64,000 nucleotides of DNA from Acidimicrobiaceae bacterium (GTDB lineage: Bacteria; Actinomycetota; Acidimicrobiia; Acidimicrobiales; Ilumatobacteraceae), in the NCBI GenBank assembly GCA_013204455.1, contig JABMNW010000192.1:2682-66681 (forward strand). The letters run 5' to 3'. The first letter of the stretch is position 1, and each line of letters starts with the position of its first letter. Position numbers and translations under genes: made by a program. Below are positions 1 through 64,000 of the stretch, piece after piece. The notes beneath the pieces were generated by a model that worked only from the letters and a program-made list of their open reading frames with translations, was not told where the DNA came from and searched no databases.

Positions 1-1
1 A

Positions 2-1057
2 AAAACCAACGGCGCAATAATTGCGGGTAAGACAACATCCCACGAACTTGCTTGCGGAGTCGTCAGTCCGCCAGCATCAAATCCCTGGAACACAAAATAC
101 ATTCCCGGTGGCTCAAGCGGTGGCTCAGGAGTTGCAGTTGCGTGTGGATACGTTCGTGCTGCACTTGGCAGCGATACTGGCGGATCAATAAGAATTCCGG
201 CCTCACTTTGCGGAGTCGTCGGTCTCAAACCAACATATGGTTTGATCTCGACAACAGGTGTTGAGCCCTTATCGGTTTCGCTAGACCACATCGGCCCTCT
301 TGCGGCTAGCGTCGAAGACTGCGCTCTGGTTTTGAATGCGCTAGTTAGATCAAACTCAAGCAACTTATTACGAAATCTTCCAGATGACTACACAAGTCAA
401 TTGAATAGCGGAATCTCTGGAATGCGCATCGGGATTTTATCAGGAAAACCTTTTTCTCCAATGCAACCCGATGTAGAGCAATCTTTCGAGAGCGCAATAT
501 CTCAGATTCAACAATTAGGTGCGATCTGTATCAACATAGATATCCCCGAACTAGAGCACACACTCGCAGTCGAGTTCGGCATAATTCCACTCGAAGCCAG
601 TGATTACCACTTGAATTCATTACAGAATCACCCAGAACTAATTAGCCAATCAATTAAGACTCTTTTAATAGCTGGTCGGGTGATCCCAAGAAGCATCTAC
701 CTTCGAGCGAGTCAAGGTCGCAAAATAATTACTGGAGCAATTCGTCGAATGTTCGAAGAAAAGAATCTAGACGCAGTAATTACCCCGACTCTGCCGGCAA
801 CAGCCGCAGCAAAGGGACAAAACGATTTTCTATTCGGCAATTCGGTTGAAGATATTTCGGTTTCATATGTTCGCACTACCGCGCCATTTAACGTCTCTGG
901 TCAACCAGCGATCAGTGTTCCCTGCGGAATCGATTCAAACGGTCTACCCATTGGTCTTCAAATTGCAACACGGCCATACGATGAAATCATTGCCCTACGT
1001 ATTGCAAATAGTTTCACATTGTCCACCAAATGGTGCTTAAATTCACCGAGAAGGTAG
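2..1057 (+). CDS. amidase-signature family amidase (GatA-like); 5' end lies outside the window
   Basis: The frame of ORF 242..1057 stays open back to nt 2 and reads ...KYIPGGSSGGSGVAVACGYVRAALGSDTGGSIRIPASLCGVVGLKPTYG..., the Gly/Ser-rich amidase signature. Confidence 0.85.
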   Translation, partial: KTNGAIIAGKTTSHELACGVVSPPASNPWNTKYIPGGSSGGSGVAVACGYVRAALGSDTGGSIRIPASLCGVVGLKPTYGLISTTGVEPLSVSLDHIGPLAASVEDCALVLNALVRSNSSNLLRNLPDDYTSQLNSGISGMRIGILSGKPFSPMQPDVEQSFESAISQIQQLGAICINIDIPELEHTLAVEFGIIPLEASDYHLNSLQNHPELISQSIKTLLIAGRVIPRSIYLRASQGRKIITGAIRRMFEEKNLDAVITPTLPATAAAKGQNDFLFGNSVEDISVSYVRTTAPFNVSGQPAISVPCGIDSNGLPIGLQIATRPYDEIIALRIANSFTLSTKWCLNSPRR

Positions 1058-1108
1058 CTGGCCGTTGATGCCTAGACTAACTAATCAAATAAATCGAACG
1101 GCTGATTG

Positions 1109-1801
1109 ATGACTAAAACAAAATCTAAAGTAGATGACAGTTCAGTAGAACAAGTTCTCACTCACATTCGATCCAACATTGTTAGTGGCGAATACCCTGC
1201 GGACTCGAAACTACTTCCCAAGTTAATCGCCGAACAGTGTGGTACCAGTTTTATTCCAATACGTGAAGCCATGCGCGCACTCGAATCCGAAGGATTAGTT
1301 ACATACATACATAATCGCGGTGTATGGGTGACATCGCTCTCAGTAAGCGACCTTGATGATCTCTACTTGATTCGTATCGAGCTCGAAGCAGGGGCCGTTG
1401 CAAGTGCAGAACAATTTACTGCAAAAGACATCAGCATATTAGAGACAATTCTTGAGAAAATGGCAGAGAGCCGTCAACTCGGTGAAAATAATAAAGTAAT
1501 CAAGCTAAATTACGAGTTTCACTTTAGCATTTACAATAAATCAAACTCACCGAGACGACTCAAACTTATTGAGCAACTATGGGCTCATGCTGACAGATAC
1601 CAACGTCTTTCTCTAAAATATCGTCATGATGCAGCCGACGCTGAGCATCATGAAATCGTTAAGCATCTGGCAGTAGGAAATAATCTTGAAGCCGCAAAAG
1701 CACTAACGGTACATCTCGAAACCACAGCGAGACTGGTGCGTGCTGGTTTTGAGTCAAGTGAAAGTATTCAAAAACTTGAACCTAATCAACATATAAACTA
1801 A
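1109..1801 (+). CDS. GntR-family transcriptional regulator (FadR/FCD-type C-terminal domain)
   Basis: N-terminal winged HTH (KLLPKLIAEQCGTSFIPIREAMRALESEGLV) followed by a helical His-rich ligand domain. ATG at 1109 lies one codon after TTG 1106. Confidence 0.85.
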   Translation: MTKTKSKVDDSSVEQVLTHIRSNIVSGEYPADSKLLPKLIAEQCGTSFIPIREAMRALESEGLVTYIHNRGVWVTSLSVSDLDDLYLIRIELEAGAVASAEQFTAKDISILETILEKMAESRQLGENNKVIKLNYEFHFSIYNKSNSPRRLKLIEQLWAHADRYQRLSLKYRHDAADAEHHEIVKHLAVGNNLEAAKALTVHLETTARLVRAGFESSESIQKLEPNQHIN

Positions 1802-1845
1802 GTTTTAAAAGACGAAGAAGCACACACTTTCGGCCGGTCAACTCG

Positions 1846-2607
1846 ATGAAACATTCCTTCCAAACTGATGGATTCGAAATAGTTCAGGCCGATGACTTAT
1901 CGGCGCTTACTCACCTCAGAAAACAAGTTCGAGATCTATCATTCAAACTTTTAGGTAAGACACCAAGCGAGGTAGATAGAGATTTAAATTTTCTTCATGA
2001 ATGTTTCGAATCTCCTGAAGCCGCAAATAAGTTTCGATTAAAATTAACTACAAACATCTCAGAGCAGATTGACAGTGGACAACTAATTTATGAAATATTT
2101 AAATCGCACCTAGAACCCCTCGTTGGTTTTGACGTCTTGGTTCAACAAACTCCAAATATTGTTTTCCAACCTCCGGAATACCCAGTGCCGACAGAGCTAC
2201 ATAGGGATGCCCCCGCAAATTCGCCCTACGAGGTGATCGTATGGCTACCTTTTGTTGACTGCTTTCAAACAAAAAGTATGTATGTGCTGAATCGCCACTA
2301 CTCTCAAAAAGCAATCGAATATTTTTCTAGTCATCCAAATGACAAAAAGGGTTTTGACGAAATTCTTTTAGAGCACGCAGAACTCATGGAAGTCCCTTTT
2401 GGAAGTGCATTACTTTTTTGGTCTGGACTATTCCACGGCTCAATCATTAATAAAGAAAATGAATCTCGACTATCACTAAATATCAGGTACAAAAATCTTT
2501 TTTCACCATTGGGTTTAAAAGACCCTCTTAGATATTTTAAGATTCTTAAGACCTCGCCATTGACAAATCTCGGACTTGATTTTCAGCTAAGAGAGCAACT
2601 CGAATGA
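1846..2607 (+). CDS. putative Fe(II)/2-oxoglutarate dioxygenase-like protein (PhyH-like)
   Basis: 253-aa ORF with an HxD (ELHRDAP) and a distal His (LFHGSI) spaced as in PhyH-type dioxygenases. Motif-level evidence only. Confidence 0.4.
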   Translation: MKHSFQTDGFEIVQADDLSALTHLRKQVRDLSFKLLGKTPSEVDRDLNFLHECFESPEAANKFRLKLTTNISEQIDSGQLIYEIFKSHLEPLVGFDVLVQQTPNIVFQPPEYPVPTELHRDAPANSPYEVIVWLPFVDCFQTKSMYVLNRHYSQKAIEYFSSHPNDKKGFDEILLEHAELMEVPFGSALLFWSGLFHGSIINKENESRLSLNIRYKNLFSPLGLKDPLRYFKILKTSPLTNLGLDFQLREQLE

Positions 2608-3071
2608 AGCAATACCTTGGAGTCCTTCATAAATTCAGCGAGGGACCCTATCCAGAGCCGGGAATCAAGCGTGCCCCGACGCTCGAGGACCAAAAGAAAG
2701 CACTGAATATTTTTCTGCGCAATTGCAATGGCCAACTATTGAAAGAACTAGTCCTTGACGACGAGCTAATCACTAGCCAATCGGGTTTCGATAATATTGT
2801 TCGTAATAGCATGTCGGATGGAATCATATTTTTTAGTATTGAGAGTTTAAGAAAAGCAAATGCTCTTATAGATATTAAATTACTTGGTCGTCTTCACAAA
2901 ACATTCGACAACATTTTTATGATCCTTGAGTCAATTTCAATAACTTCACGTTTCGAATTTGAAGCTATCGCTTCAAGGATTATCGTCAATAACGAGTGCG
3001 CTCAGCGTGACTCTTCGGAGAACTGGAGACACCTCATTCAAAAATTAGCTGTTTCACTTGATACAAAATGA
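2604..3071 (+). CDS. hypothetical protein
   Basis: 155-aa ORF joined to both neighbours by ATGA start/stop overlaps (2604-2607 and 3068-3071). No family recognised. Confidence 0.5.
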   Translation: MKQYLGVLHKFSEGPYPEPGIKRAPTLEDQKKALNIFLRNCNGQLLKELVLDDELITSQSGFDNIVRNSMSDGIIFFSIESLRKANALIDIKLLGRLHKTFDNIFMILESISITSRFEFEAIASRIIVNNECAQRDSSENWRHLIQKLAVSLDTK

Positions 3072-3772
3072 GTCCGACTAAAAGAATCCAAAAGTTAATT
3101 TATTTAATTTCAGTTGTAATATTCGTTCTCGTGGTCGGACCTTGGGTTTACATCAATATTATTAGCGAGGATGCGCCGGCTCCATTTAGTGAACTACAAA
3201 ATGGCCAGGAAACTTTCAATCCAAACAGTTCGGTAGTAGATATTGCAGGGCTATGGACAGTATCTTCCAGCTCAAAAGTTGGTTACCGCGTTAAAGAACA
3301 AATTGTATTGCGAAAACTTGAAACTGTTGGTCGAACAGAATCTGTTTCTGGTTCGCTCAGTATCTCCAATTTGGAAGTCAAAAACGCGTCATTTGAAGTG
3401 GACATGAAAACACTCCAGAGCGATCGCGGTCAACGAGACGCCCAATTTAATGGAAGAATAATGGATACCGATACGTACCCTAAGGCTTTCTTCGAACTTA
3501 AACGTTCAATTTTTCTTCTCCAAACACCAGAGCCAGGTGAAATGATTTTAAAATCTGCTGTTGGAAACTTGACGCTCCGCGGAATAACAAAAGAAGTCGT
3601 TTTTTTTGTTTCAGCAAGTCTCAATAATGCAATAATCACTATTACCGGCCAGATTCCAATTCGTTTTTCTGAGTGGGGAATCCCCAACCCATCAGTCCCA
3701 GTGGTTTTTATTTTTACAGAAGCAAATGGGCTTCTCGAATTCAATTTGGTGTTTAACAAAGTGGAAGGATAA
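3068..3772 (+). CDS. YceI-family protein with N-terminal membrane anchor
   Basis: Hydrophobic N-terminus (LIYLISVVIFVLVVGPWVYINII), then YceI-like blocks (VGYRVKE..., ASFEVDMKTLQSD, GNLTLRGITKEVVF). Confidence 0.7.
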   Translation: MSPTKRIQKLIYLISVVIFVLVVGPWVYINIISEDAPAPFSELQNGQETFNPNSSVVDIAGLWTVSSSSKVGYRVKEQIVLRKLETVGRTESVSGSLSISNLEVKNASFEVDMKTLQSDRGQRDAQFNGRIMDTDTYPKAFFELKRSIFLLQTPEPGEMILKSAVGNLTLRGITKEVVFFVSASLNNAIITITGQIPIRFSEWGIPNPSVPVVFIFTEANGLLEFNLVFNKVEG

Positions 3773-3776
3773 AGAC

Positions 3777-4598
3777 ATGCCGATGGTTGCGTTGCCGACT
3801 GGCATCAACATGTTTTATGAGATATCTGGTGATGGACCTCCACTGCTATTGATTATGGGTACTGCCGCTGACCACTCGACATGGTCCTCGCAAGTGGCCG
3901 CCTACAAATCTGACTTCTCTGTGATCACTTACGACGCACGAGGTACTGGACTATCTACTAGTCCGTCTGATCCAACGACTTACAGCATGAGAGTTCTAGC
4001 CGACGATGCGGCCGCGCTTCTCAAGATCCTCGGCATTGACTCAGCACATATTTCTGGTCTTTCTCTTGGATCCGCAACGGCACAAGAATTTGCCATTAAC
4101 TATCCTCAAATGGTTAGTTCGCTGCAACTACATTGCACATGGGGACGATCAGACGAGTGGTTTTGTCGAATGATCGATTCGATGGAATTTCCGGTCATTC
4201 ATGACGACCTCGAGAGTTACATTCGAACCGCATTGCTGTGGGTCGCGAGTCCACATTTCATAAATGAACGACCAGATGATGTGGCAGCATTCGAAAGAGG
4301 ATTCATCCTCGAAAATCCAAATCCACCCACGAAAAGCGGACTACTCGGACACTTTTATGCTGATAAAACACATAATGCACTGGACCGACTAAACACTGTG
4401 AAGGCGCCGACATTGATTACTTCAGGTGAAATGGATTGGCAAGTGCCAACTCGCTACGGCCGAGAAGTCCATTCCCGAATTCCACACGCCGATTTCTTAA
4501 TATTTACAGGACCACAATCAAGCCACATCGCATTTCACGAGATGCCCGAAGAATGGAACTCAAGAACTCTTAATTGGATGAAGAAACTACTTTTTTAA
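3777..4598 (+). CDS. alpha/beta-fold hydrolase
   Basis: GPPLLLIMG oxyanion region and nucleophile elbow GLSLGS. ATG 3777 is preceded by GGAAGGA and follows the YceI stop, so it is preferred over the ORF-track start 3726. Confidence 0.8.
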   Translation: MPMVALPTGINMFYEISGDGPPLLLIMGTAADHSTWSSQVAAYKSDFSVITYDARGTGLSTSPSDPTTYSMRVLADDAAALLKILGIDSAHISGLSLGSATAQEFAINYPQMVSSLQLHCTWGRSDEWFCRMIDSMEFPVIHDDLESYIRTALLWVASPHFINERPDDVAAFERGFILENPNPPTKSGLLGHFYADKTHNALDRLNTVKAPTLITSGEMDWQVPTRYGREVHSRIPHADFLIFTGPQSSHIAFHEMPEEWNSRTLNWMKKLLF

Positions 4599-5135
4599 TC
4601 CGTGTGCTTCATCAAATGTTGGCCCACCGGATCCCTCGACCCAATATTTCTTGGCCCAACCAACACCTTTCCATGTGGTGAATTTAGTTGGCGTCAGCCG
4701 AATCAACCATCGTGGCTGGTTCAGCGTCGATTGTAAATAGGACGGACCATTCTCTCCGAGATAGCGAATAGCCATTTTTTCGCAAATCGCAACCCACTTA
4801 CCACCAACATTCGGAGTTTCTATTACTTCTGCCATGCCTTCGGACATTATCTTTGGAATTTGAGACATCGTGCCGCTACTGGTATCTGGTCGGCCATGTT
4901 CTTTGTCAATTACAACCGCAACTCTTGGATCGCGCTGAATACACGAACACCATTCGGAGCGCTCGCGTCCGATGAACCATAACGAATGTCCGTCCCAGTG
5001 ATACCAAACAGGAACTACATATGGCGACCCATCTGCTTTTAAAACTGCGAGACGTGCAAGAGCATCACCAGCCAAGAAAGTGTCTCGCTCCGCGTCGTCT
5101 AACCCACCCATTTTTCCGCGATATTCCTCGCTCAT
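4587..5135 (-). CDS. PPOX-like (pyridoxamine 5'-phosphate oxidase / flavin- or deazaflavin-binding split-barrel family) protein, paralogue 1
   Basis: PYVVPVWYHWDG block typical of the split-barrel family. Full-length similarity to 23509..24063 and 19791..20360. Start taken at MSEEY (5135). Confidence 0.65.
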   Translation of the reverse strand: MSEEYRGKMGGLDDAERDTFLAGDALARLAVLKADGSPYVVPVWYHWDGHSLWFIGRERSEWCSCIQRDPRVAVVIDKEHGRPDTSSGTMSQIPKIMSEGMAEVIETPNVGGKWVAICEKMAIRYLGENGPSYLQSTLNQPRWLIRLTPTKFTTWKGVGWAKKYWVEGSGGPTFDEAHGLKK

Positions 5136-5220
5136 CTCACACACCCCAATCAAGTAGACAATTGAAAGTCACACTTACTTCAAATTGCACTAACACATTA
5201 TATGTTATAGCATCTTCACT

Positions 5221-6255
5221 GTGACGTTGTCCACTGCGGATGTATCTACATCTCCGAGCGCCATTTCTATACGTCACCTTCGGCATTCGTACGTCCAACG
5301 AGGAGCTCTTGCGCTCAAGAAAAAAACATCTATTGAGGTTCTGAAAGACATCTCGCTTGAGATTCCAGCAGGTAAGACACTCGGTCTAGTTGGCGAGTCG
5401 GGTTGTGGCAAAACAACTCTCGTCAGAGCAATCTTGCGACTGATTGAGCCGACTTCTGGTGAAATTCTATTACGAAGTGATAACTCTCTCAATAGTCAAC
5501 CGCGCGACATTTTGTCGCTGAGCAAAGCAGATTTGACAGCAGTTCGGCGCAGTATGCAGGTTGTGTTTCAAGACCCTTATGGATCACTCAACCCCCGTAT
5601 GTCAGTGTTCCAAACCGTCTCCGAGCCGTTACGAACTCACCTTGGCCTTGACCGACGCGCCTGTAAGACACGCGTGAACGAAATACTCGATCTTGTTGGG
5701 CTCGATCCAATACTCGTAGATCGCTATCCGCACGAATTCTCAGGGGGACAACGTCAACGAGTGGGAATTGCACGAGCACTTGCTTTCGAACCTTCGGTAT
5801 TGATTCTTGATGAGCCTGTTTCAGCTCTCGACGTTTCTGTTCAGGCACAAATCTTGAACCTGATCATTGGTCTGCAAGAAAAACTCAACCTTACCTACCT
5901 ATTTGTTTCTCACGATCTAGCCGTCGTCCAACACGTTGCTGATGAAGTCGCAGTTATGTATCTTGGCAAGATTGTCGAATGCGGATTGGCTGATGATCTC
6001 TTTTCAAACCCAGCGCACCCGTACACCCAGGCACTTCTTTCCGCTAGTCCTATTCCAGATGTTGATCTCGAGCGCAAGCGTAAGCGAATCGTTTTGCGTG
6101 GCGATATTTCAAACTCAGCAGGAACCCACTCCGGTTGCCAGTTCGCAAACCGATGCCATGTCGGTGTGGGCAAAGATCGATGCACCAACGAATCGCCCGA
6201 ACTCGAAACCGTATCCTTTCAACACCAGGTTTCTTGTCACTACCCTGCAACATAA
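5221..6255 (+). CDS. peptide/nickel-type ABC transporter ATP-binding protein (DppF/OppF-like)
   Basis: Walker A GESGCGKTT, signature FSGGQRQRV, Walker B LILDEP, Cys-rich oligopeptide-type C-terminal tail. GTG start. Confidence 0.9.
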   Translation: MTLSTADVSTSPSAISIRHLRHSYVQRGALALKKKTSIEVLKDISLEIPAGKTLGLVGESGCGKTTLVRAILRLIEPTSGEILLRSDNSLNSQPRDILSLSKADLTAVRRSMQVVFQDPYGSLNPRMSVFQTVSEPLRTHLGLDRRACKTRVNEILDLVGLDPILVDRYPHEFSGGQRQRVGIARALAFEPSVLILDEPVSALDVSVQAQILNLIIGLQEKLNLTYLFVSHDLAVVQHVADEVAVMYLGKIVECGLADDLFSNPAHPYTQALLSASPIPDVDLERKRKRIVLRGDISNSAGTHSGCQFANRCHVGVGKDRCTNESPELETVSFQHQVSCHYPAT

Positions 6256-6259
6256 ACCA

Positions 6260-7417
6260 ATGCTGTCACCAGAGGTATCCAATGCGGTTCAGCATTTGCC
6301 GCGCTCAGGCATCCGCCGAGTGTTTGACGAGGCAAGTAAGTACCCAGATTGCATTCGACTTGAAGTTGGTGAACCAAGTTTCCCTACTCCTCAACACATC
6401 AAAGATGCAGCAGCTTCAGCAATGGATTCTGACTTCACAAAGTACACACCAAATGCTGGCATCGCCGATTTACGGGAAGGACTCGCGCGAAAACTACGTG
6501 ATCGCAACAAAATTACAGTAACACCAGAACAAATTGTCGTCACGCCGGGCGGTGTGGCGGCCGTGTTTAGTTCACTCACTGCGCTTCTCAACAACGGAGA
6601 CGAAGTTCTACTTGCCGATCCAAGTTGGCCGAATTACTTGCAAATGACAATTCTGCTTGGTGCCACTCCCGTCTTTTACCCATTAAGAATTGAAAACGAT
6701 TTAGTCCCGACAGCAGCCGACATCGAGTCCAAGATCACGTCGCGTACGAAGGTACTCTTGCTGAACTCGCCAGGAAACCCAAGCGGCGCAGTAATTCCCG
6801 AACACCAACTTATTGAGATACTCGCAGTGGCAAACAAGCACAACATCTGGGTGATCTCCGACGAGGTCTATGACGAAATCTATTTTGAAGAACCGCCCGT
6901 TTCACTCCAACCATTTGACAAAGAGGGTCGAGTCATCAGCGTATTCAGTTTCTCAAAGACCTATGCAATGACAGGATGGCGTGTCGGATACCTCACCGGT
7001 CCCTCGACAATCGTGAATCACATTCTTCGTGCCCAAGAACCAATTACCTCGTGCGTCAACTCCATGGCGCAAAAAGCAGCGCTTGCAGCAATCACGGGTG
7101 ATCAAACATGCGTGGCTGATATGCGATCTGCATACGCCAAGCGAGCAAAACTTGTCACTAAAATTTTCGATGAGCACGGAGTGCAATATGCACGACCAAC
7201 TGGCGCGTTTTACACCATGGTCGAGATAACTGCCTCCGGGATGTCAGATCTCGATTTCGTGTCTCGAATGATCACCGAAAAACGTGTTGCAGTAGTGCCT
7301 GGATCGGCCTTCGGACCTGGATCAGGAAACTTTGTACGCGTCTCTCTTGCCTCAAGTGAAAGCAACCTCGAAATAGGCGCCAATCGAATAGCAAATGCGA
7401 TAAAAGAATGGGCTTAA
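6260..7417 (+). CDS. class I/II PLP-dependent aminotransferase (aspartate aminotransferase-like)
   Basis: SFSKTYAMTGWRVGY (PLP lysine block) and NSPGNPSG. ATG 6260 lies just after the ABC ATPase stop. The 5936 start in the ORF track overlaps the ATPase gene and gives a non-protein-like extension. Confidence 0.85.
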   Translation: MLSPEVSNAVQHLPRSGIRRVFDEASKYPDCIRLEVGEPSFPTPQHIKDAAASAMDSDFTKYTPNAGIADLREGLARKLRDRNKITVTPEQIVVTPGGVAAVFSSLTALLNNGDEVLLADPSWPNYLQMTILLGATPVFYPLRIENDLVPTAADIESKITSRTKVLLLNSPGNPSGAVIPEHQLIEILAVANKHNIWVISDEVYDEIYFEEPPVSLQPFDKEGRVISVFSFSKTYAMTGWRVGYLTGPSTIVNHILRAQEPITSCVNSMAQKAALAAITGDQTCVADMRSAYAKRAKLVTKIFDEHGVQYARPTGAFYTMVEITASGMSDLDFVSRMITEKRVAVVPGSAFGPGSGNFVRVSLASSESNLEIGANRIANAIKEWA

Positions 7418-7424
7418 TAAAAAC

Positions 7425-8297
7425 TTAGAAGCGAAACAGCGAAAGAGCCGTTGCTCCCCTGATGGCTTCGCGTTCAGTTGGCGTCAAAGACGGCAACAAT
7501 ATATCGACCAGTTTTAGGGCCTGAGCGTATCCGGGTTCAAATTCAATCCATGGCCAGTCCGAGGCCATAAGCATTCGCTCTGCGCCAAATGCTGCACGCA
7601 GACGTTGCGCAATCTCGGCAAAGTCTGTAAATGGATACTCGTTATGTGTGAAAGCATACTGTCCAGAAAAATGTACGTATAGATTCGAAAACTGGCCTGC
7701 CATTTGTTCAACTACTGCTAAATCTTTTGGGGGAAGCTCCACATCAAAATGTGGACGGCGATGCTCATCAATTCTCATCTCGGCGTGCATGTCGGGGAGA
7801 AACCCACAATGGTTCAAAACAACTTTCAGCGATGGCAAAAATGTCATCACTCGTTCTAGCGCCGCAAGTTGAACTAGGTCTCCATAAAACCAAACCACCA
7901 TCCCTGCTTCGGCCATGTACTCAAGCACTCTGTAACACCCAAGTTTTCTAACATCGGTTTCGTAAGTTGCTTCTAACCCAAAAAAACGTAATCCTTGCAG
8001 ATTGGTAAGGGATAGTCGTTTCTCAAGAGAACTCACGCTGTCAGGTTTTAAGTGATCGAACACACCCACACCCACGAACTTTCCAGGATGCGATGCAAGT
8101 ACTTCGCGCAAATATTCATCGTCTCTGGAAAGTGGTACGACTATTGCGTGGTCAACCTCTGCATTGGCCATTTCGGCTAATAATTTTTCTGCAAGTTCTT
8201 CTCGATCAGCTTCGGCCATGATCGGATATGTCGTGCGCGGGAATTGATCACTCAACGATCGAAACAGGTGAAGATGTGCATCAACAACTTTGCTCAT
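7425..8297 (-). CDS. amidohydrolase-2 family metal-dependent hydrolase
   Basis: N-terminal VVDAHLHLF metal-binding motif and TIM-barrel hydrolase-like length. Confidence 0.7.
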   Translation of the reverse strand: MSKVVDAHLHLFRSLSDQFPRTTYPIMAEADREELAEKLLAEMANAEVDHAIVVPLSRDDEYLREVLASHPGKFVGVGVFDHLKPDSVSSLEKRLSLTNLQGLRFFGLEATYETDVRKLGCYRVLEYMAEAGMVVWFYGDLVQLAALERVMTFLPSLKVVLNHCGFLPDMHAEMRIDEHRRPHFDVELPPKDLAVVEQMAGQFSNLYVHFSGQYAFTHNEYPFTDFAEIAQRLRAAFGAERMLMASDWPWIEFEPGYAQALKLVDILLPSLTPTEREAIRGATALSLFRF

Positions 8298-8947
8298 ACT
8301 GATCCGTCCTTTGAAGGTCCAATTGGTCTGGTTTCAGGCTTTTGGCTTAAATATCGATGAAAAAAGAGTTCAACATGATTGCGAATGTGATCTACCTGAC
8401 TAAGTTGCGCAAGACCTAATTGTGAGTCTGATGACAACACCATCATTTTATCACCGAGCAAATAAGAGAAAAAATTCTTCGTTTTTGTAGCCGCGATATT
8501 TGGATCATCGCCGTGAATAATCATTCGAATCGACTGACTCCGATGCTCACGATTCATAATCGTCTCATCAAGCTCAGGGTTAACAAATATTTGGGCCACA
8601 ACATTGTCATCACGACCGATGTGAGCACCAGCCGTCCCTGCCCGACCAGACATAACACATCCAATTGCGCCGCCCTTAGTACCGATCTGCTGCACCACAC
8701 TTTGAAGATCGGCACGCACACGTGAAAGTTCGTGCACACCGTCAGACAGCCCGTGGCCGATTAAGTCAATTGCAATTGGTTCATAACCTCTCTCAAACAA
8801 TCGCTCAGGAAGCGAACCGTATTCGTCAAGATCAGCATCAAATGAATGGACAAGCAAAATTGGATTGGCTCCTGTACGGGCAATGTGAATACCACGAATT
8901 ATTTCGGTCGTTGATGAAGTGAACTCAATGGGTATACGCTTCGACAT
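8294..8947 (-). CDS. hypothetical protein, possibly alpha/beta-hydrolase (dienelactone-hydrolase-like) fold
   Basis: 217-aa ORF with a 4-nt overlap to the downstream gene. PILLVHSF...GHGLSDG pattern, but no canonical GxSxG elbow. Confidence 0.4.
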   Translation of the reverse strand: MSKRIPIEFTSSTTEIIRGIHIARTGANPILLVHSFDADLDEYGSLPERLFERGYEPIAIDLIGHGLSDGVHELSRVRADLQSVVQQIGTKGGAIGCVMSGRAGTAGAHIGRDDNVVAQIFVNPELDETIMNREHRSQSIRMIIHGDDPNIAATKTKNFFSYLLGDKMMVLSSDSQLGLAQLSQVDHIRNHVELFFHRYLSQKPETRPIGPSKDGSV

Positions 8948-8962
8948 GGGAACAGTATTCGC

Positions 8963-9934
8963 TTATCTAAACGGATTGAAACAACGAACCTCAGCGGCAC
9001 CTCGCGACACCAATTCGGGACGATTAACTCCACATTCTGGTACTACCCGACCACATCGGTCAGCAAACGTACAACCTTTCGGCAAGTTGTCAGGTAGCGG
9101 TACTCGACCAATAATCGGCACTAAAGCCACGGAGTTGCTTCCAAGTCGTGGAACCGCCCCAAGCAATCCTGTTGTATACGGGTGTTGTGGCACACTAAAA
9201 ACGTTTTGGACACTACCAATCTCGACAATTTCACCGGTATACATCACTGCCATACGATCGGCCACGGATGCAACTACACCCAGATTGTGCGTAATCAGCA
9301 TAATGCTCATGCCGCGTTCGTTCTTGAGATCTTTGAGTCGTTCAAGAATCTGCGCCTGAACGGTCACGTCAAGAGCAGTTGTTGGCTCGTCGGCAATGAG
9401 GATCTTAGGGTTATTAACTAACGCTAGAGCAATCATCACACGCTGTGATACGCCCCCTGACAATTGAAACGGAAACTCACCAAAGCGACGACGCGGGTCT
9501 TCAATACCAGCATCAGCAAGGCATTCGTGGGCAATTTTTTCGGCAGCCGAATCGGTTACTTTTTTATGAGCACGGATGGCTGATGTGAGTAATGTTCCCA
9601 CCGTGAACATTGGGTCAAGTGCACTCATCGGATCTTGGAAGATCATCGCAATTTCGGCACCACGTACTTTGCGAAGTTCCTCAGGCGAGACCTTCGTGAG
9701 ATCTCGGCCATCGTACGTGATTGAGCCACTCGTAATTCGTAACGGTGGGCTCGCGTGCAACCCGAGAATCGAAAGTGCTGTCAATGATTTACCGCATCCG
9801 CTCTCACCGACAATTGCCAATATCTCATTTTGATAGATCGACAAGTTAATGTTGCGAACGATGTCGTATTCAACTCGGTCCCCTTTGAGACCAACTGAAA
9901 GATCACGTAATTCGAGAAGCGGAGTTTGGCTCAT
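8963..9934 (-). CDS. peptide/nickel-type ABC transporter ATP-binding protein (DppD/OppD-like)
   Basis: Walker A GESGCGKS, signature LSGGVSQRV, Walker B LIADEPTTALD. Confidence 0.9.
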   Translation of the reverse strand: MSQTPLLELRDLSVGLKGDRVEYDIVRNINLSIYQNEILAIVGESGCGKSLTALSILGLHASPPLRITSGSITYDGRDLTKVSPEELRKVRGAEIAMIFQDPMSALDPMFTVGTLLTSAIRAHKKVTDSAAEKIAHECLADAGIEDPRRRFGEFPFQLSGGVSQRVMIALALVNNPKILIADEPTTALDVTVQAQILERLKDLKNERGMSIMLITHNLGVVASVADRMAVMYTGEIVEIGSVQNVFSVPQHPYTTGLLGAVPRLGSNSVALVPIIGRVPLPDNLPKGCTFADRCGRVVPECGVNRPELVSRGAAEVRCFNPFR

Positions 9935-9941
9935 ATCCGTA

Positions 9942-10856
9942 TTACTTCCTCAGTCGGGGGTTCGCGAGCGTGTAACCGATGCTTGCCAATAGATTTCCTA
10001 ACGTCACCACAACCACAAGGAGCAGTGAGAAAAACTGGATTACTGGATAATCTCTGCGCAGTACTGCGTTTACAAGAATTTGACCAACACCTGGCCAGCC
10101 AAAGATTGTTTCAACTACCAGCGCATAACCAACAACTTGACCGACACGCAAGCCAGCAAGCGAAATAATCGGCAACAAAGAACTACGGAGTACATGCTTA
10201 AAGTAAATACGGCGCTCACTAAAGCCAGACGCACGCAGAGTGCGCACAAAATCTTGCCCAATATTCTCCAACATTGCTGAACGCGTGATTCGCACCGTGA
10301 GTGCAATACCCTCCGCACTGAGCACTAGCGCAGGAAGAATTACAGATTTAAAACCACCTTGGCCCCCAGATGGCAACCAGTGCAACGTCGAAGCGAACAG
10401 ATGTATCGCAATCAGGGCAAGCCAAAAGTTTGGTACCGCCATACCTGCAACAGAAAATGAGGTGATGCCAGTATCAACCCATGTATTTCGTCGAAGGGCC
10501 GCAATCATGCCGAGCGGTACACCAACTAGAAAAACAATCAACAACGAGGATCCACCAAGAATGAGACTGTTCCGAATCTTTTCAACAGCCAACGAACTAA
10601 TACGCGCATTGCTGGTAAGCGAATTGCCAAGATCACCAGTTACGAAATTGCCCATGTAAGTGATGTATTGCTTTAGGATTGGCTGATCGAGACCTATCTG
10701 CTTGCGAAATAGTTCTCGATCGGCCGCCGACGCAGATGCCGGCATTCGCGCCGCAGTCACATCACCGCCGGAGAATCGGATAGCGGCAAACACAGCAAGA
10801 GATGAGGCTAGTAATAGCAGCAACGTGCTTACGATACGGCTGAAAATAATTTTCAT
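9942..10856 (-). CDS. ABC transporter permease (DppB-like)
   Basis: Six predicted hydrophobic segments and an N-terminal anchor typical of DppB/OppB permeases. Confidence 0.9.
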   Translation of the reverse strand: MKIIFSRIVSTLLLLLASSLAVFAAIRFSGGDVTAARMPASASAADRELFRKQIGLDQPILKQYITYMGNFVTGDLGNSLTSNARISSLAVEKIRNSLILGGSSLLIVFLVGVPLGMIAALRRNTWVDTGITSFSVAGMAVPNFWLALIAIHLFASTLHWLPSGGQGGFKSVILPALVLSAEGIALTVRITRSAMLENIGQDFVRTLRASGFSERRIYFKHVLRSSLLPIISLAGLRVGQVVGYALVVETIFGWPGVGQILVNAVLRRDYPVIQFFSLLLVVVVTLGNLLASIGYTLANPRLRK

Positions 10857-11704
10857 TTGGAACTTGCCCGTTCAACTGCTGTTCGCAACCGTGGATCAAG
10901 TAGATCGCGCAAACCATCACCAATCAAACTCACGCTGAGCACCATGACGAAAATTACAATGCCAGGAACCGTGGATTCCCAGTGATTGAGACGCATGTAG
11001 TTGCGGCCCTCAGAAACCATCTGGCCTAGACTCGGTAAAGGCGGTTGCGCACCCAACCCAACAAACGATAGCGAAGCCTCAGCAATAATGCCCACGGCAA
11101 CGTAGTAGGACGAGAGAACAAGTACTACCGGCATAATATTCGGCAACAAATGTCGTGTGAGAATCCGCATCGTTGAGTAACCACCTGCTCTTGCAGCGAC
11201 GACAAATTCTTTTTCTGAAAGTCCGAGCACTTCGCCGCGCACCACACGTGCGATTGCAACTGTGTTCACGAGCCCAACGGCAAGAATCACAGGTAGCAAA
11301 CCTGATCCGATACTTGCCGCAGCCAAAACAGCAACCAAGATAAGGGGGAAACCCCAAATGAAGTCGACGACCAAACTGATCATGCTGTCGACAGCACCCT
11401 TGATGTATCCCGCAACAAGGCCAATTGCAGTTCCCACAACGACTGCAATCACCGTGACTGAGATGGCGACAATTAAACTAATGCGAATTCCAACCACGAC
11501 ACGGGCGGCAATGTCACGCCCGAGAGCATCAGAGCCTAAAAGATATCCGGAGGTCATCGGAGGTAAATGACCCAGAAGTAAATCTTGATCGGTGTAATCA
11601 CCAAGCAACCATGGCCCGACGACTCCAAGTAAGACAATGACCGTGGCAAGGATAGAACCACTCACCAACTGTTTGTTTTTTCGCGCCCGACGGAGCAAGT
11701 TCAT
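10853..11704 (-). CDS. ABC transporter permease (DppC-like)
   Basis: Multi-pass membrane protein. 4-nt overlap with the DppB-like gene. Confidence 0.9.
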   Translation of the reverse strand: MNLLRRARKNKQLVSGSILATVIVLLGVVGPWLLGDYTDQDLLLGHLPPMTSGYLLGSDALGRDIAARVVVGIRISLIVAISVTVIAVVVGTAIGLVAGYIKGAVDSMISLVVDFIWGFPLILVAVLAAASIGSGLLPVILAVGLVNTVAIARVVRGEVLGLSEKEFVVAARAGGYSTMRILTRHLLPNIMPVVLVLSSYYVAVGIIAEASLSFVGLGAQPPLPSLGQMVSEGRNYMRLNHWESTVPGIVIFVMVLSVSLIGDGLRDLLDPRLRTAVERASSK

Positions 11705-11793
11705 TTGTCCACCTTGCTAAAAGTCTCGCAGGGACCCGATTGATCAAACGATCAACCGAGTCCCCACCTAAAGAAATTTCTTAAAGTTGATTC

Positions 11794-13545
11794 TTACTGA
11801 TCCAACCACACGTCGTTGTAGAGCGGGTAGAGGTTCCAGACGAATGGTGCCCAGTTCTTCACATAGTTATGGTGAACGAAAGTTGCGTACTGGTTCATCA
11901 GTGGCAGATAAGGAAGTGTGTCAGCCCATTCCAACTGGAAGTTTGAGGATGCTGCGATTCCAGCCTCTGGCGTTCCAGCTAGACGCCACTGGGTAATTGC
12001 TGCATCAATCGATGGCTCCACAGCATGCGAAAAGTTCGGCACTGGGATAGTCTCGGACGATCCGAAGATCACCAAGATGTCAAGTGGTACCGGCCAGAGC
12101 CAGAAAAACAGCGCCATTGGAGCTGCTTCACGACCCACGCCAGACTGATTTTCGAAAGCAACAGCGCGGTCAACCACCCTCAATTTGGCAATTACGCCAA
12201 CTTCTTTGAACTGCTGAGCCACTGCCTCTGAGACCAACTTCTGAGTTGTTTCGTCTTCAACGACATACTCGAACTCAAAGCGAACACCATCTCGCTCGAG
12301 CACTCCATCGCTGCCTGCGACCCAGCCGGCTTCTGCCAAATTTGACTTTGCAAGTGCCACGTCGAATTGGTTGTAACTCTCCACCTTTGGTTCGTACTGA
12401 CGGTCGGTCTTAGGGAAAGGACCGTAGGTCACATCACCGTTTCCAAACAAAATCGCATCGACCATGCCCTGACGGTTCAATGCATGCGACAGACCCTGTC
12501 GAGTCAGTTTGTCACCGAAGAACTCGGGATAGTCACGGTTCATTGAGAGTTGGTAACCCGACCATTCAGGATGCTGAATAACCGTCAAGTCAGAATTCGA
12601 CTTGAGGCGCTCAAGGTCGGCGTAACTTGGCCCGAGCAGAGTGTCAAGTTCACCATTTTCGAGCATCGTTGCACGCTGTCCCCCTTCAGTGATGACGCTC
12701 CAACGGACGGCATCGAGATATGCCGCACCTGTGTTGGTGACGTACGGTGTATTGCTACCAGGGTATGCATCCCAACGCTTTACTAACGTGTGACTGCCTG
12801 GCACCCACTCTTCGTGGGTGAATGGACCCGTACCGTCAGCGGTATCGGTGCCATACGTTGATTTAGGATCTGAACCGCCGGCAGCTTTCCATGTATCAAC
12901 GTTAGCGAGCGCCCAATAACCAGTTTTGTGTGGGTTTAGTGCACCAAGCCAAGCGTTCTTCATCTTTAGGATTACCTTGTTACCCTCAACCGAGTAACCC
13001 TCCATCGGAACTGTGGAGACTCCGCCGATGAAACTCGTGTCCTTAATAATCTGCAACAATTCGGCAACTTGGTTTGCCCCCATGACGCCGCCGCTATGGC
13101 TAACGCGACCTTCTGGAATATCAAAGGTGTAAGTCAGACCATCAGCCGACACTTCGTATGCTGCAGCAAACTGTGGAACTGTGTCACCATCAAGACCGTC
13201 AGTAACGATGGTTTCATAAATTGCACTGAAAGCCGGGTCATACCAGTTAGTGGTGATTGGATCGTGCTTTGAAACGTCACGTGGATACCCCTCGCGAAGC
13301 ATTCCTCCCACCTTTGGAGCTGAGTCCGTCGCCACGGTGTCACCAGAAGCAGTTGTATCTGCAGTTCCGGAATCAGAAGAGTTCGATCCACAAGCCGCCA
13401 AAATTGTTGCGGCTGCACCAACGCTAAAACCGACTGCGGTGAGTTTGCCTAAAAATGCGCGACGACCAAACTTTTTAGACTTGTAGTCTGCGGCAAGTTG
13501 CGCTACATCCGCACCGTATTGATCTTCGATCCATGAATTGCTCAT
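11794..13545 (-). CDS. family-5 (peptide/nickel) ABC substrate-binding lipoprotein
   Basis: 583 aa. The N-terminus carries a Tat-like GRRAFLGK motif and a lipobox ILAAC, followed by a Ser/Thr/Asp-rich linker. Confidence 0.9.
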   Translation of the reverse strand: MSNSWIEDQYGADVAQLAADYKSKKFGRRAFLGKLTAVGFSVGAAATILAACGSNSSDSGTADTTASGDTVATDSAPKVGGMLREGYPRDVSKHDPITTNWYDPAFSAIYETIVTDGLDGDTVPQFAAAYEVSADGLTYTFDIPEGRVSHSGGVMGANQVAELLQIIKDTSFIGGVSTVPMEGYSVEGNKVILKMKNAWLGALNPHKTGYWALANVDTWKAAGGSDPKSTYGTDTADGTGPFTHEEWVPGSHTLVKRWDAYPGSNTPYVTNTGAAYLDAVRWSVITEGGQRATMLENGELDTLLGPSYADLERLKSNSDLTVIQHPEWSGYQLSMNRDYPEFFGDKLTRQGLSHALNRQGMVDAILFGNGDVTYGPFPKTDRQYEPKVESYNQFDVALAKSNLAEAGWVAGSDGVLERDGVRFEFEYVVEDETTQKLVSEAVAQQFKEVGVIAKLRVVDRAVAFENQSGVGREAAPMALFFWLWPVPLDILVIFGSSETIPVPNFSHAVEPSIDAAITQWRLAGTPEAGIAASSNFQLEWADTLPYLPLMNQYATFVHHNYVKNWAPFVWNLYPLYNDVWLDQ

Positions 13546-13656
13546 TGCTGATCCCCCTGGTAATTGCTGAATATTTGTAACTCAAAAGAATATAACATAG
13601 AGTTCAGAAAAGTGCAAGCCTCAATATTTAAAAGGAATCCCAGCATTTTCAGGCCA

Positions 13657-14661
13657 TCAGACGCCTCGAATAGTGGGTAACTCAATACCTAAAATTTTAC
13701 CAATCGATTGCACTAGTTCTGCTACGCCCGGAACCACTTGCGACTCAAGAATCGGGCTAAATGGAATAGGTGCAGATTTTGCTCCAACTCGAGCCAATCT
13801 AATATTTAGGTTGCCACCGAACTTCTCGGCAAGGTGAGCAACAATTTCTGACCCAAATCCACAAAATTTCCAACTCTCGTGCGCCACGACGACATTTCGT
13901 GTGCGTAATGCAGATTCTTCGATGCAGGCGTAGTCAAGCGGCACAAGCGAACGTAAATCTATTACTTCAACATCAATGTCATATTTTTCCAATTCCTGGG
14001 CTGCCGCTAGTGCATTGTTCACCATGTCTGAATACGTGATCACTGATACTGAAGAACCCTGCCGGGCAATTCTGGCAACACCCAAAGGGATCGAGAAGTC
14101 CCCGTCCTCCACATCCGAACGCACCCCTGTAATCCGCTTATGTTCTAAATAGATAACTGGATCCGGGTCGCGAATCGCTGTTCGTAAAAGCCCCTTTGCG
14201 TCATTGGCATTCGATGGTGCTACAACCTTGAGTCCAGGAATATGGCAAAACAAATTCTCCAAACTAGAAGAGTGTTGTGGCCCCGATGAACCTCGGATTC
14301 CATCAGATGCTCGAATAACTATTGGCACAGATACTTGACCGCCAAACATGTACCTAAACTTTGAGGCTTGGTTAACAATTTCGTCCATTGCGCCAAGAGT
14401 GAACTCAACAAAACTCATTGAGGCCACAACCTTTAGCCCTGTCACAGCCGCACCAAGTGCTGCCGAAACGATTAATGCCTCCGAAATGGGCATATCTATT
14501 ATCCGAGTTGATCCAAATTTTTCTACTAGGCCACGAAACTGGCCAAAGTTTCCCCCCCAACTAATGTCCTCGCCGATCGCAATCACATTTTGATCCTCCA
14601 ACATTGCAAATTCCATTGCATCTAACGTTGCTTGGCCGAAGGTCATGCGTTTAGATGTCAT
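13657..14661 (-). CDS. 2-oxoacid (pyruvate/acetoin-type) dehydrogenase E1 component, beta subunit
   Basis: Transketolase-like Pyr and C-terminal domains (IAIGEDI..., VIRASDG, YLEHKR). Start at 14661 (MTSKRMTF) or 14646. The longer ORF-track start overlaps E1 alpha extensively. Confidence 0.85.
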   Translation of the reverse strand: MTSKRMTFGQATLDAMEFAMLEDQNVIAIGEDISWGGNFGQFRGLVEKFGSTRIIDMPISEALIVSAALGAAVTGLKVVASMSFVEFTLGAMDEIVNQASKFRYMFGGQVSVPIVIRASDGIRGSSGPQHSSSLENLFCHIPGLKVVAPSNANDAKGLLRTAIRDPDPVIYLEHKRITGVRSDVEDGDFSIPLGVARIARQGSSVSVITYSDMVNNALAAAQELEKYDIDVEVIDLRSLVPLDYACIEESALRTRNVVVAHESWKFCGFGSEIVAHLAEKFGGNLNIRLARVGAKSAPIPFSPILESQVVPGVAELVQSIGKILGIELPTIRGV

Positions 14662-15655
14662 GTAAAATATCTTCCGAAAAGACATCCCGAAGAGCGTCCG
14701 ATGGCAGTGGAAATTCTGAATCTCTGGCAAATTCTTCTGCTAAACCAATTTCGTGGTCAACCTGACTTTGCAACGCATCGAATGTGGCGAGATCCAACCA
14801 ACCAGAGTCAAATAATTTGACTTTAAATCTCTCGATCGGATCCTTTTGCTTCATCAAATCAACTTCACTCTTTGATCTATAAACCTCAGCGTCTCCAACG
14901 TAATGACCGCTGAAGCGATAACTCTTCATGTCTAGAAGGGTCGGCCCAAGACCAGACCTCGCCCGAACAATGGCAATCCTCATTGCACCGATGACTTCGA
15001 GCAGGTCATTGCCATCCAATGTGTCACCATGCATTCCATATGTCTCCGCGCGGCTTGCAATGTTTTCATTTGCGGTTGTTCGTCGCATGTCAGTGAATTG
15101 CGCATATCCATTGTTTTCGCACACAAAAATTACTGGAAGCTTGTGAAGACCGGCAAAGTTGAGGGATTCGTGAAATGTACCTTTATTTAGGGCTCCGTCG
15201 CCAAAGAAACAAACGACGACGTCCGAAGTCTTTCGATATTTGCAGGAGAGCGCCGCACCCACTGCAATCCCATAACCCCCACCAACGATCCCGTTTGCGC
15301 CAAGCATCCCAATCGAAAAATCTGCGACGTGCATAGAGCCGCCCCTGCCACGGCATGCACCGGTGACTTTTCCAAACAACTCTGCAAAAATTGAGTTAAG
15401 GCTGATCCCTTTGGCGATCGAATGCCCGTGACCACGGTGTGTTGATGTTACGAAGTCTGTTAGAAGGAGCGAACTGCAAACTCCCACAGCAATCGCCTCT
15501 TGACCTGCACATGAATGAATAAAGCCAGGAAGTTGACCGTCGAGGAATAACACCCCAACTCTGGTTTCGAATGCCCGAATTTTCACCATCATTCGCAAAT
15601 GCGCCAGCGCATACTCTCGACCAATATCTTCTAGCGGGATCGCCAATTGAGTCAT
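14651..15655 (-). CDS. 2-oxoacid dehydrogenase E1 component, alpha subunit (TPP-binding)
   Basis: TPP motif region FFGDGALNKG...FVCENNGYA. Confidence 0.85.
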   Translation of the reverse strand: MTQLAIPLEDIGREYALAHLRMMVKIRAFETRVGVLFLDGQLPGFIHSCAGQEAIAVGVCSSLLLTDFVTSTHRGHGHSIAKGISLNSIFAELFGKVTGACRGRGGSMHVADFSIGMLGANGIVGGGYGIAVGAALSCKYRKTSDVVVCFFGDGALNKGTFHESLNFAGLHKLPVIFVCENNGYAQFTDMRRTTANENIASRAETYGMHGDTLDGNDLLEVIGAMRIAIVRARSGLGPTLLDMKSYRFSGHYVGDAEVYRSKSEVDLMKQKDPIERFKVKLFDSGWLDLATFDALQSQVDHEIGLAEEFARDSEFPLPSDALRDVFSEDILHDI

Positions 15656-16428
15656 TGTGCGGTAAATCCACCGTCTATAGCCAGTACTTGTCCAGTCACC
15701 ATCCGAGACGAGTTGCCCGCAAGAAATATTGCTCCACCAACAATGTCAGAGGTTTCCCCTAAGTGTCCCATCGGTGTGCGTGATTCGAAAAACTGTTTCA
15801 TCTGTGGTTCTATCACCCATTGCTTCATCACAAGATCCGTCGCAATATGACCTGGGGCAATTGCATTCACACGAACTTGGTGCGGCGCCCATTCAATTGC
15901 AAGAGATTTCGTCAACTGAATAACACCACCCTTGCTGGCTTGATAGCCAACACTTCCTGCGAAACCAACTATGCCACCAATTGATGCAATATTGATGATT
16001 GAACCGTGTCGTTGCTCGATCATTTTACGACCCACAGAGCGACACATTCTGAACATGCCAGTCAAGTTTGTATTAATCACTTTGTCCCAGACCTCATCGG
16101 TGTAATCAACGGCTGGAGAACGTCCACCAATTCCAGCACAGTTCACACAAATATCAATTGATCCACACATCTCTATCGCTTTTGTCACCGCATCGTTTAC
16201 CGATTGTGACTCGCAGACATCAAGATGTAAAAGTTTTGAATGCTTCGTATTTAACACATCATCTCGTATATTGGCATTGGAATACGAACGATCAGCTGCG
16301 ATAACGAAGGCGCCCTCTTCGATAAACGCTTGAGAGATTGCGCCACCAATTCCGCCTGCAGAACCCGTAACGATTGCGGTCATCCCCGACAAAGAGAATC
16401 TTCCTGGACTACTTTTCGATTTTGTCAT
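15652..16428 (-). CDS. SDR-family oxidoreductase
   Basis: TGSAGGIGGAI cofactor motif, YQASK catalytic motif. 4-nt overlaps on both sides. Confidence 0.85.
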   Translation of the reverse strand: MTKSKSSPGRFSLSGMTAIVTGSAGGIGGAISQAFIEEGAFVIAADRSYSNANIRDDVLNTKHSKLLHLDVCESQSVNDAVTKAIEMCGSIDICVNCAGIGGRSPAVDYTDEVWDKVINTNLTGMFRMCRSVGRKMIEQRHGSIINIASIGGIVGFAGSVGYQASKGGVIQLTKSLAIEWAPHQVRVNAIAPGHIATDLVMKQWVIEPQMKQFFESRTPMGHLGETSDIVGGAIFLAGNSSRMVTGQVLAIDGGFTAQ

Positions 16429-16679
16429 TCTGCGCTGACGATTCTGCCGATAACAGTCCCCGCACCAATTTCAACATCAGACGCTTGGATAAGTATCTCT
16501 AAGCGCCCGTCACATGGGGCTTCCATCTCAACTTGCGACTTTTCTGACTCATAAATTACTAGTGGGGTTCCGGCAATTACATTTGCGCCGTGCTCGACCA
16601 GCCACTCAATAATTATAACTTCTTTGGCGAGGCCACTATGGGGAATTACTAACTGCCGAATTTGGTTAGATATGTCCAT
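16425..16679 (-). CDS. free-standing lipoyl-attachment domain protein (about 84 aa)
   Basis: VIYESEKSQVEMEAPCDGRL matches the lipoyl-lysine hairpin (E-[ST]-[DE]-K-[AS]-x-x-E-[VIM]-x-[AS]-P). Start at ATG 16679 (MDISNQ). No acyltransferase catalytic domain follows. Confidence 0.6.
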   Translation of the reverse strand: MDISNQIRQLVIPHSGLAKEVIIIEWLVEHGANVIAGTPLVIYESEKSQVEMEAPCDGRLEILIQASDVEIGAGTVIGRIVSAE

Positions 16680-17340
16680 GACGAGCGAGACCTTCCAAAG
16701 GACTGAACCCATTTCGCATATCAGTTCGCACAAGCAATTCGATCCCAGCGATTTCCTCCGACTTTAGTAGAACTGTTTCTGCGTACTCACGCGGAACAAT
16801 TAACACACCATCGAACTCCGCGATCACTATGTCACCAGGACTTACCTCTACCCCATCAATTTTTATTTTTTCTTGACACGACAGCATTTCCCATCGGCCT
16901 ATTCCATTCAGTGGAGATAGGTCGCGATAAAAAACTTGTAATCCAATATCTCTTAATCCACTAGTGTCTCTCAAATTCCCATCCAAGATCACACCAGTGC
17001 AACCACGCTCCAACGCCGAATTACCAGTCAGTTCGCCAAAGTGGCCGCATGAACTACTGGGATTTGTTGAAACGATCACATGGTCCGGCTGCAATCGTTC
17101 GAATGCCCTTAAGTACGATGCAATCCGCACTTTTCCTTCGTCCCAACTAACGACAGGGTCAATTGCCGCCCCTTGCACCGTGAATGCGTGACCCACAATT
17201 CTTCTTTCTGGAAAGAGCGGTCGCAATCCTGTCGAAAGCAATTGCTCTGGTATACCAAGTTCGTAAAGAGCATCGCATACGACCGGGAGATAGACGGCCC
17301 TAAATCGCTCGCAAATTTCGTTCACTGAAATTGCTGGCAT
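16666..17340 (-). CDS. RraA-family protein (4-hydroxy-4-methyl-2-oxoglutarate aldolase/oxaloacetate decarboxylase-like)
   Basis: GCTGVILDGNLRD block typical of RraA/HMG aldolases. Start at MPAISV (17340), 20 nt downstream of the preceding gene's stop. Confidence 0.7.
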   Translation of the reverse strand: MPAISVNEICERFRAVYLPVVCDALYELGIPEQLLSTGLRPLFPERRIVGHAFTVQGAAIDPVVSWDEGKVRIASYLRAFERLQPDHVIVSTNPSSSCGHFGELTGNSALERGCTGVILDGNLRDTSGLRDIGLQVFYRDLSPLNGIGRWEMLSCQEKIKIDGVEVSPGDIVIAEFDGVLIVPREYAETVLLKSEEIAGIELLVRTDMRNGFSPLEGLARHGHI

Positions 17341-17359
17341 GACCCGGTCCTGTCTATCT

Positions 17360-18634
17360 CTATTTGGTTTTTTCAAGATAACGCAGCGCTGAAAGCGCGT
17401 AAATCATTGCCGACTCAGCCGCTCCATTTACGTGCATACTCTCATTTGGGCTATGCGCTCGTGGCAAATACCCTGGCCCAAATGACGCAATACAGGGCAC
17501 GCCCGCGACGGTCTGAATATAAGCGGCATCGGTTGCTCCTGGAAACGCGTCCAACTTTGGTACCTGACCAATAATTTGCGCAGTAACGCTTTGCAAGCAA
17601 TCTACAACTGGATCTTCAGCATCAATCTCAGTTGCCCCGACCATCAGATACCACTCCAACTCAGCACGAAGTTCTGGATCACTTTTCTTTGCATCATCAA
17701 GAAATCGCAATATGTCGCACTTAATCTGCTCTTCCGCCATGCCAGGAACTGTGCGCACATCGCATGCAAACTCGGCGCGACCTGGAAATACTCCGTAGGT
17801 GACTCCTGATTGAGCAGTGACTCCTACATTTACTGTGGGACCAAACCGACATAACGGATGCTCATTGAACGTTAAATAACCCTTAAGCTCCTTTTGCATC
17901 TTGAGCGCAAGTTCTGCCATTTTCAGTGTTGCATTTATCGCTGGTAACTGATCAGATATCGACGAATGCATTTGAGTCCCATAAACGACTACTTTGAATA
18001 GTGCCGCTCCACGAGATACAAGGTGTATAGCTTCCCACTCTCGAAGAATGCCGCCCGGCTCTCCGATCACGCATACATCAGCCTTGATGTAACCCTCTTC
18101 CGCCAGCCATTTGGAACCATAAACGGATCCGTTTTCCTCATCAGCGGTTAACGCCAAAGCAATAGCTCCTGGAAAAGAGTCAAGGGTGCGCAGGGCCGCA
18201 ACAGCGTAAACCATGCCTGCAATTGCAGCCTTCATATCTCCACAACCGAGCCCGATAAGTTGGTCATCTTGCACAACGGCATCAAGCGGGTTGGTCTTCC
18301 ATTGCGAAAGATCACCTGGGGGCTTTGTATCAATATGGCCAGAGAACATTATGCACCGACCAGTTTGCTTGCCGATGACTTCAGCAATCACATTCGGTCG
18401 CGTCGGATCTAGTCCCACGATTCTTACATCTTCAATCCCAAGATTAATTAGCCTGTACTTTAGTACCTCGCTGACTTCTCTTTCATCGCCTGGCGGATTT
18501 ATCGAAGGGGTTCGAATTAACTCACAGGTGAAATCAAAAATCTCTTCCTGCTTCGATCGAATATATCTGGCAACTTCTTTCTCGTTATCAGAAAGCAGAA
18601 ATTTATCAATATCCTGGAATAGTTGCTTCATCAT
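17360..18634 (-). CDS. M20-family metallopeptidase/deacylase (ArgE/DapE-like)
   Basis: FSGHIDTKPPGD and GCGDMKAAIAG metal-ligand motifs. Confidence 0.85.
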   Translation of the reverse strand: MMKQLFQDIDKFLLSDNEKEVARYIRSKQEEIFDFTCELIRTPSINPPGDEREVSEVLKYRLINLGIEDVRIVGLDPTRPNVIAEVIGKQTGRCIMFSGHIDTKPPGDLSQWKTNPLDAVVQDDQLIGLGCGDMKAAIAGMVYAVAALRTLDSFPGAIALALTADEENGSVYGSKWLAEEGYIKADVCVIGEPGGILREWEAIHLVSRGAALFKVVVYGTQMHSSISDQLPAINATLKMAELALKMQKELKGYLTFNEHPLCRFGPTVNVGVTAQSGVTYGVFPGRAEFACDVRTVPGMAEEQIKCDILRFLDDAKKSDPELRAELEWYLMVGATEIDAEDPVVDCLQSVTAQIIGQVPKLDAFPGATDAAYIQTVAGVPCIASFGPGYLPRAHSPNESMHVNGAAESAMIYALSALRYLEKTK

Positions 18635-19794
18635 CTTCCACCCTTTTTTAGAAAATCTGCGATTCCAATTATTCCTTTTTCAATCGTGGACTCACTTGCC
18701 GCAAGAGATATTCGAACCATTCCTATCCCACCTGGACCAAAAACTGACCCAGGTGCAATACTAACTTTGTGTGATTTAAGAAGATCTAATGCGAATTTAA
18801 CATCACCGGTTGATCCGTAGTCCCCGACGTTTAGAAGCATATAAATCGTGCCAGCAGATTTAACCGCTCTGATTTTGTTGTTTGTCGCTATTTCGAGTGC
18901 GAGACCCAATCGCTTGCGGTAGGACGTCAACATTGCGTCGATCGGCGCCCGAGGACCAGTTAATGCTGCTTCGGCGGCTTTCTGCGAAATCGTACTCGGA
19001 CACGAAACCTGTGGCTCCTGAAGAGTTCGGGCCAAATCGGCGACTTGACGATTTGCTACCAAGTAACCGACACGCCATCCTGTCATCGCATATACCTTTG
19101 AAAAACTAAAAATCGAAATCACTCTTCCGTCATCATCAAATCTCGCGGCTGGTACATGTCGCACACTTTCATCAAGAACTAATTCGTCGTAGACTTCATC
19201 ACTAACAATCCATAAATCGTTTTGATTCGCAAACTCGACCAATGCCGTCATCGTTTTATCATCAAATACGCACCCTGTTGGGTTGGATGGCGAATTTATG
19301 AATAACACTTTGGTACGCGGAGTCACCAATGACTTCAATTCATCAAGGTCTGGTAAGAAACTGGTCTCAGCTTTTAAGTGATAAAAAACTGGCTTTGATG
19401 AATACAGCCGAATCATCTCGTCCATATTTGGAAAACCCGGTGTTGGCAATAAGACTTCATCACCTGGCTCCAGCAAAATACCAAAAGTTGAATAAAGAGC
19501 GTTCATCCCACCGGGAGTAACTACAACTTCGTCGATCTCGGCGGAAATCTCATTAACTTTAAAAAGCTTCTCAACTAATAGTTCGCGTAGTGATAAAAGT
19601 CCGCCGTTGGGGCCGTATCCCGTATGACCGTCGTGCGCCGCTTTTGCGGCTGCATCAATTATGTGCGATGGAGTTGTAAAACTTGGCTCGCCAACTTCCA
19701 GCCGTAGAGCACCAGGAGTCTTTGCCGCTGCATCAAACAGAACTCGTATTTCTGAACGGCGATAAGCGAGCGCTCGATCTGCTTGTAACTTCAA
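18631..19794 (-). CDS. class I/II PLP-dependent aminotransferase (paralogue of 6260..7417)
   Basis: SFSKVYAMTGWRVGY and NSPSNPTG motifs. Confidence 0.85.
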   Translation of the reverse strand: MKLQADRALAYRRSEIRVLFDAAAKTPGALRLEVGEPSFTTPSHIIDAAAKAAHDGHTGYGPNGGLLSLRELLVEKLFKVNEISAEIDEVVVTPGGMNALYSTFGILLEPGDEVLLPTPGFPNMDEMIRLYSSKPVFYHLKAETSFLPDLDELKSLVTPRTKVLFINSPSNPTGCVFDDKTMTALVEFANQNDLWIVSDEVYDELVLDESVRHVPAARFDDDGRVISIFSFSKVYAMTGWRVGYLVANRQVADLARTLQEPQVSCPSTISQKAAEAALTGPRAPIDAMLTSYRKRLGLALEIATNNKIRAVKSAGTIYMLLNVGDYGSTGDVKFALDLLKSHKVSIAPGSVFGPGGIGMVRISLAASESTIEKGIIGIADFLKKGGR

Positions 19795-20360
19795 TTATTC
19801 TTCCCCTTGCCTTCTACTTTCTTTTCAAGGTCGGGCCTCTGTCCCGCATCAAAGTATTTCAGTGACCAGTCTGCACCCTGCCAAGTTGTCAACTTTTGGT
19901 TTACTGGAGTGAGTTTGACCAAATATCTTTCCCAACCGTACGAAGCAACAAGTTGCTCTGGGCCACTAGGCCCCGAATAGCGTGTTGCCATCTCGTTTGC
20001 TACCGGCACCCATTTTGAGTTTTCGCCCTTGGCAGGACCCTCAACAATTTCTGCTCTACATTTAGCAAGAACTTTTCTTATTCTTGGATGAGCTAGCTCT
20101 TCGATACATATCGCACATCGGTCGTCCTTCTTTAAAAGTTCCACCCATTTTGAACGTTTCCGTCCAATAACATAGAAAGCTTCGCCGGTCCATTGGTACC
20201 AAAGCGGAACTGATGTTGGCCAACCATCATTATCCAAACACGACAGTTTTAACAACCATCTACTGGTCGGGCTCGCAAGAAACTCTGCGACTTCATCTAG
20301 GTTCATTCCACCAGCGCTTGAGCCCTCTTCGTAGTATCGCTCCTGTTTAAAATCACTCAC
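19791..20360 (-). CDS. PPOX-like split-barrel protein, paralogue 2 (most divergent)
   Basis: SVPLWYQWTGEAFYVIGRKRSKW aligns with the WYHWDG block of the other two paralogues. It is the first gene of the minus-strand operon. Confidence 0.6.
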   Translation of the reverse strand: MSDFKQERYYEEGSSAGGMNLDEVAEFLASPTSRWLLKLSCLDNDGWPTSVPLWYQWTGEAFYVIGRKRSKWVELLKKDDRCAICIEELAHPRIRKVLAKCRAEIVEGPAKGENSKWVPVANEMATRYSGPSGPEQLVASYGWERYLVKLTPVNQKLTTWQGADWSLKYFDAGQRPDLEKKVEGKGKNN

Positions 20361-20458
20361 AACGCCACCATTCCATGCGATTTGCAGATTGGATTTTATA
20401 TAGTATAACTTGGCGTGATTGGCTACGTCAAATCTGCGCTGATAGATAGGGCCATCCA

Positions 20459-22219
20459 GTGAGTTTCAAATCCTCAACTTCTCAAAAAATCCCTGGCTTT
20501 GATGTAGTGGTCGAGCGTGATGCGATTTGCGAAATGCGTGATGGCGTAATCCTGCGAAGTGATATCTATCGACCTGATGCACCTGGAACTTACCCAGTAC
20601 TGCTGGCACGGGGGCCATACGACAAGTGTGTTGCCTTATCATCATTTGGAAATTCGCACGCAGCTTGGTTTGCAGAACATGGCTACATCGTGATCATCCA
20701 AGACACTCGTGGGAGATATTCATCCGACGGAGTTTTCTATCCATTTGCAAACGAAGCTCACGATGGATTTGATTCAGTTGAATGGGCGGCAAAAGTATCT
20801 GGGTCAGATGGGCAAGTTGGAATGTTTGGGTTTTCATATCTAGGGGCGACACAACTGCTTGCCGCAGTATTAAAACCTCCATCGCTTAAGGCAATTGTGC
20901 CTGCGTTTACTGCTTCCCAATACTTTGATGGATGGACATACAACGGTGGCGCATTTGCATTGGCCTTCAACTGCTATTGGGCAAATCTTTTATCAATCGA
21001 AACTGCGGGTCGAGCAGGTGACATTGAATCCATGGAAGCGCTCGTGACCAGTCTCGGATCTGCGAACAACTGGTTTTGGTCTGTCCCTCTCAAGGATTAT
21101 CCGCCGTTGAAAAATAAATATGCTCCATACTTTTTTGACTGGTTAGAACACCCAACTTACGACGAATACTGGCGACGCTGGAGCATCGATGAAAATTATT
21201 CACAAATCGATGTTCCTGCTTTACACATCGGCGGCTGGTATGACATCTTTCTTTCTGGAACTGTAAAAAACTTCTGCGGTATATCCCGCGATGGTAGTTC
21301 TGAGAAAACGCGGAACTCGCAAAAACTCCTGATCGGCCCATGGACCCACATGCCCTGGAGTCCAGTTGGAAATACAGGAAAAACTGAGCCGAGTACATCA
21401 GTCATCGACGACTGGACTTTGCGGTGGTTTGATGAATTTTTGAAGAATAAACATACTGGCGTTCTAGAGAACCCCGTAACCCTCTACCCAGTAAATGGGG
21501 AAAGACGGGATTATTCTTCTTGGCCCAATGGTGATGTAAGCGTTCGAGAGTGGTTTCTTCATTCTGATGGTCGTGCAAACTCCAAGTTTGGTGATGGACG
21601 ATTAGACCAAAAGCAACCAAGAAATGAACACGCCGACCTGTTTATATCGGACCCAGCAATCCCAATCCAAAGCAATGGTGGACATAGTTGCTGTTTCGAC
21701 GCGATTACTCCAATGGGACCTGCAGATCAAAATACGAGTGAGTCTTCACGTATGGTCCTTGTATACACAAGTGAGCCCTTTGCTAAGGAAACTCTGATAG
21801 TTGGCGATGCGAGTCTCCTGATATTTGCTAGTTCATCTGCAATTGACACCGATTTCGCTGCGCGGCTTTGTGAAGTGAGCATCGACGGCGTAAGCACGAA
21901 TATCCAAGAAGGAATAATCCGTTCTAAATATCAGAATTCGCTTGAGCACCCTAATTTCAATGAGCCAAATGTAATCCACGAGTACACAATTCAACTTGGC
22001 CCTGTTGGTTATTTAATGGCGAAAGGTTCAAAACTACGTGTTGCTATCGCCGGCAGTGACTTTCCACAGTGGGATAGAAATACTCAGTCCGGCAAACATA
22101 ACTTTGACGAACGGTTGTCCCAGTTTCAGCCAGCAACTCAAGTGCTCTTCCATGATGAGACTCGACAAAGTCGGCTTCGAATTTCTGTTTTGAGCTCACC
22201 AAGCAGATTCACGAAATAG
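20459..22219 (+). CDS. CocE/NonD-family (S15, X-Pro dipeptidyl-peptidase-like) hydrolase
   Basis: LLARGPYDK region, nucleophile elbow GFSYLG, about 586 aa with a C-terminal beta-sandwich-length extension. GTG start. Confidence 0.8.
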   Translation: MSFKSSTSQKIPGFDVVVERDAICEMRDGVILRSDIYRPDAPGTYPVLLARGPYDKCVALSSFGNSHAAWFAEHGYIVIIQDTRGRYSSDGVFYPFANEAHDGFDSVEWAAKVSGSDGQVGMFGFSYLGATQLLAAVLKPPSLKAIVPAFTASQYFDGWTYNGGAFALAFNCYWANLLSIETAGRAGDIESMEALVTSLGSANNWFWSVPLKDYPPLKNKYAPYFFDWLEHPTYDEYWRRWSIDENYSQIDVPALHIGGWYDIFLSGTVKNFCGISRDGSSEKTRNSQKLLIGPWTHMPWSPVGNTGKTEPSTSVIDDWTLRWFDEFLKNKHTGVLENPVTLYPVNGERRDYSSWPNGDVSVREWFLHSDGRANSKFGDGRLDQKQPRNEHADLFISDPAIPIQSNGGHSCCFDAITPMGPADQNTSESSRMVLVYTSEPFAKETLIVGDASLLIFASSSAIDTDFAARLCEVSIDGVSTNIQEGIIRSKYQNSLEHPNFNEPNVIHEYTIQLGPVGYLMAKGSKLRVAIAGSDFPQWDRNTQSGKHNFDERLSQFQPATQVLFHDETRQSRLRISVLSSPSRFTK

Positions 22220-22253
22220 GTTCAAGCAAACAATTCGAAACGGAGATACCAAA

Positions 22254-23039
22254 ATGCAGAGATTCGTTGGAAAAAATATTCTTATTACCGGAGCAGGAAG
22301 CGGTTTTGGTAGACGAACTGCCGAGTTATTTGCCTTGGAAGGGGCAAACAACATTTACCTTGTGGATCGGTTGCAAGATCGCCTCGATGCGACGGCAAAA
22401 GTTATTAAGGAACTCGGCGCAAATCCGGTGACAATCTGCGCTGACCTCGGCGACATGAAACAGTGTGCGGACGTGGTTGCCCAAGCACTAAGTAACGACA
22501 AGAAACTTGATGTACTAATCAGCAATGCAGCAGCATGGGCTGACGTACACTTTCTCGACATCACAGACGAGTCGTGGCGACATGTTCTATCTGTTGACCT
22601 TGATGCATATTTTGTTCTTGGACAACGAGCCGCAAGAGCAATGAAAGAAACAGGCGGCGGAGTGATCCTGTTTACGGCATCGATTAGCTCTCTCGGACAC
22701 GGTCGCGGATTTACCGCGTATGCAGTTGCCAAAACAGCCTTAGTCGCTCTCGCAAAAGCAATCGCAGTTGAATGTGCACCATTCAACATTCGTGCTAATT
22801 GTGTGAGCCCCGGTCCAGCAGACACACAGCAATCAGTCGATCTCGCCGGCAAAGAATTGATGGACAAATGGCGGACAAATGGATTTCCGGCTGTACCACT
22901 GAACCGATTGGCTTCGACAGATGACATCGCAAATACATTTTTATTTCTAGCTTCTGATGAAGCTAGGTATATTTCTGGAGCAAACTTCATCGTCGACGGC
23001 GGTCTCACCGCACAGGTTTACGACGTTCCAGATAATTGA
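22254..23039 (+). CDS. SDR-family oxidoreductase
   Basis: TGAGSGFG cofactor motif, YAVAK catalytic motif. Confidence 0.85.
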   Translation: MQRFVGKNILITGAGSGFGRRTAELFALEGANNIYLVDRLQDRLDATAKVIKELGANPVTICADLGDMKQCADVVAQALSNDKKLDVLISNAAAWADVHFLDITDESWRHVLSVDLDAYFVLGQRAARAMKETGGGVILFTASISSLGHGRGFTAYAVAKTALVALAKAIAVECAPFNIRANCVSPGPADTQQSVDLAGKELMDKWRTNGFPAVPLNRLASTDDIANTFLFLASDEARYISGANFIVDGGLTAQVYDVPDN

Positions 23040-23073
23040 AGAATTCAAAATCACGAAAGGGAACTAACTCCAA

Positions 23074-23412
23074 ATGATAAAAACTATTGGTACTGCATAT
23101 CGTCGTGAAGATTTTTCGAAAGAAGAATTCTTTGATTACTGGCTCAATGTTCATGCTCCAATCTCAAAACAAGCACCAGGAATTAGGGGTTATGTCGTCT
23201 CGGAGGTTGTCCGCAAGATTGCCGGCGAACTCGAGGTTGATGCATTCGTTGAACAGTGGTTCGACGATGAAGAGTCGTTGGCGCAAGCAACCGCATCAGA
23301 TGCCGGTCAGGCAGCATGGACCGATGTCAGTAATTACGCCAAGACAACTGGCACATTTTGGATTGCAAAACAGCACGTAATAGTGCCTCCGCCACAACTC
23401 TTCAATAGTTAG
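23074..23412 (+). CDS. EthD-domain protein
   Basis: 112 aa. Its length, its N-terminus (TAYRREDFSKEEFFDYWLNVHAPI) and the ferredoxin-like-fold pattern are typical of EthD proteins. Confidence 0.6.
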   Translation: MIKTIGTAYRREDFSKEEFFDYWLNVHAPISKQAPGIRGYVVSEVVRKIAGELEVDAFVEQWFDDEESLAQATASDAGQAAWTDVSNYAKTTGTFWIAKQHVIVPPPQLFNS

Positions 23413-23508
23413 ATATGTTCGTCTTTAGTAGACAGAAGTGCGTTTTGGATAGAAGTTATTTATTTGTTAGAATGTAATTAAATAATATAATAACCAAAGG
23501 AGATTGTC

Positions 23509-24063
23509 ATGGCAGAAAACTGGCGAGGGAAAATTGGTGCGATGTCGAAAGACCGAATGGATCTCTATCTAAGCGGAAATTCAAACGTCAGGATCGCAGC
23601 AATCGATGACAGTGGTCTGCCCCACATTGTTCCGGCTTGGTACCACTGGGATGGTGAATCTTTTTTCTTTGTACTTCGTGAGAGAGCTGAGATTGCAAAG
23701 CTTTTAAGTCGTCGACCAGAGGTCGGAATTGTAATTGACGAAGGTTCGGTAGCGGATGAGGTTAACAATCGATTTTTCGAAATGCCTAAAGTTTGGGCCC
23801 AAGGTCGAGCAGAAGTTATTGAGCAACCAAACACCGGGGGTAAGTGGGTTGAATATGCTCGGGCGATGGCGCTTAGATATCTCGGACCGAACGGACCCGA
23901 GTACATAACAGCGTCACTCGGTCAGCCAAGATGGCTATTCAAGCTGACGCCAACAGTTCTCAAAACATGGGAAGGCGTTGGCTGGGCAAAGAAGTACTGG
24001 GTTGATTCTGGCAAGGGTCCAAGTTACGAGGAAGCCCATGATGCTCGTCGCTCAGGAGCGTAA
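23509..24063 (+). CDS. PPOX-like split-barrel protein, paralogue 3
   Basis: PHIVPAWYHWDG, GGKWV, RYLGPNGPEY, QPRWL, WEGVGWAKKYW. All are shared with 4587..5135. AAGGAG lies upstream of the ATG. Confidence 0.7.
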   Translation: MAENWRGKIGAMSKDRMDLYLSGNSNVRIAAIDDSGLPHIVPAWYHWDGESFFFVLRERAEIAKLLSRRPEVGIVIDEGSVADEVNNRFFEMPKVWAQGRAEVIEQPNTGGKWVEYARAMALRYLGPNGPEYITASLGQPRWLFKLTPTVLKTWEGVGWAKKYWVDSGKGPSYEEAHDARRSGA

Positions 24064-24840
24064 TTGACGAATAATCCTCTCGACTTATTCCGCCTAACGG
24101 ACCGAGTCGCTCTCGTCACTGGAGGCTCTCGAGGATTAGGAGTCGTAATAGCTGGGGCGCTGGCGCGCGCTGGCGCGTCGGTAATCATCACTAGCACCAA
24201 TGATCAAGAGATTAAGGCACGAGCTGAAATTATTGCCGATTCGACAGGGCAGAAAATAATTGGAATTAGTGGTGACGTGTCTAATGAAAACGACTGTAAA
24301 CGGATTATTGACATCGCACAATCCTCATTCGGTCAATTAGACGTCCTTGTCAATAATGCGGGAATAAACATCAGGGGCGGAATTGAAGATCTCACTATCC
24401 AAGAGTTCGAGAGATCCCTTGCCGTAAATGTGACTGGCTCTTGGCTGATGTGCCGCGCCGCTAAACGATTACTTGAGAAGTCGAAATCAGCAAGAGTCAT
24501 CAATATGGGTTCTACTTTTGGCATGGTTGGTGCCGCAAACCGCACTCCCTACACAACTGCAAAGGGTGCGGTACACCAACTAACACGTGCCCTGGCGATG
24601 GAGTGGGCAAGTATTCCAATCACTGTGAATGCGCTCGCTCCTGGTCCATTCTTGACTGACATGAATATTTCACTCCAGTTTTCAGAACACGCAGTACGAG
24701 TAATAGAGCAAGAAATTGCACTGAAGCGTTGGGCAGAGTTGGACGAAATTGTCGGTCCTCTACTATTTCTTGCCTCGGACGCGTCGAGTTACGTCACTGG
24801 ATCAATACTCACCGTCGATGGCGGATGGACAACCCATTAG
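24064..24840 (+). CDS. SDR-family oxidoreductase
   Basis: TGGSRGLG cofactor motif, YTTAKGA catalytic motif. The TTG start directly follows the preceding TAA. Confidence 0.85.
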   Translation: MTNNPLDLFRLTDRVALVTGGSRGLGVVIAGALARAGASVIITSTNDQEIKARAEIIADSTGQKIIGISGDVSNENDCKRIIDIAQSSFGQLDVLVNNAGINIRGGIEDLTIQEFERSLAVNVTGSWLMCRAAKRLLEKSKSARVINMGSTFGMVGAANRTPYTTAKGAVHQLTRALAMEWASIPITVNALAPGPFLTDMNISLQFSEHAVRVIEQEIALKRWAELDEIVGPLLFLASDASSYVTGSILTVDGGWTTH

Positions 24841-24864
24841 TCGAAATTCGACAGTTTGGAGAAA

Positions 24865-25695
24865 ATGATGTCGTCAGGTATCGCTCATATTAACGGAACA
24901 AAAATATGGTACGAATTATCTGGCTCGGGTGATGTAGTTGTTCAAATCGGTGGAGCAGTTAGCGCGCATGAAGGGTACGAGACTGTTACACCCGATATCG
25001 CAAAACACTTCACTGTCCTTAACTATGACCACAGAGGTTACGGCCTCAGCGCTAGACCAAAACAGCAATATACGATTCAGACGTGGTGTGATGATCTTGA
25101 AGCATTGCTCGCTGAACTAAATATCGAGAAAGCTCACATTCATGGCGGATCAATGGGCAGTTTCATTGCAATTGCGTTTGCCATCAAGTATCCAAAGCGA
25201 GTGGGAAAATTACTATTAGGTGCAGGTGCAGTAGCTAAATGCGACGACATGGGAATCTCTCATTTTCGCGTTTGGCAATACCTGGCGAAATCTTATGGAG
25301 TTGGTTCTCCCGAGGTTGCAGACGAACTTGTAAATAAAGCATTCTCTCGCGAATACATCGATACCCAGAGTCGCGAAAAGTTGATTACTTTAATGCAAGA
25401 CACAGCACAAAGAAACGCTGACACAAATGTGTTTATCGATGCTTGTCAAGTGATGATCGACGCTGATGTCGGTTCAGATTTATCTGCGATCGAAGCCCCA
25501 ACTTTAGTTATGGTGGGCTCCGAAGATGTACTAACCCCACTCGATGCTGGACCAGCGGGTTTTGGTGCGCGCAAGGTGGCAGAAGCAATCAAGAGATCTG
25601 AGTTACGCGTTTTTGCGGGTAGCGGGCATGGACATTACGCGGAACGCGCGACAGAATCTATCGATGCAATTCTGGGATTCTTAAAAAATAGCTAG
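24865..25695 (+). CDS. alpha/beta-fold hydrolase
   Basis: HRGYGLS, nucleophile elbow HGGSMGS, C-terminal GSGHG. Start is ambiguous (TTG 24856, ATG 24865 or 24868). Confidence 0.8.
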   Translation: MMSSGIAHINGTKIWYELSGSGDVVVQIGGAVSAHEGYETVTPDIAKHFTVLNYDHRGYGLSARPKQQYTIQTWCDDLEALLAELNIEKAHIHGGSMGSFIAIAFAIKYPKRVGKLLLGAGAVAKCDDMGISHFRVWQYLAKSYGVGSPEVADELVNKAFSREYIDTQSREKLITLMQDTAQRNADTNVFIDACQVMIDADVGSDLSAIEAPTLVMVGSEDVLTPLDAGPAGFGARKVAEAIKRSELRVFAGSGHGHYAERATESIDAILGFLKNS

Positions 25696-25701
25696 TTGAG
25701 T

Positions 25702-26163
25702 TCAACCGGTCGTTGGGTTCCGCCAGATTGGTCCGCGCTCGATGACCTTGTCGAGGAGACCCTCTTCAAGATATGTCGGGTAGTCCCGTGCGTTCACTGG
25801 CTTGGCGACCTGGCCCTGGTATCCGAGTCGGGATCGGACACCCGCGTCGGTGTAGTAGCCAGCCACAATCACCATCTGCAGAGCCGCCTCGGCTTCGGGT
25901 TCGTGAGCGGCAAGGGCAGCAAGGCGGACAGAAGGATCGTCACCGAGTTCGTACCGTAACGCGGCGATGAGAGGGTCGAACAGATCCGGCCGGGTGCGTA
26001 AGACGAAGCGAAGCTGCGCTGCCGTTACGACTTCGCCGGCCGACGGCATCCCGTGTGCGGCCGGAATCAAATAATCGGCAACCGAAGCCAGCGTCGCGAT
26101 GCGATCGCGGCCGAGTTCGAACATCGAATCGCCGGGCGTGATCTCGACTGGTTCAGCATTCAT
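25702..26163 (-). CDS. gluconate 2-dehydrogenase subunit-3-like small protein (partner of the GMC oxidoreductase)
   Basis: 153 aa with an ATGA overlap to the GMC gene. Recognised by its pairing with a GMC flavoprotein and general sequence character. No Tat signal seen. Confidence 0.5.
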   Translation of the reverse strand: MNAEPVEITPGDSMFELGRDRIATLASVADYLIPAAHGMPSAGEVVTAAQLRFVLRTRPDLFDPLIAALRYELGDDPSVRLAALAAHEPEAEAALQMVIVAGYYTDAGVRSRLGYQGQVAKPVNARDYPTYLEEGLLDKVIERGPIWRNPTTG

Positions 26164-27782
26164 CTTGGCACCTGTTGATCAAAGCGGGTATTTACCATGT
26201 GGTCAGCGGCTCGGAGCGCTACAGCGCAGATGGTTGACGTCGGGTTGACGCCACCGGATGTGACGAAGCAGCTCCCATCGACAACGTAGAGATTGGCCAC
26301 GTCGTGTGATCGGTTCCAACGATTGAGTACCGATGTTGTCGGATCTTCACCCATTCGCGCAGTGCCCAGCAAGTGCCAGCCTGAGTACTGCATTAGGCGG
26401 TCGACCTCGATGGTATGGGCCCCAGCGGCGAGCAGTGATTCCGATGCTTTGTCGATGTGGAAGTCCAGTAATTTGCGCGAGTTCTCCGACACTTTATAAT
26501 GCAGTTCGGGAGCGGGAATTCCAGACGAGTCGGTGATCGTGGACGAAAGGCCGACGCGATTGGATGGGTCGGGAAGATCCTCACCGAACAATCCCCAACT
26601 CGCACCGTGGCCGAACCGGGCTCGCATTTGGATGTGATGGTCAGGGCCCCACGCTTGTTTGCCCGCCCGACTCGGCAGTGCGGCGTTGATCGGTCCACCG
26701 GTAGGCGCTAGGCCCCATTTTGCACCGCGTACAAACCCTCGCCGCTGATCGGTCTCATAGAACTGGAACGACTCGATGGAGCAACCGAAGTGCCCCTGCC
26801 AACTTTCAAGATTGTCGTTGAACAGCCCCGTGACGCTCGCGAACGGATGCATCATCAGCCGAGTTCCGACCGTACCGCTCGAGTTGGCGAGCCCATCGGG
26901 GTGGGCGTTCGACGCCGACAGCAGTAGCAACCGTGCCGTGCCGATCGCATTGGCTGCCAACACGACAACATTTGCGGGTTGGAAGTGTTCGCGGCCGTCC
27001 TCGTCCAACCACAGTGCACCGGTGGCAAGACCCTGCGAGTTCGTCTCGATCCGCAGAACCCTGGCGCCTGTCAGGAGGCGAGCTCCATTGGCAATCGCAT
27101 GCGGCCAATGGGTGAGATCCGTCGAAGCTTTTGCCCCCTCGTTGCAGCCCTGCATGCAAGTACCGCGCTGCACACACTGGTGGCGACCCTCATATGGTGT
27201 CGAGAGGATGGCGTTGGGTTCTGGCCACCAGTGCCAGCCAAGGCGATCATGGGCTCGGGCGACCTTCAAGGCGCCCGGACCGATCGGCAACGGTGGCAGG
27301 GGCGGATCCTCGCCGGGCGGATATGCCGGATCGCCTCCGAGGCCCGACACCCCGATATGGCGATCATTGCGTTCGTAGAAAGGTCGCAACTCCTCGTATG
27401 TGAGCGGCCAGTCATCGGCGACCCCGTCAAGCGAGCGAACACGGAAGTCCGATGGCAGCATCCGCGGCCAGGCGCCAGCGAAGAGCAACATCGATCCTCC
27501 AACCCCGGCGAACATCAGCGGCGAGAGGTCCGAGTCCATGTCATCGACCGGGTAGTCCTCCGGCAGTCCACGCACATTCGGACTTCCTGACCATTGCTTT
27601 CGAGCCGTCAGTTCCCAATCCAGTTCAGTGCCGCGGTACTCACTGCGGTCGTGCCAGCGTCCTTGTTCGAGGCAGACCACGCTGTAGCCGGCTTCGGCGA
27701 GACGACGAGCAACGACGCCGCCAGATGCTCCGGCACCGATTATGAGGACGTCTGCAGGCTCAGTGCTCATGAGTTTCTTCAA
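26160..27782 (-). CDS. GMC-family FAD-dependent oxidoreductase
   Basis: N-terminal ADVLIIGAGASGGVVARRLAE Rossmann motif and C-terminal GMC block (HLLGTARMG...VVDGS). Start is TTG 27782 (TTGA overlap) or ATG 27770. Confidence 0.85.
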   Translation of the reverse strand: MKKLMSTEPADVLIIGAGASGGVVARRLAEAGYSVVCLEQGRWHDRSEYRGTELDWELTARKQWSGSPNVRGLPEDYPVDDMDSDLSPLMFAGVGGSMLLFAGAWPRMLPSDFRVRSLDGVADDWPLTYEELRPFYERNDRHIGVSGLGGDPAYPPGEDPPLPPLPIGPGALKVARAHDRLGWHWWPEPNAILSTPYEGRHQCVQRGTCMQGCNEGAKASTDLTHWPHAIANGARLLTGARVLRIETNSQGLATGALWLDEDGREHFQPANVVVLAANAIGTARLLLLSASNAHPDGLANSSGTVGTRLMMHPFASVTGLFNDNLESWQGHFGCSIESFQFYETDQRRGFVRGAKWGLAPTGGPINAALPSRAGKQAWGPDHHIQMRARFGHGASWGLFGEDLPDPSNRVGLSSTITDSSGIPAPELHYKVSENSRKLLDFHIDKASESLLAAGAHTIEVDRLMQYSGWHLLGTARMGEDPTTSVLNRWNRSHDVANLYVVDGSCFVTSGGVNPTSTICAVALRAADHMVNTRFDQQVPR

Positions 27783-28429
27783 CTTGAGGTGACGGAGTCG
27801 CGGCGTTCAAGCACCGTCAATAAAGTATCCGAATTCGTGACGATGGCAAACTTGGACTTCAGGTTCTTCAGTGTTGCCTGGTGCAATTCTGGGTCAAACG
27901 ACGAGACGCCATCGGCGGCGACAACAACTTCGAAGCCACGTCGGAAGCCCTCGCGGGCGGTTTCCTCGACGCAGATCTGGGTCACGGTGCCAACAAGCCA
28001 CACTTGGCGGACATTGGCGGCACGAAGAGCATCTTCGAGGATCGTGTCGTGGAACGAACCGTAGCCGAATTTATCGACGATCACCTCGTCGACGCGCGGT
28101 GTCAATTCATCCACCACCTGATGACCTTCGATCAAACCCCTGCGGTCGCCATATTCGCGTAGGACCCCAGGCCAGCACGAGCGCAATGGCCGCCCACATT
28201 CAGGGGAAAACCATCCGAGGTGCGATGAGTTGGGTCCTGCGGTATACCGCGTAAAGAAAACAGGCAAACCCTTCGCCCGTGCGCCCTCGAGTAGAGCCGC
28301 CACCGAGATGAGAGTCAAGCGTGCGTCAGGTACCTCTTGTGGGGCACCCACACGTACGAAGTCGTTCTGCAGATCGACGATGATCAGAGCCGCCGCCGAT
28401 GCATCTACCGTGAACGGGGTGTTGCTCAG
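27779..28429 (-). CDS. isochorismatase-family cysteine hydrolase; start codon non-canonical or lost
   Basis: Catalytic Cys block VGTVTQICVEETA. The family's N-terminal motif ALIIVDLQNDF is encoded at 28358-28390, upstream of the first ATG/GTG/TTG (GTG 28351). The only start-like codon in frame is CTG 28429-28427. Confidence 0.65.
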   Translation of the reverse strand: MSNTPFTVDASAAALIIVDLQNDFVRVGAPQEVPDARLTLISVAALLEGARAKGLPVFFTRYTAGPNSSHLGWFSPECGRPLRSCWPGVLREYGDRRGLIEGHQVVDELTPRVDEVIVDKFGYGSFHDTILEDALRAANVRQVWLVGTVTQICVEETAREGFRRGFEVVVAADGVSSFDPELHQATLKNLKSKFAIVTNSDTLLTVLERRDSVTSS

Positions 28430-29415
28430 GACGAACCAGCGAATGGTTTGATGATGTGCTTGGCAATCAGTTCTAATTGTTGAATGTCGGCAGAGAGAGT
28501 GTGCAGCATCATGTACTCCACACCCGCATCGACGCGGGCCTGGATTTTGGCCTGGATTTCATCGATGGTGCCAGGCATGTACACCTCATCGATGTACTCC
28601 CAAGGTCGCTCATCGCTGACCACGTCAGCGAATCGTGTCTGTTGCACGGCCCGCACTTCATCCGAACTGCCATTCTCCTCGATCCATGTGAAGTTTTCGT
28701 GAGCCACCGTGAACGAGCCCGTGCGGCCGCCCTCTGTTCGCGCTGCGGAGATTAATTTCAGATCTGAGGCAATCAGATGAGGCGGGCATGTCGGACGGGC
28801 GATCCAACCGTCGGCGTTTGCAATCCTGCGCAGGACATTGGGATGCATACGTGGTTTCTCGGGAGAAGTCTCATGGACCAACTGGCTGCCCCCTGCCGCC
28901 CACACCGGCGGTAAAGGATTTAGATGCGGCTCAACAGTCACACCGTCAAGGTCGTAATAGCGGCCGTGGAACTCGACGTCGGGTTCGGCGAACAGTGCCA
29001 TCGTCGCGTCAAGCACTTCGTCGGTTCTGCCGCCACGCTCAGATTTGTGAACGCCGCACGCCTCGAACTCCGGGCCGAACCAACCCGTACCGATTCCGTA
29101 GATAAAGCGATTACCGGAGAGATAGTGCAGAGTCGCAATCTCCTTGGCAAGGATCGCCGGCTGACGTACTGGCAAGATAAGAATCGACGTGCCAAGTTTT
29201 ACTGTTTCGGTCACGGCCGCCACGTGCGACAGCGTGATCAACGCATCAAGCCAACTGACCCGATAGAAACGGTGAGCTGTGATGATGTGGTCGGTGATCC
29301 ACAGCGAGTCGAAACCCAACTGCTCCGCACTGCGCGCGAAGCGGCGAACATCCTCGGGATGACTCTTCTCGCGGCCTGGGATGATGTATGAGGGCAGGAA
29401 AACGCCAAATTTCAT
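28426..29415 (-). CDS. luciferase-like (LLM class) flavin/F420-dependent oxidoreductase
   Basis: MKFGVFLP..., GFDSLWITDH and a TIM-barrel length of 329 aa. Confidence 0.8.
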   Translation of the reverse strand: MKFGVFLPSYIIPGREKSHPEDVRRFARSAEQLGFDSLWITDHIITAHRFYRVSWLDALITLSHVAAVTETVKLGTSILILPVRQPAILAKEIATLHYLSGNRFIYGIGTGWFGPEFEACGVHKSERGGRTDEVLDATMALFAEPDVEFHGRYYDLDGVTVEPHLNPLPPVWAAGGSQLVHETSPEKPRMHPNVLRRIANADGWIARPTCPPHLIASDLKLISAARTEGGRTGSFTVAHENFTWIEENGSSDEVRAVQQTRFADVVSDERPWEYIDEVYMPGTIDEIQAKIQARVDAGVEYMMLHTLSADIQQLELIAKHIIKPFAGSS

Positions 29416-30335
29416 GCGTGTGTTGCCTCGAGCAGTCCGACTTCGGCGAGCACGCCAGACAGGAACGCACGCTCTTCACCGCTGATCCCAATCAGCGGCA
29501 GGCGAACATGCGAGGACTCCAATACCCCGAGTGCGACAAGACATTCCTTAAGCCGGACGCGGTAATTACCGACCGGTTTAGCAAAAACAACATCCGCCAA
29601 ACGCTGAACTCGCCTGCCCAACACCTTGGCCTCATCGATTCGGCCGTCCTTCCAAGCCTGAATCATGTCCACCTGTTCACGGGTCATTACCGCACCAAAG
29701 CCAATAAGCGCACCAGTGGCACCCAGCATGAACGACTCAAGAATGAAATTGTCATTTCCTGTGAGCAAAGTGATCGGGCGCGGGAGATCTTCGAGGAGCC
29801 TCACCGTGTCGACAAATCGGCGAGCATCAAAGGATGCCTCCTTTATCGCAACCACTCCCTCAATCGAGGCCATCGCGCGAAGCGTTGCGGGCTCAAAGTT
29901 CAGTCCAGCGAGTGCGGGTTGAAGCTGGAACAAGATCAAAGGAAGCCCCACTTCGGCAATCGCTTCGTGGTACTTCACAGGTACCCGAACATCAAGAGGT
30001 TCGCTGAGATACGCAGGAATCGGAAAAACAAGGAAAGCGTCAGCCCCAGCCTGGGCGAACTCCTTTGCCTGCCGTACAGCGGCAGCGGTCGACGGCCCAG
30101 CAAGACCAGCCACGATCGGAATATCGGTAACTTCGTTCACGATCTGGAGCACACGAACCTTTTCCTCGTGTGTGAGGTGCGGACCTTCACCAGTGTCCAC
30201 ATTGATCGCCAAAGCAACCGGCTGTTGGTCCGCAATCCACGAGATGTACGACCTCAGCCCGCCCTCGTTGATGCTGCCGTCGGGGTGCATCGGGAGCACC
30301 GTTGCTGAAATAAGTCCCTCTAGATTCAATGTCAT
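29412..30335 (-). CDS. dihydrodipicolinate synthase/N-acetylneuraminate lyase family aldolase
   Basis: DHDPS-family pattern with the Schiff-base lysine block VVAIKEAS. AGGAG lies 7 nt upstream of the ATG. Confidence 0.8.
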   Translation of the reverse strand: MTLNLEGLISATVLPMHPDGSINEGGLRSYISWIADQQPVALAINVDTGEGPHLTHEEKVRVLQIVNEVTDIPIVAGLAGPSTAAAVRQAKEFAQAGADAFLVFPIPAYLSEPLDVRVPVKYHEAIAEVGLPLILFQLQPALAGLNFEPATLRAMASIEGVVAIKEASFDARRFVDTVRLLEDLPRPITLLTGNDNFILESFMLGATGALIGFGAVMTREQVDMIQAWKDGRIDEAKVLGRRVQRLADVVFAKPVGNYRVRLKECLVALGVLESSHVRLPLIGISGEERAFLSGVLAEVGLLEATHA

Positions 30336-30375
30336 TGCATCACTCCTTTACTTTCAGCGCATCACTCCTCGAATT

Positions 30376-30399
30376 CCTATGGCACGCGCTTGCCATAGG
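30376..30399 (-). terminator. 9-bp stem hairpin spanning the stop codon of 30377..31165
   Basis: CCTATGGCA-cgcgct-TGCCATAGG. It lies exactly at the AT-rich/GC-rich boundary. No U-tract follows. Confidence 0.3.
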
Positions 30400-31165
30400 T
30401 TACGGCGAGAGTGGTGAAGGTGTCAAGGCGTGAGTTATTTGCGGCAAAATGAATAGTCATTGCACATGACTTCGTTGAAGTGTCGACAAATTTGTTTACA
30501 ATCCCCAGCGGAAAAGAAAAGTAGCCTCCTGATTCGTAAACATGTTTACTTATGTCGCCACTAATATTTGTACTCACTTCGATAGGGCCACGAAGTACAA
30601 AACATTCTTCTGGAGAATTACGGTTTTGCCAGAGATCATGATTAATTGAGCCCTCGCCACCCCAAATCTGAACCCAACATTGTCTCAGAAGTGAAAGCGG
30701 TGTCAATCGAAAACAGAATTGAGTTTCAACTTCATTGCTCCTTGACTCTAAATAGTGTTCGCCGAAAATAACGTCTTCTGATTTAACTGGTTGATCTGAT
30801 TCGAATTTCAGAGGGGACTCATTACACATGATTGCGGTCGTATTCGCTTCTACTGAAAACTCAGAAATAAGTGAATTAGCTTTTACTTGAACAAATGAAA
30901 TTGGCTTAATTATGCGTCCATTAATTCGCACGGCACCAGACAAGACAACCAAGTCAAACGACGAAGAAAAATGGCCGACATGCTCAGAAGCGTACGTATC
31001 TCGAGATTTAACTAATCGAGTGCTGGCGCCTTGCATCGTGGTAGAAAGAATTTTTTGTTCTAACTTTCCAGTGATCCCTGGCAAAACCATGTTCCGAACT
31101 GTCAAAGATGATTCAGAAATGCCGACAAGAAGTCCACGACGGCGATCTACATGTGCGGGGTCCAT
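30377..31165 (-). CDS. hypothetical protein (possibly cupin-like)
   Basis: ORF with start chosen at MDPAHV (31165) so that it does not overlap the divergent HpcH gene. No confident family assignment. Confidence 0.45.
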   Translation of the reverse strand: MDPAHVDRRRGLLVGISESSLTVRNMVLPGITGKLEQKILSTTMQGASTRLVKSRDTYASEHVGHFSSSFDLVVLSGAVRINGRIIKPISFVQVKANSLISEFSVEANTTAIMCNESPLKFESDQPVKSEDVIFGEHYLESRSNEVETQFCFRLTPLSLLRQCWVQIWGGEGSINHDLWQNRNSPEECFVLRGPIEVSTNISGDISKHVYESGGYFSFPLGIVNKFVDTSTKSCAMTIHFAANNSRLDTFTTLAVTYGKRVP

Positions 31166-31210
31166 ACCAAAATTAACTTTCTTTAATCGTCTACTACTAC
31201 TATAAAGAAT

Positions 31211-31990
31211 ATGACATGGTCTGATATCCGCACCGCAACAGAATTCAAGAAAAAACTCGCAAATCAATCGACTGTTGTCGGTTGCTTCGTAATGGTCTCG
31301 GGCGCACAAACTGTAGAAATGTGTGGACTCGCCGGATGCGATTTTGTTTTCATTGACACAGAGCACACACCCGTAGGATGGGAGCAGATCTCTGCAATGG
31401 TTATCTCGGCTCTCTACACCGGAATGACACCGATAATTAGAACAACTTCAGGCAACCGAGAACTCGTTACTCGTGCATTTGATTCTGGCGCACGCGGAAT
31501 CATGGTTCCACAAATAAATAATCGCGAAGAAGCAGCAACAGCCGTGCGAGGTTGCTACTATCCGCCACTTGGCAATCGAGGCGTCGCAGGCACTCGAAAC
31601 TTCGGATTCGGTTTGACCATGAGTCTTGACGAATACATTCCCGCGGCAAATAAAAATGCAATCTGCATTATCCAAATTGAAAGCCGCGAGGCAGTCAATA
31701 ACGTTGAGTCAATCGCCGCCGTACCTGGCATTGACTGCTTATTTGTTGGACTATCCGACCTTTCAGTTGACCTCGGAGTGCCAGGACAAATGACGCATCC
31801 AGATGTTGAGGCGGCACTCGACAAAGTCATTGCTGCGGCTAAAGAGCACAACATTTCGGTCGGCATCCCCGTAGGCGACGGCAAGACTGCGAAGTCTTAC
31901 ATCGATCGCGGCGTTTCATTGTTTGCAACAAATGACCGTTCGATTTTCAGCACAGCAATGAGCAAATACAACTCAGATATCCGCAGTTAA
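31211..31990 (+). CDS. HpcH/HpaI-family 2-keto-3-deoxy-acid aldolase
   Basis: GCDFVFIDTEHTP motif and 259-aa TIM-barrel length. Confidence 0.8.
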   Translation: MTWSDIRTATEFKKKLANQSTVVGCFVMVSGAQTVEMCGLAGCDFVFIDTEHTPVGWEQISAMVISALYTGMTPIIRTTSGNRELVTRAFDSGARGIMVPQINNREEAATAVRGCYYPPLGNRGVAGTRNFGFGLTMSLDEYIPAANKNAICIIQIESREAVNNVESIAAVPGIDCLFVGLSDLSVDLGVPGQMTHPDVEAALDKVIAAAKEHNISVGIPVGDGKTAKSYIDRGVSLFATNDRSIFSTAMSKYNSDIRS

Positions 31991-31999
31991 TAGAAGCTC

Positions 32000-32662
32000 A
32001 TGAATTCTGCGAACCGCGAGGTTGAAATCAACTCTCGTCTCGCAAAACTAAGCTCAGCATTGGTAAGTGATGTCCTCGACGGGTTAGGGGTCAGAGAATC
32101 ATTTTGCGGTCCACAAATTCGCGAACTTTGGCAGGGTGCAAAAGTTTCCGGATTAGTAGTAACTCTGAAGTGTTATCCAACTGACCAAATAGTTGACGAT
32201 CCATATGCGGGGTTGTTCAAGTTATTTAAAATCATTCAGCCAGGCGACGTAATCGTGATCGAGGCCGGTGATCAAGTGTCAGGCGTCTGGGGCGAACTTT
32301 TAAGCGTCGCGGCCATTGCGCGCGGTGCGGTCGGTGTGATCACCGACGGATTAGTCCGTGATAAAGATCAAATCGCAGAACTTAAATTTCCGGTATTTTG
32401 CTCTGGCACATCTCCACTCGACTCGTCGGGGCGTCAAATCGCAGTTGACTTACAACAACAAGTTCGCTGTGGACAAATGTTCATAAAACCAAAAGATTGG
32501 GTCGTGGCAGATGAACTTGGGGTTGTGGTTGTACCAAACCATCTGATTGATTCAGTAATTGAGAAGGCCGAAGAAAAACAACGAGGCGAGTCAACAGTTC
32601 GTAGCGAACTTGCTGATGGACAAGACATCAGCGAGGTTTTTGCTCGCCATGGGATCTTGTAG
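32000..32662 (+). CDS. RraA-family protein (second copy)
   Basis: LSSALVSDVLDGLG and GVITDGLVRD blocks. Confidence 0.7.
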   Translation: MNSANREVEINSRLAKLSSALVSDVLDGLGVRESFCGPQIRELWQGAKVSGLVVTLKCYPTDQIVDDPYAGLFKLFKIIQPGDVIVIEAGDQVSGVWGELLSVAAIARGAVGVITDGLVRDKDQIAELKFPVFCSGTSPLDSSGRQIAVDLQQQVRCGQMFIKPKDWVVADELGVVVVPNHLIDSVIEKAEEKQRGESTVRSELADGQDISEVFARHGIL

Positions 32663-32664
32663 GA

Positions 32665-33621
32665 CTAGCGCGAAACTTCGCGACGAGTCCCTGCAATCAG
32701 TTGTTCAACTTCAGCGACTGAAGTAATAAGCTGATCACCGAAGATTCCGCGCTTTAACGCCGCCATCGCAACTCCGCGCGAAACACCAAGATCCAAGTCA
32801 TTATCGATTAATCCGCTGATCACTCCAGCAGCGAACGCATCCCCAGCGCCAACTCGATCGATAGTGTCAGTTTTTATCGACGGAGTTAATTTAACTTGGC
32901 CATTATTGAGAGATACTGCACCAACTGCGCCATCGGTCAAGACAAGTTTGTCAACTTTGAGTTTTTTGGAGAGTTCGCGTATGACTTCTTCTGATGTGCC
33001 AGTGATGCCAAAAACATCTTTCGCGTCTTCACGAGTGCATATAACAAGCGTTGCGAATTCGCACATTTTGGTCAATGTTTTGCATGCATCTAACTCAGAC
33101 CAAAGACGTGAGCGGTAGTTGATATCAATCGTCACCTTTACTCCATGAGTTTTCGCATGTGAAACTGCGGCAAGTGATAACTCCGCGCACGAAGAGCTCA
33201 GCGCCGGAGTGATGCCAGAGATATGAAATACTTTTGCAGAATCGATAATTGAAAAATCAACATTTTTTGTTGACATCTTTGAAGCCGCCGAATTTGCTCG
33301 GTCATAATGCACCATCACCGGACGTGGAGCAGCGCTTAATTCAACGAAATAGAGGCCCGTTCTAGAGTCGTCATCCCAAGTGACCCCAGATAGGTCAACC
33401 CCATGTCGCCCAATCTCTTGACTTATGCGGTCTCCGAGTGGCCCAGAAGACAACCGAGAAATCCACGATGCTGACTTTTCGATCTGATGCAAGGCAACCG
33501 CAACATTCGATTCTGCGCCGCCAACTGACACACGAAATGACTCTGCATTACTTAGACGCTCACCTGTTGGTGTCCAGATGCGAAGCATCGCTTCTCCAAG
33601 CGTGGCGACATCAATTGTCAT
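32665..33621 (-). CDS. kdgK: PfkB-family sugar kinase, 2-dehydro-3-deoxygluconokinase-like
   Basis: VGGAESNVAVAL and DRVGAGDAFAAG motifs. 4-nt overlap with the KDPG-aldolase gene. Confidence 0.7.
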   Translation of the reverse strand: MTIDVATLGEAMLRIWTPTGERLSNAESFRVSVGGAESNVAVALHQIEKSASWISRLSSGPLGDRISQEIGRHGVDLSGVTWDDDSRTGLYFVELSAAPRPVMVHYDRANSAASKMSTKNVDFSIIDSAKVFHISGITPALSSSCAELSLAAVSHAKTHGVKVTIDINYRSRLWSELDACKTLTKMCEFATLVICTREDAKDVFGITGTSEEVIRELSKKLKVDKLVLTDGAVGAVSLNNGQVKLTPSIKTDTIDRVGAGDAFAAGVISGLIDNDLDLGVSRGVAMAALKRGIFGDQLITSVAEVEQLIAGTRREVSR

Positions 33622-34283
33622 TGAATTACTTTAAAAAATTCGGCTGCAGCAGTTTTCACGGCAGCAACGTCACCAACATCTAATGCCGCTCGCGGAAATA
33701 TTGATCCGCCGACGCCAACAGCAATCGCCCCCGCGTTGAGATATTGCTTTGCATTCGTACTATCGACACCGCCGGTGGGGATCAATTTAGGATTTCGAAG
33801 TGGCGAACGTATCGCTTCTAAATAGGCTGGACCACCTAATTGTTCTGCGGGGAAAACCTTTACTGCGGTTGCGCCCAGATCTATGGCGGTCTGTATCTCA
33901 GTTGGTGTTGCCGCACCAGGAAACGTTGCCATACCAAGTTCGTGCGCGGTTCGAAGCACCGACTCTGAAATAACCGGGGCAACAATAAACCGCCCACCAA
34001 CCTCTGCAACTTTTCTGACTTCATCCGCAGTGTGGACTGTGCCTGCTCCAATAAATAGACCAGGGCATTCGCGCACGACACTTGCGATCATCTTTAACGC
34101 CTCTGGTGAATCCAAGGTTATCTCAATAAACCTAAATCCAGATTCCACTGCAGCAACTACCATTTTTAGAACATGAGCAGTTGGGCAATTTCGAAGGATT
34201 CCGATCGCGCGACAAGATTCGAGCGCAACCAAAAAATCGGTGTTCTTTCCGTAATCCAAGAGAGCAACTCCTTTTCGCCTCAA
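33618..34283 (-). CDS. eda: KDPG/KHG aldolase (Eda family)
   Basis: IEITL, GAGTV and VKVFPA (Schiff-base Lys) blocks. TTG start at 34283, or TTG at 34259. Confidence 0.8.
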   Translation of the reverse strand: MRRKGVALLDYGKNTDFLVALESCRAIGILRNCPTAHVLKMVVAAVESGFRFIEITLDSPEALKMIASVVRECPGLFIGAGTVHTADEVRKVAEVGGRFIVAPVISESVLRTAHELGMATFPGAATPTEIQTAIDLGATAVKVFPAEQLGGPAYLEAIRSPLRNPKLIPTGGVDSTNAKQYLNAGAIAVGVGGSIFPRAALDVGDVAAVKTAAAEFFKVIQ

Positions 34284-35693
34284 AAAACAAGTATAGGTAA
34301 TTTTACTATTGCTACAGCGAGTGAACTACTCATCAGAATACCTAATGCAAATCTAGAATTCGAGGGCTCACTTGACGAAATAACCAGATGCGGCGGTGAA
34401 GGTATCGCAATCTTTAACGCATTTGCATTGCCATCCGGGCCAATCGAGTTAAGTTCATTATCTCAATTAATTGGTCTGGTTCGAGAACATTTAAATCCTC
34501 AGACAAGTCTGGATGGCCTTGTTTTATGTCTGCATGGCGCAATGCTTGACGAACAGGGACATAGCGCAGACTTAGCAATTTTGCGAATGGCCAGAGAATA
34601 TCTTGAAAACTCAATTCCGATGGCGGTCTCACTAGATTTACATGCAAACATCTCGTCTGAGTTTTTAGATTTAGCTACAATTATTAGTGGTTACAAAACA
34701 AATCCCCATGTCGATCTAAACGAAACTGGACGACGAGTAGTGCAATTGCTCGCACAGGTATTGTCTGGGCAACTTAAACCAGTGATGCATCTTGAAAAGT
34801 GCCCTACAATTTTTGCTGACGAAACTCTGAACACTTCCACTGGAGTTTTTGCTGACATTCTCAAAGACTGCACCGCTAACCTGCACCCATCAATTGTCGA
34901 CGTGAGCATTTTCCCTTGCCAGCCTTGGATCGATAGCCCCGGCGTTGGTTTTGGATCCCTTTGTCTTGCAAATGGGGATAGCCAACCCGCTATCGACCTG
35001 ACAACGAATATGGTTCAAGAGGTTTGGCGGCAAAAAAAGAAATTCAAGATCACTAATTTGGCGACTCCAGAAGAAGCAATTCAGATCGCTAAAAAATCGA
35101 ACATCCGGCCGTTCATCATTGCTGAAGCGTCGGATGCTCCTACTGCTGGTGCTGCTGGAGATAGCCCCGTCATGATCGCGGCAATTTTGGATTCAGATTC
35201 TGATTTGGTTACTTATATCCCCATTACCGATGCCATAGCCGTAAATAAATGTTACGAGAGTCAGGTCGGCGCAGAAATTTCTTTAAGCCTCGGATGCACG
35301 ATTGATAATCGTTGGACTAAACCAGTTTTGCTAACTGCGACAATCAATAATTTCGGAGAAGGTAATTACAACCTTTCAGGAAGTGGCTACTACGGGATGA
35401 AAGTAAGCATGGGTAGATTTGCGGTTGTTACCTGTAACTCGATGAAAATTCTGATTACTGCATTGCCATGTTGGTCTGCAGACCCCGCAACTTGGAGCCA
35501 TGCCCAACTAAACCCAGCCGATGCTCAGTTAATCGTTGTGCGTTCTTGCTCGGACTTTCGAGCCAACTTCCCAGAAGCGAGTGCTACCGCAATTACTTTA
35601 GATGTCCTCGGCTCGACCTCAATAAAATTTACCGAACTTCCATATAAGAATTGCCGCATTGGCACCTGGCCAATCGACCCAACTATCAATTAG
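34173..35693 (+). CDS. M81-family (MlrC-like) metallopeptidase
   Basis: N-terminal ...IGVLSVIQESNSFSP, then LHGAM and LDLHAN blocks. The only canonical start upstream of the conserved N-terminus is ATG 34173. Confidence 0.7.
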   Translation: MSSWAISKDSDRATRFERNQKIGVLSVIQESNSFSPQKTSIGNFTIATASELLIRIPNANLEFEGSLDEITRCGGEGIAIFNAFALPSGPIELSSLSQLIGLVREHLNPQTSLDGLVLCLHGAMLDEQGHSADLAILRMAREYLENSIPMAVSLDLHANISSEFLDLATIISGYKTNPHVDLNETGRRVVQLLAQVLSGQLKPVMHLEKCPTIFADETLNTSTGVFADILKDCTANLHPSIVDVSIFPCQPWIDSPGVGFGSLCLANGDSQPAIDLTTNMVQEVWRQKKKFKITNLATPEEAIQIAKKSNIRPFIIAEASDAPTAGAAGDSPVMIAAILDSDSDLVTYIPITDAIAVNKCYESQVGAEISLSLGCTIDNRWTKPVLLTATINNFGEGNYNLSGSGYYGMKVSMGRFAVVTCNSMKILITALPCWSADPATWSHAQLNPADAQLIVVRSCSDFRANFPEASATAITLDVLGSTSIKFTELPYKNCRIGTWPIDPTIN

Positions 35694-36508
35694 ACGGCAA
35701 CTCCGAAATTATTTTTATTTGCTGATGGATACTCTGAAATAAATCTATTTGCCGAGATGGCATTAAAGGAATTTGCAAACGGAATTGTCCTAACTATCAC
35801 GCGATTATTCTTACAAGGCTGGCCTTGTACAACATGTAAAATTGTTTCATTGTTCTCTCGAACTAAAACATAACTGTAAACAGTGTGGTGTAACGCATGA
35901 TTACACACTCCAGTATTTCCATTGTCATGCGACCTCAAAAGAGTAAAAACATCATCTACGGATTTCACATCACGAAGACGTTTAGTTGCGGAGTCGAATC
36001 TTGGAATTGTTGTAATTTTGTCTTCCTGCAGATCATGTTCGCCGAGATTTACATGGTGATTGGTGCGAGCATTTGCGCCAGTTAGCGACACTGCCACTGC
36101 CTGAGTTCCACGGATCTCAATTGACGCCGCAGAATTGGCATCAATCAACACCATATTTCCCCAAGAAGTTGGTTTCTTCGCGACGGCTTCCTGCACCGCA
36201 TCAATTGCCGAGGCGACATCGGTCCCTTGACGCAGTGCTACCTCGACCATGATGTCGTAGTTGACGTGCTCATCTAATGTGACGACGTTCGAATCGCAGC
36301 AAAGTAAACCACTGCTATTGGCTCCAACTGAAAACCCAGAAAATTGGTCCAAGCTCGGATCTTCGCCAGCCCAAGATGTGGTTCCACATACTCCAAAAAC
36401 GTCACGCTCTAGAACGACTCGATCATCAAAGTGCGAGCGCCCAAAATCCTTATTTTTGAATAATACGTAACCTCCGGTTGACAATCGAATCATCCCAGTT
36501 GTACACAC
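35690..36508 (-). CDS. putative Ntn-hydrolase (choloylglycine-hydrolase/C45-like) with N-terminal Cys
   Basis: It begins MCTTGMIRL...FKNKDF, resembling the Met-Cys nucleophile start and the (G)RN(x)D block of linear-amide C-N hydrolases. Motif-level evidence only. Confidence 0.45.
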   Translation of the reverse strand: MCTTGMIRLSTGGYVLFKNKDFGRSHFDDRVVLERDVFGVCGTTSWAGEDPSLDQFSGFSVGANSSGLLCCDSNVVTLDEHVNYDIMVEVALRQGTDVASAIDAVQEAVAKKPTSWGNMVLIDANSAASIEIRGTQAVAVSLTGANARTNHHVNLGEHDLQEDKITTIPRFDSATKRLRDVKSVDDVFTLLRSHDNGNTGVCNHALHHTVYSYVLVRENNETILHVVQGQPCKNNRVIVRTIPFANSFNAISANRFISEYPSANKNNFGVAV

Positions 36509-36558
36509 GAAGTACCTCGCTTTGATTACTACTGAATCTTAGGATATTATATTCTTCA

Positions 36559-37569
36559 ATGCGACAAATAATCATGCGCAATATAAACGAGGATTTATCC
36601 GGGTCGCTTGTTGAACTCAGCGAAGCCACGACTCCGCAAGTAGTTAATCCGTTTGACGTTCGAGTCAAAATTGCTGCATCAGGAGTTTGCCGCACGGATC
36701 TGCACATTATTGGTGGATTATTGCCAGTCGGGATCCCCCATGTGCTCGGTCACGAAAATGCAGGCACCGTTGACGAAGTTGGATCAATGGTCACTACTGT
36801 CAAAAAAGGTGACCAAGTAATATGTTTTCCATTTATCAGCAACGGACTAAGCACAACTGAACGAAAAGGACTTGACTCGAACGCTCCAAATCGAATCACA
36901 CCTGGGATCAATGCCCCCGGTGGATATGCCGAATTCTTATTAACAAATGAGCGAGCGATGATCAAAGTTCCTGAAACTGCCAACCTCTGCGAACTAGCGA
37001 CGCTCACCGATGCAGGGCTTGCTGCTTATCGGGCATGTAAACGTGCATCAAAACTCTTGGGGGTTGGAGACACAGCGATCATCATTGGTATCGGAGGACT
37101 TGGCCACCTTGCGGTTCAAATTTTGCGAACAATTTCGCCCGCAATTATTGTTGCAGTTGATAACAAGTTAGAAGCATTGGCAATGGCCTCATCGTTTGGA
37201 ATTAGCACAACTTGTCTTGCCCAGGATTTAACCGAAACATTCCGCGGTCAAGCCACCGTAGTGCTCGACTTCGTCGGCACAAATTCAACTTCCGCTGCTG
37301 CCCTCGAGTGTCTTGCATTTGGAGGAACATATCTCGTCATCGGCGCTGAAGGTTCAGTAACCACAACCATGCTGGATTTGATCGAAAACGAAAAACACAT
37401 CGAGGGAATTTACGTTGGCACCTACTCTGAGTTGCAAGAAGTTACACACCTTGCCCTCTCAGGACGAGTACGACCCCACATCCAAAAGTACGATCTTGAG
37501 GACGCCAATCAGGCACTTCACGACCTATTAAATGGCAAAATCAGTGGGCGTGCTGTCCTAATTCCTTAA
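36559..37569 (+). CDS. zinc-binding medium-chain alcohol dehydrogenase family protein
   Basis: GVCRTDLH, GHENAG and GIGGLGH nucleotide motif. Alternative start at ATG 36574. Confidence 0.85.
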   Translation: MRQIIMRNINEDLSGSLVELSEATTPQVVNPFDVRVKIAASGVCRTDLHIIGGLLPVGIPHVLGHENAGTVDEVGSMVTTVKKGDQVICFPFISNGLSTTERKGLDSNAPNRITPGINAPGGYAEFLLTNERAMIKVPETANLCELATLTDAGLAAYRACKRASKLLGVGDTAIIIGIGGLGHLAVQILRTISPAIIVAVDNKLEALAMASSFGISTTCLAQDLTETFRGQATVVLDFVGTNSTSAAALECLAFGGTYLVIGAEGSVTTTMLDLIENEKHIEGIYVGTYSELQEVTHLALSGRVRPHIQKYDLEDANQALHDLLNGKISGRAVLIP

Positions 37570-37615
37570 TCCTTCGTTTTGATTAAATAATATATCTTTG
37601 CTAGATTCTTGGACC

Positions 37616-38344
37616 ATGGGGACTCAAGTTCGGACGGCAATAATCACTGGAGCTTCCCAGGGAATCGGGCTCGCATGCGCCAAAAGGCTTCATCGCGACG
37701 GGTGTCGAGTATTTGGATTTGATATTAACAAGCCATCGAGTCAAGGCCTAGAAGTCTCAGAATTCACTGAATTCACTGAATTCTTGATTGTCGATGTCAG
37801 CGATTCGTCAGCTTGTAAAGATGCAATGAGCAAAGTTGGCCAAGTTGACATCCTTGTAAACAGCGCCGGGATCGTTGGACCAAACATGCCATTTTGGGAA
37901 GTGTCAGATCAAGATTGGAGTCGCACTCTCGACATCAATTTGACTGGAACTTTTAACATGATGCGGGCCGTAGTCGCGCAAATGCGCGAGCGAAAATGGG
38001 GACGGATTATTAACATCGCGAGCATCGCTGGGAAAGAGGGCAACCCTAATCTTGCTGCATACTCCGCTTCAAAAGCCGCTGTTATCGGACTTACAAAATC
38101 TGTTGGAAAAGAATTAGCAACCGACGGTGTGCTTGTTAATTCAATTGCTCCTGCAGTTATCAGCACTCCAATGAATGAGAAAACTGCGCCGCAGGTTTTG
38201 GAATACATGATCTCACGAATCCCAATGTCTCGAGTTGGTCAACCCGAAGAAGTTGCCGCTCTTGTCTCTTGGCTTGCGTCCGATGAGTGCAGTTTTTCTA
38301 CAGGTGCGTGTTATGACATTTCAGGCGGAAGGGCGACCTACTAA
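37616..38344 (+). CDS. SDR-family oxidoreductase (FabG-like)
   Basis: TGASQGIG and YSASKAA motifs. ATG 37616 is preferred over TTG 37598. Confidence 0.85.
   Translation: MGTQVRTAIITGASQGIGLACAKRLHRDGCRVFGFDINKPSSQGLEVSEFTEFTEFLIVDVSDSSACKDAMSKVGQVDILVNSAGIVGPNMPFWEVSDQDWSRTLDINLTGTFNMMRAVVAQMRERKWGRIINIASIAGKEGNPNLAAYSASKAAVIGLTKSVGKELATDGVLVNSIAPAVISTPMNEKTAPQVLEYMISRIPMSRVGQPEEVAALVSWLASDECSFSTGACYDISGGRATY
37760..37783 (+). repeat. in-frame 9-bp tandem repeat (GAATTCACT x2 plus GAATTC)
   Basis: Read directly: gaattcact gaattcact gaattc. It encodes EFTEFTEF in the variable loop after beta-2 of the SDR. Confidence 0.95.
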
Positions 38345-39279
38345 TGGCCGAACGATTTTTAGTAACAGGCGCGAACGGATGCATCGGCGCATGGGTCGTG
38401 AAACAGTTGCTTGAACAAGGCGTAGAGGTAACCGCGTTCGACCTCAAGGCGGATGAGCATCGACATCTTCTAATAAATGAAGGTGTGATGCCAAAAGCAA
38501 AATGGGCTTATGGCGATTTGACTGTTGCCAAAGACGTAGAAGATGCAATGACGGGAGTAACTCATGTCATTCACCTAGCTGCACTTCAAGTACCGTTTTG
38601 TAGGGCCAACCCTGCGCTCGGTGCAAACGTGAATGTAGTGGGCACTGTCAACATTTTTGAAGCAGCCAAAAAACTTGGCGTCAACAACATCAGCCATGCG
38701 AGCAGTATCGCCGTGTTCGGTTTAGCCGCAGATTACCCAGATGAAAAACTTGCCTCTGATGCTCAGCGACTGCCAACAACTCTTTACGGTGTTTACAAAA
38801 CTGCTGCCGAAGACGTCGCCAAAGTTTATTGGAGTGAATATGGCATCAGAAGTGTTGGCCTTAGACCACACACGGTCTTCGGCCCAGGACGCGACCAAGG
38901 AATGACCTCACAGCCAAGTGTCGCAATTGAGAAAGCAGTGCTCAAGGAGAAGTTTCACGTCGAATACGGCGGAGTGCTTGATTTCCAATATGCCCCTGAC
39001 GTTGCTTCAGCGTTTATCTTGGCAGCAAGAACAAACATCGACGGTGCCCCAGTTGTAAACATCAACGGTCACGTAGTCGGAGTGTCTGACTTTGTTGAGG
39101 TTGTAAAGGCCGTTACCGGATTCAAAGAATTGAGCTACGGCACAACGCAGTTGCCGGTTGTTTACTCTGCGGACTCTCAACCTTGGATTGATCTTGCTTC
39201 TCCTCCACCATTAACAAATCTCCAAGATGCGATAGCGACCTCAGTAAGGATCTTTTCGAACTCGTCACCAACTAATTAA
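38344..39279 (+). CDS. NAD-dependent epimerase/dehydratase (extended SDR)
   Basis: VTGANGCIGAWV and YGVYK motifs. The ATG overlaps the preceding TAA (TAATG). Confidence 0.8.
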   Translation: MAERFLVTGANGCIGAWVVKQLLEQGVEVTAFDLKADEHRHLLINEGVMPKAKWAYGDLTVAKDVEDAMTGVTHVIHLAALQVPFCRANPALGANVNVVGTVNIFEAAKKLGVNNISHASSIAVFGLAADYPDEKLASDAQRLPTTLYGVYKTAAEDVAKVYWSEYGIRSVGLRPHTVFGPGRDQGMTSQPSVAIEKAVLKEKFHVEYGGVLDFQYAPDVASAFILAARTNIDGAPVVNINGHVVGVSDFVEVVKAVTGFKELSYGTTQLPVVYSADSQPWIDLASPPPLTNLQDAIATSVRIFSNSSPTN

Positions 39280-39297
39280 TTGAAATGAGGTAGCCAT

Positions 39298-40155
39298 TTG
39301 AAACTCTTACGCGTTGGCCCGAAAGGAGAAGAGCAACCTGCCGTTATCCCACAAGGCGAGACAGATGCATACGATCTTTTGGGATTGATCTCAGATTTTG
39401 ATCCCGAGTTTTTTGCATCTAGTGGACTCGAGCGAGTAAGCAAAGCCATCAAGGGTGGAAAATTATCAAAAATTGATTTGACCAACAAGCGAATAGGCGC
39501 ACCATTAGTCAATCCACAGAAGATAATTTGCATCGGTCTTAACTATCGCGAGCATGCCCGCGAAGGAAACATGGAGATTCCAAAAGAGCCAATCATCTTC
39601 ATGAAAGCTCCAAACACAATTATCGGTCCAACTGATGAAATAATTATTCCAAGGTTGTCACTTAAAACTGACTGGGAAGTCGAGCTTTGCGTAGTCATCG
39701 GCAAGCAGGCTAAATACATCAAGAGTCCGCAGGAAGCACTCAACTATGTCGCCGGATACGCAGTTTCAAATGATGTCTCCGAAAGAGAGTTTCAACTCGA
39801 GCGTGGTGGTCAGTGGGACAAAGGCAAATCATGTGAGACATTTAATCCCCTCGGACCATGGCTGGTAACCACGGACGAAGTTAGTGACCCTCAGAAACTC
39901 GCCTTATGGCTCAAAGTAAACGGAAACAAGGAACAGTCAAGTAACACTTCAGACATGATCTTTGATGTCGCCTATTTAATTTGGTACACAAGTCAATTTA
40001 TGGTTTTAGATCCAGGAGACATGATCAATACTGGTACGCCACAAGGCGTCGGCAACGGCAAGAAACCACAGCAATTTTTGCAACAAGGTGACATTGTCGA
40101 ACTCGGAATCACCGGACTCGGCGAACAAAAACTTCGCGTTGTCGGCAGCACGTAA
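39298..40155 (+). CDS. fumarylacetoacetate hydrolase (FAH) family protein
   Basis: KIICIGLNYREHA and DWEVEL blocks. TTG start. Confidence 0.85.
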   Translation: MKLLRVGPKGEEQPAVIPQGETDAYDLLGLISDFDPEFFASSGLERVSKAIKGGKLSKIDLTNKRIGAPLVNPQKIICIGLNYREHAREGNMEIPKEPIIFMKAPNTIIGPTDEIIIPRLSLKTDWEVELCVVIGKQAKYIKSPQEALNYVAGYAVSNDVSEREFQLERGGQWDKGKSCETFNPLGPWLVTTDEVSDPQKLALWLKVNGNKEQSSNTSDMIFDVAYLIWYTSQFMVLDPGDMINTGTPQGVGNGKKPQQFLQQGDIVELGITGLGEQKLRVVGST

Positions 40156-40211
40156 TAGGCTGCTTCGCCGTTGGTTATTGGGTCAATCAACTGGGCTATA
40201 CCTTGACCTAG

Positions 40212-40712
40212 TTATTTGATGGCATGTTCGGTGCCAATTAGGGCGTAGACACAGCCGTTTCCTCGTGCTGCACTATCCACCAACGTGACAGTGATGGTAG
40301 AAAAATCTAAGCGATCGGGGTCGGCGGCATAGAAACTTAATTCGCTCAGTTCCGTCCAAGATGCACCATCATTAGTCGACGTTCGAATCTGCATTCCAGA
40401 TCTCAGATTTGTTACAGGATCCAACTTGTCGATAGTAATTCCGTCGGACGAAGTCAGAGCACAAGCATGCCGCTTCCATGGTGCAGATCCTGTTGTCTGC
40501 AGGTCATGGGCAAATGCCAAATAACCAGACGCCACCTTGACCACTTGTGGATCGCCAAGAAATCCAGCGGCGGCGCCGTCGATACTTTTGCAGGCAGATG
40601 AACTAACGACGTTTCCCGATCCTTTTGTAAAATCTTTGCCATCAACCGAGTGGATCTTGTTATCGAACCCCGCAATTGGAATCTGTGGCTCGTTGCCATT
40701 CTTAAAAAACAA
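40212..40712 (-). CDS. hypothetical protein with one Asp-box (BNR)-like motif; probably the 3' part of a frameshifted gene
   Basis: RTSTNDGASWTEL resembles an Asp-box. The TTG 'start' sits inside a T6 run (plus-strand A6, 40704-40709), and another frame is open upstream to 40890. Confidence 0.35.
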   Translation of the reverse strand: MFFKNGNEPQIPIAGFDNKIHSVDGKDFTKGSGNVVSSSACKSIDGAAAGFLGDPQVVKVASGYLAFAHDLQTTGSAPWKRHACALTSSDGITIDKLDPVTNLRSGMQIRTSTNDGASWTELSELSFYAADPDRLDFSTITVTLVDSAARGNGCVYALIGTEHAIK

Positions 40713-40966
40713 TCGTTGATCCGGATGACTTGCACTTTGTCACTTTTGTATTTTGAGCCTTTGTCAATTTCTTGGCAGAAACAATTTTGTTCGCAGCTTT
40801 CACCCCAACGGTTTTATCAAGACATGTTTTGGTCACAGGATCAACTACGACCGCTCGCGCTAAATCAAATGTGCCAAGTAATCCGATTTTTTATGGAAAC
40901 TAATTCATTAATAGTGCTCTATATAATACCTTTATTACGAAACAAATTAGAGTATCCAAACTGGCC

Positions 40967-42163
40967 GTGGCGCGCCCGAGTCCTGTAATAAAAAGGGCTA
41001 CCGCCAAACGCACAACGGCGAACACCGAGGCGATTCTTAAGGCACTCACTTTCGAAGCAAACCATCACGGCCTCGACCGAATAAGTGCCAGCGCGGTTGC
41101 CACTCGAGCCCACCTAACAACTGGCGCAATTTACAGCCGATACGAGCACACCGACGAAATGTTGGTCGCACTTTGGCAAAAAGTTATCGCATCCGAATTA
41201 GCCGATCACGTTTACGAGACGGTGTCATTCATCACTTCAGAACAAACCACCAAGTTAAACAGTAAGACAGCAGCACAAATCGACAATCCGTCACAAATTT
41301 TGCGTTTAGGCGTCGAGTTTCTTATTGTCGCCCGTCGTAACGACACAGTGGGCGAAATCGTCATTCCGCAAGTTTCAAAATGGCTACAAGAGTCTGGGCT
41401 AAAAAAAGACAGCACACCACTTCAATGTGCTGGGGTTGCGCTCGGCGCTTCTACGCTGATCGGCGCGGTGTTGCGTTCCTTTATAACCACCACTAATCCA
41501 GGTTTAAGTAATTTGCTACTAAATTTTCGCAGCGCATATCTTTCTGCGACGCCAAGTTCCGGCCCACCACCGGAAGTCGACCCAAACGAAATTCGCTCAA
41601 ATACGGGAAACGCTGTCCGCGATGTGTTGATCGATACAACCGCAGAAGTTATGAGCAGAACAGGTTTTACCGGCGCCACGATTTCGCGCATTGCCCGACG
41701 ATCAGACCTAACAAGTGGCTCGCTTTACAATATCTATAAAGACAAAGAAGAGCTGATGAATGATGCCGTGCGAGAACTTCTACGTACGTCACAGAACGTG
41801 AATGTGGCCGCTAAGGCCGATGCCGCTCGACACCACCGAAGTGACTTCGGATTAACCGACAGTTTTCAGTTTGGCTTAATCCCCGATCGCCAGAGCTGGA
41901 TTAAATTTCGCAACGAATGTATAGTCGCGGCCAGACATCACCGCACTACACGTAACGAAATCAGAAAAGTATTTGGTGAAGGTCGAGACAGGACACAAGC
42001 GTCGTTGCCAAATCTCCAACCGGCAATAATCGATGCGTTAAGTGCAGGCGAACAGGCAATCGGCTTAGGGTATACCACGCTCAACCCCTATACGGATCAA
42101 TTCGCACGCTGCGACTTTTATGCGATCATGATGAAGATCGCTAAACAGGCCAACCTCACCTAG
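40967..42163 (+). CDS. TetR-family regulator with two tandem TetR modules
   Basis: 398 aa. HTH 1: ISASAVATRAHLTTGAIYSRYEHTDEML. HTH 2, around residue 230: ATISRIARRSDLTSGSLYNIYKDKEELM. GTG start. Confidence 0.75.
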   Translation: MARPSPVIKRATAKRTTANTEAILKALTFEANHHGLDRISASAVATRAHLTTGAIYSRYEHTDEMLVALWQKVIASELADHVYETVSFITSEQTTKLNSKTAAQIDNPSQILRLGVEFLIVARRNDTVGEIVIPQVSKWLQESGLKKDSTPLQCAGVALGASTLIGAVLRSFITTTNPGLSNLLLNFRSAYLSATPSSGPPPEVDPNEIRSNTGNAVRDVLIDTTAEVMSRTGFTGATISRIARRSDLTSGSLYNIYKDKEELMNDAVRELLRTSQNVNVAAKADAARHHRSDFGLTDSFQFGLIPDRQSWIKFRNECIVAARHHRTTRNEIRKVFGEGRDRTQASLPNLQPAIIDALSAGEQAIGLGYTTLNPYTDQFARCDFYAIMMKIAKQANLT

Positions 42164-42190
42164 GAATTTTAGTATTGCCGCGGAGGTGAG

Positions 42191-43696
42191 TTAGCGTTTT
42201 TTAAAGTTCTCCGCCAAGTTGACAAGCAAGCGTGTGCCGTAGGCAGTGGCCCCGCGTTGCAGCCAGCCGGCATCCGCATCTGCCCACATTGGACCAGCAA
42301 TGTCGAGGTGCGCCCACGGTATACCCGAGACGAACTCCTCCAAGAACAATGCCGCCGTAATCGCACCAGCATCAGGCCCACCGACGTTCTTCATGTCAGC
42401 AATATAAGAGTCGATTAATTTGCGATACTGGCGCTCAAGTGGCAACTGCCATGTTTGCTCATCGGTGGCTTTGCTCGCCGAGACAACTTGATCGACAAAG
42501 CGTTGGTTGTTACCCATTACTCCCGACATTGATGGCCCGAGCGCGCGAGCGCAAGCACCAGTGAGAGTTGCAATGTCGACGATCGCATCGGGCTTTTGCT
42601 CGGCGGCGAGCGACAAACCATCGGCCAACACCAAACGCCCTTCGGCGTCGGTGTTATGAATCTCGACTGTCTTGCCGTTTCGCATCGTCAGCACATCGCC
42701 CATCGCCATCGCACTTCCCGATGGCAAATTATCGGTGCACATTAGATACGCCGTCACCTGGTTTTTGCAACCAAGTGCTTTGAGCGTCGACATCGTGGCC
42801 AACACCGCAGCGGCGCCGCTCATGTCGGCTTTCATCATCGCATGCGACGGATCAGATGGCTTGAGACTGATACCACCCGAGTCGTACATCACGCCTTTGC
42901 CCACCATTATTAGGTGTGGCGGTTTCGCGGATTTAGATTTTTTGCCAACAGATTTCTTAGCACCACGAAAGGCACTTGGATGATAAGAAATTTTGACCAT
43001 CCTTGGTGGGTTCACACTCCCGCGGTTCACGCCAATCATTCCTCCACATCCCATCGCCAACAACTGATCTTTGGTAAAAATTTCGACACGTAAACCGACT
43101 TCGATGCCGATCTTCTGCGCGTGTTCGGCAATCATCTTGGCGGTTAGGTATGCCGGCGGCATATTCGCTAAGTCACGAGCCATCAACACTGCGTCGGCGA
43201 TTATCACACCGCGCTTTGCGCCCGAAGTTACTGCGGCGGTCGTGCTGGAGGTTGCCACAAGCGTCACCGTGCTCAACTTTGCCGAGAGTTTAACTTTTGT
43301 TTTCAACGCGTCGTATCGATGTGTCGCCAACATTAAGCCTTCGACAACTGCTTGAGCAATTTCACTACGATCACCTCGACCAGCATTTGCCAATGTGGTT
43401 GTTAGCGACCCAATTTTGCTGGACGCTCTTGCCAACGCAGCCGCGGCATTCCGCATCACATCTGCATCGGCCTTACCGACTTCACCAATTCCAACGGCAA
43501 TCGTGTATTTGGTTCCCACCATCGGGATCACCAGCGTCTGACCTACTTTGCCTTCAAAACCGAGCGCGCCCAACTGGGTGCGTGTGAGAATTATTTCTTT
43601 AGGTAGTGCTCCATCGCCGGCAACGGCTATGCCAATTGCCTCGGCAGTAGCTGGTGCCGAACTGGCGACATTAATTACAAGTGTGCTGGTTTTCAT
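42191..43696 (-). CDS. pepA: leucyl aminopeptidase (M17)
   Basis: NTDAEGRLVLAD signature and VGKGVMYDSGG. Confidence 0.9.
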   Translation of the reverse strand: MKTSTLVINVASSAPATAEAIGIAVAGDGALPKEIILTRTQLGALGFEGKVGQTLVIPMVGTKYTIAVGIGEVGKADADVMRNAAAALARASSKIGSLTTTLANAGRGDRSEIAQAVVEGLMLATHRYDALKTKVKLSAKLSTVTLVATSSTTAAVTSGAKRGVIIADAVLMARDLANMPPAYLTAKMIAEHAQKIGIEVGLRVEIFTKDQLLAMGCGGMIGVNRGSVNPPRMVKISYHPSAFRGAKKSVGKKSKSAKPPHLIMVGKGVMYDSGGISLKPSDPSHAMMKADMSGAAAVLATMSTLKALGCKNQVTAYLMCTDNLPSGSAMAMGDVLTMRNGKTVEIHNTDAEGRLVLADGLSLAAEQKPDAIVDIATLTGACARALGPSMSGVMGNNQRFVDQVVSASKATDEQTWQLPLERQYRKLIDSYIADMKNVGGPDAGAITAALFLEEFVSGIPWAHLDIAGPMWADADAGWLQRGATAYGTRLLVNLAENFKKR

Positions 43697-43776
43697 GGTG
43701 ATATTTACTCCTTATATATAGGTATATATGTGTAGGTACATTTTTGCGTACAAAATCAATGAATGGATGAAACGAA

Positions 43777-44325
43777 CTATTCGATACTACGCACTGGCAA
43801 CGACTTTCCTTCTTGCCAGCGAGCCAACGTCCACAATAAATCCGATAGTCGGTTTAAATATGGGCAGGCCTGCGATGGTGGTTGTGCCGCTGAGATCGAG
43901 TGTCGCTCGGCGCGACGCACAACCGTTCGACCAACATCTAAGAGTGCCGCAATTCTGTTTTCGCCTGGCACGACAAATTCGGTTGGTGGGCTGAACTTTT
44001 CATCCAGCGAGTCGATCGTTTGTTCGAGTTTGGTTACCATTTCGCTTGTCACGAGGGACTTGCCGGCCTTCAACTTGTGGCGGTTCTCGGGCAATGTCGC
44101 CAACTCGGCCATCAACACCCACAAGTCACGCATGATGTGCACGAGGATCTCGTCGAGTTCGCTACCTTTTCGAGATTCGGCACGCGCTAGTCCTAAAATT
44201 GCTTGCGCTTCGTCGACTGCGCCGTAAGCGCGGGGCAAAGCACTATCTTTACCGACTCGCCCACCATAAAACAGCCCGGTTGTGCCGTCGTCACCTGCCC
44301 GGGTGTAGACCTTTTCGCGACTCAT
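43777..44325 (-). CDS. PduO-type ATP:cob(I)alamin adenosyltransferase
   Basis: N-terminal YTRAGDDGTTGL motif, about 180-aa helical bundle. Confidence 0.85.
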   Translation of the reverse strand: MSREKVYTRAGDDGTTGLFYGGRVGKDSALPRAYGAVDEAQAILGLARAESRKGSELDEILVHIMRDLWVLMAELATLPENRHKLKAGKSLVTSEMVTKLEQTIDSLDEKFSPPTEFVVPGENRIAALLDVGRTVVRRAERHSISAAQPPSQACPYLNRLSDLLWTLARWQEGKSLPVRSIE

Positions 44326-44349
44326 AACGAGTAACGCTAGTTGAGCAAA

Positions 44350-44381
44350 CCAGACACTGCCTCACCCAGTAAGTACTCTCG
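44350..44381 (+). repeat. 32-bp direct repeat, left copy
   Basis: Identical to 45063-45094 (read directly). Confidence 0.95.
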
Positions 44382-44404
44382 GGCGAGCCTCTTGTCTGCT
44401 CGCC
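44382..44404 (-). terminator. hairpin immediately downstream of the XRE-nucleotidyltransferase gene
   Basis: GGCGAGC-ctcttgtct-GCTCGCC. It lies 3 nt after the stop codon and abuts the left repeat. No U-tract. Confidence 0.4.
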
Positions 44405-44407
44405 GTG

Positions 44408-44980
44408 TCACAGGTTGATTGCGTGGCTTAGTACTTCGTCGCGCAAATCGGGCTTCAAACTACGCGCTGAGCCCAAGTCAACTTTGACACCAAGCAGGTC
44501 TATTAATGCATGTTCGAGACCGATGAGATCAATCAGCCCGACGCCAGGATCAAGATCGACGAGAATATCGATGTCACTTCGTTTCTTGGATTCACCCTTT
44601 GCAATACTGCCGAATATTCGCACGTTTCTTGCGCCACTCCTTTTCGCCAATTCGATAATCTGCTTTCTATTTCGCAGAACAAGACGAGCAAGTCGACTAT
44701 CAGGTATCTGAGGCACTTTCGTGCGGCGCTTTGGTTTGAGATCGATGCCCATGCCGAGAATGTCGAGCAAGTGCAAGAACGTGTCGGCGCCAGGCTCTCG
44801 ATTGCCCCGCTCGTAATCGCTGATCACCGACTGTGCGAGTCCAGAACTACGAGCAAGTTCGGCCTGCGACATGCCAGATTCCTTTCGCACCGCCTGCAGA
44901 ATTTTGCTCGATTTCACAAATACACTATATAGCGTATTCGCTATATCTATTCTTGGCTGAATTTGACTTGCCATGCTCAC
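44408..44980 (-). CDS. XRE-type HTH domain fused to a minimal (MNT/MntA-like) nucleotidyltransferase domain
   Basis: HTH: MSQAELARSSGLAQSVISDYERGNREP. NTase: RIFGSIAKGESKKRSDIDILVDL (GSx10-12DxD). Confidence 0.75.
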   Translation of the reverse strand: MSMASQIQPRIDIANTLYSVFVKSSKILQAVRKESGMSQAELARSSGLAQSVISDYERGNREPGADTFLHLLDILGMGIDLKPKRRTKVPQIPDSRLARLVLRNRKQIIELAKRSGARNVRIFGSIAKGESKKRSDIDILVDLDPGVGLIDLIGLEHALIDLLGVKVDLGSARSLKPDLRDEVLSHAINL

Positions 44981-45025
44981 TTACACCCCTTTCGTTTAGT
45001 TGGTCTCAATGGATGTGTAATGATC

Positions 45026-45041
45026 ATGTCGCGAGCGACAT
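45026..45041. promoter_or_regulatory. near-perfect 16-bp palindrome upstream of the XRE-NTase gene (candidate autoregulatory operator)
   Basis: ATGTCGC-GA-GCGACAT, 46 nt upstream of the ATG at 44980. Confidence 0.35.
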
Positions 45042-45062
45042 CGAACCCGGTGAAGTCAAAAG

Positions 45063-45094
45063 CCAGACACTGCCTCACCCAGTAAGTACTCTCG
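45063..45094 (+). repeat. 32-bp direct repeat, right copy
   Basis: Identical to 44350-44381. Confidence 0.95.
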
Positions 45095-45098
45095 CGGT

Positions 45099-45392
45099 AT
45101 GGCTTTGAACAAACCAAGAACCCGTCAAGGCGAGATCGCCGCTCTCGAAAAACTAATTGCTCAACACATACTTGACATGCAGCAGATCGAACTCGACGAA
45201 GGTGTGGCGCATGGCATCATCTCGCCGTGGCTAATAACCAGCGGACGAACTTTGCTCGATAAAGGCGATGAACTAGTTTCGATTCTCGCGCTCGACCCAG
45301 ACTTCAGCAAGCATCGTGATGCCTATATGCGCGAACTTAAAACATTCCACAAATTCCACAAAAAGTGGTCGGACTCTCGTGACGCGGGTTAG
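45099..45392 (+). CDS. hypothetical protein (97 aa, predicted helical)
   Basis: ORF only. It starts 5 nt after the right repeat. Confidence 0.4.
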   Translation: MALNKPRTRQGEIAALEKLIAQHILDMQQIELDEGVAHGIISPWLITSGRTLLDKGDELVSILALDPDFSKHRDAYMRELKTFHKFHKKWSDSRDAG

Positions 45393-45416
45393 AGACGTGG
45401 GTTAGAGACTGGGGTT
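45386..45416 (+). repeat. 13-bp tandem repeat x2.4 (GGGTTAGAGAC + 2 nt)
   Basis: gggttagagacgt gggttagagactg gggtt. The first unit contains the TAG stop of 45099..45392. Confidence 0.9.
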
Positions 45417-45420
45417 GTCT

Positions 45421-45675
45421 ATGCGAATAATTTTCCGTCCAATTGGATACTTGCTCGCTTTCACGGCAGGGATTCTTCAACTAATTTTCTGGTTCATCGC
45501 TTGGGTCAACTGGCTTGGCATACTCGGTTTCTTTATTGGTCTTATCCTGACGCCTGGTGTTCTAATTTTCCCAATAATTTATTGGATCGTCGAAGGTGAT
45601 TTTCCAACCGTCTATTTCCTGCTGATGTTTATCGGCTTTTTTGGAATGCGGCTAGCAAAACTTGGTTCCAAATAG
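45421..45675 (+). CDS. small hydrophobic membrane protein (about 84 aa, about 3 TM segments)
   Basis: Strongly hydrophobic, aromatic-rich ORF. No family recognised. Confidence 0.5.
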   Translation: MRIIFRPIGYLLAFTAGILQLIFWFIAWVNWLGILGFFIGLILTPGVLIFPIIYWIVEGDFPTVYFLLMFIGFFGMRLAKLGSK

Positions 45676-45740
45676 CAGTCGAGCACGTCGCTTCATTTTT
45701 TGCGAATTAATACGTGCAAATCGCTGGGTAGTGTGACGAC

Positions 45741-47102
45741 ATGATCTATGACTCAATTGTTGATCTGATTGGCAATACTCCCCTGCTCCGATTGAACAAA
45801 GTTGCCGCAGGATTGGCAGCCGACGTCGTGGTGAAGGTCGAATATCTAAATCCAGGTGGATCAATAAAGGATCGAATTGCCGTGCGTATGGTGGATGCCG
45901 CCGAGGCGGCTGGATTGCTCGCCCCCGGAGGAACAATCGTCGAGCCAACTAGCGGTAACACGGGCATCGGGCTTGCCCTTGTTGCCCAACAGCGCGGATA
46001 TAAATGTGTCTTTGTCTGCCCCGACAAAGTTTCGCCGGACAAGATCAGTGTCTTGCGCGCTTATGGCGCAGAAGTTCTGACCTGTCCAACTGCGGTCGAC
46101 CCCGAAGATCCAACTTCGTACTACTCGGTTAGTGCCAGGTTGACAAAGGAAATTCCTGGCGCTTGGAAACCCGATCAATACTCAAATCCGAATAATCCAC
46201 TTTCACATTACGAAACTACAGGACCCGAGATTTGGAAGGACACCGACTTTAAAGTCACTCACGTTGTTGCTGGTGTCGGAACAGGTGGCACAATCTCTGG
46301 GATCGGAAAATATTTGAAGGAAGTAAGCAACGGTGCCGTCAAGATCATCGGTGCCGATCCGGAAGGCAGTGTGTATTCGGGTGGCACGGGCAGACCATAT
46401 TTAGTTGAAGGCGTCGGCGAAGATTTTTGGCCGACCGCTTTCGATCCGACGGTCGTGGATGAGATAATCGCAGTCTCTGATGGGAATGCGTTCGCGATGA
46501 CTCGTCGGTTAGCGCAGGAAGAAGGACTTCTTGTTGGAGGTTCATGCGGGTTGGCGGTAGTTGCCGGGCTCGACGTCGCCAAGCGCGCCAAGCAAGGCGA
46601 TCTTGTGGTGATCATTCTGCCCGACGGTGGACGCGGTTATCTTGGCAAAGTTTTTAATGACGACTGGATGCGTAAATATGGATTCCTCGGGCGCGGAGAC
46701 CATGAGACCGTCGGTCGAATACTCTTGCAAAAGACGGGAAAGTTGCCCTCGTTCATTCACGTGCATCCGACCGAAACGATTCGGGAAGCGATCGACATCT
46801 TGAAAGAGTATGAAGTTTCGCAGATGCCCGTTGTTAAGGCCGAGCCACCAGTGATGGTCGGAGAAATTGTTGGTTCGGTCGAAGAGTCGGCGTTGCTTGA
46901 CGCAATTTTTACTGGTAAAGCGGCGTTGTCGGATCAGGTGCACATGCACATGAGCTCTCCCTTCCAGATGATTGGAAGTAAGGAACCAGTCTCGGCGGCG
47001 GTCACGGCGTTTGAAACGGTGAGTGCACTGACGGTGCTTGATGATGGCAAACCAATCGGCGTATTAACCAGGCAAGATCTACTCGGATATGTGGTGTCAT
47101 AA
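45741..47102 (+). CDS. cbs: cystathionine beta-synthase (PLP fold-II domain plus CBS-domain pair)
   Basis: TPLLRLN, GGSIKDR (PLP Lys), GTGGT loop, C-terminal tandem CBS domains. Confidence 0.9.
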   Translation: MIYDSIVDLIGNTPLLRLNKVAAGLAADVVVKVEYLNPGGSIKDRIAVRMVDAAEAAGLLAPGGTIVEPTSGNTGIGLALVAQQRGYKCVFVCPDKVSPDKISVLRAYGAEVLTCPTAVDPEDPTSYYSVSARLTKEIPGAWKPDQYSNPNNPLSHYETTGPEIWKDTDFKVTHVVAGVGTGGTISGIGKYLKEVSNGAVKIIGADPEGSVYSGGTGRPYLVEGVGEDFWPTAFDPTVVDEIIAVSDGNAFAMTRRLAQEEGLLVGGSCGLAVVAGLDVAKRAKQGDLVVIILPDGGRGYLGKVFNDDWMRKYGFLGRGDHETVGRILLQKTGKLPSFIHVHPTETIREAIDILKEYEVSQMPVVKAEPPVMVGEIVGSVEESALLDAIFTGKAALSDQVHMHMSSPFQMIGSKEPVSAAVTAFETVSALTVLDDGKPIGVLTRQDLLGYVVS

Positions 47103-48239
47103 ATGAAATTTGAAACGGCAGCGATTCATGCCGGGCAGGAGGCCGACCCACGCACCGGCGCAGTGGTACCGCCGATTTATCAAGTATCGACCTTTAAGCA
47201 AGATGGTGTTGGGGGTTTGCGCGCTGGCTATGAATATGCCCGCAGTGGTAATCCGACTCGCGATGCATTAGAAGAGTGTCTGGCGGCATTAGAAAATGGA
47301 ACGCGAGCTTTTGCCACGGCTTCGGGATTGGCCGCAGAAGACCTCTTGCTCCGCACTGTTCTGCGTCCAGGCGATCACCTTGTCGTTCCGACTGACGCCT
47401 ATGGCGGGTCATACCGTCTTTTTGCCCGCGTGCTTGAACCATGGGGCGTTAAACATACCGCAGTAGACCAAAGTGATCTCGATGCAGTGCGCGCGGCGAT
47501 AGTGCCAGGTAAAACGAAAGTCATCTGGACCGAGTCGCCAACTAATCCGCTACTTTCAATTTCCGATATCGCCGAGTTAGCAAAGATCGCCCATGCCGTC
47601 GATGCGTTACTCGTCGTCGATAACACATTTGCCTCGCCTTACTTGCAACGTCCATTGGAATTAGGAGCAGACGCTGTCGTGCATTCCACGACAAAATATT
47701 TAGGTGGGCATAGCGATGTGATTGGTGGTGCGATCGTCGTACGCGACGACAAGTTGGCAGAACAAATTGCTTACAACCACAATGCGATGGGACCGATCGC
47801 CGGACCGTTCGACTCGTGGTTGGTGTTGCGAGGTGCCAAGACACTCGCAGTGCGGATGGACCGCCATTGCCAAAACGCTAGAGCGATAGTGGATTTTCTG
47901 GTGGCGCATGATCGCGTTAGCGAAGTTCGTTATCCCGGTTTGGTGACACACCCGGGTCATGAAATTGCCAAACGTCAAATGCGCGACTTCGGCGGGATGG
48001 TCTCGTTTCGTGTCCGCGGCGGAATCGAGGCGGCACTGCAAGTGTGTAAGCGAGTTGAACTCTTCACTCTGGCCGAGTCACTTGGCGGAGTCGAGTCGTT
48101 AATCGAACATCCGGCCAAGATGACCCACGCGTCGGTTGCGGGTAGTGCCCTCGAAGTGCCAGATGATCTGATTCGCCTCTCGGTGGGGCTTGAACATATC
48201 GACGACCTCATCGCTGATTTAGCAAACGCACTTAACTAG
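47103..48239 (+). CDS. cystathionine gamma-lyase/gamma-synthase family PLP enzyme
   Basis: HSTTKYLGGHSD (PLP Lys) block. The ATG directly follows the cbs stop. Confidence 0.9.
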   Translation: MKFETAAIHAGQEADPRTGAVVPPIYQVSTFKQDGVGGLRAGYEYARSGNPTRDALEECLAALENGTRAFATASGLAAEDLLLRTVLRPGDHLVVPTDAYGGSYRLFARVLEPWGVKHTAVDQSDLDAVRAAIVPGKTKVIWTESPTNPLLSISDIAELAKIAHAVDALLVVDNTFASPYLQRPLELGADAVVHSTTKYLGGHSDVIGGAIVVRDDKLAEQIAYNHNAMGPIAGPFDSWLVLRGAKTLAVRMDRHCQNARAIVDFLVAHDRVSEVRYPGLVTHPGHEIAKRQMRDFGGMVSFRVRGGIEAALQVCKRVELFTLAESLGGVESLIEHPAKMTHASVAGSALEVPDDLIRLSVGLEHIDDLIADLANALN

Positions 48240-48261
48240 CTTTTATTTACCAATTGCGTCG

Positions 48262-48996
48262 TTACGATTGGCTGGTCGATCGTCGCATCGGCAGAACAAT
48301 CCGGGTCAGCAGACCACCCAATGAACTCTTCGAAAACTCAAGTCTGCCCGAATGTCGCTGAACGATTGAGGCGATGATACTTAATCCGAGACCGAAGCCT
48401 CCACCGTCTGGCGAACGGGAACGGTCGAACCGTTGGAACTCGGTCGTACTTCGTTGATACATCGATGGTGAAAGCCCCGGACCGGCGTCGTCAACTTCGA
48501 GCACGATCTCGTCGCCCTGTTGCTCGAGAGATACACGCACCTCGACTTCAGACCCCGTGTGCCGCAAAATATTCGACTTAATGTTGGCCACGAGCCGCTC
48601 AAGGTACTCCGCGTTGCCGTTTGCAATTATCGCGGGTTTGACATTGATATTAACTTTCCGATCAGGTTGGTGCATTCCTAGATCAGCAAAATGGTCGATC
48701 ACGATTTGTGAGAGATCTACTTCGCCATCGAGTGTCTGATCAACCTCACCGAGTTCGGCGAGCAACAGCAGATCGTTGATGATCACGTCCATACGTGTGC
48801 TCTCCGATATCAGACGCCGAATCGCTCGCCCGCGTTGTTCGTCAGATAATTCGCGACCACTAAAAAGAATGTCGACATAGCCGCGGACCACCGTAAGCGG
48901 TATGCGCAATTCATGCGAAGCATCTCCAAGAAATTCGCGCATGCGTTGCTCGGAGAGCGATGTTACGGCTACTGCTTGTTGTAATTTGTTGGTCAT
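48262..48996 (-). CDS. histidine kinase core (HisKA + HATPase_c) lacking the sensor/TM/HAMP region
   Basis: H-box DASHELRIPLT and the G-boxes DDAGPGL and GGFGLGLSI. Only 244 aa, and it starts about 30 aa before the H-box. Confidence 0.7.
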   Translation of the reverse strand: MTNKLQQAVAVTSLSEQRMREFLGDASHELRIPLTVVRGYVDILFSGRELSDEQRGRAIRRLISESTRMDVIINDLLLLAELGEVDQTLDGEVDLSQIVIDHFADLGMHQPDRKVNINVKPAIIANGNAEYLERLVANIKSNILRHTGSEVEVRVSLEQQGDEIVLEVDDAGPGLSPSMYQRSTTEFQRFDRSRSPDGGGFGLGLSIIASIVQRHSGRLEFSKSSLGGLLTRIVLPMRRSTSQS

Positions 48997-49104
48997 CGCT
49001 CGACAGGCTTACGAAGTCGCCCGAACTGCCCTTGGTGATTCCCCAGAAAAGCCAGACTTCGGGAAGTAATTCAAGTCTGGGAAAATAATATCCGCCCCCA
49101 GAAG

Positions 49105-49137
49105 CGCCCGTCGCCCGCAAAATGCGGGTGGCGGGCG
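49105..49137. terminator. 14-bp stem hairpin with flanking A- and T-tracts
   Basis: CGCCCGTCGCCCGC-aaaat-GCGGGTGGCGGGCG followed by tttcacttttt on the plus strand. The two G:U pairs on the plus strand become A:C mismatches on the minus strand. It lies 42 nt downstream of the carboxyltransferase stop (minus strand). Confidence 0.55.
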
Positions 49138-49178
49138 TTTCACTTTTTATCGGCTCTAAACAATGTCAGTCGCGCAAC

Positions 49179-50714
49179 TCATCCTGGATGAACTCCATGT
49201 CGCTTCGTCACCACATCCCGATCGACGGGATCAGCATGTGCAAACCGGTTAATTAATTCTCGACGCAACTCTTCAAACGGTACAACTGCATCGATCACCA
49301 ATTCGCTGGCCAAGCGGGATAACTCCACATCCTCTTCGTACTCACGCCGCTTATCGGCAATGAACCTCGCACGCTCGACCGGGTCGCTGATTTCGGCGAT
49401 TCGATTTGCATAGACGGCATTGACCGCGGCTTCGGGCCCCATTACTGCGATCTTGGCAGTGGGGAGCGCCAAGGTTGCGATCGGGTCAAATGCTGGACCA
49501 CACATGGCATAGAGGCCTGCACCGTAGGCTTTGCGCACCACGACGCAAATCTTGGGAACAGTGGCTTCGGTGATCGCCGTGATCATCTTTGCGCCGTGCC
49601 TAATAATGCCTTGACGTTCGACTTGGGTTCCAATCATGAAACCCGGCACATCGGCAAGAAACATAAGCGGAATATTAAATGCATCGCACAACCACACGAA
49701 TCGCGATGCCTTGTCGGCAGAATCAATAAACAACACACCACCCTTGTTGAGCGGATTGTTGGCGATGACGCCAACCGTGTTGCCGTCGAGACGGGCGAAC
49801 CCCGTGATCAGCTCGGTCGCCCAATCTGGCTTGATCTCAAAAAACGAATCACCATCGACGAGTGCGTCGACAAAGTCGTGCATCTCATATCCGGCTGCCT
49901 CGATGTCCGGAAGAATGTCGCGATTTAGATCCCTTGGTGGCGGCATTGACTTATAGCGAGGAGGCGTTTCTCTCCAGTTCAAGGGCATGTAAGAGAAATA
50001 CAATTTGGCTTGCTCGATCGCGTCGGTATCATCGGCGACAAGATTGTCCGCACATCCAGAAATCGACGTGTGCATTTTGGCGCCACCCATTTCTTCGAGC
50101 GTCACATTTTCACCAATTACCTCTTGAGCCATTCGCGGAGATCCGAGATACATCGAGGCATTACCATCGACCATAAACACGACATCACAAAACGACGGAA
50201 TATATGCACCACCTGCGGCAGATGGACCAAAGAGGCAACAAATCTGTGGAACCTTGCCCGACAGTTTTACTTGATTTGAAAAAATCCGACCAGCACCTCG
50301 TCGCCCAGGGAACATCTGAACCTGGTCGGTGATCCGCGCGCCGGCGGAGTCGATTAGCCAAAAGATCGGGAGTTCGTGCCGCAACGCGTATTCGGTAATG
50401 CGAATAATTTTCTCGACGGTTCGAGCACCCCACGAACCTGCCTTGACGGTTGAATCGTTGGCCACGACGCAAACCGGGCGCGAATTAACCCGACCAATTC
50501 CGGTTACAACTCCGTCAGCGGGAAGATCAGTTGCCTGCATGTTGGCAAGTAATCCATCCTCGACAAAACTTCCAGAGTCGAGCAGTAACGCCAGACGGTC
50601 GCGGACAAACATCTGTTTTTTCTGGGCGAGTTTGTCGCGATCTTTTTCAAGATTTCCGCGCAATGCCCTGGCTGTCCAACTAGTTAGCAATGGTTGAGCA
50701 ATGTCATCGTTCAC
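49179..50714 (-). CDS. acyl-CoA carboxylase carboxyltransferase (beta) subunit, methylcrotonyl-CoA carboxylase-like
   Basis: 511-aa two-domain carboxyltransferase (VVANDSTVKAGSWG, AGGAYIP, PKICVVVRKAYGAG). Adjacent to an isovaleryl-CoA-dehydrogenase-like gene. Confidence 0.85.
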   Translation of the reverse strand: MNDDIAQPLLTSWTARALRGNLEKDRDKLAQKKQMFVRDRLALLLDSGSFVEDGLLANMQATDLPADGVVTGIGRVNSRPVCVVANDSTVKAGSWGARTVEKIIRITEYALRHELPIFWLIDSAGARITDQVQMFPGRRGAGRIFSNQVKLSGKVPQICCLFGPSAAGGAYIPSFCDVVFMVDGNASMYLGSPRMAQEVIGENVTLEEMGGAKMHTSISGCADNLVADDTDAIEQAKLYFSYMPLNWRETPPRYKSMPPPRDLNRDILPDIEAAGYEMHDFVDALVDGDSFFEIKPDWATELITGFARLDGNTVGVIANNPLNKGGVLFIDSADKASRFVWLCDAFNIPLMFLADVPGFMIGTQVERQGIIRHGAKMITAITEATVPKICVVVRKAYGAGLYAMCGPAFDPIATLALPTAKIAVMGPEAAVNAVYANRIAEISDPVERARFIADKRREYEEDVELSRLASELVIDAVVPFEELRRELINRFAHADPVDRDVVTKRHGVHPG

Positions 50715-50753
50715 GATGCGAGTTCCTTGAGATAATCGACGTGTGTAAACATA

Positions 50754-51914
50754 TCAACCAACAGGCAAACCGAGATTTCGTGCAATCACAAGTCGTTGGA
50801 TCTCGCTTGTGCCTTCCCCAATCTCAAGAATTTTAGCATCGCGATAAAAACGAGCGACTGGCAAATCTTCTATAAATCCGGATCCTCCGAACACCTGTGT
50901 AGCAAGACGCGTGGCATCCACCGCCGACTCAGTTGAATACAACTTGGCCATCGCCGCTAAGTTTTTGTACGGTTTGTTTTCGTCCTTTAGTCGTGCCGCT
51001 TTGTAGGTTAGGTTCCTTGAATTCTCCACGCTTACAGCAAGGTCGGCAAGGGCGAAAGCGATGCTCTGAAATCTTCCGATTGGCCCTCCGAAAGCGTTTC
51101 TCGTTTTCGCATAGTCGAGGGACAGATCTAGACATGCTTGCGCTAAGCCGAGTGCTAGGGCCGAGATCGCGATGCGACCGCCGTCGAGCATGGTCAGGAA
51201 ATTATGGAAACCCTTCCCCGGCTCGCCAAGCAGATTTTCTTCGGGTATTTCGCAATCGACGAATGTCAGTCCGTGCGTATCACTGGCATGCCAACCGAGC
51301 TTCCTGTATCCCGGCTCGACAACAAGACCAGGAGTTCCGGCGGGCACCAAAAACGCCGATATGTTTCCGTCTTCCGTGCGCGCAGTTGCCGCGATTACGG
51401 AGGTGATCTCGGTTCCAGAGTTGGTGATAAATGATTTAGACCCGTTCAATTTCCAAGTTCGCGACGAAGCCGAATATGTCGCCCGCGTTGCCGTGGCGCC
51501 GGCGTCACTACCGCCGTCGGGTTCTGTAAGCGCGAAGGCACCGAGTGCCCGACCGCTCACTAAATCCGGCAGAAACTGCTGCTTTTGATCCTCCGAGCCG
51601 AAGGTGAAAATCGGATTGATACCAAGACCAACTCCAGCAGAAAGAGTTATGCCGATCGATTGATCAACACGGCCCAACTCTTCGATAGCGATGCATAGTG
51701 AAGTGAAGTCACCACCGCCACCGCCCCATTCCTCTGGAAAGATTAAACCAAACAGTCCTATTTCTCCCATCTTGTGCACCACCTTGATCGGGAATGCACA
51801 ATCTTGGTCCCATTGGGCCGCGAACGGAGCGATTTTCTTTTGCGCAAAGTCGCGAACCACCAAACGGAACTCATCGTGTTCATCTGAGGTCATCGGAATT
51901 CGACTGGTGTTCAC
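50754..51914 (-). CDS. acyl-CoA dehydrogenase (isovaleryl-CoA dehydrogenase-like)
   Basis: ACAD blocks FALTEPDGGSDA and QVFGGSGF, and the C-terminal IGEGTSEIQR. Confidence 0.9.
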   Translation of the reverse strand: MNTSRIPMTSDEHDEFRLVVRDFAQKKIAPFAAQWDQDCAFPIKVVHKMGEIGLFGLIFPEEWGGGGGDFTSLCIAIEELGRVDQSIGITLSAGVGLGINPIFTFGSEDQKQQFLPDLVSGRALGAFALTEPDGGSDAGATATRATYSASSRTWKLNGSKSFITNSGTEITSVIAATARTEDGNISAFLVPAGTPGLVVEPGYRKLGWHASDTHGLTFVDCEIPEENLLGEPGKGFHNFLTMLDGGRIAISALALGLAQACLDLSLDYAKTRNAFGGPIGRFQSIAFALADLAVSVENSRNLTYKAARLKDENKPYKNLAAMAKLYSTESAVDATRLATQVFGGSGFIEDLPVARFYRDAKILEIGEGTSEIQRLVIARNLGLPVG

Positions 51915-52389
51915 AGTGCCTCCTCCCGCACGCTACTCCACGTTAGAAATCAGGACTGTATCGCGCGATTAATCAAATCGTTTGTCCACCCGACAGCCTC
52001 TTCGACCGTGTGCAAAACGGGAAGACCTTCTGCGGCGTTTTGGTACAACTCAGGCCTGCTTGGCCAAATTTTCATCTGCGGAACGTTGGGGTCTTGGTTT
52101 GAACCGACTTCATCACGGTCGGCCTGTCACAACAGGCTGCGCTCGACGCCGGTATTGACGTTGCGATTGGTCATACTCTTGTTCCATCAACGTGATAATG
52201 CGTTACCATCAAATTCCCGACCACGAACAGAAGGACGAACCTCGATGAACACCGCAGAGATCGATGTAAACGGATATCTCGCGACCAAATCCATGATTCG
52301 ATCCAAAAGTTGACGCCCGCACCGCTTCAACGACCCAGCTCACGCGCCGGAACAAGTATTTGCCAGGCACCACTATTGTGGTACGGAAG

Positions 52390-55300
52390 ATGAAGCGCCA
52401 GTCTTATCTTGATGCGATCAACGAAAGAGTCATCGTATTCGACGGCGCGTTCGGCACATATATTCAAGATCTCAACCTAAGTGCCGACGACTTCGGAGGG
52501 CCAAGTCTTGAAGGGTGTAACGAGATGCTGTGTATCACCCGACCAGATGTCATCCGTTCGATGCACGAAGCTTTTTTGACCGTCGGCGTCGATGTTCTAG
52601 AAACGGCGAGTTTCGGGTCGTTTTCAACGGTGCTTAAGGAATACGACATCCCCGAGCGCACCCTTGATCTGAATATTGCCGCTGGCAACCTCGCCCGTGA
52701 AGTTGCCAGCGGATTCGAAGCAGACGGACGAACTCGATTCGTCGCCGGATCCATCGGACCGGGAACGAAGTTGCCGAGCCTCGGGCACATCCGCTTTGGC
52801 GATCTGCGCGATGCGTACGCCGAACAGGCCCAAGGTTTGCTGCGGGGCGGAGTTGATCTGTTCCTAATTGAAACATGCATGGATCTGTTGCAAGTCAAGG
52901 CGGCGATGCAAGCATGTCGTCGGGCGATGCACAGCGAGGGACGCGAAGTTCCAATCCAAGTGCAAGTGACAATGGAAACCACCGGACGGATGCTCGTCGG
53001 CACAGAAATCGGCGCGGTTCTTATCGCGTTACATGCGATGAAACCAAATGTCATCGGAATCAACTGTGCGACCGGGCCGGCCGAGATGCAGGAACACCTT
53101 CGTCACCTCTCACACCACTCGCCGATCCCAATCAGTGTGATCCCCAACGCGGGGATGCCAAGCATCGTCGACGGAAAAACGCATTACGACTTGACTCCAG
53201 CACAACTTGCCGAGTTCCATCGGCACCACGTCACAGATCTTGGCATTTCAATCGTCGGCGGGTGTTGTGGCACAACGCCGGAACATCTCCGACAGGTTGT
53301 AGCGGCGGTGGCTAATCTCACTCCCGCTCGACGCAAACCAGAACTTGAACCCAGCGTTACCTCGCTGTACTCGGCGGTGCCCATCGTGCAGGACAATTCA
53401 TTCCTGATTATCGGCGAACGCACAAATACAAACGGGTCGCGCGCGTTTCGCGACGCAATGCTCGCTGGCGACTGGGACGCATGTAGCAAGATGGGCACAG
53501 ATCAGGTGCGCGAAGGTGCTCATGTGATCGATGTCTGTGTTGACTATGTCGGTCGCGACGGCACGGCCGACATGGACGAAATAGCAAAGCGCTTCGCCAC
53601 CCAAGTGAGCATTCCCTTGGTACTCGACAGCACCGAACCACAAGTGATGGAGGCCGCGCTGCAGCATGTCGGCGGTCGCGCCATTTTGAACTCGGCCAAC
53701 CTCGAAGATGGAGAAGCTCTAGGTAGCCGTCTCGACCGAGTGTTTGGTTTGGCGCGGGACTACGGCGCGGCTGTGATCTGCTTGCTGATCGATGAACGGG
53801 GTCAGGCCAGAGATGTGGATTGGAAGGTTGAGGTGGCGCATCGCATTCACGACATCGCAACCCAGCGTTATGGTCTGACGGCTAACGATCTGATCTTCGA
53901 CGCGCTCACTTTCCCGCTGACCACTGGCGGCGAGGATCTGCGCAAAGATGCGATGCACACACTCAACGCGATCAAGCGCATCAAGGATGAAATTCCTGGC
54001 TGCTTTACGACGCTCGGACTATCCAACGTGTCCTTCGGCATCAAACCCGCGGCACGCCAAGTGCTCAATAGTGTGTTTCTCGCCGAGGCCGTCGCCCACG
54101 GATTGGATTCGGCAATCGTGCACGCAAGCAAACTCTTGCCATTGGCAAAGATCTCAACTGAACATAAGAAAATTTGCGATGATCTAATCTACGACAGGCG
54201 TTCCCCTGGCTACGACCCACTGCATGTTTTACTCGAGACTTTCGCCGATGTGAAGAGTGTCGTCGCCGAAAAGGAGGACCGAAGCGATTGGCCGATCACC
54301 GAGGTGCTCAAGCGGCGGATCATCGATGGTGACAGAGAAGGTATAACCGAAGACCTTGACCGAGCCAGAGCCCAGGACATGACGGCACTCCAGATCGTCA
54401 ACGATGTGTTGCTTGGCGGGATGCAGGTGGTTGGCGAACTGTTCGGTTCTGGCCAGATGCAGTTGCCCTTCGTGCTTCAGAGCGCCGAGACGATGAAGAT
54501 GGCCGTTTCCTATCTCGAACAGTTTATGGATAAATCGGAGGCCGGATCGTCCAAGGGGAAACTCGTGATTGCCACGGTGAAGGGCGACGTACACGACATC
54601 GGCAAGAACTTGGTCGACATCATTTGTACCAATAATGGGTACGACGTGTACAACATCGGCATCAAGGTCTCGATCAGTGAGATGATCGCCAAAGTAAAGG
54701 AAGTGAACGCCGATGTACTCGGCATGAGCGGGCTACTCGTCAAGAGCACTTTGGTTATGCGCGACAACCTAGAGGAACTCAACACTCTTGAATTGAGCGA
54801 CCTACCCGTGATCCTTGGCGGTGCTGCGCTCACGCGCAGTTACGTCGAGCGGGATCTGCGAAAGTTGTACAAGGGTCGACTGTTCTACGGCCGTGACGCG
54901 TTTGAGGGTCTGAATACCCTCGAAAAACTGATGAAGATGAAGCGCACTGGCGAAAACGATCCAGATTTTGGTCGGGTGCCGACGGGTCGCGTACTTCCGC
55001 CGAGAAGTGCAAAATCTCTCACACCCGCCGCTGAACTTCCACGTCGCTCCCCTGAAGCGGTAATCGACAATCATGTATTTGTTCCCCCCTTCATCGGTAG
55101 CAAGGTCGTAAAAGGCATCGGACTCGATGAGATCGCCGAATACATCAATGAAACCGCTCTATTCCGTAATCAGTGGCAATATCGCCCAGAGAAAGGTGAA
55201 ACGGACGAACAGTTCAAGGATCGAATTAGACCCCAGTTGCGCGAACAACTAGGCCTGGCCAAAGCCAGCGGCGTGCTCATACCTCAGGTGGTATATGGAT

Positions 55301-55869
55301 ACTTTCCCGCCAATGCGGATGGCAACGACCTCATCGTTTGGACAGACGAAACAGCAACAGTCGAGCGCATCCGATTCTCCTATCCGCGCCAAAACGAAGC
55401 ACCCTACCTGTGCATCGCAGATTTCTTCCGTCCGGTTGAGAGCAAACAAATCGACTATGCCGCATTCCACATCGTGACAATGGGTGCTGCGGTAAGTGAA
55501 GCGGCGGCGAAACTGTTCGCCAACAACGAGTACCAGAAATACCTCGTACTGCACGGCATTGGCGTGGAAATGGCCGAAGCACTTGCCGAATATTGGCACC
55601 ACCGCATCCGCAGTGAATGGGGCTTCGCACAAGAGGACGGCCCAAGCCTGCACGGTCTATTCCGTCAGCAGTATCGCGGTGGTCGCTACTCATGGGGATA
55701 CCCTGCATGCCCAGATCTTGAGGACAACTCGCGGGTTGCCGAGTTGCTCGAAGCTGGACGACTTGGCATCGTGGTCAGCGAAGAAACCGGCTGGCAGTAT
55801 CACCCCGAACAAACGACTTCGGCAATCATCTGCCATCACCCCCGCGCAAAATACTTCGTCGCGCGCTAA
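52390..55869 (+). CDS. metH: cobalamin-dependent methionine synthase
   Basis: About 1160 aa with Hcy-binding (GGCCGTTP), pterin-binding, B12-binding (DVHDIGKN) and AdoMet-activation modules. ATG 52390 is preferred over TTG 52360. Confidence 0.9.
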   Translation: MKRQSYLDAINERVIVFDGAFGTYIQDLNLSADDFGGPSLEGCNEMLCITRPDVIRSMHEAFLTVGVDVLETASFGSFSTVLKEYDIPERTLDLNIAAGNLAREVASGFEADGRTRFVAGSIGPGTKLPSLGHIRFGDLRDAYAEQAQGLLRGGVDLFLIETCMDLLQVKAAMQACRRAMHSEGREVPIQVQVTMETTGRMLVGTEIGAVLIALHAMKPNVIGINCATGPAEMQEHLRHLSHHSPIPISVIPNAGMPSIVDGKTHYDLTPAQLAEFHRHHVTDLGISIVGGCCGTTPEHLRQVVAAVANLTPARRKPELEPSVTSLYSAVPIVQDNSFLIIGERTNTNGSRAFRDAMLAGDWDACSKMGTDQVREGAHVIDVCVDYVGRDGTADMDEIAKRFATQVSIPLVLDSTEPQVMEAALQHVGGRAILNSANLEDGEALGSRLDRVFGLARDYGAAVICLLIDERGQARDVDWKVEVAHRIHDIATQRYGLTANDLIFDALTFPLTTGGEDLRKDAMHTLNAIKRIKDEIPGCFTTLGLSNVSFGIKPAARQVLNSVFLAEAVAHGLDSAIVHASKLLPLAKISTEHKKICDDLIYDRRSPGYDPLHVLLETFADVKSVVAEKEDRSDWPITEVLKRRIIDGDREGITEDLDRARAQDMTALQIVNDVLLGGMQVVGELFGSGQMQLPFVLQSAETMKMAVSYLEQFMDKSEAGSSKGKLVIATVKGDVHDIGKNLVDIICTNNGYDVYNIGIKVSISEMIAKVKEVNADVLGMSGLLVKSTLVMRDNLEELNTLELSDLPVILGGAALTRSYVERDLRKLYKGRLFYGRDAFEGLNTLEKLMKMKRTGENDPDFGRVPTGRVLPPRSAKSLTPAAELPRRSPEAVIDNHVFVPPFIGSKVVKGIGLDEIAEYINETALFRNQWQYRPEKGETDEQFKDRIRPQLREQLGLAKASGVLIPQVVYGYFPANADGNDLIVWTDETATVERIRFSYPRQNEAPYLCIADFFRPVESKQIDYAAFHIVTMGAAVSEAAAKLFANNEYQKYLVLHGIGVEMAEALAEYWHHRIRSEWGFAQEDGPSLHGLFRQQYRGGRYSWGYPACPDLEDNSRVAELLEAGRLGIVVSEETGWQYHPEQTTSAIICHHPRAKYFVAR

Positions 55870-55871
55870 TC

Positions 55872-56732
55872 ATGGTCAAAATCGCTGATCTCCTAGCCAA
55901 CGGACCTACGTTCTCATTCGAGTTCTTTCCTCCCAAAACCGATGCCGCACAGCTAACGCTTTTGGATACCATCGCCGAACTAGAACCCTTGCATCCCAGT
56001 TTCGTCTCGGTCACCTACGGCGCAGGTGGTTCTACCCGCGAACGCACCCGTGATCTTGTTACGTGGGTGCACCGTGACACATCGATAACACCGATGGCGC
56101 ACCTCACCTGTATCGGTCACACGAAGCCCGAAATTGATGAGATCATCACCACATATCTGGCGAACGGGATCGACAATATTCTGGCGCTCGGAGGTGATCC
56201 GTCAACCGATACTGACCAAGCCAGGCCGACTGACTTCGTCTATGCCATGGATCTAGTGGAGCATCTGCGAGCCAAGGCATCGCTGTCGATCGGTGTCGCC
56301 GCACATCCAGAAATGCATCCACGCTCGCCGGATCGCAACTCCGACCGAAAGTATCTCGCTAGAAAACTGCGCATCGCCGACTTTGCCATCACCCAGTTCT
56401 TCTTCGAAGTCGATCACTATGTTCAACTTGTCGAGGAGCTCGCCGACATTGGCGTGTACACACCAATTATCCCCGGCATTATGCCGGTGACCAACAAATC
56501 GCAGGTGCAACGTATGTCGCAACTGTCCGGCGCTGCGTTCCCGCAGTGGCTAGCCGACCGCTTGGCCGATGTCGATGACCCAGACGAGGTACAACGAATC
56601 GGAATAGACACCGCCACAGAGTTATGCGCGCAACTGCTAGAAGTTGGCGCCCCTGGGTTGCATTTCTACACACTCAACCGATCGATGGCCACCCGCCAAA
56701 TCTATGACAACCTCGGTCTCGCGAACGCCTAA
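55872..56732 (+). CDS. metF: 5,10-methylenetetrahydrofolate reductase
   Basis: FSFEFFPPKT, VTYGAGG and HFYTLN blocks. It starts 2 nt after the metH stop. Confidence 0.9.
   Translation: MVKIADLLANGPTFSFEFFPPKTDAAQLTLLDTIAELEPLHPSFVSVTYGAGGSTRERTRDLVTWVHRDTSITPMAHLTCIGHTKPEIDEIITTYLANGIDNILALGGDPSTDTDQARPTDFVYAMDLVEHLRAKASLSIGVAAHPEMHPRSPDRNSDRKYLARKLRIADFAITQFFFEVDHYVQLVEELADIGVYTPIIPGIMPVTNKSQVQRMSQLSGAAFPQWLADRLADVDDPDEVQRIGIDTATELCAQLLEVGAPGLHFYTLNRSMATRQIYDNLGLANA
56557..56732 (+). repeat. 176-bp segment (metF 3' end) duplicated at 60623-60798
   Basis: Gap-free hand alignment with 17 mismatches. Confidence 0.9.
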
Positions 56733-57310
56733 AGCTCATAATTCGAGTCTTTTGCGGCTCGTAACGCGGCATTAATTCGATCATCCCAGTCAATGTCTTC
56801 CGTGCTGGTGCCAGCGGCACGGATATCCGCGCGCTGACGATCAAGTTCGATTGCTACCGTTTCCACGATCTCGGTGAGATGAATTGAAGCAATGTCCGTG
56901 CGTAGTCGCTGCGCGAGCGCTGGACTTGATCCACCAGTGCTCACTGCAACAGTTACGAAACCCCGACGAGCAACAGCTGGCAGGATGAACGAACAGTTGT
57001 CAGGATCGTCGGCACTGTTGACCCAAACTCCATGAGATTTCGCGTCAGACGCGACTAACGCATTGACCACCGGATCATTTGTGGCAGTGATTACAAGTTT
57101 GTATCCAGCGATATCGCCGCGACGGTATGGGCGTTTCTCAATCTGGTGTGCGACGGCTTCAATACCGTCAGCCACATCTGGTGCGATCACCGTGACGATT
57201 GCGCCGGCCTTAGCCAGACCAGTGGCTTTGCGTAGGGCAACCGGACCCCCTCCTACGACCAAAACGGCGACTTGAGTCAGGTTAAGGAAGACCGGATAAT
57301 CAAACGCCAT
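56729..57310 (-). CDS. precorrin-2 dehydrogenase/sirohydrochlorin ferrochelatase (SirC/Met8, CysG N-terminal-domain-like)
   Basis: FPVFLNL...VLVVGGGPVALRKA Rossmann start. ATG 57310 (MAFDYPVFLNL) is preferred over 57412. Convergent 4-nt overlap with metF. Confidence 0.7.
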   Translation of the reverse strand: MAFDYPVFLNLTQVAVLVVGGGPVALRKATGLAKAGAIVTVIAPDVADGIEAVAHQIEKRPYRRGDIAGYKLVITATNDPVVNALVASDAKSHGVWVNSADDPDNCSFILPAVARRGFVTVAVSTGGSSPALAQRLRTDIASIHLTEIVETVAIELDRQRADIRAAGTSTEDIDWDDRINAALRAAKDSNYEL

Positions 57311-57367
57311 AAGGGAAGCCTTGTATTCTTTCTGACCGGATTGGTCTAACGTTTTGCAATGTTGATA

Positions 57368-57381
57368 AATATGATCATATT
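57368..57381. promoter_or_regulatory. perfect 14-bp palindrome AATATGATCATATT in the sirC/cysH divergent intergenic region
   Basis: Read directly. The outer GA/TC pairs extend it to an imperfect 22-mer. It lies 64 nt upstream of the cysH ATG. Confidence 0.4.
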
Positions 57382-57444
57382 GGTCGGGATTCATGTTATG
57401 GTAGTCGAACACACCTTCACTTTGCGACCCAAAAGGTTACCTTT

Positions 57445-58098
57445 ATGCCATTACTAACGATTCCCGAATCACTCGAGAAGGGACACCCTGCAGATACATT
57501 CCGTTGGGCGGCTGAGCAGTTTGGCATCGACAGCATCGTCGTTACCGCGAGTTTCCAGAATGCAGTGCTCGTCCACATGGCAGCCTCGACTGTTCCTGGA
57601 ATCGAAATTGTTTTACTGGACACTCAGTATCTATTTGCGGAAACAAAATGGTTCGCCGAAGAACTAACCAAGAAACTTGATCTCAACCTTCGCATAGTCA
57701 ATCCGCTACCCCATGTAAAGGCTGATAATTTGTGGCAGGTCAATCTCGAGGGTTGTTGCAATATTCGTAAGGTCGAGCCACTCAACCGTGCCCTTGAGGG
57801 CAAGCTGGCATGGGTCACAGGACTGCGCCGAGCAGATGGTCCGACCCGTACCAATGCCCGAGTCCGATCTTTCGACATCGGTCGCAACATCGTCAAGCTC
57901 AACCCGCTCGCGGCGTACACCGACGACGACATGATGCATTACGCACAGTTGCACGAATTACCATCCAACCCTTTGACCGAGCGAGGTTACCCGTCAATCG
58001 GGTGCTGGCCATGCACCCGTCCCGTTGCCACTGGCGAGGATAAGCGTGGCGGTCGCTGGGCCGGCACCACCAAAACCGAATGTGGAATTCACGCATGA
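57445..58098 (+). CDS. cysH: adenosine 5'-phosphosulfate (APS)/PAPS reductase, Fe-S cluster type
   Basis: CC pair (EGCCNIRKVEPL), SIGCWPCT and C-terminal KTECGIH motifs. Confidence 0.85.
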   Translation: MPLLTIPESLEKGHPADTFRWAAEQFGIDSIVVTASFQNAVLVHMAASTVPGIEIVLLDTQYLFAETKWFAEELTKKLDLNLRIVNPLPHVKADNLWQVNLEGCCNIRKVEPLNRALEGKLAWVTGLRRADGPTRTNARVRSFDIGRNIVKLNPLAAYTDDDMMHYAQLHELPSNPLTERGYPSIGCWPCTRPVATGEDKRGGRWAGTTKTECGIHA

Positions 58099-59834
58099 GT
58101 ACCCCAGAAGAAATTAAACTCGCCAGTAATTATCTACGCGGTAATTTGCATTCCGAATTAGGCGAACGCACTACCGAATTTAGTCATGACGGTGTAGTTT
58201 TGCTCAAATTCCACGGTATTTATCAACAAGACGACCGCGATGTCCGCCGCGCCCGAGCCGCCAAACGGCTTCCGCTCGACTACAGCTGCATGGTTCGCAC
58301 GGCAGTGCCGGGTGGGGTGATCACACCGACTCAATGGCTAGCGCTCGATCAACTTAGCGATATCGCCGACGGCACAATGCGACTCACATCCCGGCAGGGG
58401 GTGCAATTCCATGTGGTGCACAAAGAAAACCTGCGCCAGTTGGTGCATGACATCAATGGTGCACTGTTGACCACGCTTGCTGCCTGTGGCGATGTCGTGC
58501 CCAACATCATGGCCAACCCGTTTCCCGACGAACGTCAGACCATTATTCAGCCGGTGCTCAAGCAATTGGTGCAGCGCTTTCGCCCCCAAACTTCGAGTTA
58601 CTGGGAAATCTGGATTGATGGTGAAAAGGCCGTCACTGCCGAGCCAAATAATTCGATTGAGCATCTCGAACCGGTGTATGGCGAGACATATCTGCCTCGT
58701 AAATTTAAGATCGGTATTGCCTGGCCAGGTGACAACAGCATTGATGTCTATACCCAAGACGTCGGCATCGTTCCGACACTCAGCAACGGAACGACCGGTG
58801 ACCTCACCGGATTCGTCGTTTATGCGGGTGGCGGACTTGGTATGAGTCACGCCCGTGAGGATGACACCTATCCGCGATTGGCCAGTGAACTCGGATGGGT
58901 CACTCCAGATCAAGTAGTGAATGTCGTCGAAGCAATTGTTATGACCCAGCGCGATCACGGAAATCGTGCCGACCGACATCGAGCTCGGCTCAAGTACTTG
59001 ATCGACGAAATGGGTATCGACTGGCTCACGGCCCAGGTGCAAGAACGTAGTGGTGTTACTTTGCAACTTTCGCCAGGCATTCCGGCGTGGGATGCCGCCG
59101 ATTACCACGGATGGAATCTAACGGGGACGAAATTTACCTACGGCTTACCGATTCCGTCTGGACGTGTGGCCGACCGCAATGGACTGGCACTTCGTACAGC
59201 ACTGCGCACGCTCGCCAGATCAGGACTCATCGAGTCATTTATCGTCACGCCCCGTCAGGATCTGCTGATCAGTGGCGTGAACAAGTCTGATCGCGCGAAT
59301 GTCGAGACCATTTTGCGCAATTACGGTGTGCCGCTCGCCAACGATGTCAGTGCGTTAGCCCGGCTGTCGATTGCGTGCCCGGCACTGCCCACATGCGGCC
59401 AGGCACTCGGTGAAGCCGAGCGGGTGCTACCACAGTTGGTCGGCGCAATCGACAAGTCGCTTGCTGATGTTGGCGTAGGCGGTGCGGCGATTCGGCTTAA
59501 CATGACCGGATGTCCGAATGGCTGCTCGCGTCCGTACACCGCCGAGATTGGAATTGTCGGACGCACCAAGACCACCTACGACGTCTATGTGGGCGGTTCT
59601 GTTGGTGGAGAGCGGCTCGCTGAACGACTTCGCGCCGACGTCGCCCTCGCCGACATTCCGGCGCTGCTGTCACCGGTTTTTGCCGGATACGCAACCGATG
59701 GCCTTCAAGGCGAGACCTTCGGCGACTACTGCAACCGGGTCGGAACCGAGCAACTGATTTCGATATTGCCCACCCCAATGGTTCGACGCCGTCGCGCCAC
59801 AGCGGATGCAGAAGCAAATAGCAACGAGTCATGA
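58095..59834 (+). CDS. ferredoxin-dependent sulfite (nitrite/sulfite) reductase hemoprotein
   Basis: Two nitrite/sulfite reductase repeats and the siroheme/4Fe-4S Cys cluster (ACPALPTCG...TGCPNGCSRP). ATG 58095 forms an ATGA overlap with cysH. Confidence 0.85.
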   Translation: MSTPEEIKLASNYLRGNLHSELGERTTEFSHDGVVLLKFHGIYQQDDRDVRRARAAKRLPLDYSCMVRTAVPGGVITPTQWLALDQLSDIADGTMRLTSRQGVQFHVVHKENLRQLVHDINGALLTTLAACGDVVPNIMANPFPDERQTIIQPVLKQLVQRFRPQTSSYWEIWIDGEKAVTAEPNNSIEHLEPVYGETYLPRKFKIGIAWPGDNSIDVYTQDVGIVPTLSNGTTGDLTGFVVYAGGGLGMSHAREDDTYPRLASELGWVTPDQVVNVVEAIVMTQRDHGNRADRHRARLKYLIDEMGIDWLTAQVQERSGVTLQLSPGIPAWDAADYHGWNLTGTKFTYGLPIPSGRVADRNGLALRTALRTLARSGLIESFIVTPRQDLLISGVNKSDRANVETILRNYGVPLANDVSALARLSIACPALPTCGQALGEAERVLPQLVGAIDKSLADVGVGGAAIRLNMTGCPNGCSRPYTAEIGIVGRTKTTYDVYVGGSVGGERLAERLRADVALADIPALLSPVFAGYATDGLQGETFGDYCNRVGTEQLISILPTPMVRRRRATADAEANSNES

Positions 59835-60673
59835 GCGGTCACATTGCCCTCGTTGGTGCTGGTCCAGGTGATCCTGAGTTGCTTACAGTTAGAGCCGCGC
59901 GCCTCATTGCCTCGGCTGACGTCGTCGTGCACGACGCACTTGTGAGTGACGATGTCCTTGCACTCGTTTCTCCAGCTGCCGAATTAATCAACGTCGGTAA
60001 ACGCCCAGGCCAAGGTGTGGCCCAAGAGTTGACAAACGAATTGCTCATTCTCCTCGCGACCGATGGCAAGCGAGTCGTGCGACTCAAGGGTGGTGATCCA
60101 TTTGTTTTCGGACGTGGCGGCGAGGAAGCCGTAGCTCTCGCTGCAGCCGGGTTCACCTGCGAGATCGTTCCTGGCATCACTTCGGCGATCGCCGCTCCAG
60201 CTGCGGCCGGAATTCCCGTCACTTATCGTGGGTTGTCCGCTTCGTTCACCGTAGTCACAGGACATCGCCAATTTGGTGAGAAACCAGTCAACTGGAGGGC
60301 ACTTGCCCAATCTGAAGGGACACTTGTGATTTTGATGGGCGTGGCCGAGCGTGGCGTAATCGCCACCGAACTGATGGACGGCGGACTCGCCGCCCACACG
60401 CCAGTCGCAGCGATTCGTCTGGCAACTACGAGCGACCAATTCGTTGTCCGTTGCCGCCTCGATGGACTTGCCGAACTGGCGATCGAATCGCCGGCCACAC
60501 TCGTGATCGGTGCAGTGGCCGCGTTAAATGTAACTGAATCACTGTCTGCTACGGGTGCGCAGGAACACCCACCCCACTCAATACGACAATTTCATCAGTT
60601 ACTCAGCCGGGATACACCCCATACTGCTTGGCCGATGTCGATGACCCAGACGAGGTACAACGTATCGGAATAG
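59831..60673 (+). CDS. cobA: uroporphyrinogen-III C-methyltransferase (SUMT)
   Basis: [12 protein letters not shown] and [13 protein letters not shown] motifs. The C-terminal ~45 aa look non-homologous, and the last 17 codons are read out of frame from the metF-derived repeat. Confidence 0.8.
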
Positions 60674-60798
60674 ATACCGCCACACAGTTATGCGCGCAAC
60701 TCCTAGAAGTTGGCGCCCCCGGGTTGCATTTCTACACGCTCAACCGATCGACGGCGACCCGCCAAATCTACGACAACCTCGGTCTATCGGGCAATTAA
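60623..60798 (+). pseudogene. metF 3'-terminal fragment (last ~57 codons plus stop), no 5' part
   Basis: In the metF frame it translates to [56 protein letters not shown], versus [56 protein letters not shown] for metF. Confidence 0.85.
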
Positions 60799-60883
60799 AC
60801 CAACGCGTGCGCTGAGTTAGCTCAATAGCCAAAGATTACGCGTCATATGGCAACTTGATAGCGACGCCGTTTAGGCTGATTAA

Positions 60884-61738
60884 ATGATCGACATCCGTGA
60901 AGTCGGTCCGCGTGATGGATTGCAAGTGGAAAGTCCATTGACGGTTGAACAGCGCATCGAATTCATCCAATGCTTGATCGCCGCCGGCGTCAATCACATA
61001 GAAATTGCATCATTTATGCGCGACGATTTAGTCCCTTCAATGGCTGGAGCCGAGCAAGTTGTCGCCGGCGTACCGGCGCGAGCAGGTCTAACTCGGACGG
61101 GTTTAGTCGCCAACACTAAGGGCGCTAAGAGAGCGTTGGCCTGTGGCTTGGATGAAGTCACGATCACGGTGTCATTGTCCGAGACATACAGTCAAAAAAA
61201 TACTGGTAAAAGTCGCAGAGAAGCTTTAACAACAACCGGCGAAATTCTAAATTGCATCGATGCCAAAATACCGACCGATGTGGTGATCTCATGTGCCTTT
61301 GGCTCGCCCTATGCGGATGTGTCAATGCAACACGACCTTCTCAAATTCGTCGACGAATTCCGCGGCTTGGGCTGCGACCGGATCACTCTTGCCGACACCA
61401 CCGGCGAGGCGACACCGAGGTTAATCCGCGAGGCACTCGCGCTTGTCGGAACCGACGTCGGATTACACCTGCACGAAACACGTGGGACAGGTTTGGTAAA
61501 CGCAATTGCTGGTCTTGAAGCCGGAGTTCGTCGCTTTGATTGTTCGTTGGGCGGCATCGGCGGATCACCCTTCGCCAATGGCGCCGCCGGAAATGTTGCC
61601 ACAGAGACACTCGTGTTCTTACTGCACGACTTGGGCTACCAAACTTCAATCGACTTAGACAAACTTCTCGCGGTCGCTCCCCTTCTTTCGCAGATGATCG
61701 GACATCGCCTGCCATCGGCACTCGCTCACCTGCACTAA
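60884..61738 (+). CDS. hydroxymethylglutaryl-CoA lyase
   Basis: EVGPRDGLQ N-terminal motif, HLHETRG and a TIM-barrel length of 284 aa. Confidence 0.85.
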   Translation: MIDIREVGPRDGLQVESPLTVEQRIEFIQCLIAAGVNHIEIASFMRDDLVPSMAGAEQVVAGVPARAGLTRTGLVANTKGAKRALACGLDEVTITVSLSETYSQKNTGKSRREALTTTGEILNCIDAKIPTDVVISCAFGSPYADVSMQHDLLKFVDEFRGLGCDRITLADTTGEATPRLIREALALVGTDVGLHLHETRGTGLVNAIAGLEAGVRRFDCSLGGIGGSPFANGAAGNVATETLVFLLHDLGYQTSIDLDKLLAVAPLLSQMIGHRLPSALAHLH

Positions 61739-61758
61739 ATCCAGTACGGCTCACAAGT

Positions 61759-62469
61759 ATGCTTTCAGGAATTATGAATAAAAAAGTATTACTTCTACGC
61801 CATGTCGCGACAGCAACATTCGCCGCCTTTGTCGTTTTCCTGTTTTGGCTTTCAAGACTAGAATGGACGCCAGATATGCGGCTGTGGCGCGGCTTTGGCG
61901 ATGCCGGTTTGGTGCTTTTGTTTCTGGCACTCGCTATCGGTCCGCTTGCCAAACTTTGGAAACCGGCCTGGCGGGCTCTTTCCTGGCGCCGCGAAATCGG
62001 CATCTGGTTTGCGCTTCTTTCTCTGACTCATGGCATACTCATCGCCAATGGCTGGGCGCAGTGGAATGTAATGCGCTTTTTGGGTTATGAATTTGTCCCG
62101 CAATTTGAACGTTACGCGCGACTGGAACCCGGATTTGGTTTGGCGAATCTGGAAGGTCTGGCCGCGCTATTTTTGGCATTGGTGCTTATGGCAACATCAT
62201 CAGATCGCGCTGTGAATTTTTTTGGTATTGCGTCGTGGAGATGGCTTCACTACGGAGCGTATATTATTTTTTATTTAGTCGCGCTTCATGTAACGTACTT
62301 TCTTTTTATCCATTACACGATATCTTTTCACCGCAGCGTGCCGCCACCGAACTGGTTCCGCTATCCATTCCTGATCATGACTCTCACCGTGTTTACGCTG
62401 CAGACAAGCGCGTTTACTAAAACCGTAATCCAACAGCGCAACAACACAGATTACGTCAAACTGCACTAA
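61759..62469 (+). CDS. ferric-reductase-like transmembrane domain protein (MsrQ/YedZ-like)
   Basis: Six hydrophobic segments with conserved-looking His residues (LSLTHGIL, WLHYGAY). Start at ATG 61759 or 61774. The ORF-track start 61540 overlaps the lyase gene. Confidence 0.5.
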   Translation: MLSGIMNKKVLLLRHVATATFAAFVVFLFWLSRLEWTPDMRLWRGFGDAGLVLLFLALAIGPLAKLWKPAWRALSWRREIGIWFALLSLTHGILIANGWAQWNVMRFLGYEFVPQFERYARLEPGFGLANLEGLAALFLALVLMATSSDRAVNFFGIASWRWLHYGAYIIFYLVALHVTYFLFIHYTISFHRSVPPPNWFRYPFLIMTLTVFTLQTSAFTKTVIQQRNNTDYVKLH

Positions 62470-62954
62470 ACCGGGTACGGCTCACTCCTGTCCTTTTCGG
62501 ACACGTCGCGAAGAATGAGGACCGCTACGCCCGCAATCAGAAATACGTCAGCAAGGTTGAATATCGGCCCTCGGCCGAGGCTGATAAAATCGATCACGCT
62601 ACCCGCGGTGAGCCGGTCGGCGACATTAGCGAAGGCGCCTCCGACGATAAGTCCCGCAGCAAACGGAGGTCGCACCGTTCCACGCCATGCGAAGAACGCA
62701 ATCACTACTGAGATCGACGCCGTCAGGGCGATAATTGCGGACGGGGGCAGGTAACCAGCAAGTCCGAACAGGACACCGTGGTTATGGACAAGGCGCAAAG
62801 TAATCGATCCGAACCGTTTGCTGTGTTCGGCGAGCGCGTCAGTCGCCCAAATCTTGGATGCAATGTCAATCGAGACCGCGACGACCGCAGTGATGACTAA
62901 CACGATTCGGCGACGAGACGACGGTGTTAATTGTTGATCAATCTCCGGATTCAT
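62466..62954 (-). CDS. lspA: lipoprotein signal peptidase (signal peptidase II)
   Basis: VHNHGVLFGL and FNLADVFLIAG motifs, four TM segments. Confidence 0.85.
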   Translation of the reverse strand: MNPEIDQQLTPSSRRRIVLVITAVVAVSIDIASKIWATDALAEHSKRFGSITLRLVHNHGVLFGLAGYLPPSAIIALTASISVVIAFFAWRGTVRPPFAAGLIVGGAFANVADRLTAGSVIDFISLGRGPIFNLADVFLIAGVAVLILRDVSEKDRSEPYPV

Positions 62955-62960
62955 AACCCG

Positions 62961-63696
62961 TTATATTCTCCATGACGGGGGACGCTTCTCAAGAAACGCG
63001 GCAATCCCTTCTTGCGCCTCGCTGGATTGAAACACGCGTTCCGAAACTTGACGCATCTCGTCGAGTTGTTCTTCGTACGAGTCATTCGCGGCGCGACGCA
63101 AGATCTTGATCGTTGTTGCCACCGCCTCTGGACCAGCGGCACAAATTGCCGCGACTAGTCCTTGCGCCGTTGCGTGCGGATCTTGCGAAACGTGAGTCAC
63201 AAGTCCAATTGCCAGCGCGCGAGCGGAGTCGAATTCCTCGCCAGTGATGAACGCCGCCGCGACATTCGACCACGCGACTCGAGCCAAAATTGGAACCGAG
63301 ATCAGCGCTGGTGCTGCACCCAATTTCACCTCGGTAAAAGCGAAGTTGACGGTTGGGGCGACAACCACCAGATCGCATGCCGCCATAATTCCCAATCCAC
63401 CAGCGCGCACTGCGCCGGTCAACACTGCGAAGAGCAAGAATTACTTCGGCCAAATCACTCAAATCGACCGAACCACCGGCAACTTGTTTTAAATCAAGAC
63501 CCGAGCAGAATACCGGTGGCACATGAGTCAGAACGATCGCCCGACTCTCTGTCTCACCAGCGCGCTCGATCGCACGAAGTAACTCAGCCAAAAACTCCGA
63601 AGACAAAGCGTTGCGAGTGAAAGGTGAGTTAAGCGTGATCGTCGCTACATCGCGCGTTACATCTAGCACGACTCGCGCATCGGTAGACGGACTCAC
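62961..63696 (-). pseudogene. enoyl-CoA hydratase/isomerase (crotonase) family gene split by a 1-nt frameshift
   Basis: ORF 63082..63696 gives a crotonase N-terminus (ITLNSPFTRNALS...FCSGLDLK). ORF 62961..63437 gives the remainder in another frame (TGAVRAGGLGIMAACDLVV...AFLEKRPP). The frames cross near 63425-63445. Confidence 0.7.
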
Positions 63697-63874
63697 CTAA
63701 ACAAGATTACTTGAATCTGGTGTCCACTGTTCTCCGACATGCCACGACCAGTCTTCGGGGATGGCAAAACCACAGTGGATCCCGATATCAATAACCACTA
63801 GGGCCGACCCCGAATGTAGTTGGCAACGTCGTGAGTCTGGACGGACACAATATTTAGAGGGTAGATTTCTTAGC

Positions 63875-64000
63875 ATGGAACAAAATCGGGATCAAGAAAA
63901 AGACAACAATGCGAAGCAGGAGCAAGAAGCGGAAACTGCCGGAGGGAATGATTCCTTTTTTGATTTAGACGGCGACGGTAAAGTTTCTGTTGCTGAGACA
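63875..64000 (+). CDS. hypothetical acidic protein with a canonical EF-hand loop; 3' end outside the window
   Basis: The ATG at 63875 opens MEQNRDQEKDNNAKQEQEAETAGGNDSFFDLDGDGKVSVAET. DLDGDGKVSVAE fits DxDxDGxIxxxE. Confidence 0.35.
   Translation, partial: MEQNRDQEKDNNAKQEQEAETAGGNDSFFDLDGDGKVSVAET

Follow-up and report, generated by a model that had tools for sequence, protein, structure and literature searches.

How does an E1 enzyme work when the lipoyl domain encoded beside it is a free protein of 84 amino acids, and when neither an E2 acyltransferase nor an E3 is encoded with it? The question is raised by an eight-gene operon of a nutrient-breakdown type in a freshwater bacterium of the Acidimicrobiaceae. 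The stretch of DNA analysed here (the window) is 64,000 nucleotides long and lies on contig C178 of the MAG.

Structure of the operon

The eight genes occupy positions 13657-20360, all on the minus strand. A sequence-only reading had described them as chained by overlaps and short gaps, and gene calls together with Pfam and NCBIfam profile searches bear out its coordinates, junctions and families as follows: The first gene (19791..20360) encodes a 189-aa PPOX-like protein (PNPOx/F420-type split-barrel) whose matches to PNPOx_N and TIGR03618 are weak and below cutoff, and it overlaps by 4 nt the gene for a 387-aa class I/II PLP aminotransferase (18631..19794; PF00155, 200 bits), which in turn overlaps by 4 nt that for a 424-aa ArgE/DapE-family M20 deacylase/peptidase (17360..18634; PF01546 and M20_dimer). 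The RraA-like gene that follows (16666..17376; PF03737, 91.7 bits) encodes 224 aa from the ATG at 17340, which leaves a 19-nt gap after M20, or 236 aa from the TTG at 17376, which gives a 17-nt overlap; its orthologues are called at 224 aa. The 84-aa lipoyl gene (16425..16679) overlaps it by 14 nt. The 258-aa SDR (15652..16428; adh_short_C2, 207 bits; polyol/hydroxy-acid dehydrogenase-like) overlaps both the lipoyl gene and E1 alpha by 4 nt and is translationally coupled on both sides. E1 alpha (14651..15655; 334 aa, ThDP-dependent; PF00676, 256 bits) and E1 beta (13657..14637; 326 aa; Transket_pyr and Transketolase_C) are separated by 13 nt. The first gene is preceded by a divergent intergenic region of 98 nt, in which the minus-strand promoter-like site TTGACG-18-TATACT (20402..20431) is, as a pattern match only, the top consensus match across 7000-21000 (10/12 positions).

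A scan of the 111-nt gap after E1 beta for terminators found no terminator-like site. By family assignment, the minus-strand genes 3′ of it (7425..13545) include an SBP_bac_5 (Dpp/Opp-type) binding protein (11794-13545), two permeases, a DppD-type ATPase (8963-9934), a 217-aa alpha/beta hydrolase (8294-8947) and an Amidohydro_2 protein (7425-8297). The same transporter/hydrolase order recurs 3′ of E1 beta in the related locus L027 and in one 31.9-kb contig, and the transcription unit probably runs on into these genes.

Among the upstream enzymes, the PPOX-like gene also stands first in L025, L027 and L028 (72-78% identity); the island holds three PPOX-like genes. The aminotransferase (orthologues at 66-74% identity) matches AspAT-like NCBIfam subfamilies, every one below its equivalog cutoff, and the M20 protein falls just short of TIGR01910 (214 bits, cutoff 217.6). 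The RraA-like protein belongs to the HMG/CHA-aldolase or oxaloacetate-decarboxylase family, and its nearest solved structures include 4-carboxy-4-hydroxy-2-oxoadipate aldolase (3noj). An M20 gene lies upstream of E1 in L070 and in the operons L055 and L076 as well, and the amino-acid/peptide-processing context proposed for the operon holds up; M20 and an M24 peptidase are likewise linked to E1 operons of the sister clade.

The predicted lipoyl carrier

Is the small ORF a lipoyl domain, a biotinyl domain or what is left of a decaying E2 gene? The only domain found on the 84-aa protein is PF00364 (40.9 bits, cutoff 22.1), with no subunit-binding domain and no acyltransferase core, and its NCBIfam matches are all to lipoyl regions of E2s (AcoC, PDH E2 and OGDH E2); a search of this protein (P0002) with PF01597 (GCV_H) gave no match. 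The lipoyl motif ESEKSQVEMEAP is present with its lysine at residue 47, in the context S-E-K-S, which is of the (D/E)-K-(A/S) type and not M-K-M. K47 is invariant across 23 aligned stand-alone and E2-borne lipoyl domains, and it aligns with the DKA lipoyl-lysine of the solved E2 and E3BP domains that are the top PDB sequence matches. The nearest fused relatives are lipoyl-PSBD-2-oxoacid_dh proteins, and all relatives found by sequence are E2 lipoyl domains or E1-linked mini-proteins. An AF2 model (pLDDT 85.8) puts K47 on a beta-hairpin tip, flanked by strands 39-45 and 48-53, and a Foldseek search with it gave a flattened beta-barrel that matches lipoyl domains of human and E. coli at TM 0.8; such a barrel is also found in biotinyl domains, so the fold by itself cannot separate the two. 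Profiles and motif do separate them, and judged by these the small ORF is an E2-type lipoyl domain with K47 as the candidate lipoyl-lysine.

Orthologues in syntenic clusters are 74-95 aa long, and a length of ~84 aa is kept in orthologues at 55-96% identity with dN/dS of 0.10-0.24 (purifying selection). An E2 remnant can be discounted: the SDR start lies 4 nt inside the lipoyl stop, which leaves no space for one, and PF00198 is silent on the contig. That the ORF is a decaying remnant or a biotinyl domain is thus hardly credible even though the carrier does descend from an E2 (below): the steady length, a dN/dS far under 1 and the silence of PF00198 effectively refute the former, and the E-K-S motif with the E2-type relatives rules out the latter. 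The claim that the lipoyl domain is a separate small protein stands, and the data support a functional-looking putative carrier dedicated to this E1.

E1 and SDR

The best NCBIfam model for E1 alpha is TIGR03182, with 339 bits against a cutoff of 394, which marks this E1 as something other than an ordinary PdhA. It has the ThDP motif GDG...NN at 152-182, and in an alignment with human PDHA1 its His251 falls on the active-site His that neighbours Ser264. E1 beta (orthologues of 320-327 aa) matches PF02779 and PF02780, gives 1e-63-level matches to solved E1 beta chains and has His122 within a conserved QHS motif. We take His251 and His122 to be the reductive-acylation histidines of the human and Geobacillus E1p literature. 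The alignments show that the predicted active-site motifs are intact and that E1 keeps both of the histidines linked to reductive acylation. The SDR has TGxxxGxG and YxxxK motifs; its best NCBIfam match is the GolD/DthD subfamily (235 bits, cutoff 286), and among solved structures it is closest to sorbitol, polyol and galactitol dehydrogenases.

Origin of the carrier

In an E1-alpha tree the window protein groups with those of L027, L025 and L024 (support 99), and 4/4 of these loci carry a lipoyl-SDR-E1a-E1b core. The lipoyl-SDR-E1a-E1b order with its 4-nt overlaps is kept down to 54% SDR identity, and in L024 the four-gene core stands in an unrelated context, with a full E2 two genes off and no hydrolase in view. 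The sister pair of this clade is L076 and L055. L076 has the order M24-M20-E1a-E1b-SDR and a full 414-aa E2; the order in L055 is identical, but a 170-aa lipoyl+PSBD stub takes the place of the E2. Since the sister operons hold a full E2 or a lipoyl+PSBD stub, the tree and operon content together show the predicted carrier to be an evolutionary reduction of an ordinary full E2. Elsewhere, L105 has E1a, E1b, an 88-aa lipoyl protein, one more gene and then an E2 consisting of the catalytic domain only, so a free carrier and a separate E2 core can coexist, and L089 is E1a-E1b-SDR with no lipoyl gene in view. The E1 relatives in the tree are E1s with E2s, none of them characterised, and the tree contained no characterised AcoA; clostridial E1a-E1b-E2 sets are among the nearest relatives in GTDB.

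E2, E3 and lipoylation genes in the genome

The sequence-only reading had also noted the lack of an E2 catalytic domain and of an E3 in the operon and window, and had proposed a genome search for orphan genes of both kinds. Searches of the whole of contig C178 with PF00198 (E2 catalytic) and PF02852 (E3 dimerisation) gave no match, so that this absence reaches beyond the window. An E2/E3 pair beside the operon is thereby ruled out, and with it the last of the three findings (E2 remnant, biotinyl domain, neighbouring E2/E3 pair) that the reading had named as counting against itself. E2 cores and one E3 are encoded on other contigs: the MAG has two lipoyl-bearing E2s and an OdhA-like E2-E1 fusion. 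C97 carries a cluster of lpd, E2, lipB and lipA, C125 another E1-E2 operon, and C83 the E2-E1o fusion, which is without a lipoyl domain. The single PF02852 match in the genome is the E3 on C97, outside the operon, and the lipoylation enzymes LipB and LipA are encoded at the same locus. The genome (~2.4 Mb) holds two further E1ab plus mini-lipoyl modules, three paralogous modules in all, each of which adjoins its own dehydrogenase. Because the MAG is 73% complete, a dedicated transferase could be absent from the assembly.

Comparison with known systems

Acetoin dehydrogenase (AcoA/AcoB, AcoC, AcoL) resembles the window system in several ways: its E1 is of the heterotetramer type in the PDH-y/Aco branch, to which the window E1 may belong as well (TIGR03182 being the best model here), a secondary-alcohol SDR (there a butanediol/acetoin SDR) is encoded beside E1, its E3 is often encoded elsewhere, and its E2 is atypical in some species, the catalytic half of AcoC having a hydrolase fold (NCBIfam PRK14875). 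However, neither a catalytic half, whatever its kind, nor a subunit-binding domain is attached to the window lipoyl protein, the operon is set in amino-acid/peptide processing rather than butanediol, and E1 alpha falls below the model cutoff. With the canonical E1-E2-E3 complex the window shares a ThDP E1 with intact motifs and an E3 elsewhere in the genome, but the lipoyl-PSBD-acyltransferase scaffold chain is missing from the operon and from C178.

Wanner and Soppa (2002, J Bacteriol 184:3114) reportedly described one Haloferax volcanii E1 operon with a gene for an "unattached lipoyl domain", and this operon is the published precedent for E1ab with a free lipoyl gene. Compared by description only, the H. 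volcanii oadhAB2/oadhAB3 operons (see also van Ooyen and Soppa, 2007) likewise have E1 alpha and E1 beta and no E2/E3; they differ as an archaeal three-gene unit from a bacterial eight-gene operon with an SDR and three paralogous copies. A published table (PMC8305020) gives the oadhAB2/oadhAB3 E1s an identity of 40-54% to AcoAB and lists their substrates as unidentified, with pyruvate and 2-oxoglutarate excluded.

The glycine cleavage system is no more than an analogy in the way it works. There a small, freely diffusing lipoyl protein is loaded by a decarboxylase, unloaded by a second enzyme, a transferase, and reoxidised by the shared Lpd. The window carrier, in contrast, is an E2-type lipoyl domain and not GCV_H, its loader would be a ThDP E1 and not a PLP P-protein, and no T-protein equivalent was identified. 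The mixed PDH-ODH supercomplex of actinobacteria (OdhA/Kgd with AceF/DlaT) offers a trans precedent from the same phylum, and the MAG has its own OdhA-like E2-E1o fusion. Lipoyl domain and E2 catalytic domain on different polypeptides reportedly work in trans there (Hoffelder et al., 2010). OdhA, however, borrows the lipoyl domain of a full E2 within a stable complex, whereas the window carrier is free and has no docking domain.

How might the carrier be unloaded?

We favor, with a probability of roughly 45%, a pared-down system of the acetoin/pyruvate-dehydrogenase type, whose E2 has been cut to its lipoyl domain and in which an E2 core unloads this domain in trans. The M20 enzyme, aminotransferase, RraA-like lyase and SDR would act on an imported compound, either peptide-like or an N-acylated amino compound, and make from it a 2-oxo or alpha-hydroxyketone substrate (substrate class and SDR role are both putative). 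The dedicated E1 alpha2beta2 would cleave this substrate with ThDP and reductively acylate Lys47-lipoate of the free carrier, which lacks a subunit-binding domain and could diffuse as the glycine cleavage H-protein does. The acyl group may then be moved to CoA by an E2 catalytic core from another locus, the candidates being both ordinary E2s and the OdhA-type E2 domain that has no lipoyl part, and the genome's single dihydrolipoamide dehydrogenase would reoxidise the carrier. Free lipoyl domains, and even free lipoamide, are substrates for E3 and E2 cores, and corynebacterial OdhA works with AceF lipoyl domains in trans; by analogy, unloading in trans by a housekeeping E2 is plausible. Against it, a housekeeping E2 would work with poor kinetics on a carrier that has no docking domain, several alpha/beta hydrolases in the island could discharge the thioester without CoA, and the E2-less state is stable through deep divergence (55% identity), so that a new dedicated partner could equally have taken over.

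Rather unlikely, but a serious candidate, is that E1ab plus mini-lipoyl forms a distinct recurrent lipoate system that has permanently lost the E2 scaffold, with a substrate-specific ThDP E1 loading a diffusible lipoyl protein and with discharge by a hydrolase or other acceptor enzyme and not by an E2 core. In that case oxidative C-C cleavage would proceed uncoupled from CoA, and a single Lpd could serve several of these modules in one small genome.

A specific form of cleavage without CoA, in which the acyl-dihydrolipoyl thioester is hydrolysed by an island hydrolase or spontaneously and Lpd reoxidises the carrier, would need no E2 and would give NADH and a carboxylate. The E2 core has stayed lost throughout the window clade, and alpha/beta hydrolases occur in every version of the island (in the window at 3726-4598, 8294-8947 and 24856-25695); that of L025 (13007-13825) lies directly 3′ of E1 beta, and in L055 the stub precedes a hydrolase with a match to the AcoC hydrolase half (PRK14875 positions 113-369, 102.6 bits). 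The window hydrolases, however, are closer to PcaD-type enol-lactonases than to AcoC (115 vs 61 bits), the 217-aa one has only a partial match of 24 bits, and the L024 core has the nearby full E2 and no hydrolase in view. Wasting the thioester energy would moreover be unusual, and we consider this route unlikely.

Could the carrier instead be a mere redox mediator or vestigial, with E1 chiefly a ThDP lyase or carboligase, or a source of electrons that pass to the dithiolane and on to a reductase (perhaps the PPOX-like protein), and with no productive transfer of acyl groups? E1ab pairs without a lipoyl partner occur in sugar-branching pathways (AviB1/B2, for example), and the lipoyl-less L089 and the three PPOX-like genes are in keeping with such a role. 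Purifying selection with an invariant lysine, the retained E1 histidines associated with lipoyl acylation, and the presence of the carrier in 3/3 independent modules of this genome make it improbable.

The sequence-only reading had itself suggested a carrier-protein pathway, in which the SDR or other operon enzymes process an acyl or hydroxyalkyl group on the lipoyl arm before its release. In the biosynthesis of quinocarcin and naphthyridinomycin, ThDP/lipoyl systems do pass a two-carbon unit to an ACP, and the tight lipoyl-SDR-E1a-E1b linkage, which persists even in the unrelated L024 context, would fit. We know of no SDR that acts on lipoyl-bound groups, and the suggestion, which we regard as very improbable, was not borne out: the SDR resembles dehydrogenases of free, small-molecule polyols, and its orthologous position is also kept beside the full-length E2 of L076, so that its presence is independent of a free carrier.

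Organization of the operon and of the surrounding island

The metagenome-assembled genome (MAG) that carries the window consists of 208 contigs (1.77 Mb) and is 73% complete; the window corresponds to positions 2682-66681 of its contig C178. The minus strand of the window at 13657-20360 is filled by genes for a PPOX-like protein, a class I aminotransferase, an ArgE/DapE-type M20 protein, an RraA-like protein, an 84-aa lipoyl protein, an SDR, E1 alpha and E1 beta, in that order, and the genes are joined by overlaps of 4-14 nt or separated by gaps of 13-19 nt. The gene-by-gene description of this operon in the sequence-only reading was correct in gene set, order and coupling. A promoter-like site was found by pattern match in the divergent intergenic region immediately 5' of the eight-gene unit, and a search for a terminator-like site in the 111-nt gap 3' of E1 beta found none. 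Beyond this gap the same strand encodes a Dpp/Opp-type importer, an alpha/beta hydrolase and an Amidohydro_2 protein; the divergent arm encodes a CocE/NonD hydrolase, two SDRs, EthD, a second PPOX-like protein and a PcaD-like hydrolase; and the far left of the window holds a GntR/FCD regulator, a YceI-like protein, one more hydrolase and a third PPOX-like gene.

The island has been reshuffled around its transporter genes: at the left end of the window (1106-4598) lie the GntR/FCD regulator, two proteins without a Pfam match, the YceI-like protein and an Abhydrolase_1 protein, and in the compared locus L025 largely the same families, with an extra FAD-linked oxidase, directly adjoin E1 beta (13007-18242). 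The GntR protein may act as regulator of the entire island. Directly adjoining the last hydrolase gene of the island is a G+C-rich stretch (25702-30335; 57-61% versus ~47%) that encodes a GMC oxidoreductase and a luciferase-like monooxygenase.

The 84-aa protein as a lipoyl carrier

PF00364 matches the 84-aa protein (16425-16679, minus strand) above its cutoff, and the only NCBIfam matches are to the lipoyl regions of AcoC and of the PDH and OGDH E2s. The best solved-structure matches are E2 and E3BP lipoyl domains, to whose DKA lysine Lys47 is aligned. A search of 1.84 billion representatives gave 794 relatives; among the 150 best of these, full E2s are interspersed with two dozen proteins of 69-111 aa, and the nearest fused relatives have a lipoyl-PSBD-acyltransferase architecture (PSBD is the E3-/subunit-binding domain). 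An alignment of 23 sequences shows no variation at K47, W26, G31, G37 or G58, and the AlphaFold model is a confident barrel (pLDDT 85.8) with K47 in the turn that joins strands 39-45 and 48-53. Since Foldseek returns lipoyl and biotinyl domains alike for this model, fold comparison cannot separate the two; the protein is assigned to the lipoyl class, and a biotinyl domain is ruled out, because of its E-K-S motif, its sequence relatives and its E1 context.

Could the small open reading frame be the remnant of an E2 gene? The SDR gene starts 4 nt inside the carrier stop codon, and PF00198 (the E2 catalytic domain) has no match anywhere on the contig, so a hidden E2 remnant is ruled out. The carrier dN/dS is 0.10-0.24, a range that applies only to the closest lipoyl pairs, whose synonymous sites are unsaturated; in the larger genes these sites are saturated and the ratio is unusable. 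Judged from its sequence, the 84-aa protein appears to be a real, working carrier that LipB and LipA, both encoded in the genome, can presumably lipoylate.

E2, E3 and additional modules in the same genome

The observation in the sequence-only reading that no E2 core accompanies the operon stands, and E2 cores and one E3 are encoded elsewhere in the genome as follows: contig C125 carries an E1 alpha-E1 beta-E2 operon, C97 carries lpd-E2-lipB-lipA, and C83 carries an OdhA-type E2-E1o fusion without a lipoyl domain, as would be expected of an actinobacterial genome. One E3 was found in this 73% complete MAG, and a biotinyl acyl-CoA carboxylase is encoded on C187.

The MAG also contains two additional modules of E1 alpha and beta with a short lipoyl-only protein. 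On C168 (locus L021, 6495-10417) the order is E1 beta-E1 alpha-lipoyl (80 aa)-RidA-Iso_dh, adjoined by an enolase-superfamily gene, an SDR and a peptide-transporter ATPase; on C180 (L022, 7085-11277) it is Zn-ADH-lipoyl (89 aa)-E1 alpha-E1 beta-FAH, behind PhyH, amidohydrolase, SDR and cupin genes, and a GntR regulator is present. Between any two of the three carriers, identity is only 30-33%. Each of the three modules has its own secondary-alcohol or hydroxy-acid dehydrogenase, and no candidate transferase common to the three was found.

Conservation of the module and origin of the carrier

The complete eight-gene order was found again on contigs recovered from metagenome assemblies, with carriers that are 55-96% identical. 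In a different genome, locus L024 has the four-gene core lipoyl-SDR-E1 alpha-E1 beta 3' of an MFS transporter (54-61% identity), with a full E2 two genes off on the opposite strand. An orthologue of the window E1 alpha is present in 0 of 35 other species representatives of the genus (best match 45-46% identical), and only one genus relative (genome G008) has a short lipoyl-only gene, which is of the C168 type; the island is therefore accessory, and comparison within the genus is uninformative.

An E1 alpha tree (89 rows, rooted on the MAG's own C125 E1 alpha, quick IQ-TREE search, several long branches) places the window E1 alpha in a clade with those of L027, L025 and L024 (support 99), and all four loci have the short lipoyl-SDR-E1 alpha/beta layout. 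The sister of this clade (support 89) is formed by two Actinomycetota operons with the order M24-M20-E1 alpha-E1 beta-SDR. L076 (Gaiellales) has in addition a full 414-aa E2; in L055 (Thermoleophilaceae, 5621-14451) there follows a 170-aa stub of lipoyl and E3-binding domains without a catalytic domain, and 3' of it an SDR, a hydrolase that matches the hydrolase half of AcoC (102.6 bits) and an enolase-superfamily gene. Stub and hydrolase of L055 together possibly represent an AcoC-type E2 that has been split. Both operons have lipoyl domains that share 36-37% identity with the window carrier, and the relatives form a reduction series from full E2 through lipoyl plus PSBD to lipoyl only. The linkage to M20 and SDR genes is older than the E2 loss. 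On this tree the lipoyl-only state requires two origins at the least, and about five are probable; the C168 and C180 modules lie on long branches elsewhere in the tree, so their placement is unsure.

L105 (Bacteroidaceae, 8001-12803) is a naturally split E2 with a gene between its halves: E1 alpha and E1 beta are followed first by a lipoyl protein of 88 aa, next by a 593-aa protein that has a B12-binding domain, and then by an E2 that consists of the catalytic domain only (PF00198, 269 bits). Carrier and core can therefore be separate polypeptides.

Proposed working of the module

The window E1 looks competent, with an intact ThDP motif and conservation of the two histidines (one alpha, one beta) that we take to be needed for reductive acylation, but how would a carrier that it has loaded be discharged? 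We prefer, with a probability of roughly 0.45, a mode like that of the glycine cleavage system, in which the carrier would be loaded by its own E1, would then diffuse freely to an E2 catalytic core encoded elsewhere, and would be reoxidised by the single Lpd. Unloading by an E2 in trans is plausible because actinobacterial OdhA borrows lipoyl domains in trans and because of the split L105 locus.

The main alternative, hydrolytic discharge of the carrier by an alpha/beta hydrolase of the island, seems unlikely to us. A split AcoC, with lipoyl domain and alpha/beta hydrolase acting in trans, was rejected for the window, whose hydrolases are more PcaD-like and whose carrier has classical E2s, not AcoC, as its nearest fused relatives; the idea survives only within the hydrolytic alternative and fits L055 better. 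The proposal of the sequence-only reading that the SDR uses the lipoyl-bound group, in the manner of a carrier-protein pathway, has the gene order in its favor but nothing beyond it and is very improbable (a co-fold of SDR and carrier from alignments gave an ipSAE of 0.00, which has no bearing on binding either way).

The SDR is similar to sorbitol, galactitol and other polyol dehydrogenases, and its position is kept beside the full E2 in L076; it is therefore read as an enzyme that would make or handle the free keto or hydroxy substrate, like butanediol dehydrogenase in aco operons. Solved relatives of the RraA-type lyase include a 4-hydroxy-2-oxoacid aldolase; taken with the M20 protein, the aminotransferase and the peptide-type importer, this lyase suggests that the feedstock is an N-acylated or peptide-like amino compound.

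Lipoate-dependent dehydrogenases are textbook giant scaffolded complexes, with an E2 core deemed essential for substrate channelling; in this streamlined genome, at the window and at two more loci, the E1 and the swinging-arm domain have been retained by selection and the scaffold has been discarded. If the carrier is unloaded in trans as we prefer, a small genome can connect new substrate-specific E1s to one common E2/E3 set, and if it is unloaded otherwise, the lipoate chemistry is hitherto undescribed. In both cases the module, at three proteins plus a lipoyl ligase, is small and easily reconstituted, and it gives direct access to the substrates of widespread unassigned E1 genes, possibly including the Haloferax oadh operons.

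Known systems and related loci

Among characterised systems, the acetoin dehydrogenase enzyme system is the nearest. The most similar published arrangement is a Haloferax volcanii E1 alpha/beta operon that reportedly carries an 'unattached lipoyl domain' (Wanner and Soppa, 2002). A later article still lists the substrate of that operon as unknown (PMC8305020). In the accessible literature no description was found of stand-alone or unattached lipoyl domains, truncated E2, or such Sulfolobus or Haloferax operons, and the 'lipoyl carrier protein LarG' of Pelobacter resembles the H-protein and has no relation to the window carrier. What is new here is a free, E2-derived carrier embedded in a bacterial operon and occurring three times in a small genome, with the reduction series visible in its relatives.

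The nearest E1 alpha proteins in GTDB representatives are ~50% identical to that of the window and are almost all followed by a full-length E2. The nearest plasmid-borne relatives are rhizobial (50% identity; Rhizobium plasmid NZ_CP072144.1, L029, and S. meliloti pRM41A, L030), and their surroundings are sugar and polyol loci (sorbitol PTS, sugar ABC transporter, sugar kinase). There, a 442-aa NAD(P)H-dependent oxidoreductase precedes E1 alpha, E1 beta and E2, and in L030 LpdA and LipA come next. The dehydrogenase complex encoded in this way is linked to carbohydrate use, and we know of no described pathway that matches it. In a Chloroflexota locus (L070, 5536-13784) a Rieske/VanA-like oxygenase gene lies between E1 alpha and E1 beta; a YheO-like regulator, RidA and M20 are encoded upstream of it, and on the downstream side there are genes for a 100-aa lipoyl protein, an SDR and an amidohydrolase.

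Follow-up and report, generated by a model that had tools for sequence, protein, structure and literature searches.

The single gene lying between two perfect 32-nt direct repeats at positions 44350 to 45094 of the window, i.e., of the whole 64-kb stretch of DNA analyzed, is with a probability of roughly 80% the antitoxin survivor of a HepT/MntA toxin-antitoxin pair of type VII, whose toxin gene hepT has been deleted and which resides in an indel hotspot. A new class of mobile element is not revealed. The original prediction described a cassette of a kind that could not be assigned, but its XRE-nucleotidyltransferase fusion belongs to a HepT/MntA module of type VII in which the antitoxin is fused to an XRE domain. 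This architecture is common in databases, with 1,231 matches to fused XRE-MntA below 1e-10, and roughly 95 of the 150 best cluster representatives are full-length fused proteins of about 165 to 230 aa. Literature searches for an HTH-fused MntA found no describing paper, and exact-sequence look-ups of the window nucleotidyltransferase (NTase; 190-aa and 188-aa forms) and of the neighboring small open reading frame (ORF) found neither on record. The term antitoxin, as applied to the partnerless window protein, denotes ancestry and makes no statement about its present role.

As seen in relatives, the intact module consists of a putative operator palindrome over a probable leaderless promoter, a 169-aa XRE-MntA antitoxin, and an overlapping HepT RNase toxin of about 107 aa. 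By analogy with studied HepT/MntA pairs, the antitoxin would neutralize HepT by transferring AMP onto the tyrosine of the RX4HXY motif, and its helix-turn-helix (HTH) would bind the palindrome to repress the operon. A 310-bp microhomology deletion took out hepT in this genome, leaving an intact orphan antitoxin that probably still represses itself. The cassette occupies an indel hotspot, namely, the 60 nt that separate a small, apparently leaderless ORF from the PduO gene in freshwater acIV Ilumatobacteraceae. In the lineage of the window, the two 32-mers that bracket it would allow each neighbor gene to retain its full native upstream sequence; the pair would have arisen by target duplication on entry into a pristine site or by a single crossover through the 32-mer sequence, without the involvement of a dedicated recombinase.

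Antitoxin gene and probable operator

The antitoxin gene is located on the minus strand (44408-44917). A mechanical ORF of 190 aa reaches position 44980 and would take in the palindrome, whereas the GTG at 44917 leaves it upstream. Because the geometry of palindrome, 6 nt, and ATG or GTG is conserved in all lineages, this GTG is the likely start codon, giving a protein of 169 aa as in P0018. The proposed fusion of an XRE HTH and an MNT/MntA-type NTase is borne out by Pfam (HTH_3, 5e-13; NTP_transf_2, 1e-11 [1.3e-11]; Polbeta, 2e-10) and by the match of the NTase part to PDB 1WOT, the minimal nucleotidyltransferase of Thermus (7.8e-18), but the motif spacing given as GSx11DxD has to be corrected, as the residues GS-IAKGESKKRS-DID read directly as GSX10DXD. 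NCBIfam MntA_antitoxin matches the window protein at 2.8e-10 with 40 bits, which is under its cut-off of 60 bits. Compared with L002 (GCA_043777135.1), an independent NCBI MAG contig from a close relative, the NTase gene exhibits 96% nucleotide identity, with 14 synonymous and 6 nonsynonymous codon changes, and on account of this mostly synonymous change the antitoxin gene looks intact.

The operator-like palindrome that had been predicted, with 16 bp, upstream of the gene was confirmed at 44927-44946 (ATATAGCGAATACGCTATAT; ATATAGCG-AATA-CGCTATAT) and is invariant across lineages. It overlaps the -10-like hexamer TATAGT (44924-44929), which ends 6 nt before the GTG start codon in the layout of a leaderless promoter. 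The search pattern ATAGCGAAWWCGCTAT was found in every cassette-bearing lineage, with flanks that vary; ATATAGCGAATWCGCTATAT is unchanged across the cassette lineages and always followed by TATA[C/G/A]T, 6 nt, and ATG or GTG. The HTH_3 domain is paired with a palindrome whose spacing from the start codon is constant, and in the relatives the antitoxin gene comes first and hepT second, with a GTGA overlap. We infer that the palindrome is an operator that is bound by the HTH and overlaps the -10 of a leaderless promoter, and its conservation supports autoregulation of the putative antitoxin-hepT operon. Promoter calls are based on the actinobacterial TANNNT spacing and leaderless geometry alone; a scan for E. 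coli-type (sigma-70) promoters found none. The XRE-MntA fusion provides the DNA-binding component whose absence was noted in the first surveys of MNT-HEPN modules.

Loss of the toxin gene hepT

Homologues of the window protein were traced to their own contigs, and in those of the relatives that reach far enough the gene order is small ORF (divergent), XRE-NTase, HepT, PduO, and PepA. The HepT genes of the relatives match Pfam PF01934 at 4e-20 and 2e-16 and contain the motif RNRLAHQY, corresponding to RX4HXY. A HepT match is present at all surveyed occupied loci that reach beyond the antitoxin gene, and truncated HepT calls are limited to L017 and, at a paralogous locus, to L155 and L157. In the window, the minus strand retains a piece of hepT at 44382-44411: a GTG overlaps the stop codon of the antitoxin gene, and the first 10 codons are left (VTRRADKRLA), which agree at 100% with residues 1 to 10 of the intact 107-aa HepT in L003 and L002. 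In the alignment with L002, 310 nt of hepT that lie in L002 between ...GGCTCGCC and the PduO-side 32-mer are absent in the window, where ...GGCTCGCC is joined directly to CGAGAGTAC (junction 44381/44382). Because this junction shares only CGA (read directly), the 310-bp loss is a deletion at a microhomology rather than a join introduced by the assembler. No other HepT was found within the 64 kb.

The earlier statement that no HEPN gene is adjacent is thus correct for the window, where 10 codons are left, but not as a description of the native design, as the relatives with the cassette all carry hepT. The partner whose search elsewhere had been proposed is missing from the 64 kb and present in the relatives directly 3' of the antitoxin gene, and the notion that the DNA-binding domain is fused in place of a HEPN partner can be dropped, as HepT directly follows the fused antitoxin there. 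The hairpin reported to abut the left repeat exists with its 7-bp stem (GGCGAGC/GCTCGCC, 44382-44404, read directly), but it lies inside the first 10 hepT codons and not in a cassette terminator. No T-run is found behind it, and a terminator scan did not report it. A function as terminator was ruled out, given the missing T-run and the fact that the hairpin is hepT coding sequence in L002. The ORF at 45099 was likewise considered as a hidden HEPN partner with an R..H spacing and rejected, as it has no family match and is also present at empty sites.

States of the site in related genomes

A PduO scan of species-representative genomes and a small-ORF scan of metagenomes yielded 136 loci of freshwater Ilumatobacteraceae (acIV), for which spacer lengths are given between the start codons of PduO and the small ORF. 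The empty sites whose search in relatives had been proposed were found at 32 loci with a pristine spacer of 60 to 62 nt, i.e., 4 of the 80 genome loci (L018, L020, L026, and L029) and 28 metagenome loci. The cassette of XRE-MntA and HepT, with a spacer of about 990 to 1,010 nt, was seen at 4 loci of the genome set and at 13 from metagenomes, of which 7 are partial, and a scar that contains the 3' end of hepT (CCATCAAGTAG) leaves a spacer of 79 to 80 nt in L019, L098, and L103. An unrelated cassette encoding proteins of 73 aa and 101 aa results in spacers of 721 nt (L116 and L153) and 832 nt (L100) and is also found in the partial contigs L099 and L101, and both cassettes are present in L147. 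Relatives with a PduO identity of ≤83% have neither the small ORF nor the cassette. The locus represents a compact natural series of one cassette that is intact, toxin-less, scarred, replaced, or absent, and this series could be used for studying the gain and loss of toxin-antitoxin modules in streamlined freshwater actinobacteria. The practical value lies in annotation and in learning how these small genomes change.

The PduO-type cob(I)alamin adenosyltransferase gene is located at 43777-44325 on the minus strand (Pfam Cob_adeno_trans, 8e-48; TIGR00636, 1.6e-39), followed by the ancestral spacer TTTGCTCAACTAGCGTTACTCGTT at 44326-44349 (minus strand), which contains the -10-like hexamer TAGCGT and is conserved in empty and occupied sites; its TAG is the hepT stop codon in other lineages. 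The conserved small ORF of 97 aa (45099-45392, plus strand) is found at empty and occupied sites alike and is therefore outside the cassette. It has no match in Pfam, NCBIfam, or PADLOC. It is 68 to 96% identical in relatives, apparently leaderless, and restricted to a sub-clade with a PduO identity of ≥82%. The left arm of the cassette, extending from repeat copy A to the operator (44947-45062, minus strand), is homologous to the L010-type left arm from CACCGGGTT onward and absent from empty sites.

The predicted consequence of removing one repeat together with the insert, i.e., that simple neighbors would be left, was confirmed, as the resulting 60-nt spacer is base-for-base colinear with the empty site of L018 and L020. 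In L007/L025, L010, L021, L027, and L132, the cassette is located at the same place without a second repeat copy, and hepT ends with a stop codon within the ancestral CAAGTAGCGT spacer, at a distance of 13 nt from PduO. Within one lineage, the flanks of the empty locus L130 and the occupied locus L132 are identical; between them, L130 has 26 nt where L132 has a cassette of ~958 nt, without repeats. Occupied and empty states are interleaved in the PduO tree. The distances of NTase and PduO co-vary (Spearman 0.85, ratio mostly 1.2 to 1.6), and in a few pairs, including the window and L002, the cassette is less diverged than the flank. Based on this co-divergence and the few less diverged pairs, the cassette has probably long been present at this site, with frequent loss and occasional exchange. 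All close homologues of the window protein are located at the PduO/small-ORF site.

Several further observations concern other cassettes. In L100 (positions 73 to 230), roughly 110 nt from the 3' end of hepT are fused directly to the operator palindrome, with the antitoxin gene and the bulk of hepT lost, and this remnant adjoins the second cassette. The latter (L116:1351-2071, L153:2780-3500, L100:73-904, L099:1-613, L101:1-747, and L147:376-1158) encodes its 73-aa (MEPVILSSARKHRI...HAMRAREKYLR) and 101-aa (MTKAKNPQRLSLAE...) proteins from the same strand as the small ORF. Pfam, NCBIfam, and PADLOC gave no match for either protein, and the 73-aa protein is represented by only seven clusters among 5.8 billion proteins. 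In L147, the second cassette is bounded by an 18-nt direct repeat with 16 of 18 positions identical. A 43%-identical XRE-MntA/HepT paralogue (L154 to L161, contexts of P0040) is flanked by an HD-domain gene and a 69-aa ORF on one side and a glyoxalase gene on the other. There, hepT is cut to a 70-aa call in L155 and is not called in L157, whereas the antitoxin protein does not differ; decay of the toxin beside a retained antitoxin therefore recurs at this paralogous locus.

Origin of the 32-nt repeats

Exactly two copies of the 32-mer CCAGACACTGCCTCACCCAGTAAGTACTCTCG were found in the 64 kb, copy B on the PduO side at 44350-44381 and copy A (plus strand) at 45063-45094, and no such pair was expected by chance in 100 shuffles, in agreement with the original assessment. 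If one mismatch is allowed, the direct repeat comprises 35 nt. In L002, both copies are present as 46 nt at 91% identity, consisting of an identical 35-nt core and more diverged sequence beside it (7/11 matches). A flanking direct repeat was searched for in L007, L010, L011, L014, and L017 and not found in any of them; the second 32-mer copy is specific to the lineage of the window and L002 and no general feature of the cassette. The possibility that gene and both repeats are conserved throughout the clade without empty sites, raised beforehand, is thereby refuted, as are repeats that merely reflect misassembly, given the independent MAG L002. Copy A of two Logan samples (L004:~300-340 and L005) carries one edge change (TCTGG to TCGGG), and the 32-mer is therefore not strictly invariant. 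Its folding revealed no structure beyond that of shuffled sequences (z = -0.02 and 0.57) and no internal dyad symmetry, a scan of 43600-45800 detected no Rfam family, and no terminal inverted repeats adjoining the direct repeats were found.

The 32-mer takes in the small ORF's probable core promoter, from the -35-like CAGACA (45064-45069) to just past the -10-like TACTCT (45087-45092), which is located 6 nt before the ATG at 45099; a TANNNT hexamer lies 6 nt ahead of this ATG in all relatives, whether empty or occupied. Copy B and the adjoining 44326-44349 together rebuild a complete empty-site spacer, colinear with the 60-nt empty sites of L018 and L020. Since in the lineage of the window the sequence on either side follows the pristine spacer colinearly through the 32-mer, an insertion with a target duplication of 32 to 35 nt, or a single crossover, fits better than a later local copy. 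A tandem duplication followed by a deletion and an unequal crossover were also considered as origins of the repeat and set aside. A duplication of this length is far longer than typical transposon duplications. As all other cassette lineages lack the duplication, insertion-with-duplication is not the general route into the site. Should the cassette be a long-standing resident here, the perfect identity of the repeats would require a recent event, gene conversion, or selection.

Among the alternatives, the one that survives best, though it seems rather unlikely, is that the cassette is ancestral and that the second 32-mer arose later, when the small-ORF promoter was duplicated locally into the space between hepT and PduO; this copy would have been kept because it restored the native PduO upstream region or drove an RNA antisense to hepT. 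Such an origin would be consistent with the restriction of the second copy to the window/L002 lineage and with the identity of the copies in both genomes, compared with differences at 5 of 21 positions in the adjacent spacer, which suggests constraint or recency. A further point in its favor is that PduO starts 13 nt after hepT elsewhere and thus depends on the autorepressed operon. Copy B together with its 24-nt spacer, however, matches the 60-nt empty sites base for base, and an exact recreation of this arrangement would have to be a coincidence.

An autonomous small mobile cassette, moved by site-specific recombination at the 32-mer as an att-like core with a recombinase supplied in trans, is improbable, and movement of the cassette does not, for the most part, rely on the repeats. 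The unit is bounded by exact direct repeats, the empty sites correspond to the predicted excision product, and the identical 35-nt core of L002 with its diverged surroundings resembles attL/attR; furthermore, the repeat-to-repeat interior of window and L002 is only half as diverged as the flanks (3.9% versus 7.3%, p=0.0035), and the Logan contig L003 spans from the inside of one repeat to the inside of the other. The circular excision junction would read hepT end or remnant, one 32-mer, and CTTTTGACTTCACC of the left arm. Contig breaks at a repeated 31-mer are expected under k=31 assembly, however, and the same site is occupied by this cassette in at least five further lineages that have a single copy of the sequence, cassette and locus mostly co-diverge, and the 32-mer lacks the dyad symmetry of a recombination core. 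The absence of a recombinase, noted before, holds for the Pfam-scanned ORFs of ≥150 aa within about 10 kb. Copies of the unit with other cargo, which had been suggested as a check, were found in the sense that some relatives contain other cargo at the same site, but the exact 32-mer had no match among the metagenome contigs, from which the window's own lineage is absent, so that no copies at other sites were found.

A more far-reaching view, which we consider speculative and improbable, holds that the 60-nt spacer with its back-to-back leaderless promoters is a dedicated landing pad, at which acIV actinobacteria would exchange small cassettes resembling toxin-antitoxin modules, including the pair of 73-aa and 101-aa proteins, without a cassette-borne recombinase, by recombination through the host promoter or by its duplication over at least 32 nt, and that the duplicated copy would fire antisense into hepT as an extra control of the toxin.

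That the XRE-NTase is a stand-alone regulator or single-gene defense protein, for which HepT was never needed here, is very improbable: its NTase part matches the PADLOC candidate PDC-S09 (1e-29) and the gene is intact with mostly synonymous changes, but the first 10 hepT codons persist in the overlapping GTGA arrangement, the nearest relatives keep an intact toxin, and HepT was matched at every surveyed occupied locus extending past the antitoxin gene. Finally, an assembly artefact as the source of the repeat or of the hepT deletion can practically be dismissed despite the frequent fragmentation of assemblies at the PduO/small-ORF locus, since an independent NCBI MAG contains both repeat copies and the CGA shared at the deletion junction is far below any assembler k-mer.

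The public contigs L001, L003, L004, L005, L022, L024, and L026 end inside or beside the spacer: L001 and L003 inside the 32-mer, L004 and L005 at the first hepT bases, while L022 and L024 start with (A)TCAAGTAG, which is the hepT end in occupied sites. These contig ends fit strain-level heterogeneity at the site and also k-mer repeat breaks.

Comparison with known systems

Class I HepT/MntA modules are defined by the GSX10DXD and RX4HXY motifs and the pairing of PF01934 and PF01909 (PMC7641770), and SO_3166/SO_3165 of Shewanella oneidensis is a type VII HepT/MntA (HEPN/MNT) toxin-antitoxin system of this class (PMC4621449, PMC7641770). In the window, the MNT fold and GSX10DXD are present, and the downstream HepT is absent except for its 10 codons. 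The relatives share with SO_3166/SO_3165 overlapping genes, with the GSX10DXD-bearing PF01909 antitoxin upstream of the RX4HXY-bearing PF01934 toxin, a palindrome at the -10 of the operon promoter, and the small size and patchy distribution of the modules. SO_3165 binds its own promoter although it has no predicted DNA-binding domain (PMC4621449), whereas the antitoxin of the window and its relatives has an N-terminal XRE HTH; the toxin of the window is deleted. Between close strains, recent indels of MNT-HEPN genes have been reported for Thermus thermophilus HB8 versus HB27 and for Deinococcus (Makarova et al. 2009, PMC2701414). As in those genomes, a two-gene module is present or absent in otherwise syntenic housekeeping loci, but the indels described here affect one 60-nt spacer with several states, a second unrelated cassette, and one lineage with a 32- to 35-nt duplication.

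The HTH_3 domain is closest to HipB and HigA structures, and the overlap of palindrome and promoter is another feature in common with HipB, HigA, and MqsA-like XRE antitoxins and repressors, from which the window protein differs in that the neutralizing part is an NTase enzyme domain and not an unstructured toxin-binding tail. Orphan antitoxins left behind by toxin loss are the subject of the "anti-addiction" idea, and the window antitoxin resembles them in being intact, with promoter and operator, after the deletion of its toxin, a decay that is also seen at the paralogous locus. With integron cassettes and Xer/dif-dependent modules the cassette has in common that it is small, promoter-proximal, devoid of its own recombinase, and, as is often the case there, of the toxin-antitoxin type. 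Unlike those modules, it has neither an attC-like or dif-like dyad site nor an integrase in its vicinity, and its repeats are direct copies of host promoter sequence that are absent in most lineages. Dyad sites bounding all copies, a recombinase nearby, and several unrelated sites, as would characterize a site-specific mobile cassette, were not found, and the 43%-identical paralogue is also located at another fixed site. Terminal inverted repeats of a transposon or MITE are likewise missing, with a duplication of 32 to 35 nt.

Two minor observations concern the surroundings of the locus. A 13-nt tandem duplication (GACGCGGGTTAGA / GACGTGGGTTAGA) is located at the 3' end of the small ORF (45381-45406), where L002 lacks 23 nt. 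The only Pfam match (E ≤ 1e-5) of a 398-aa ORF at 40967-42163 is TetR_N at residues 221 to 265, which is unusually far from the N terminus for a TetR regulator.
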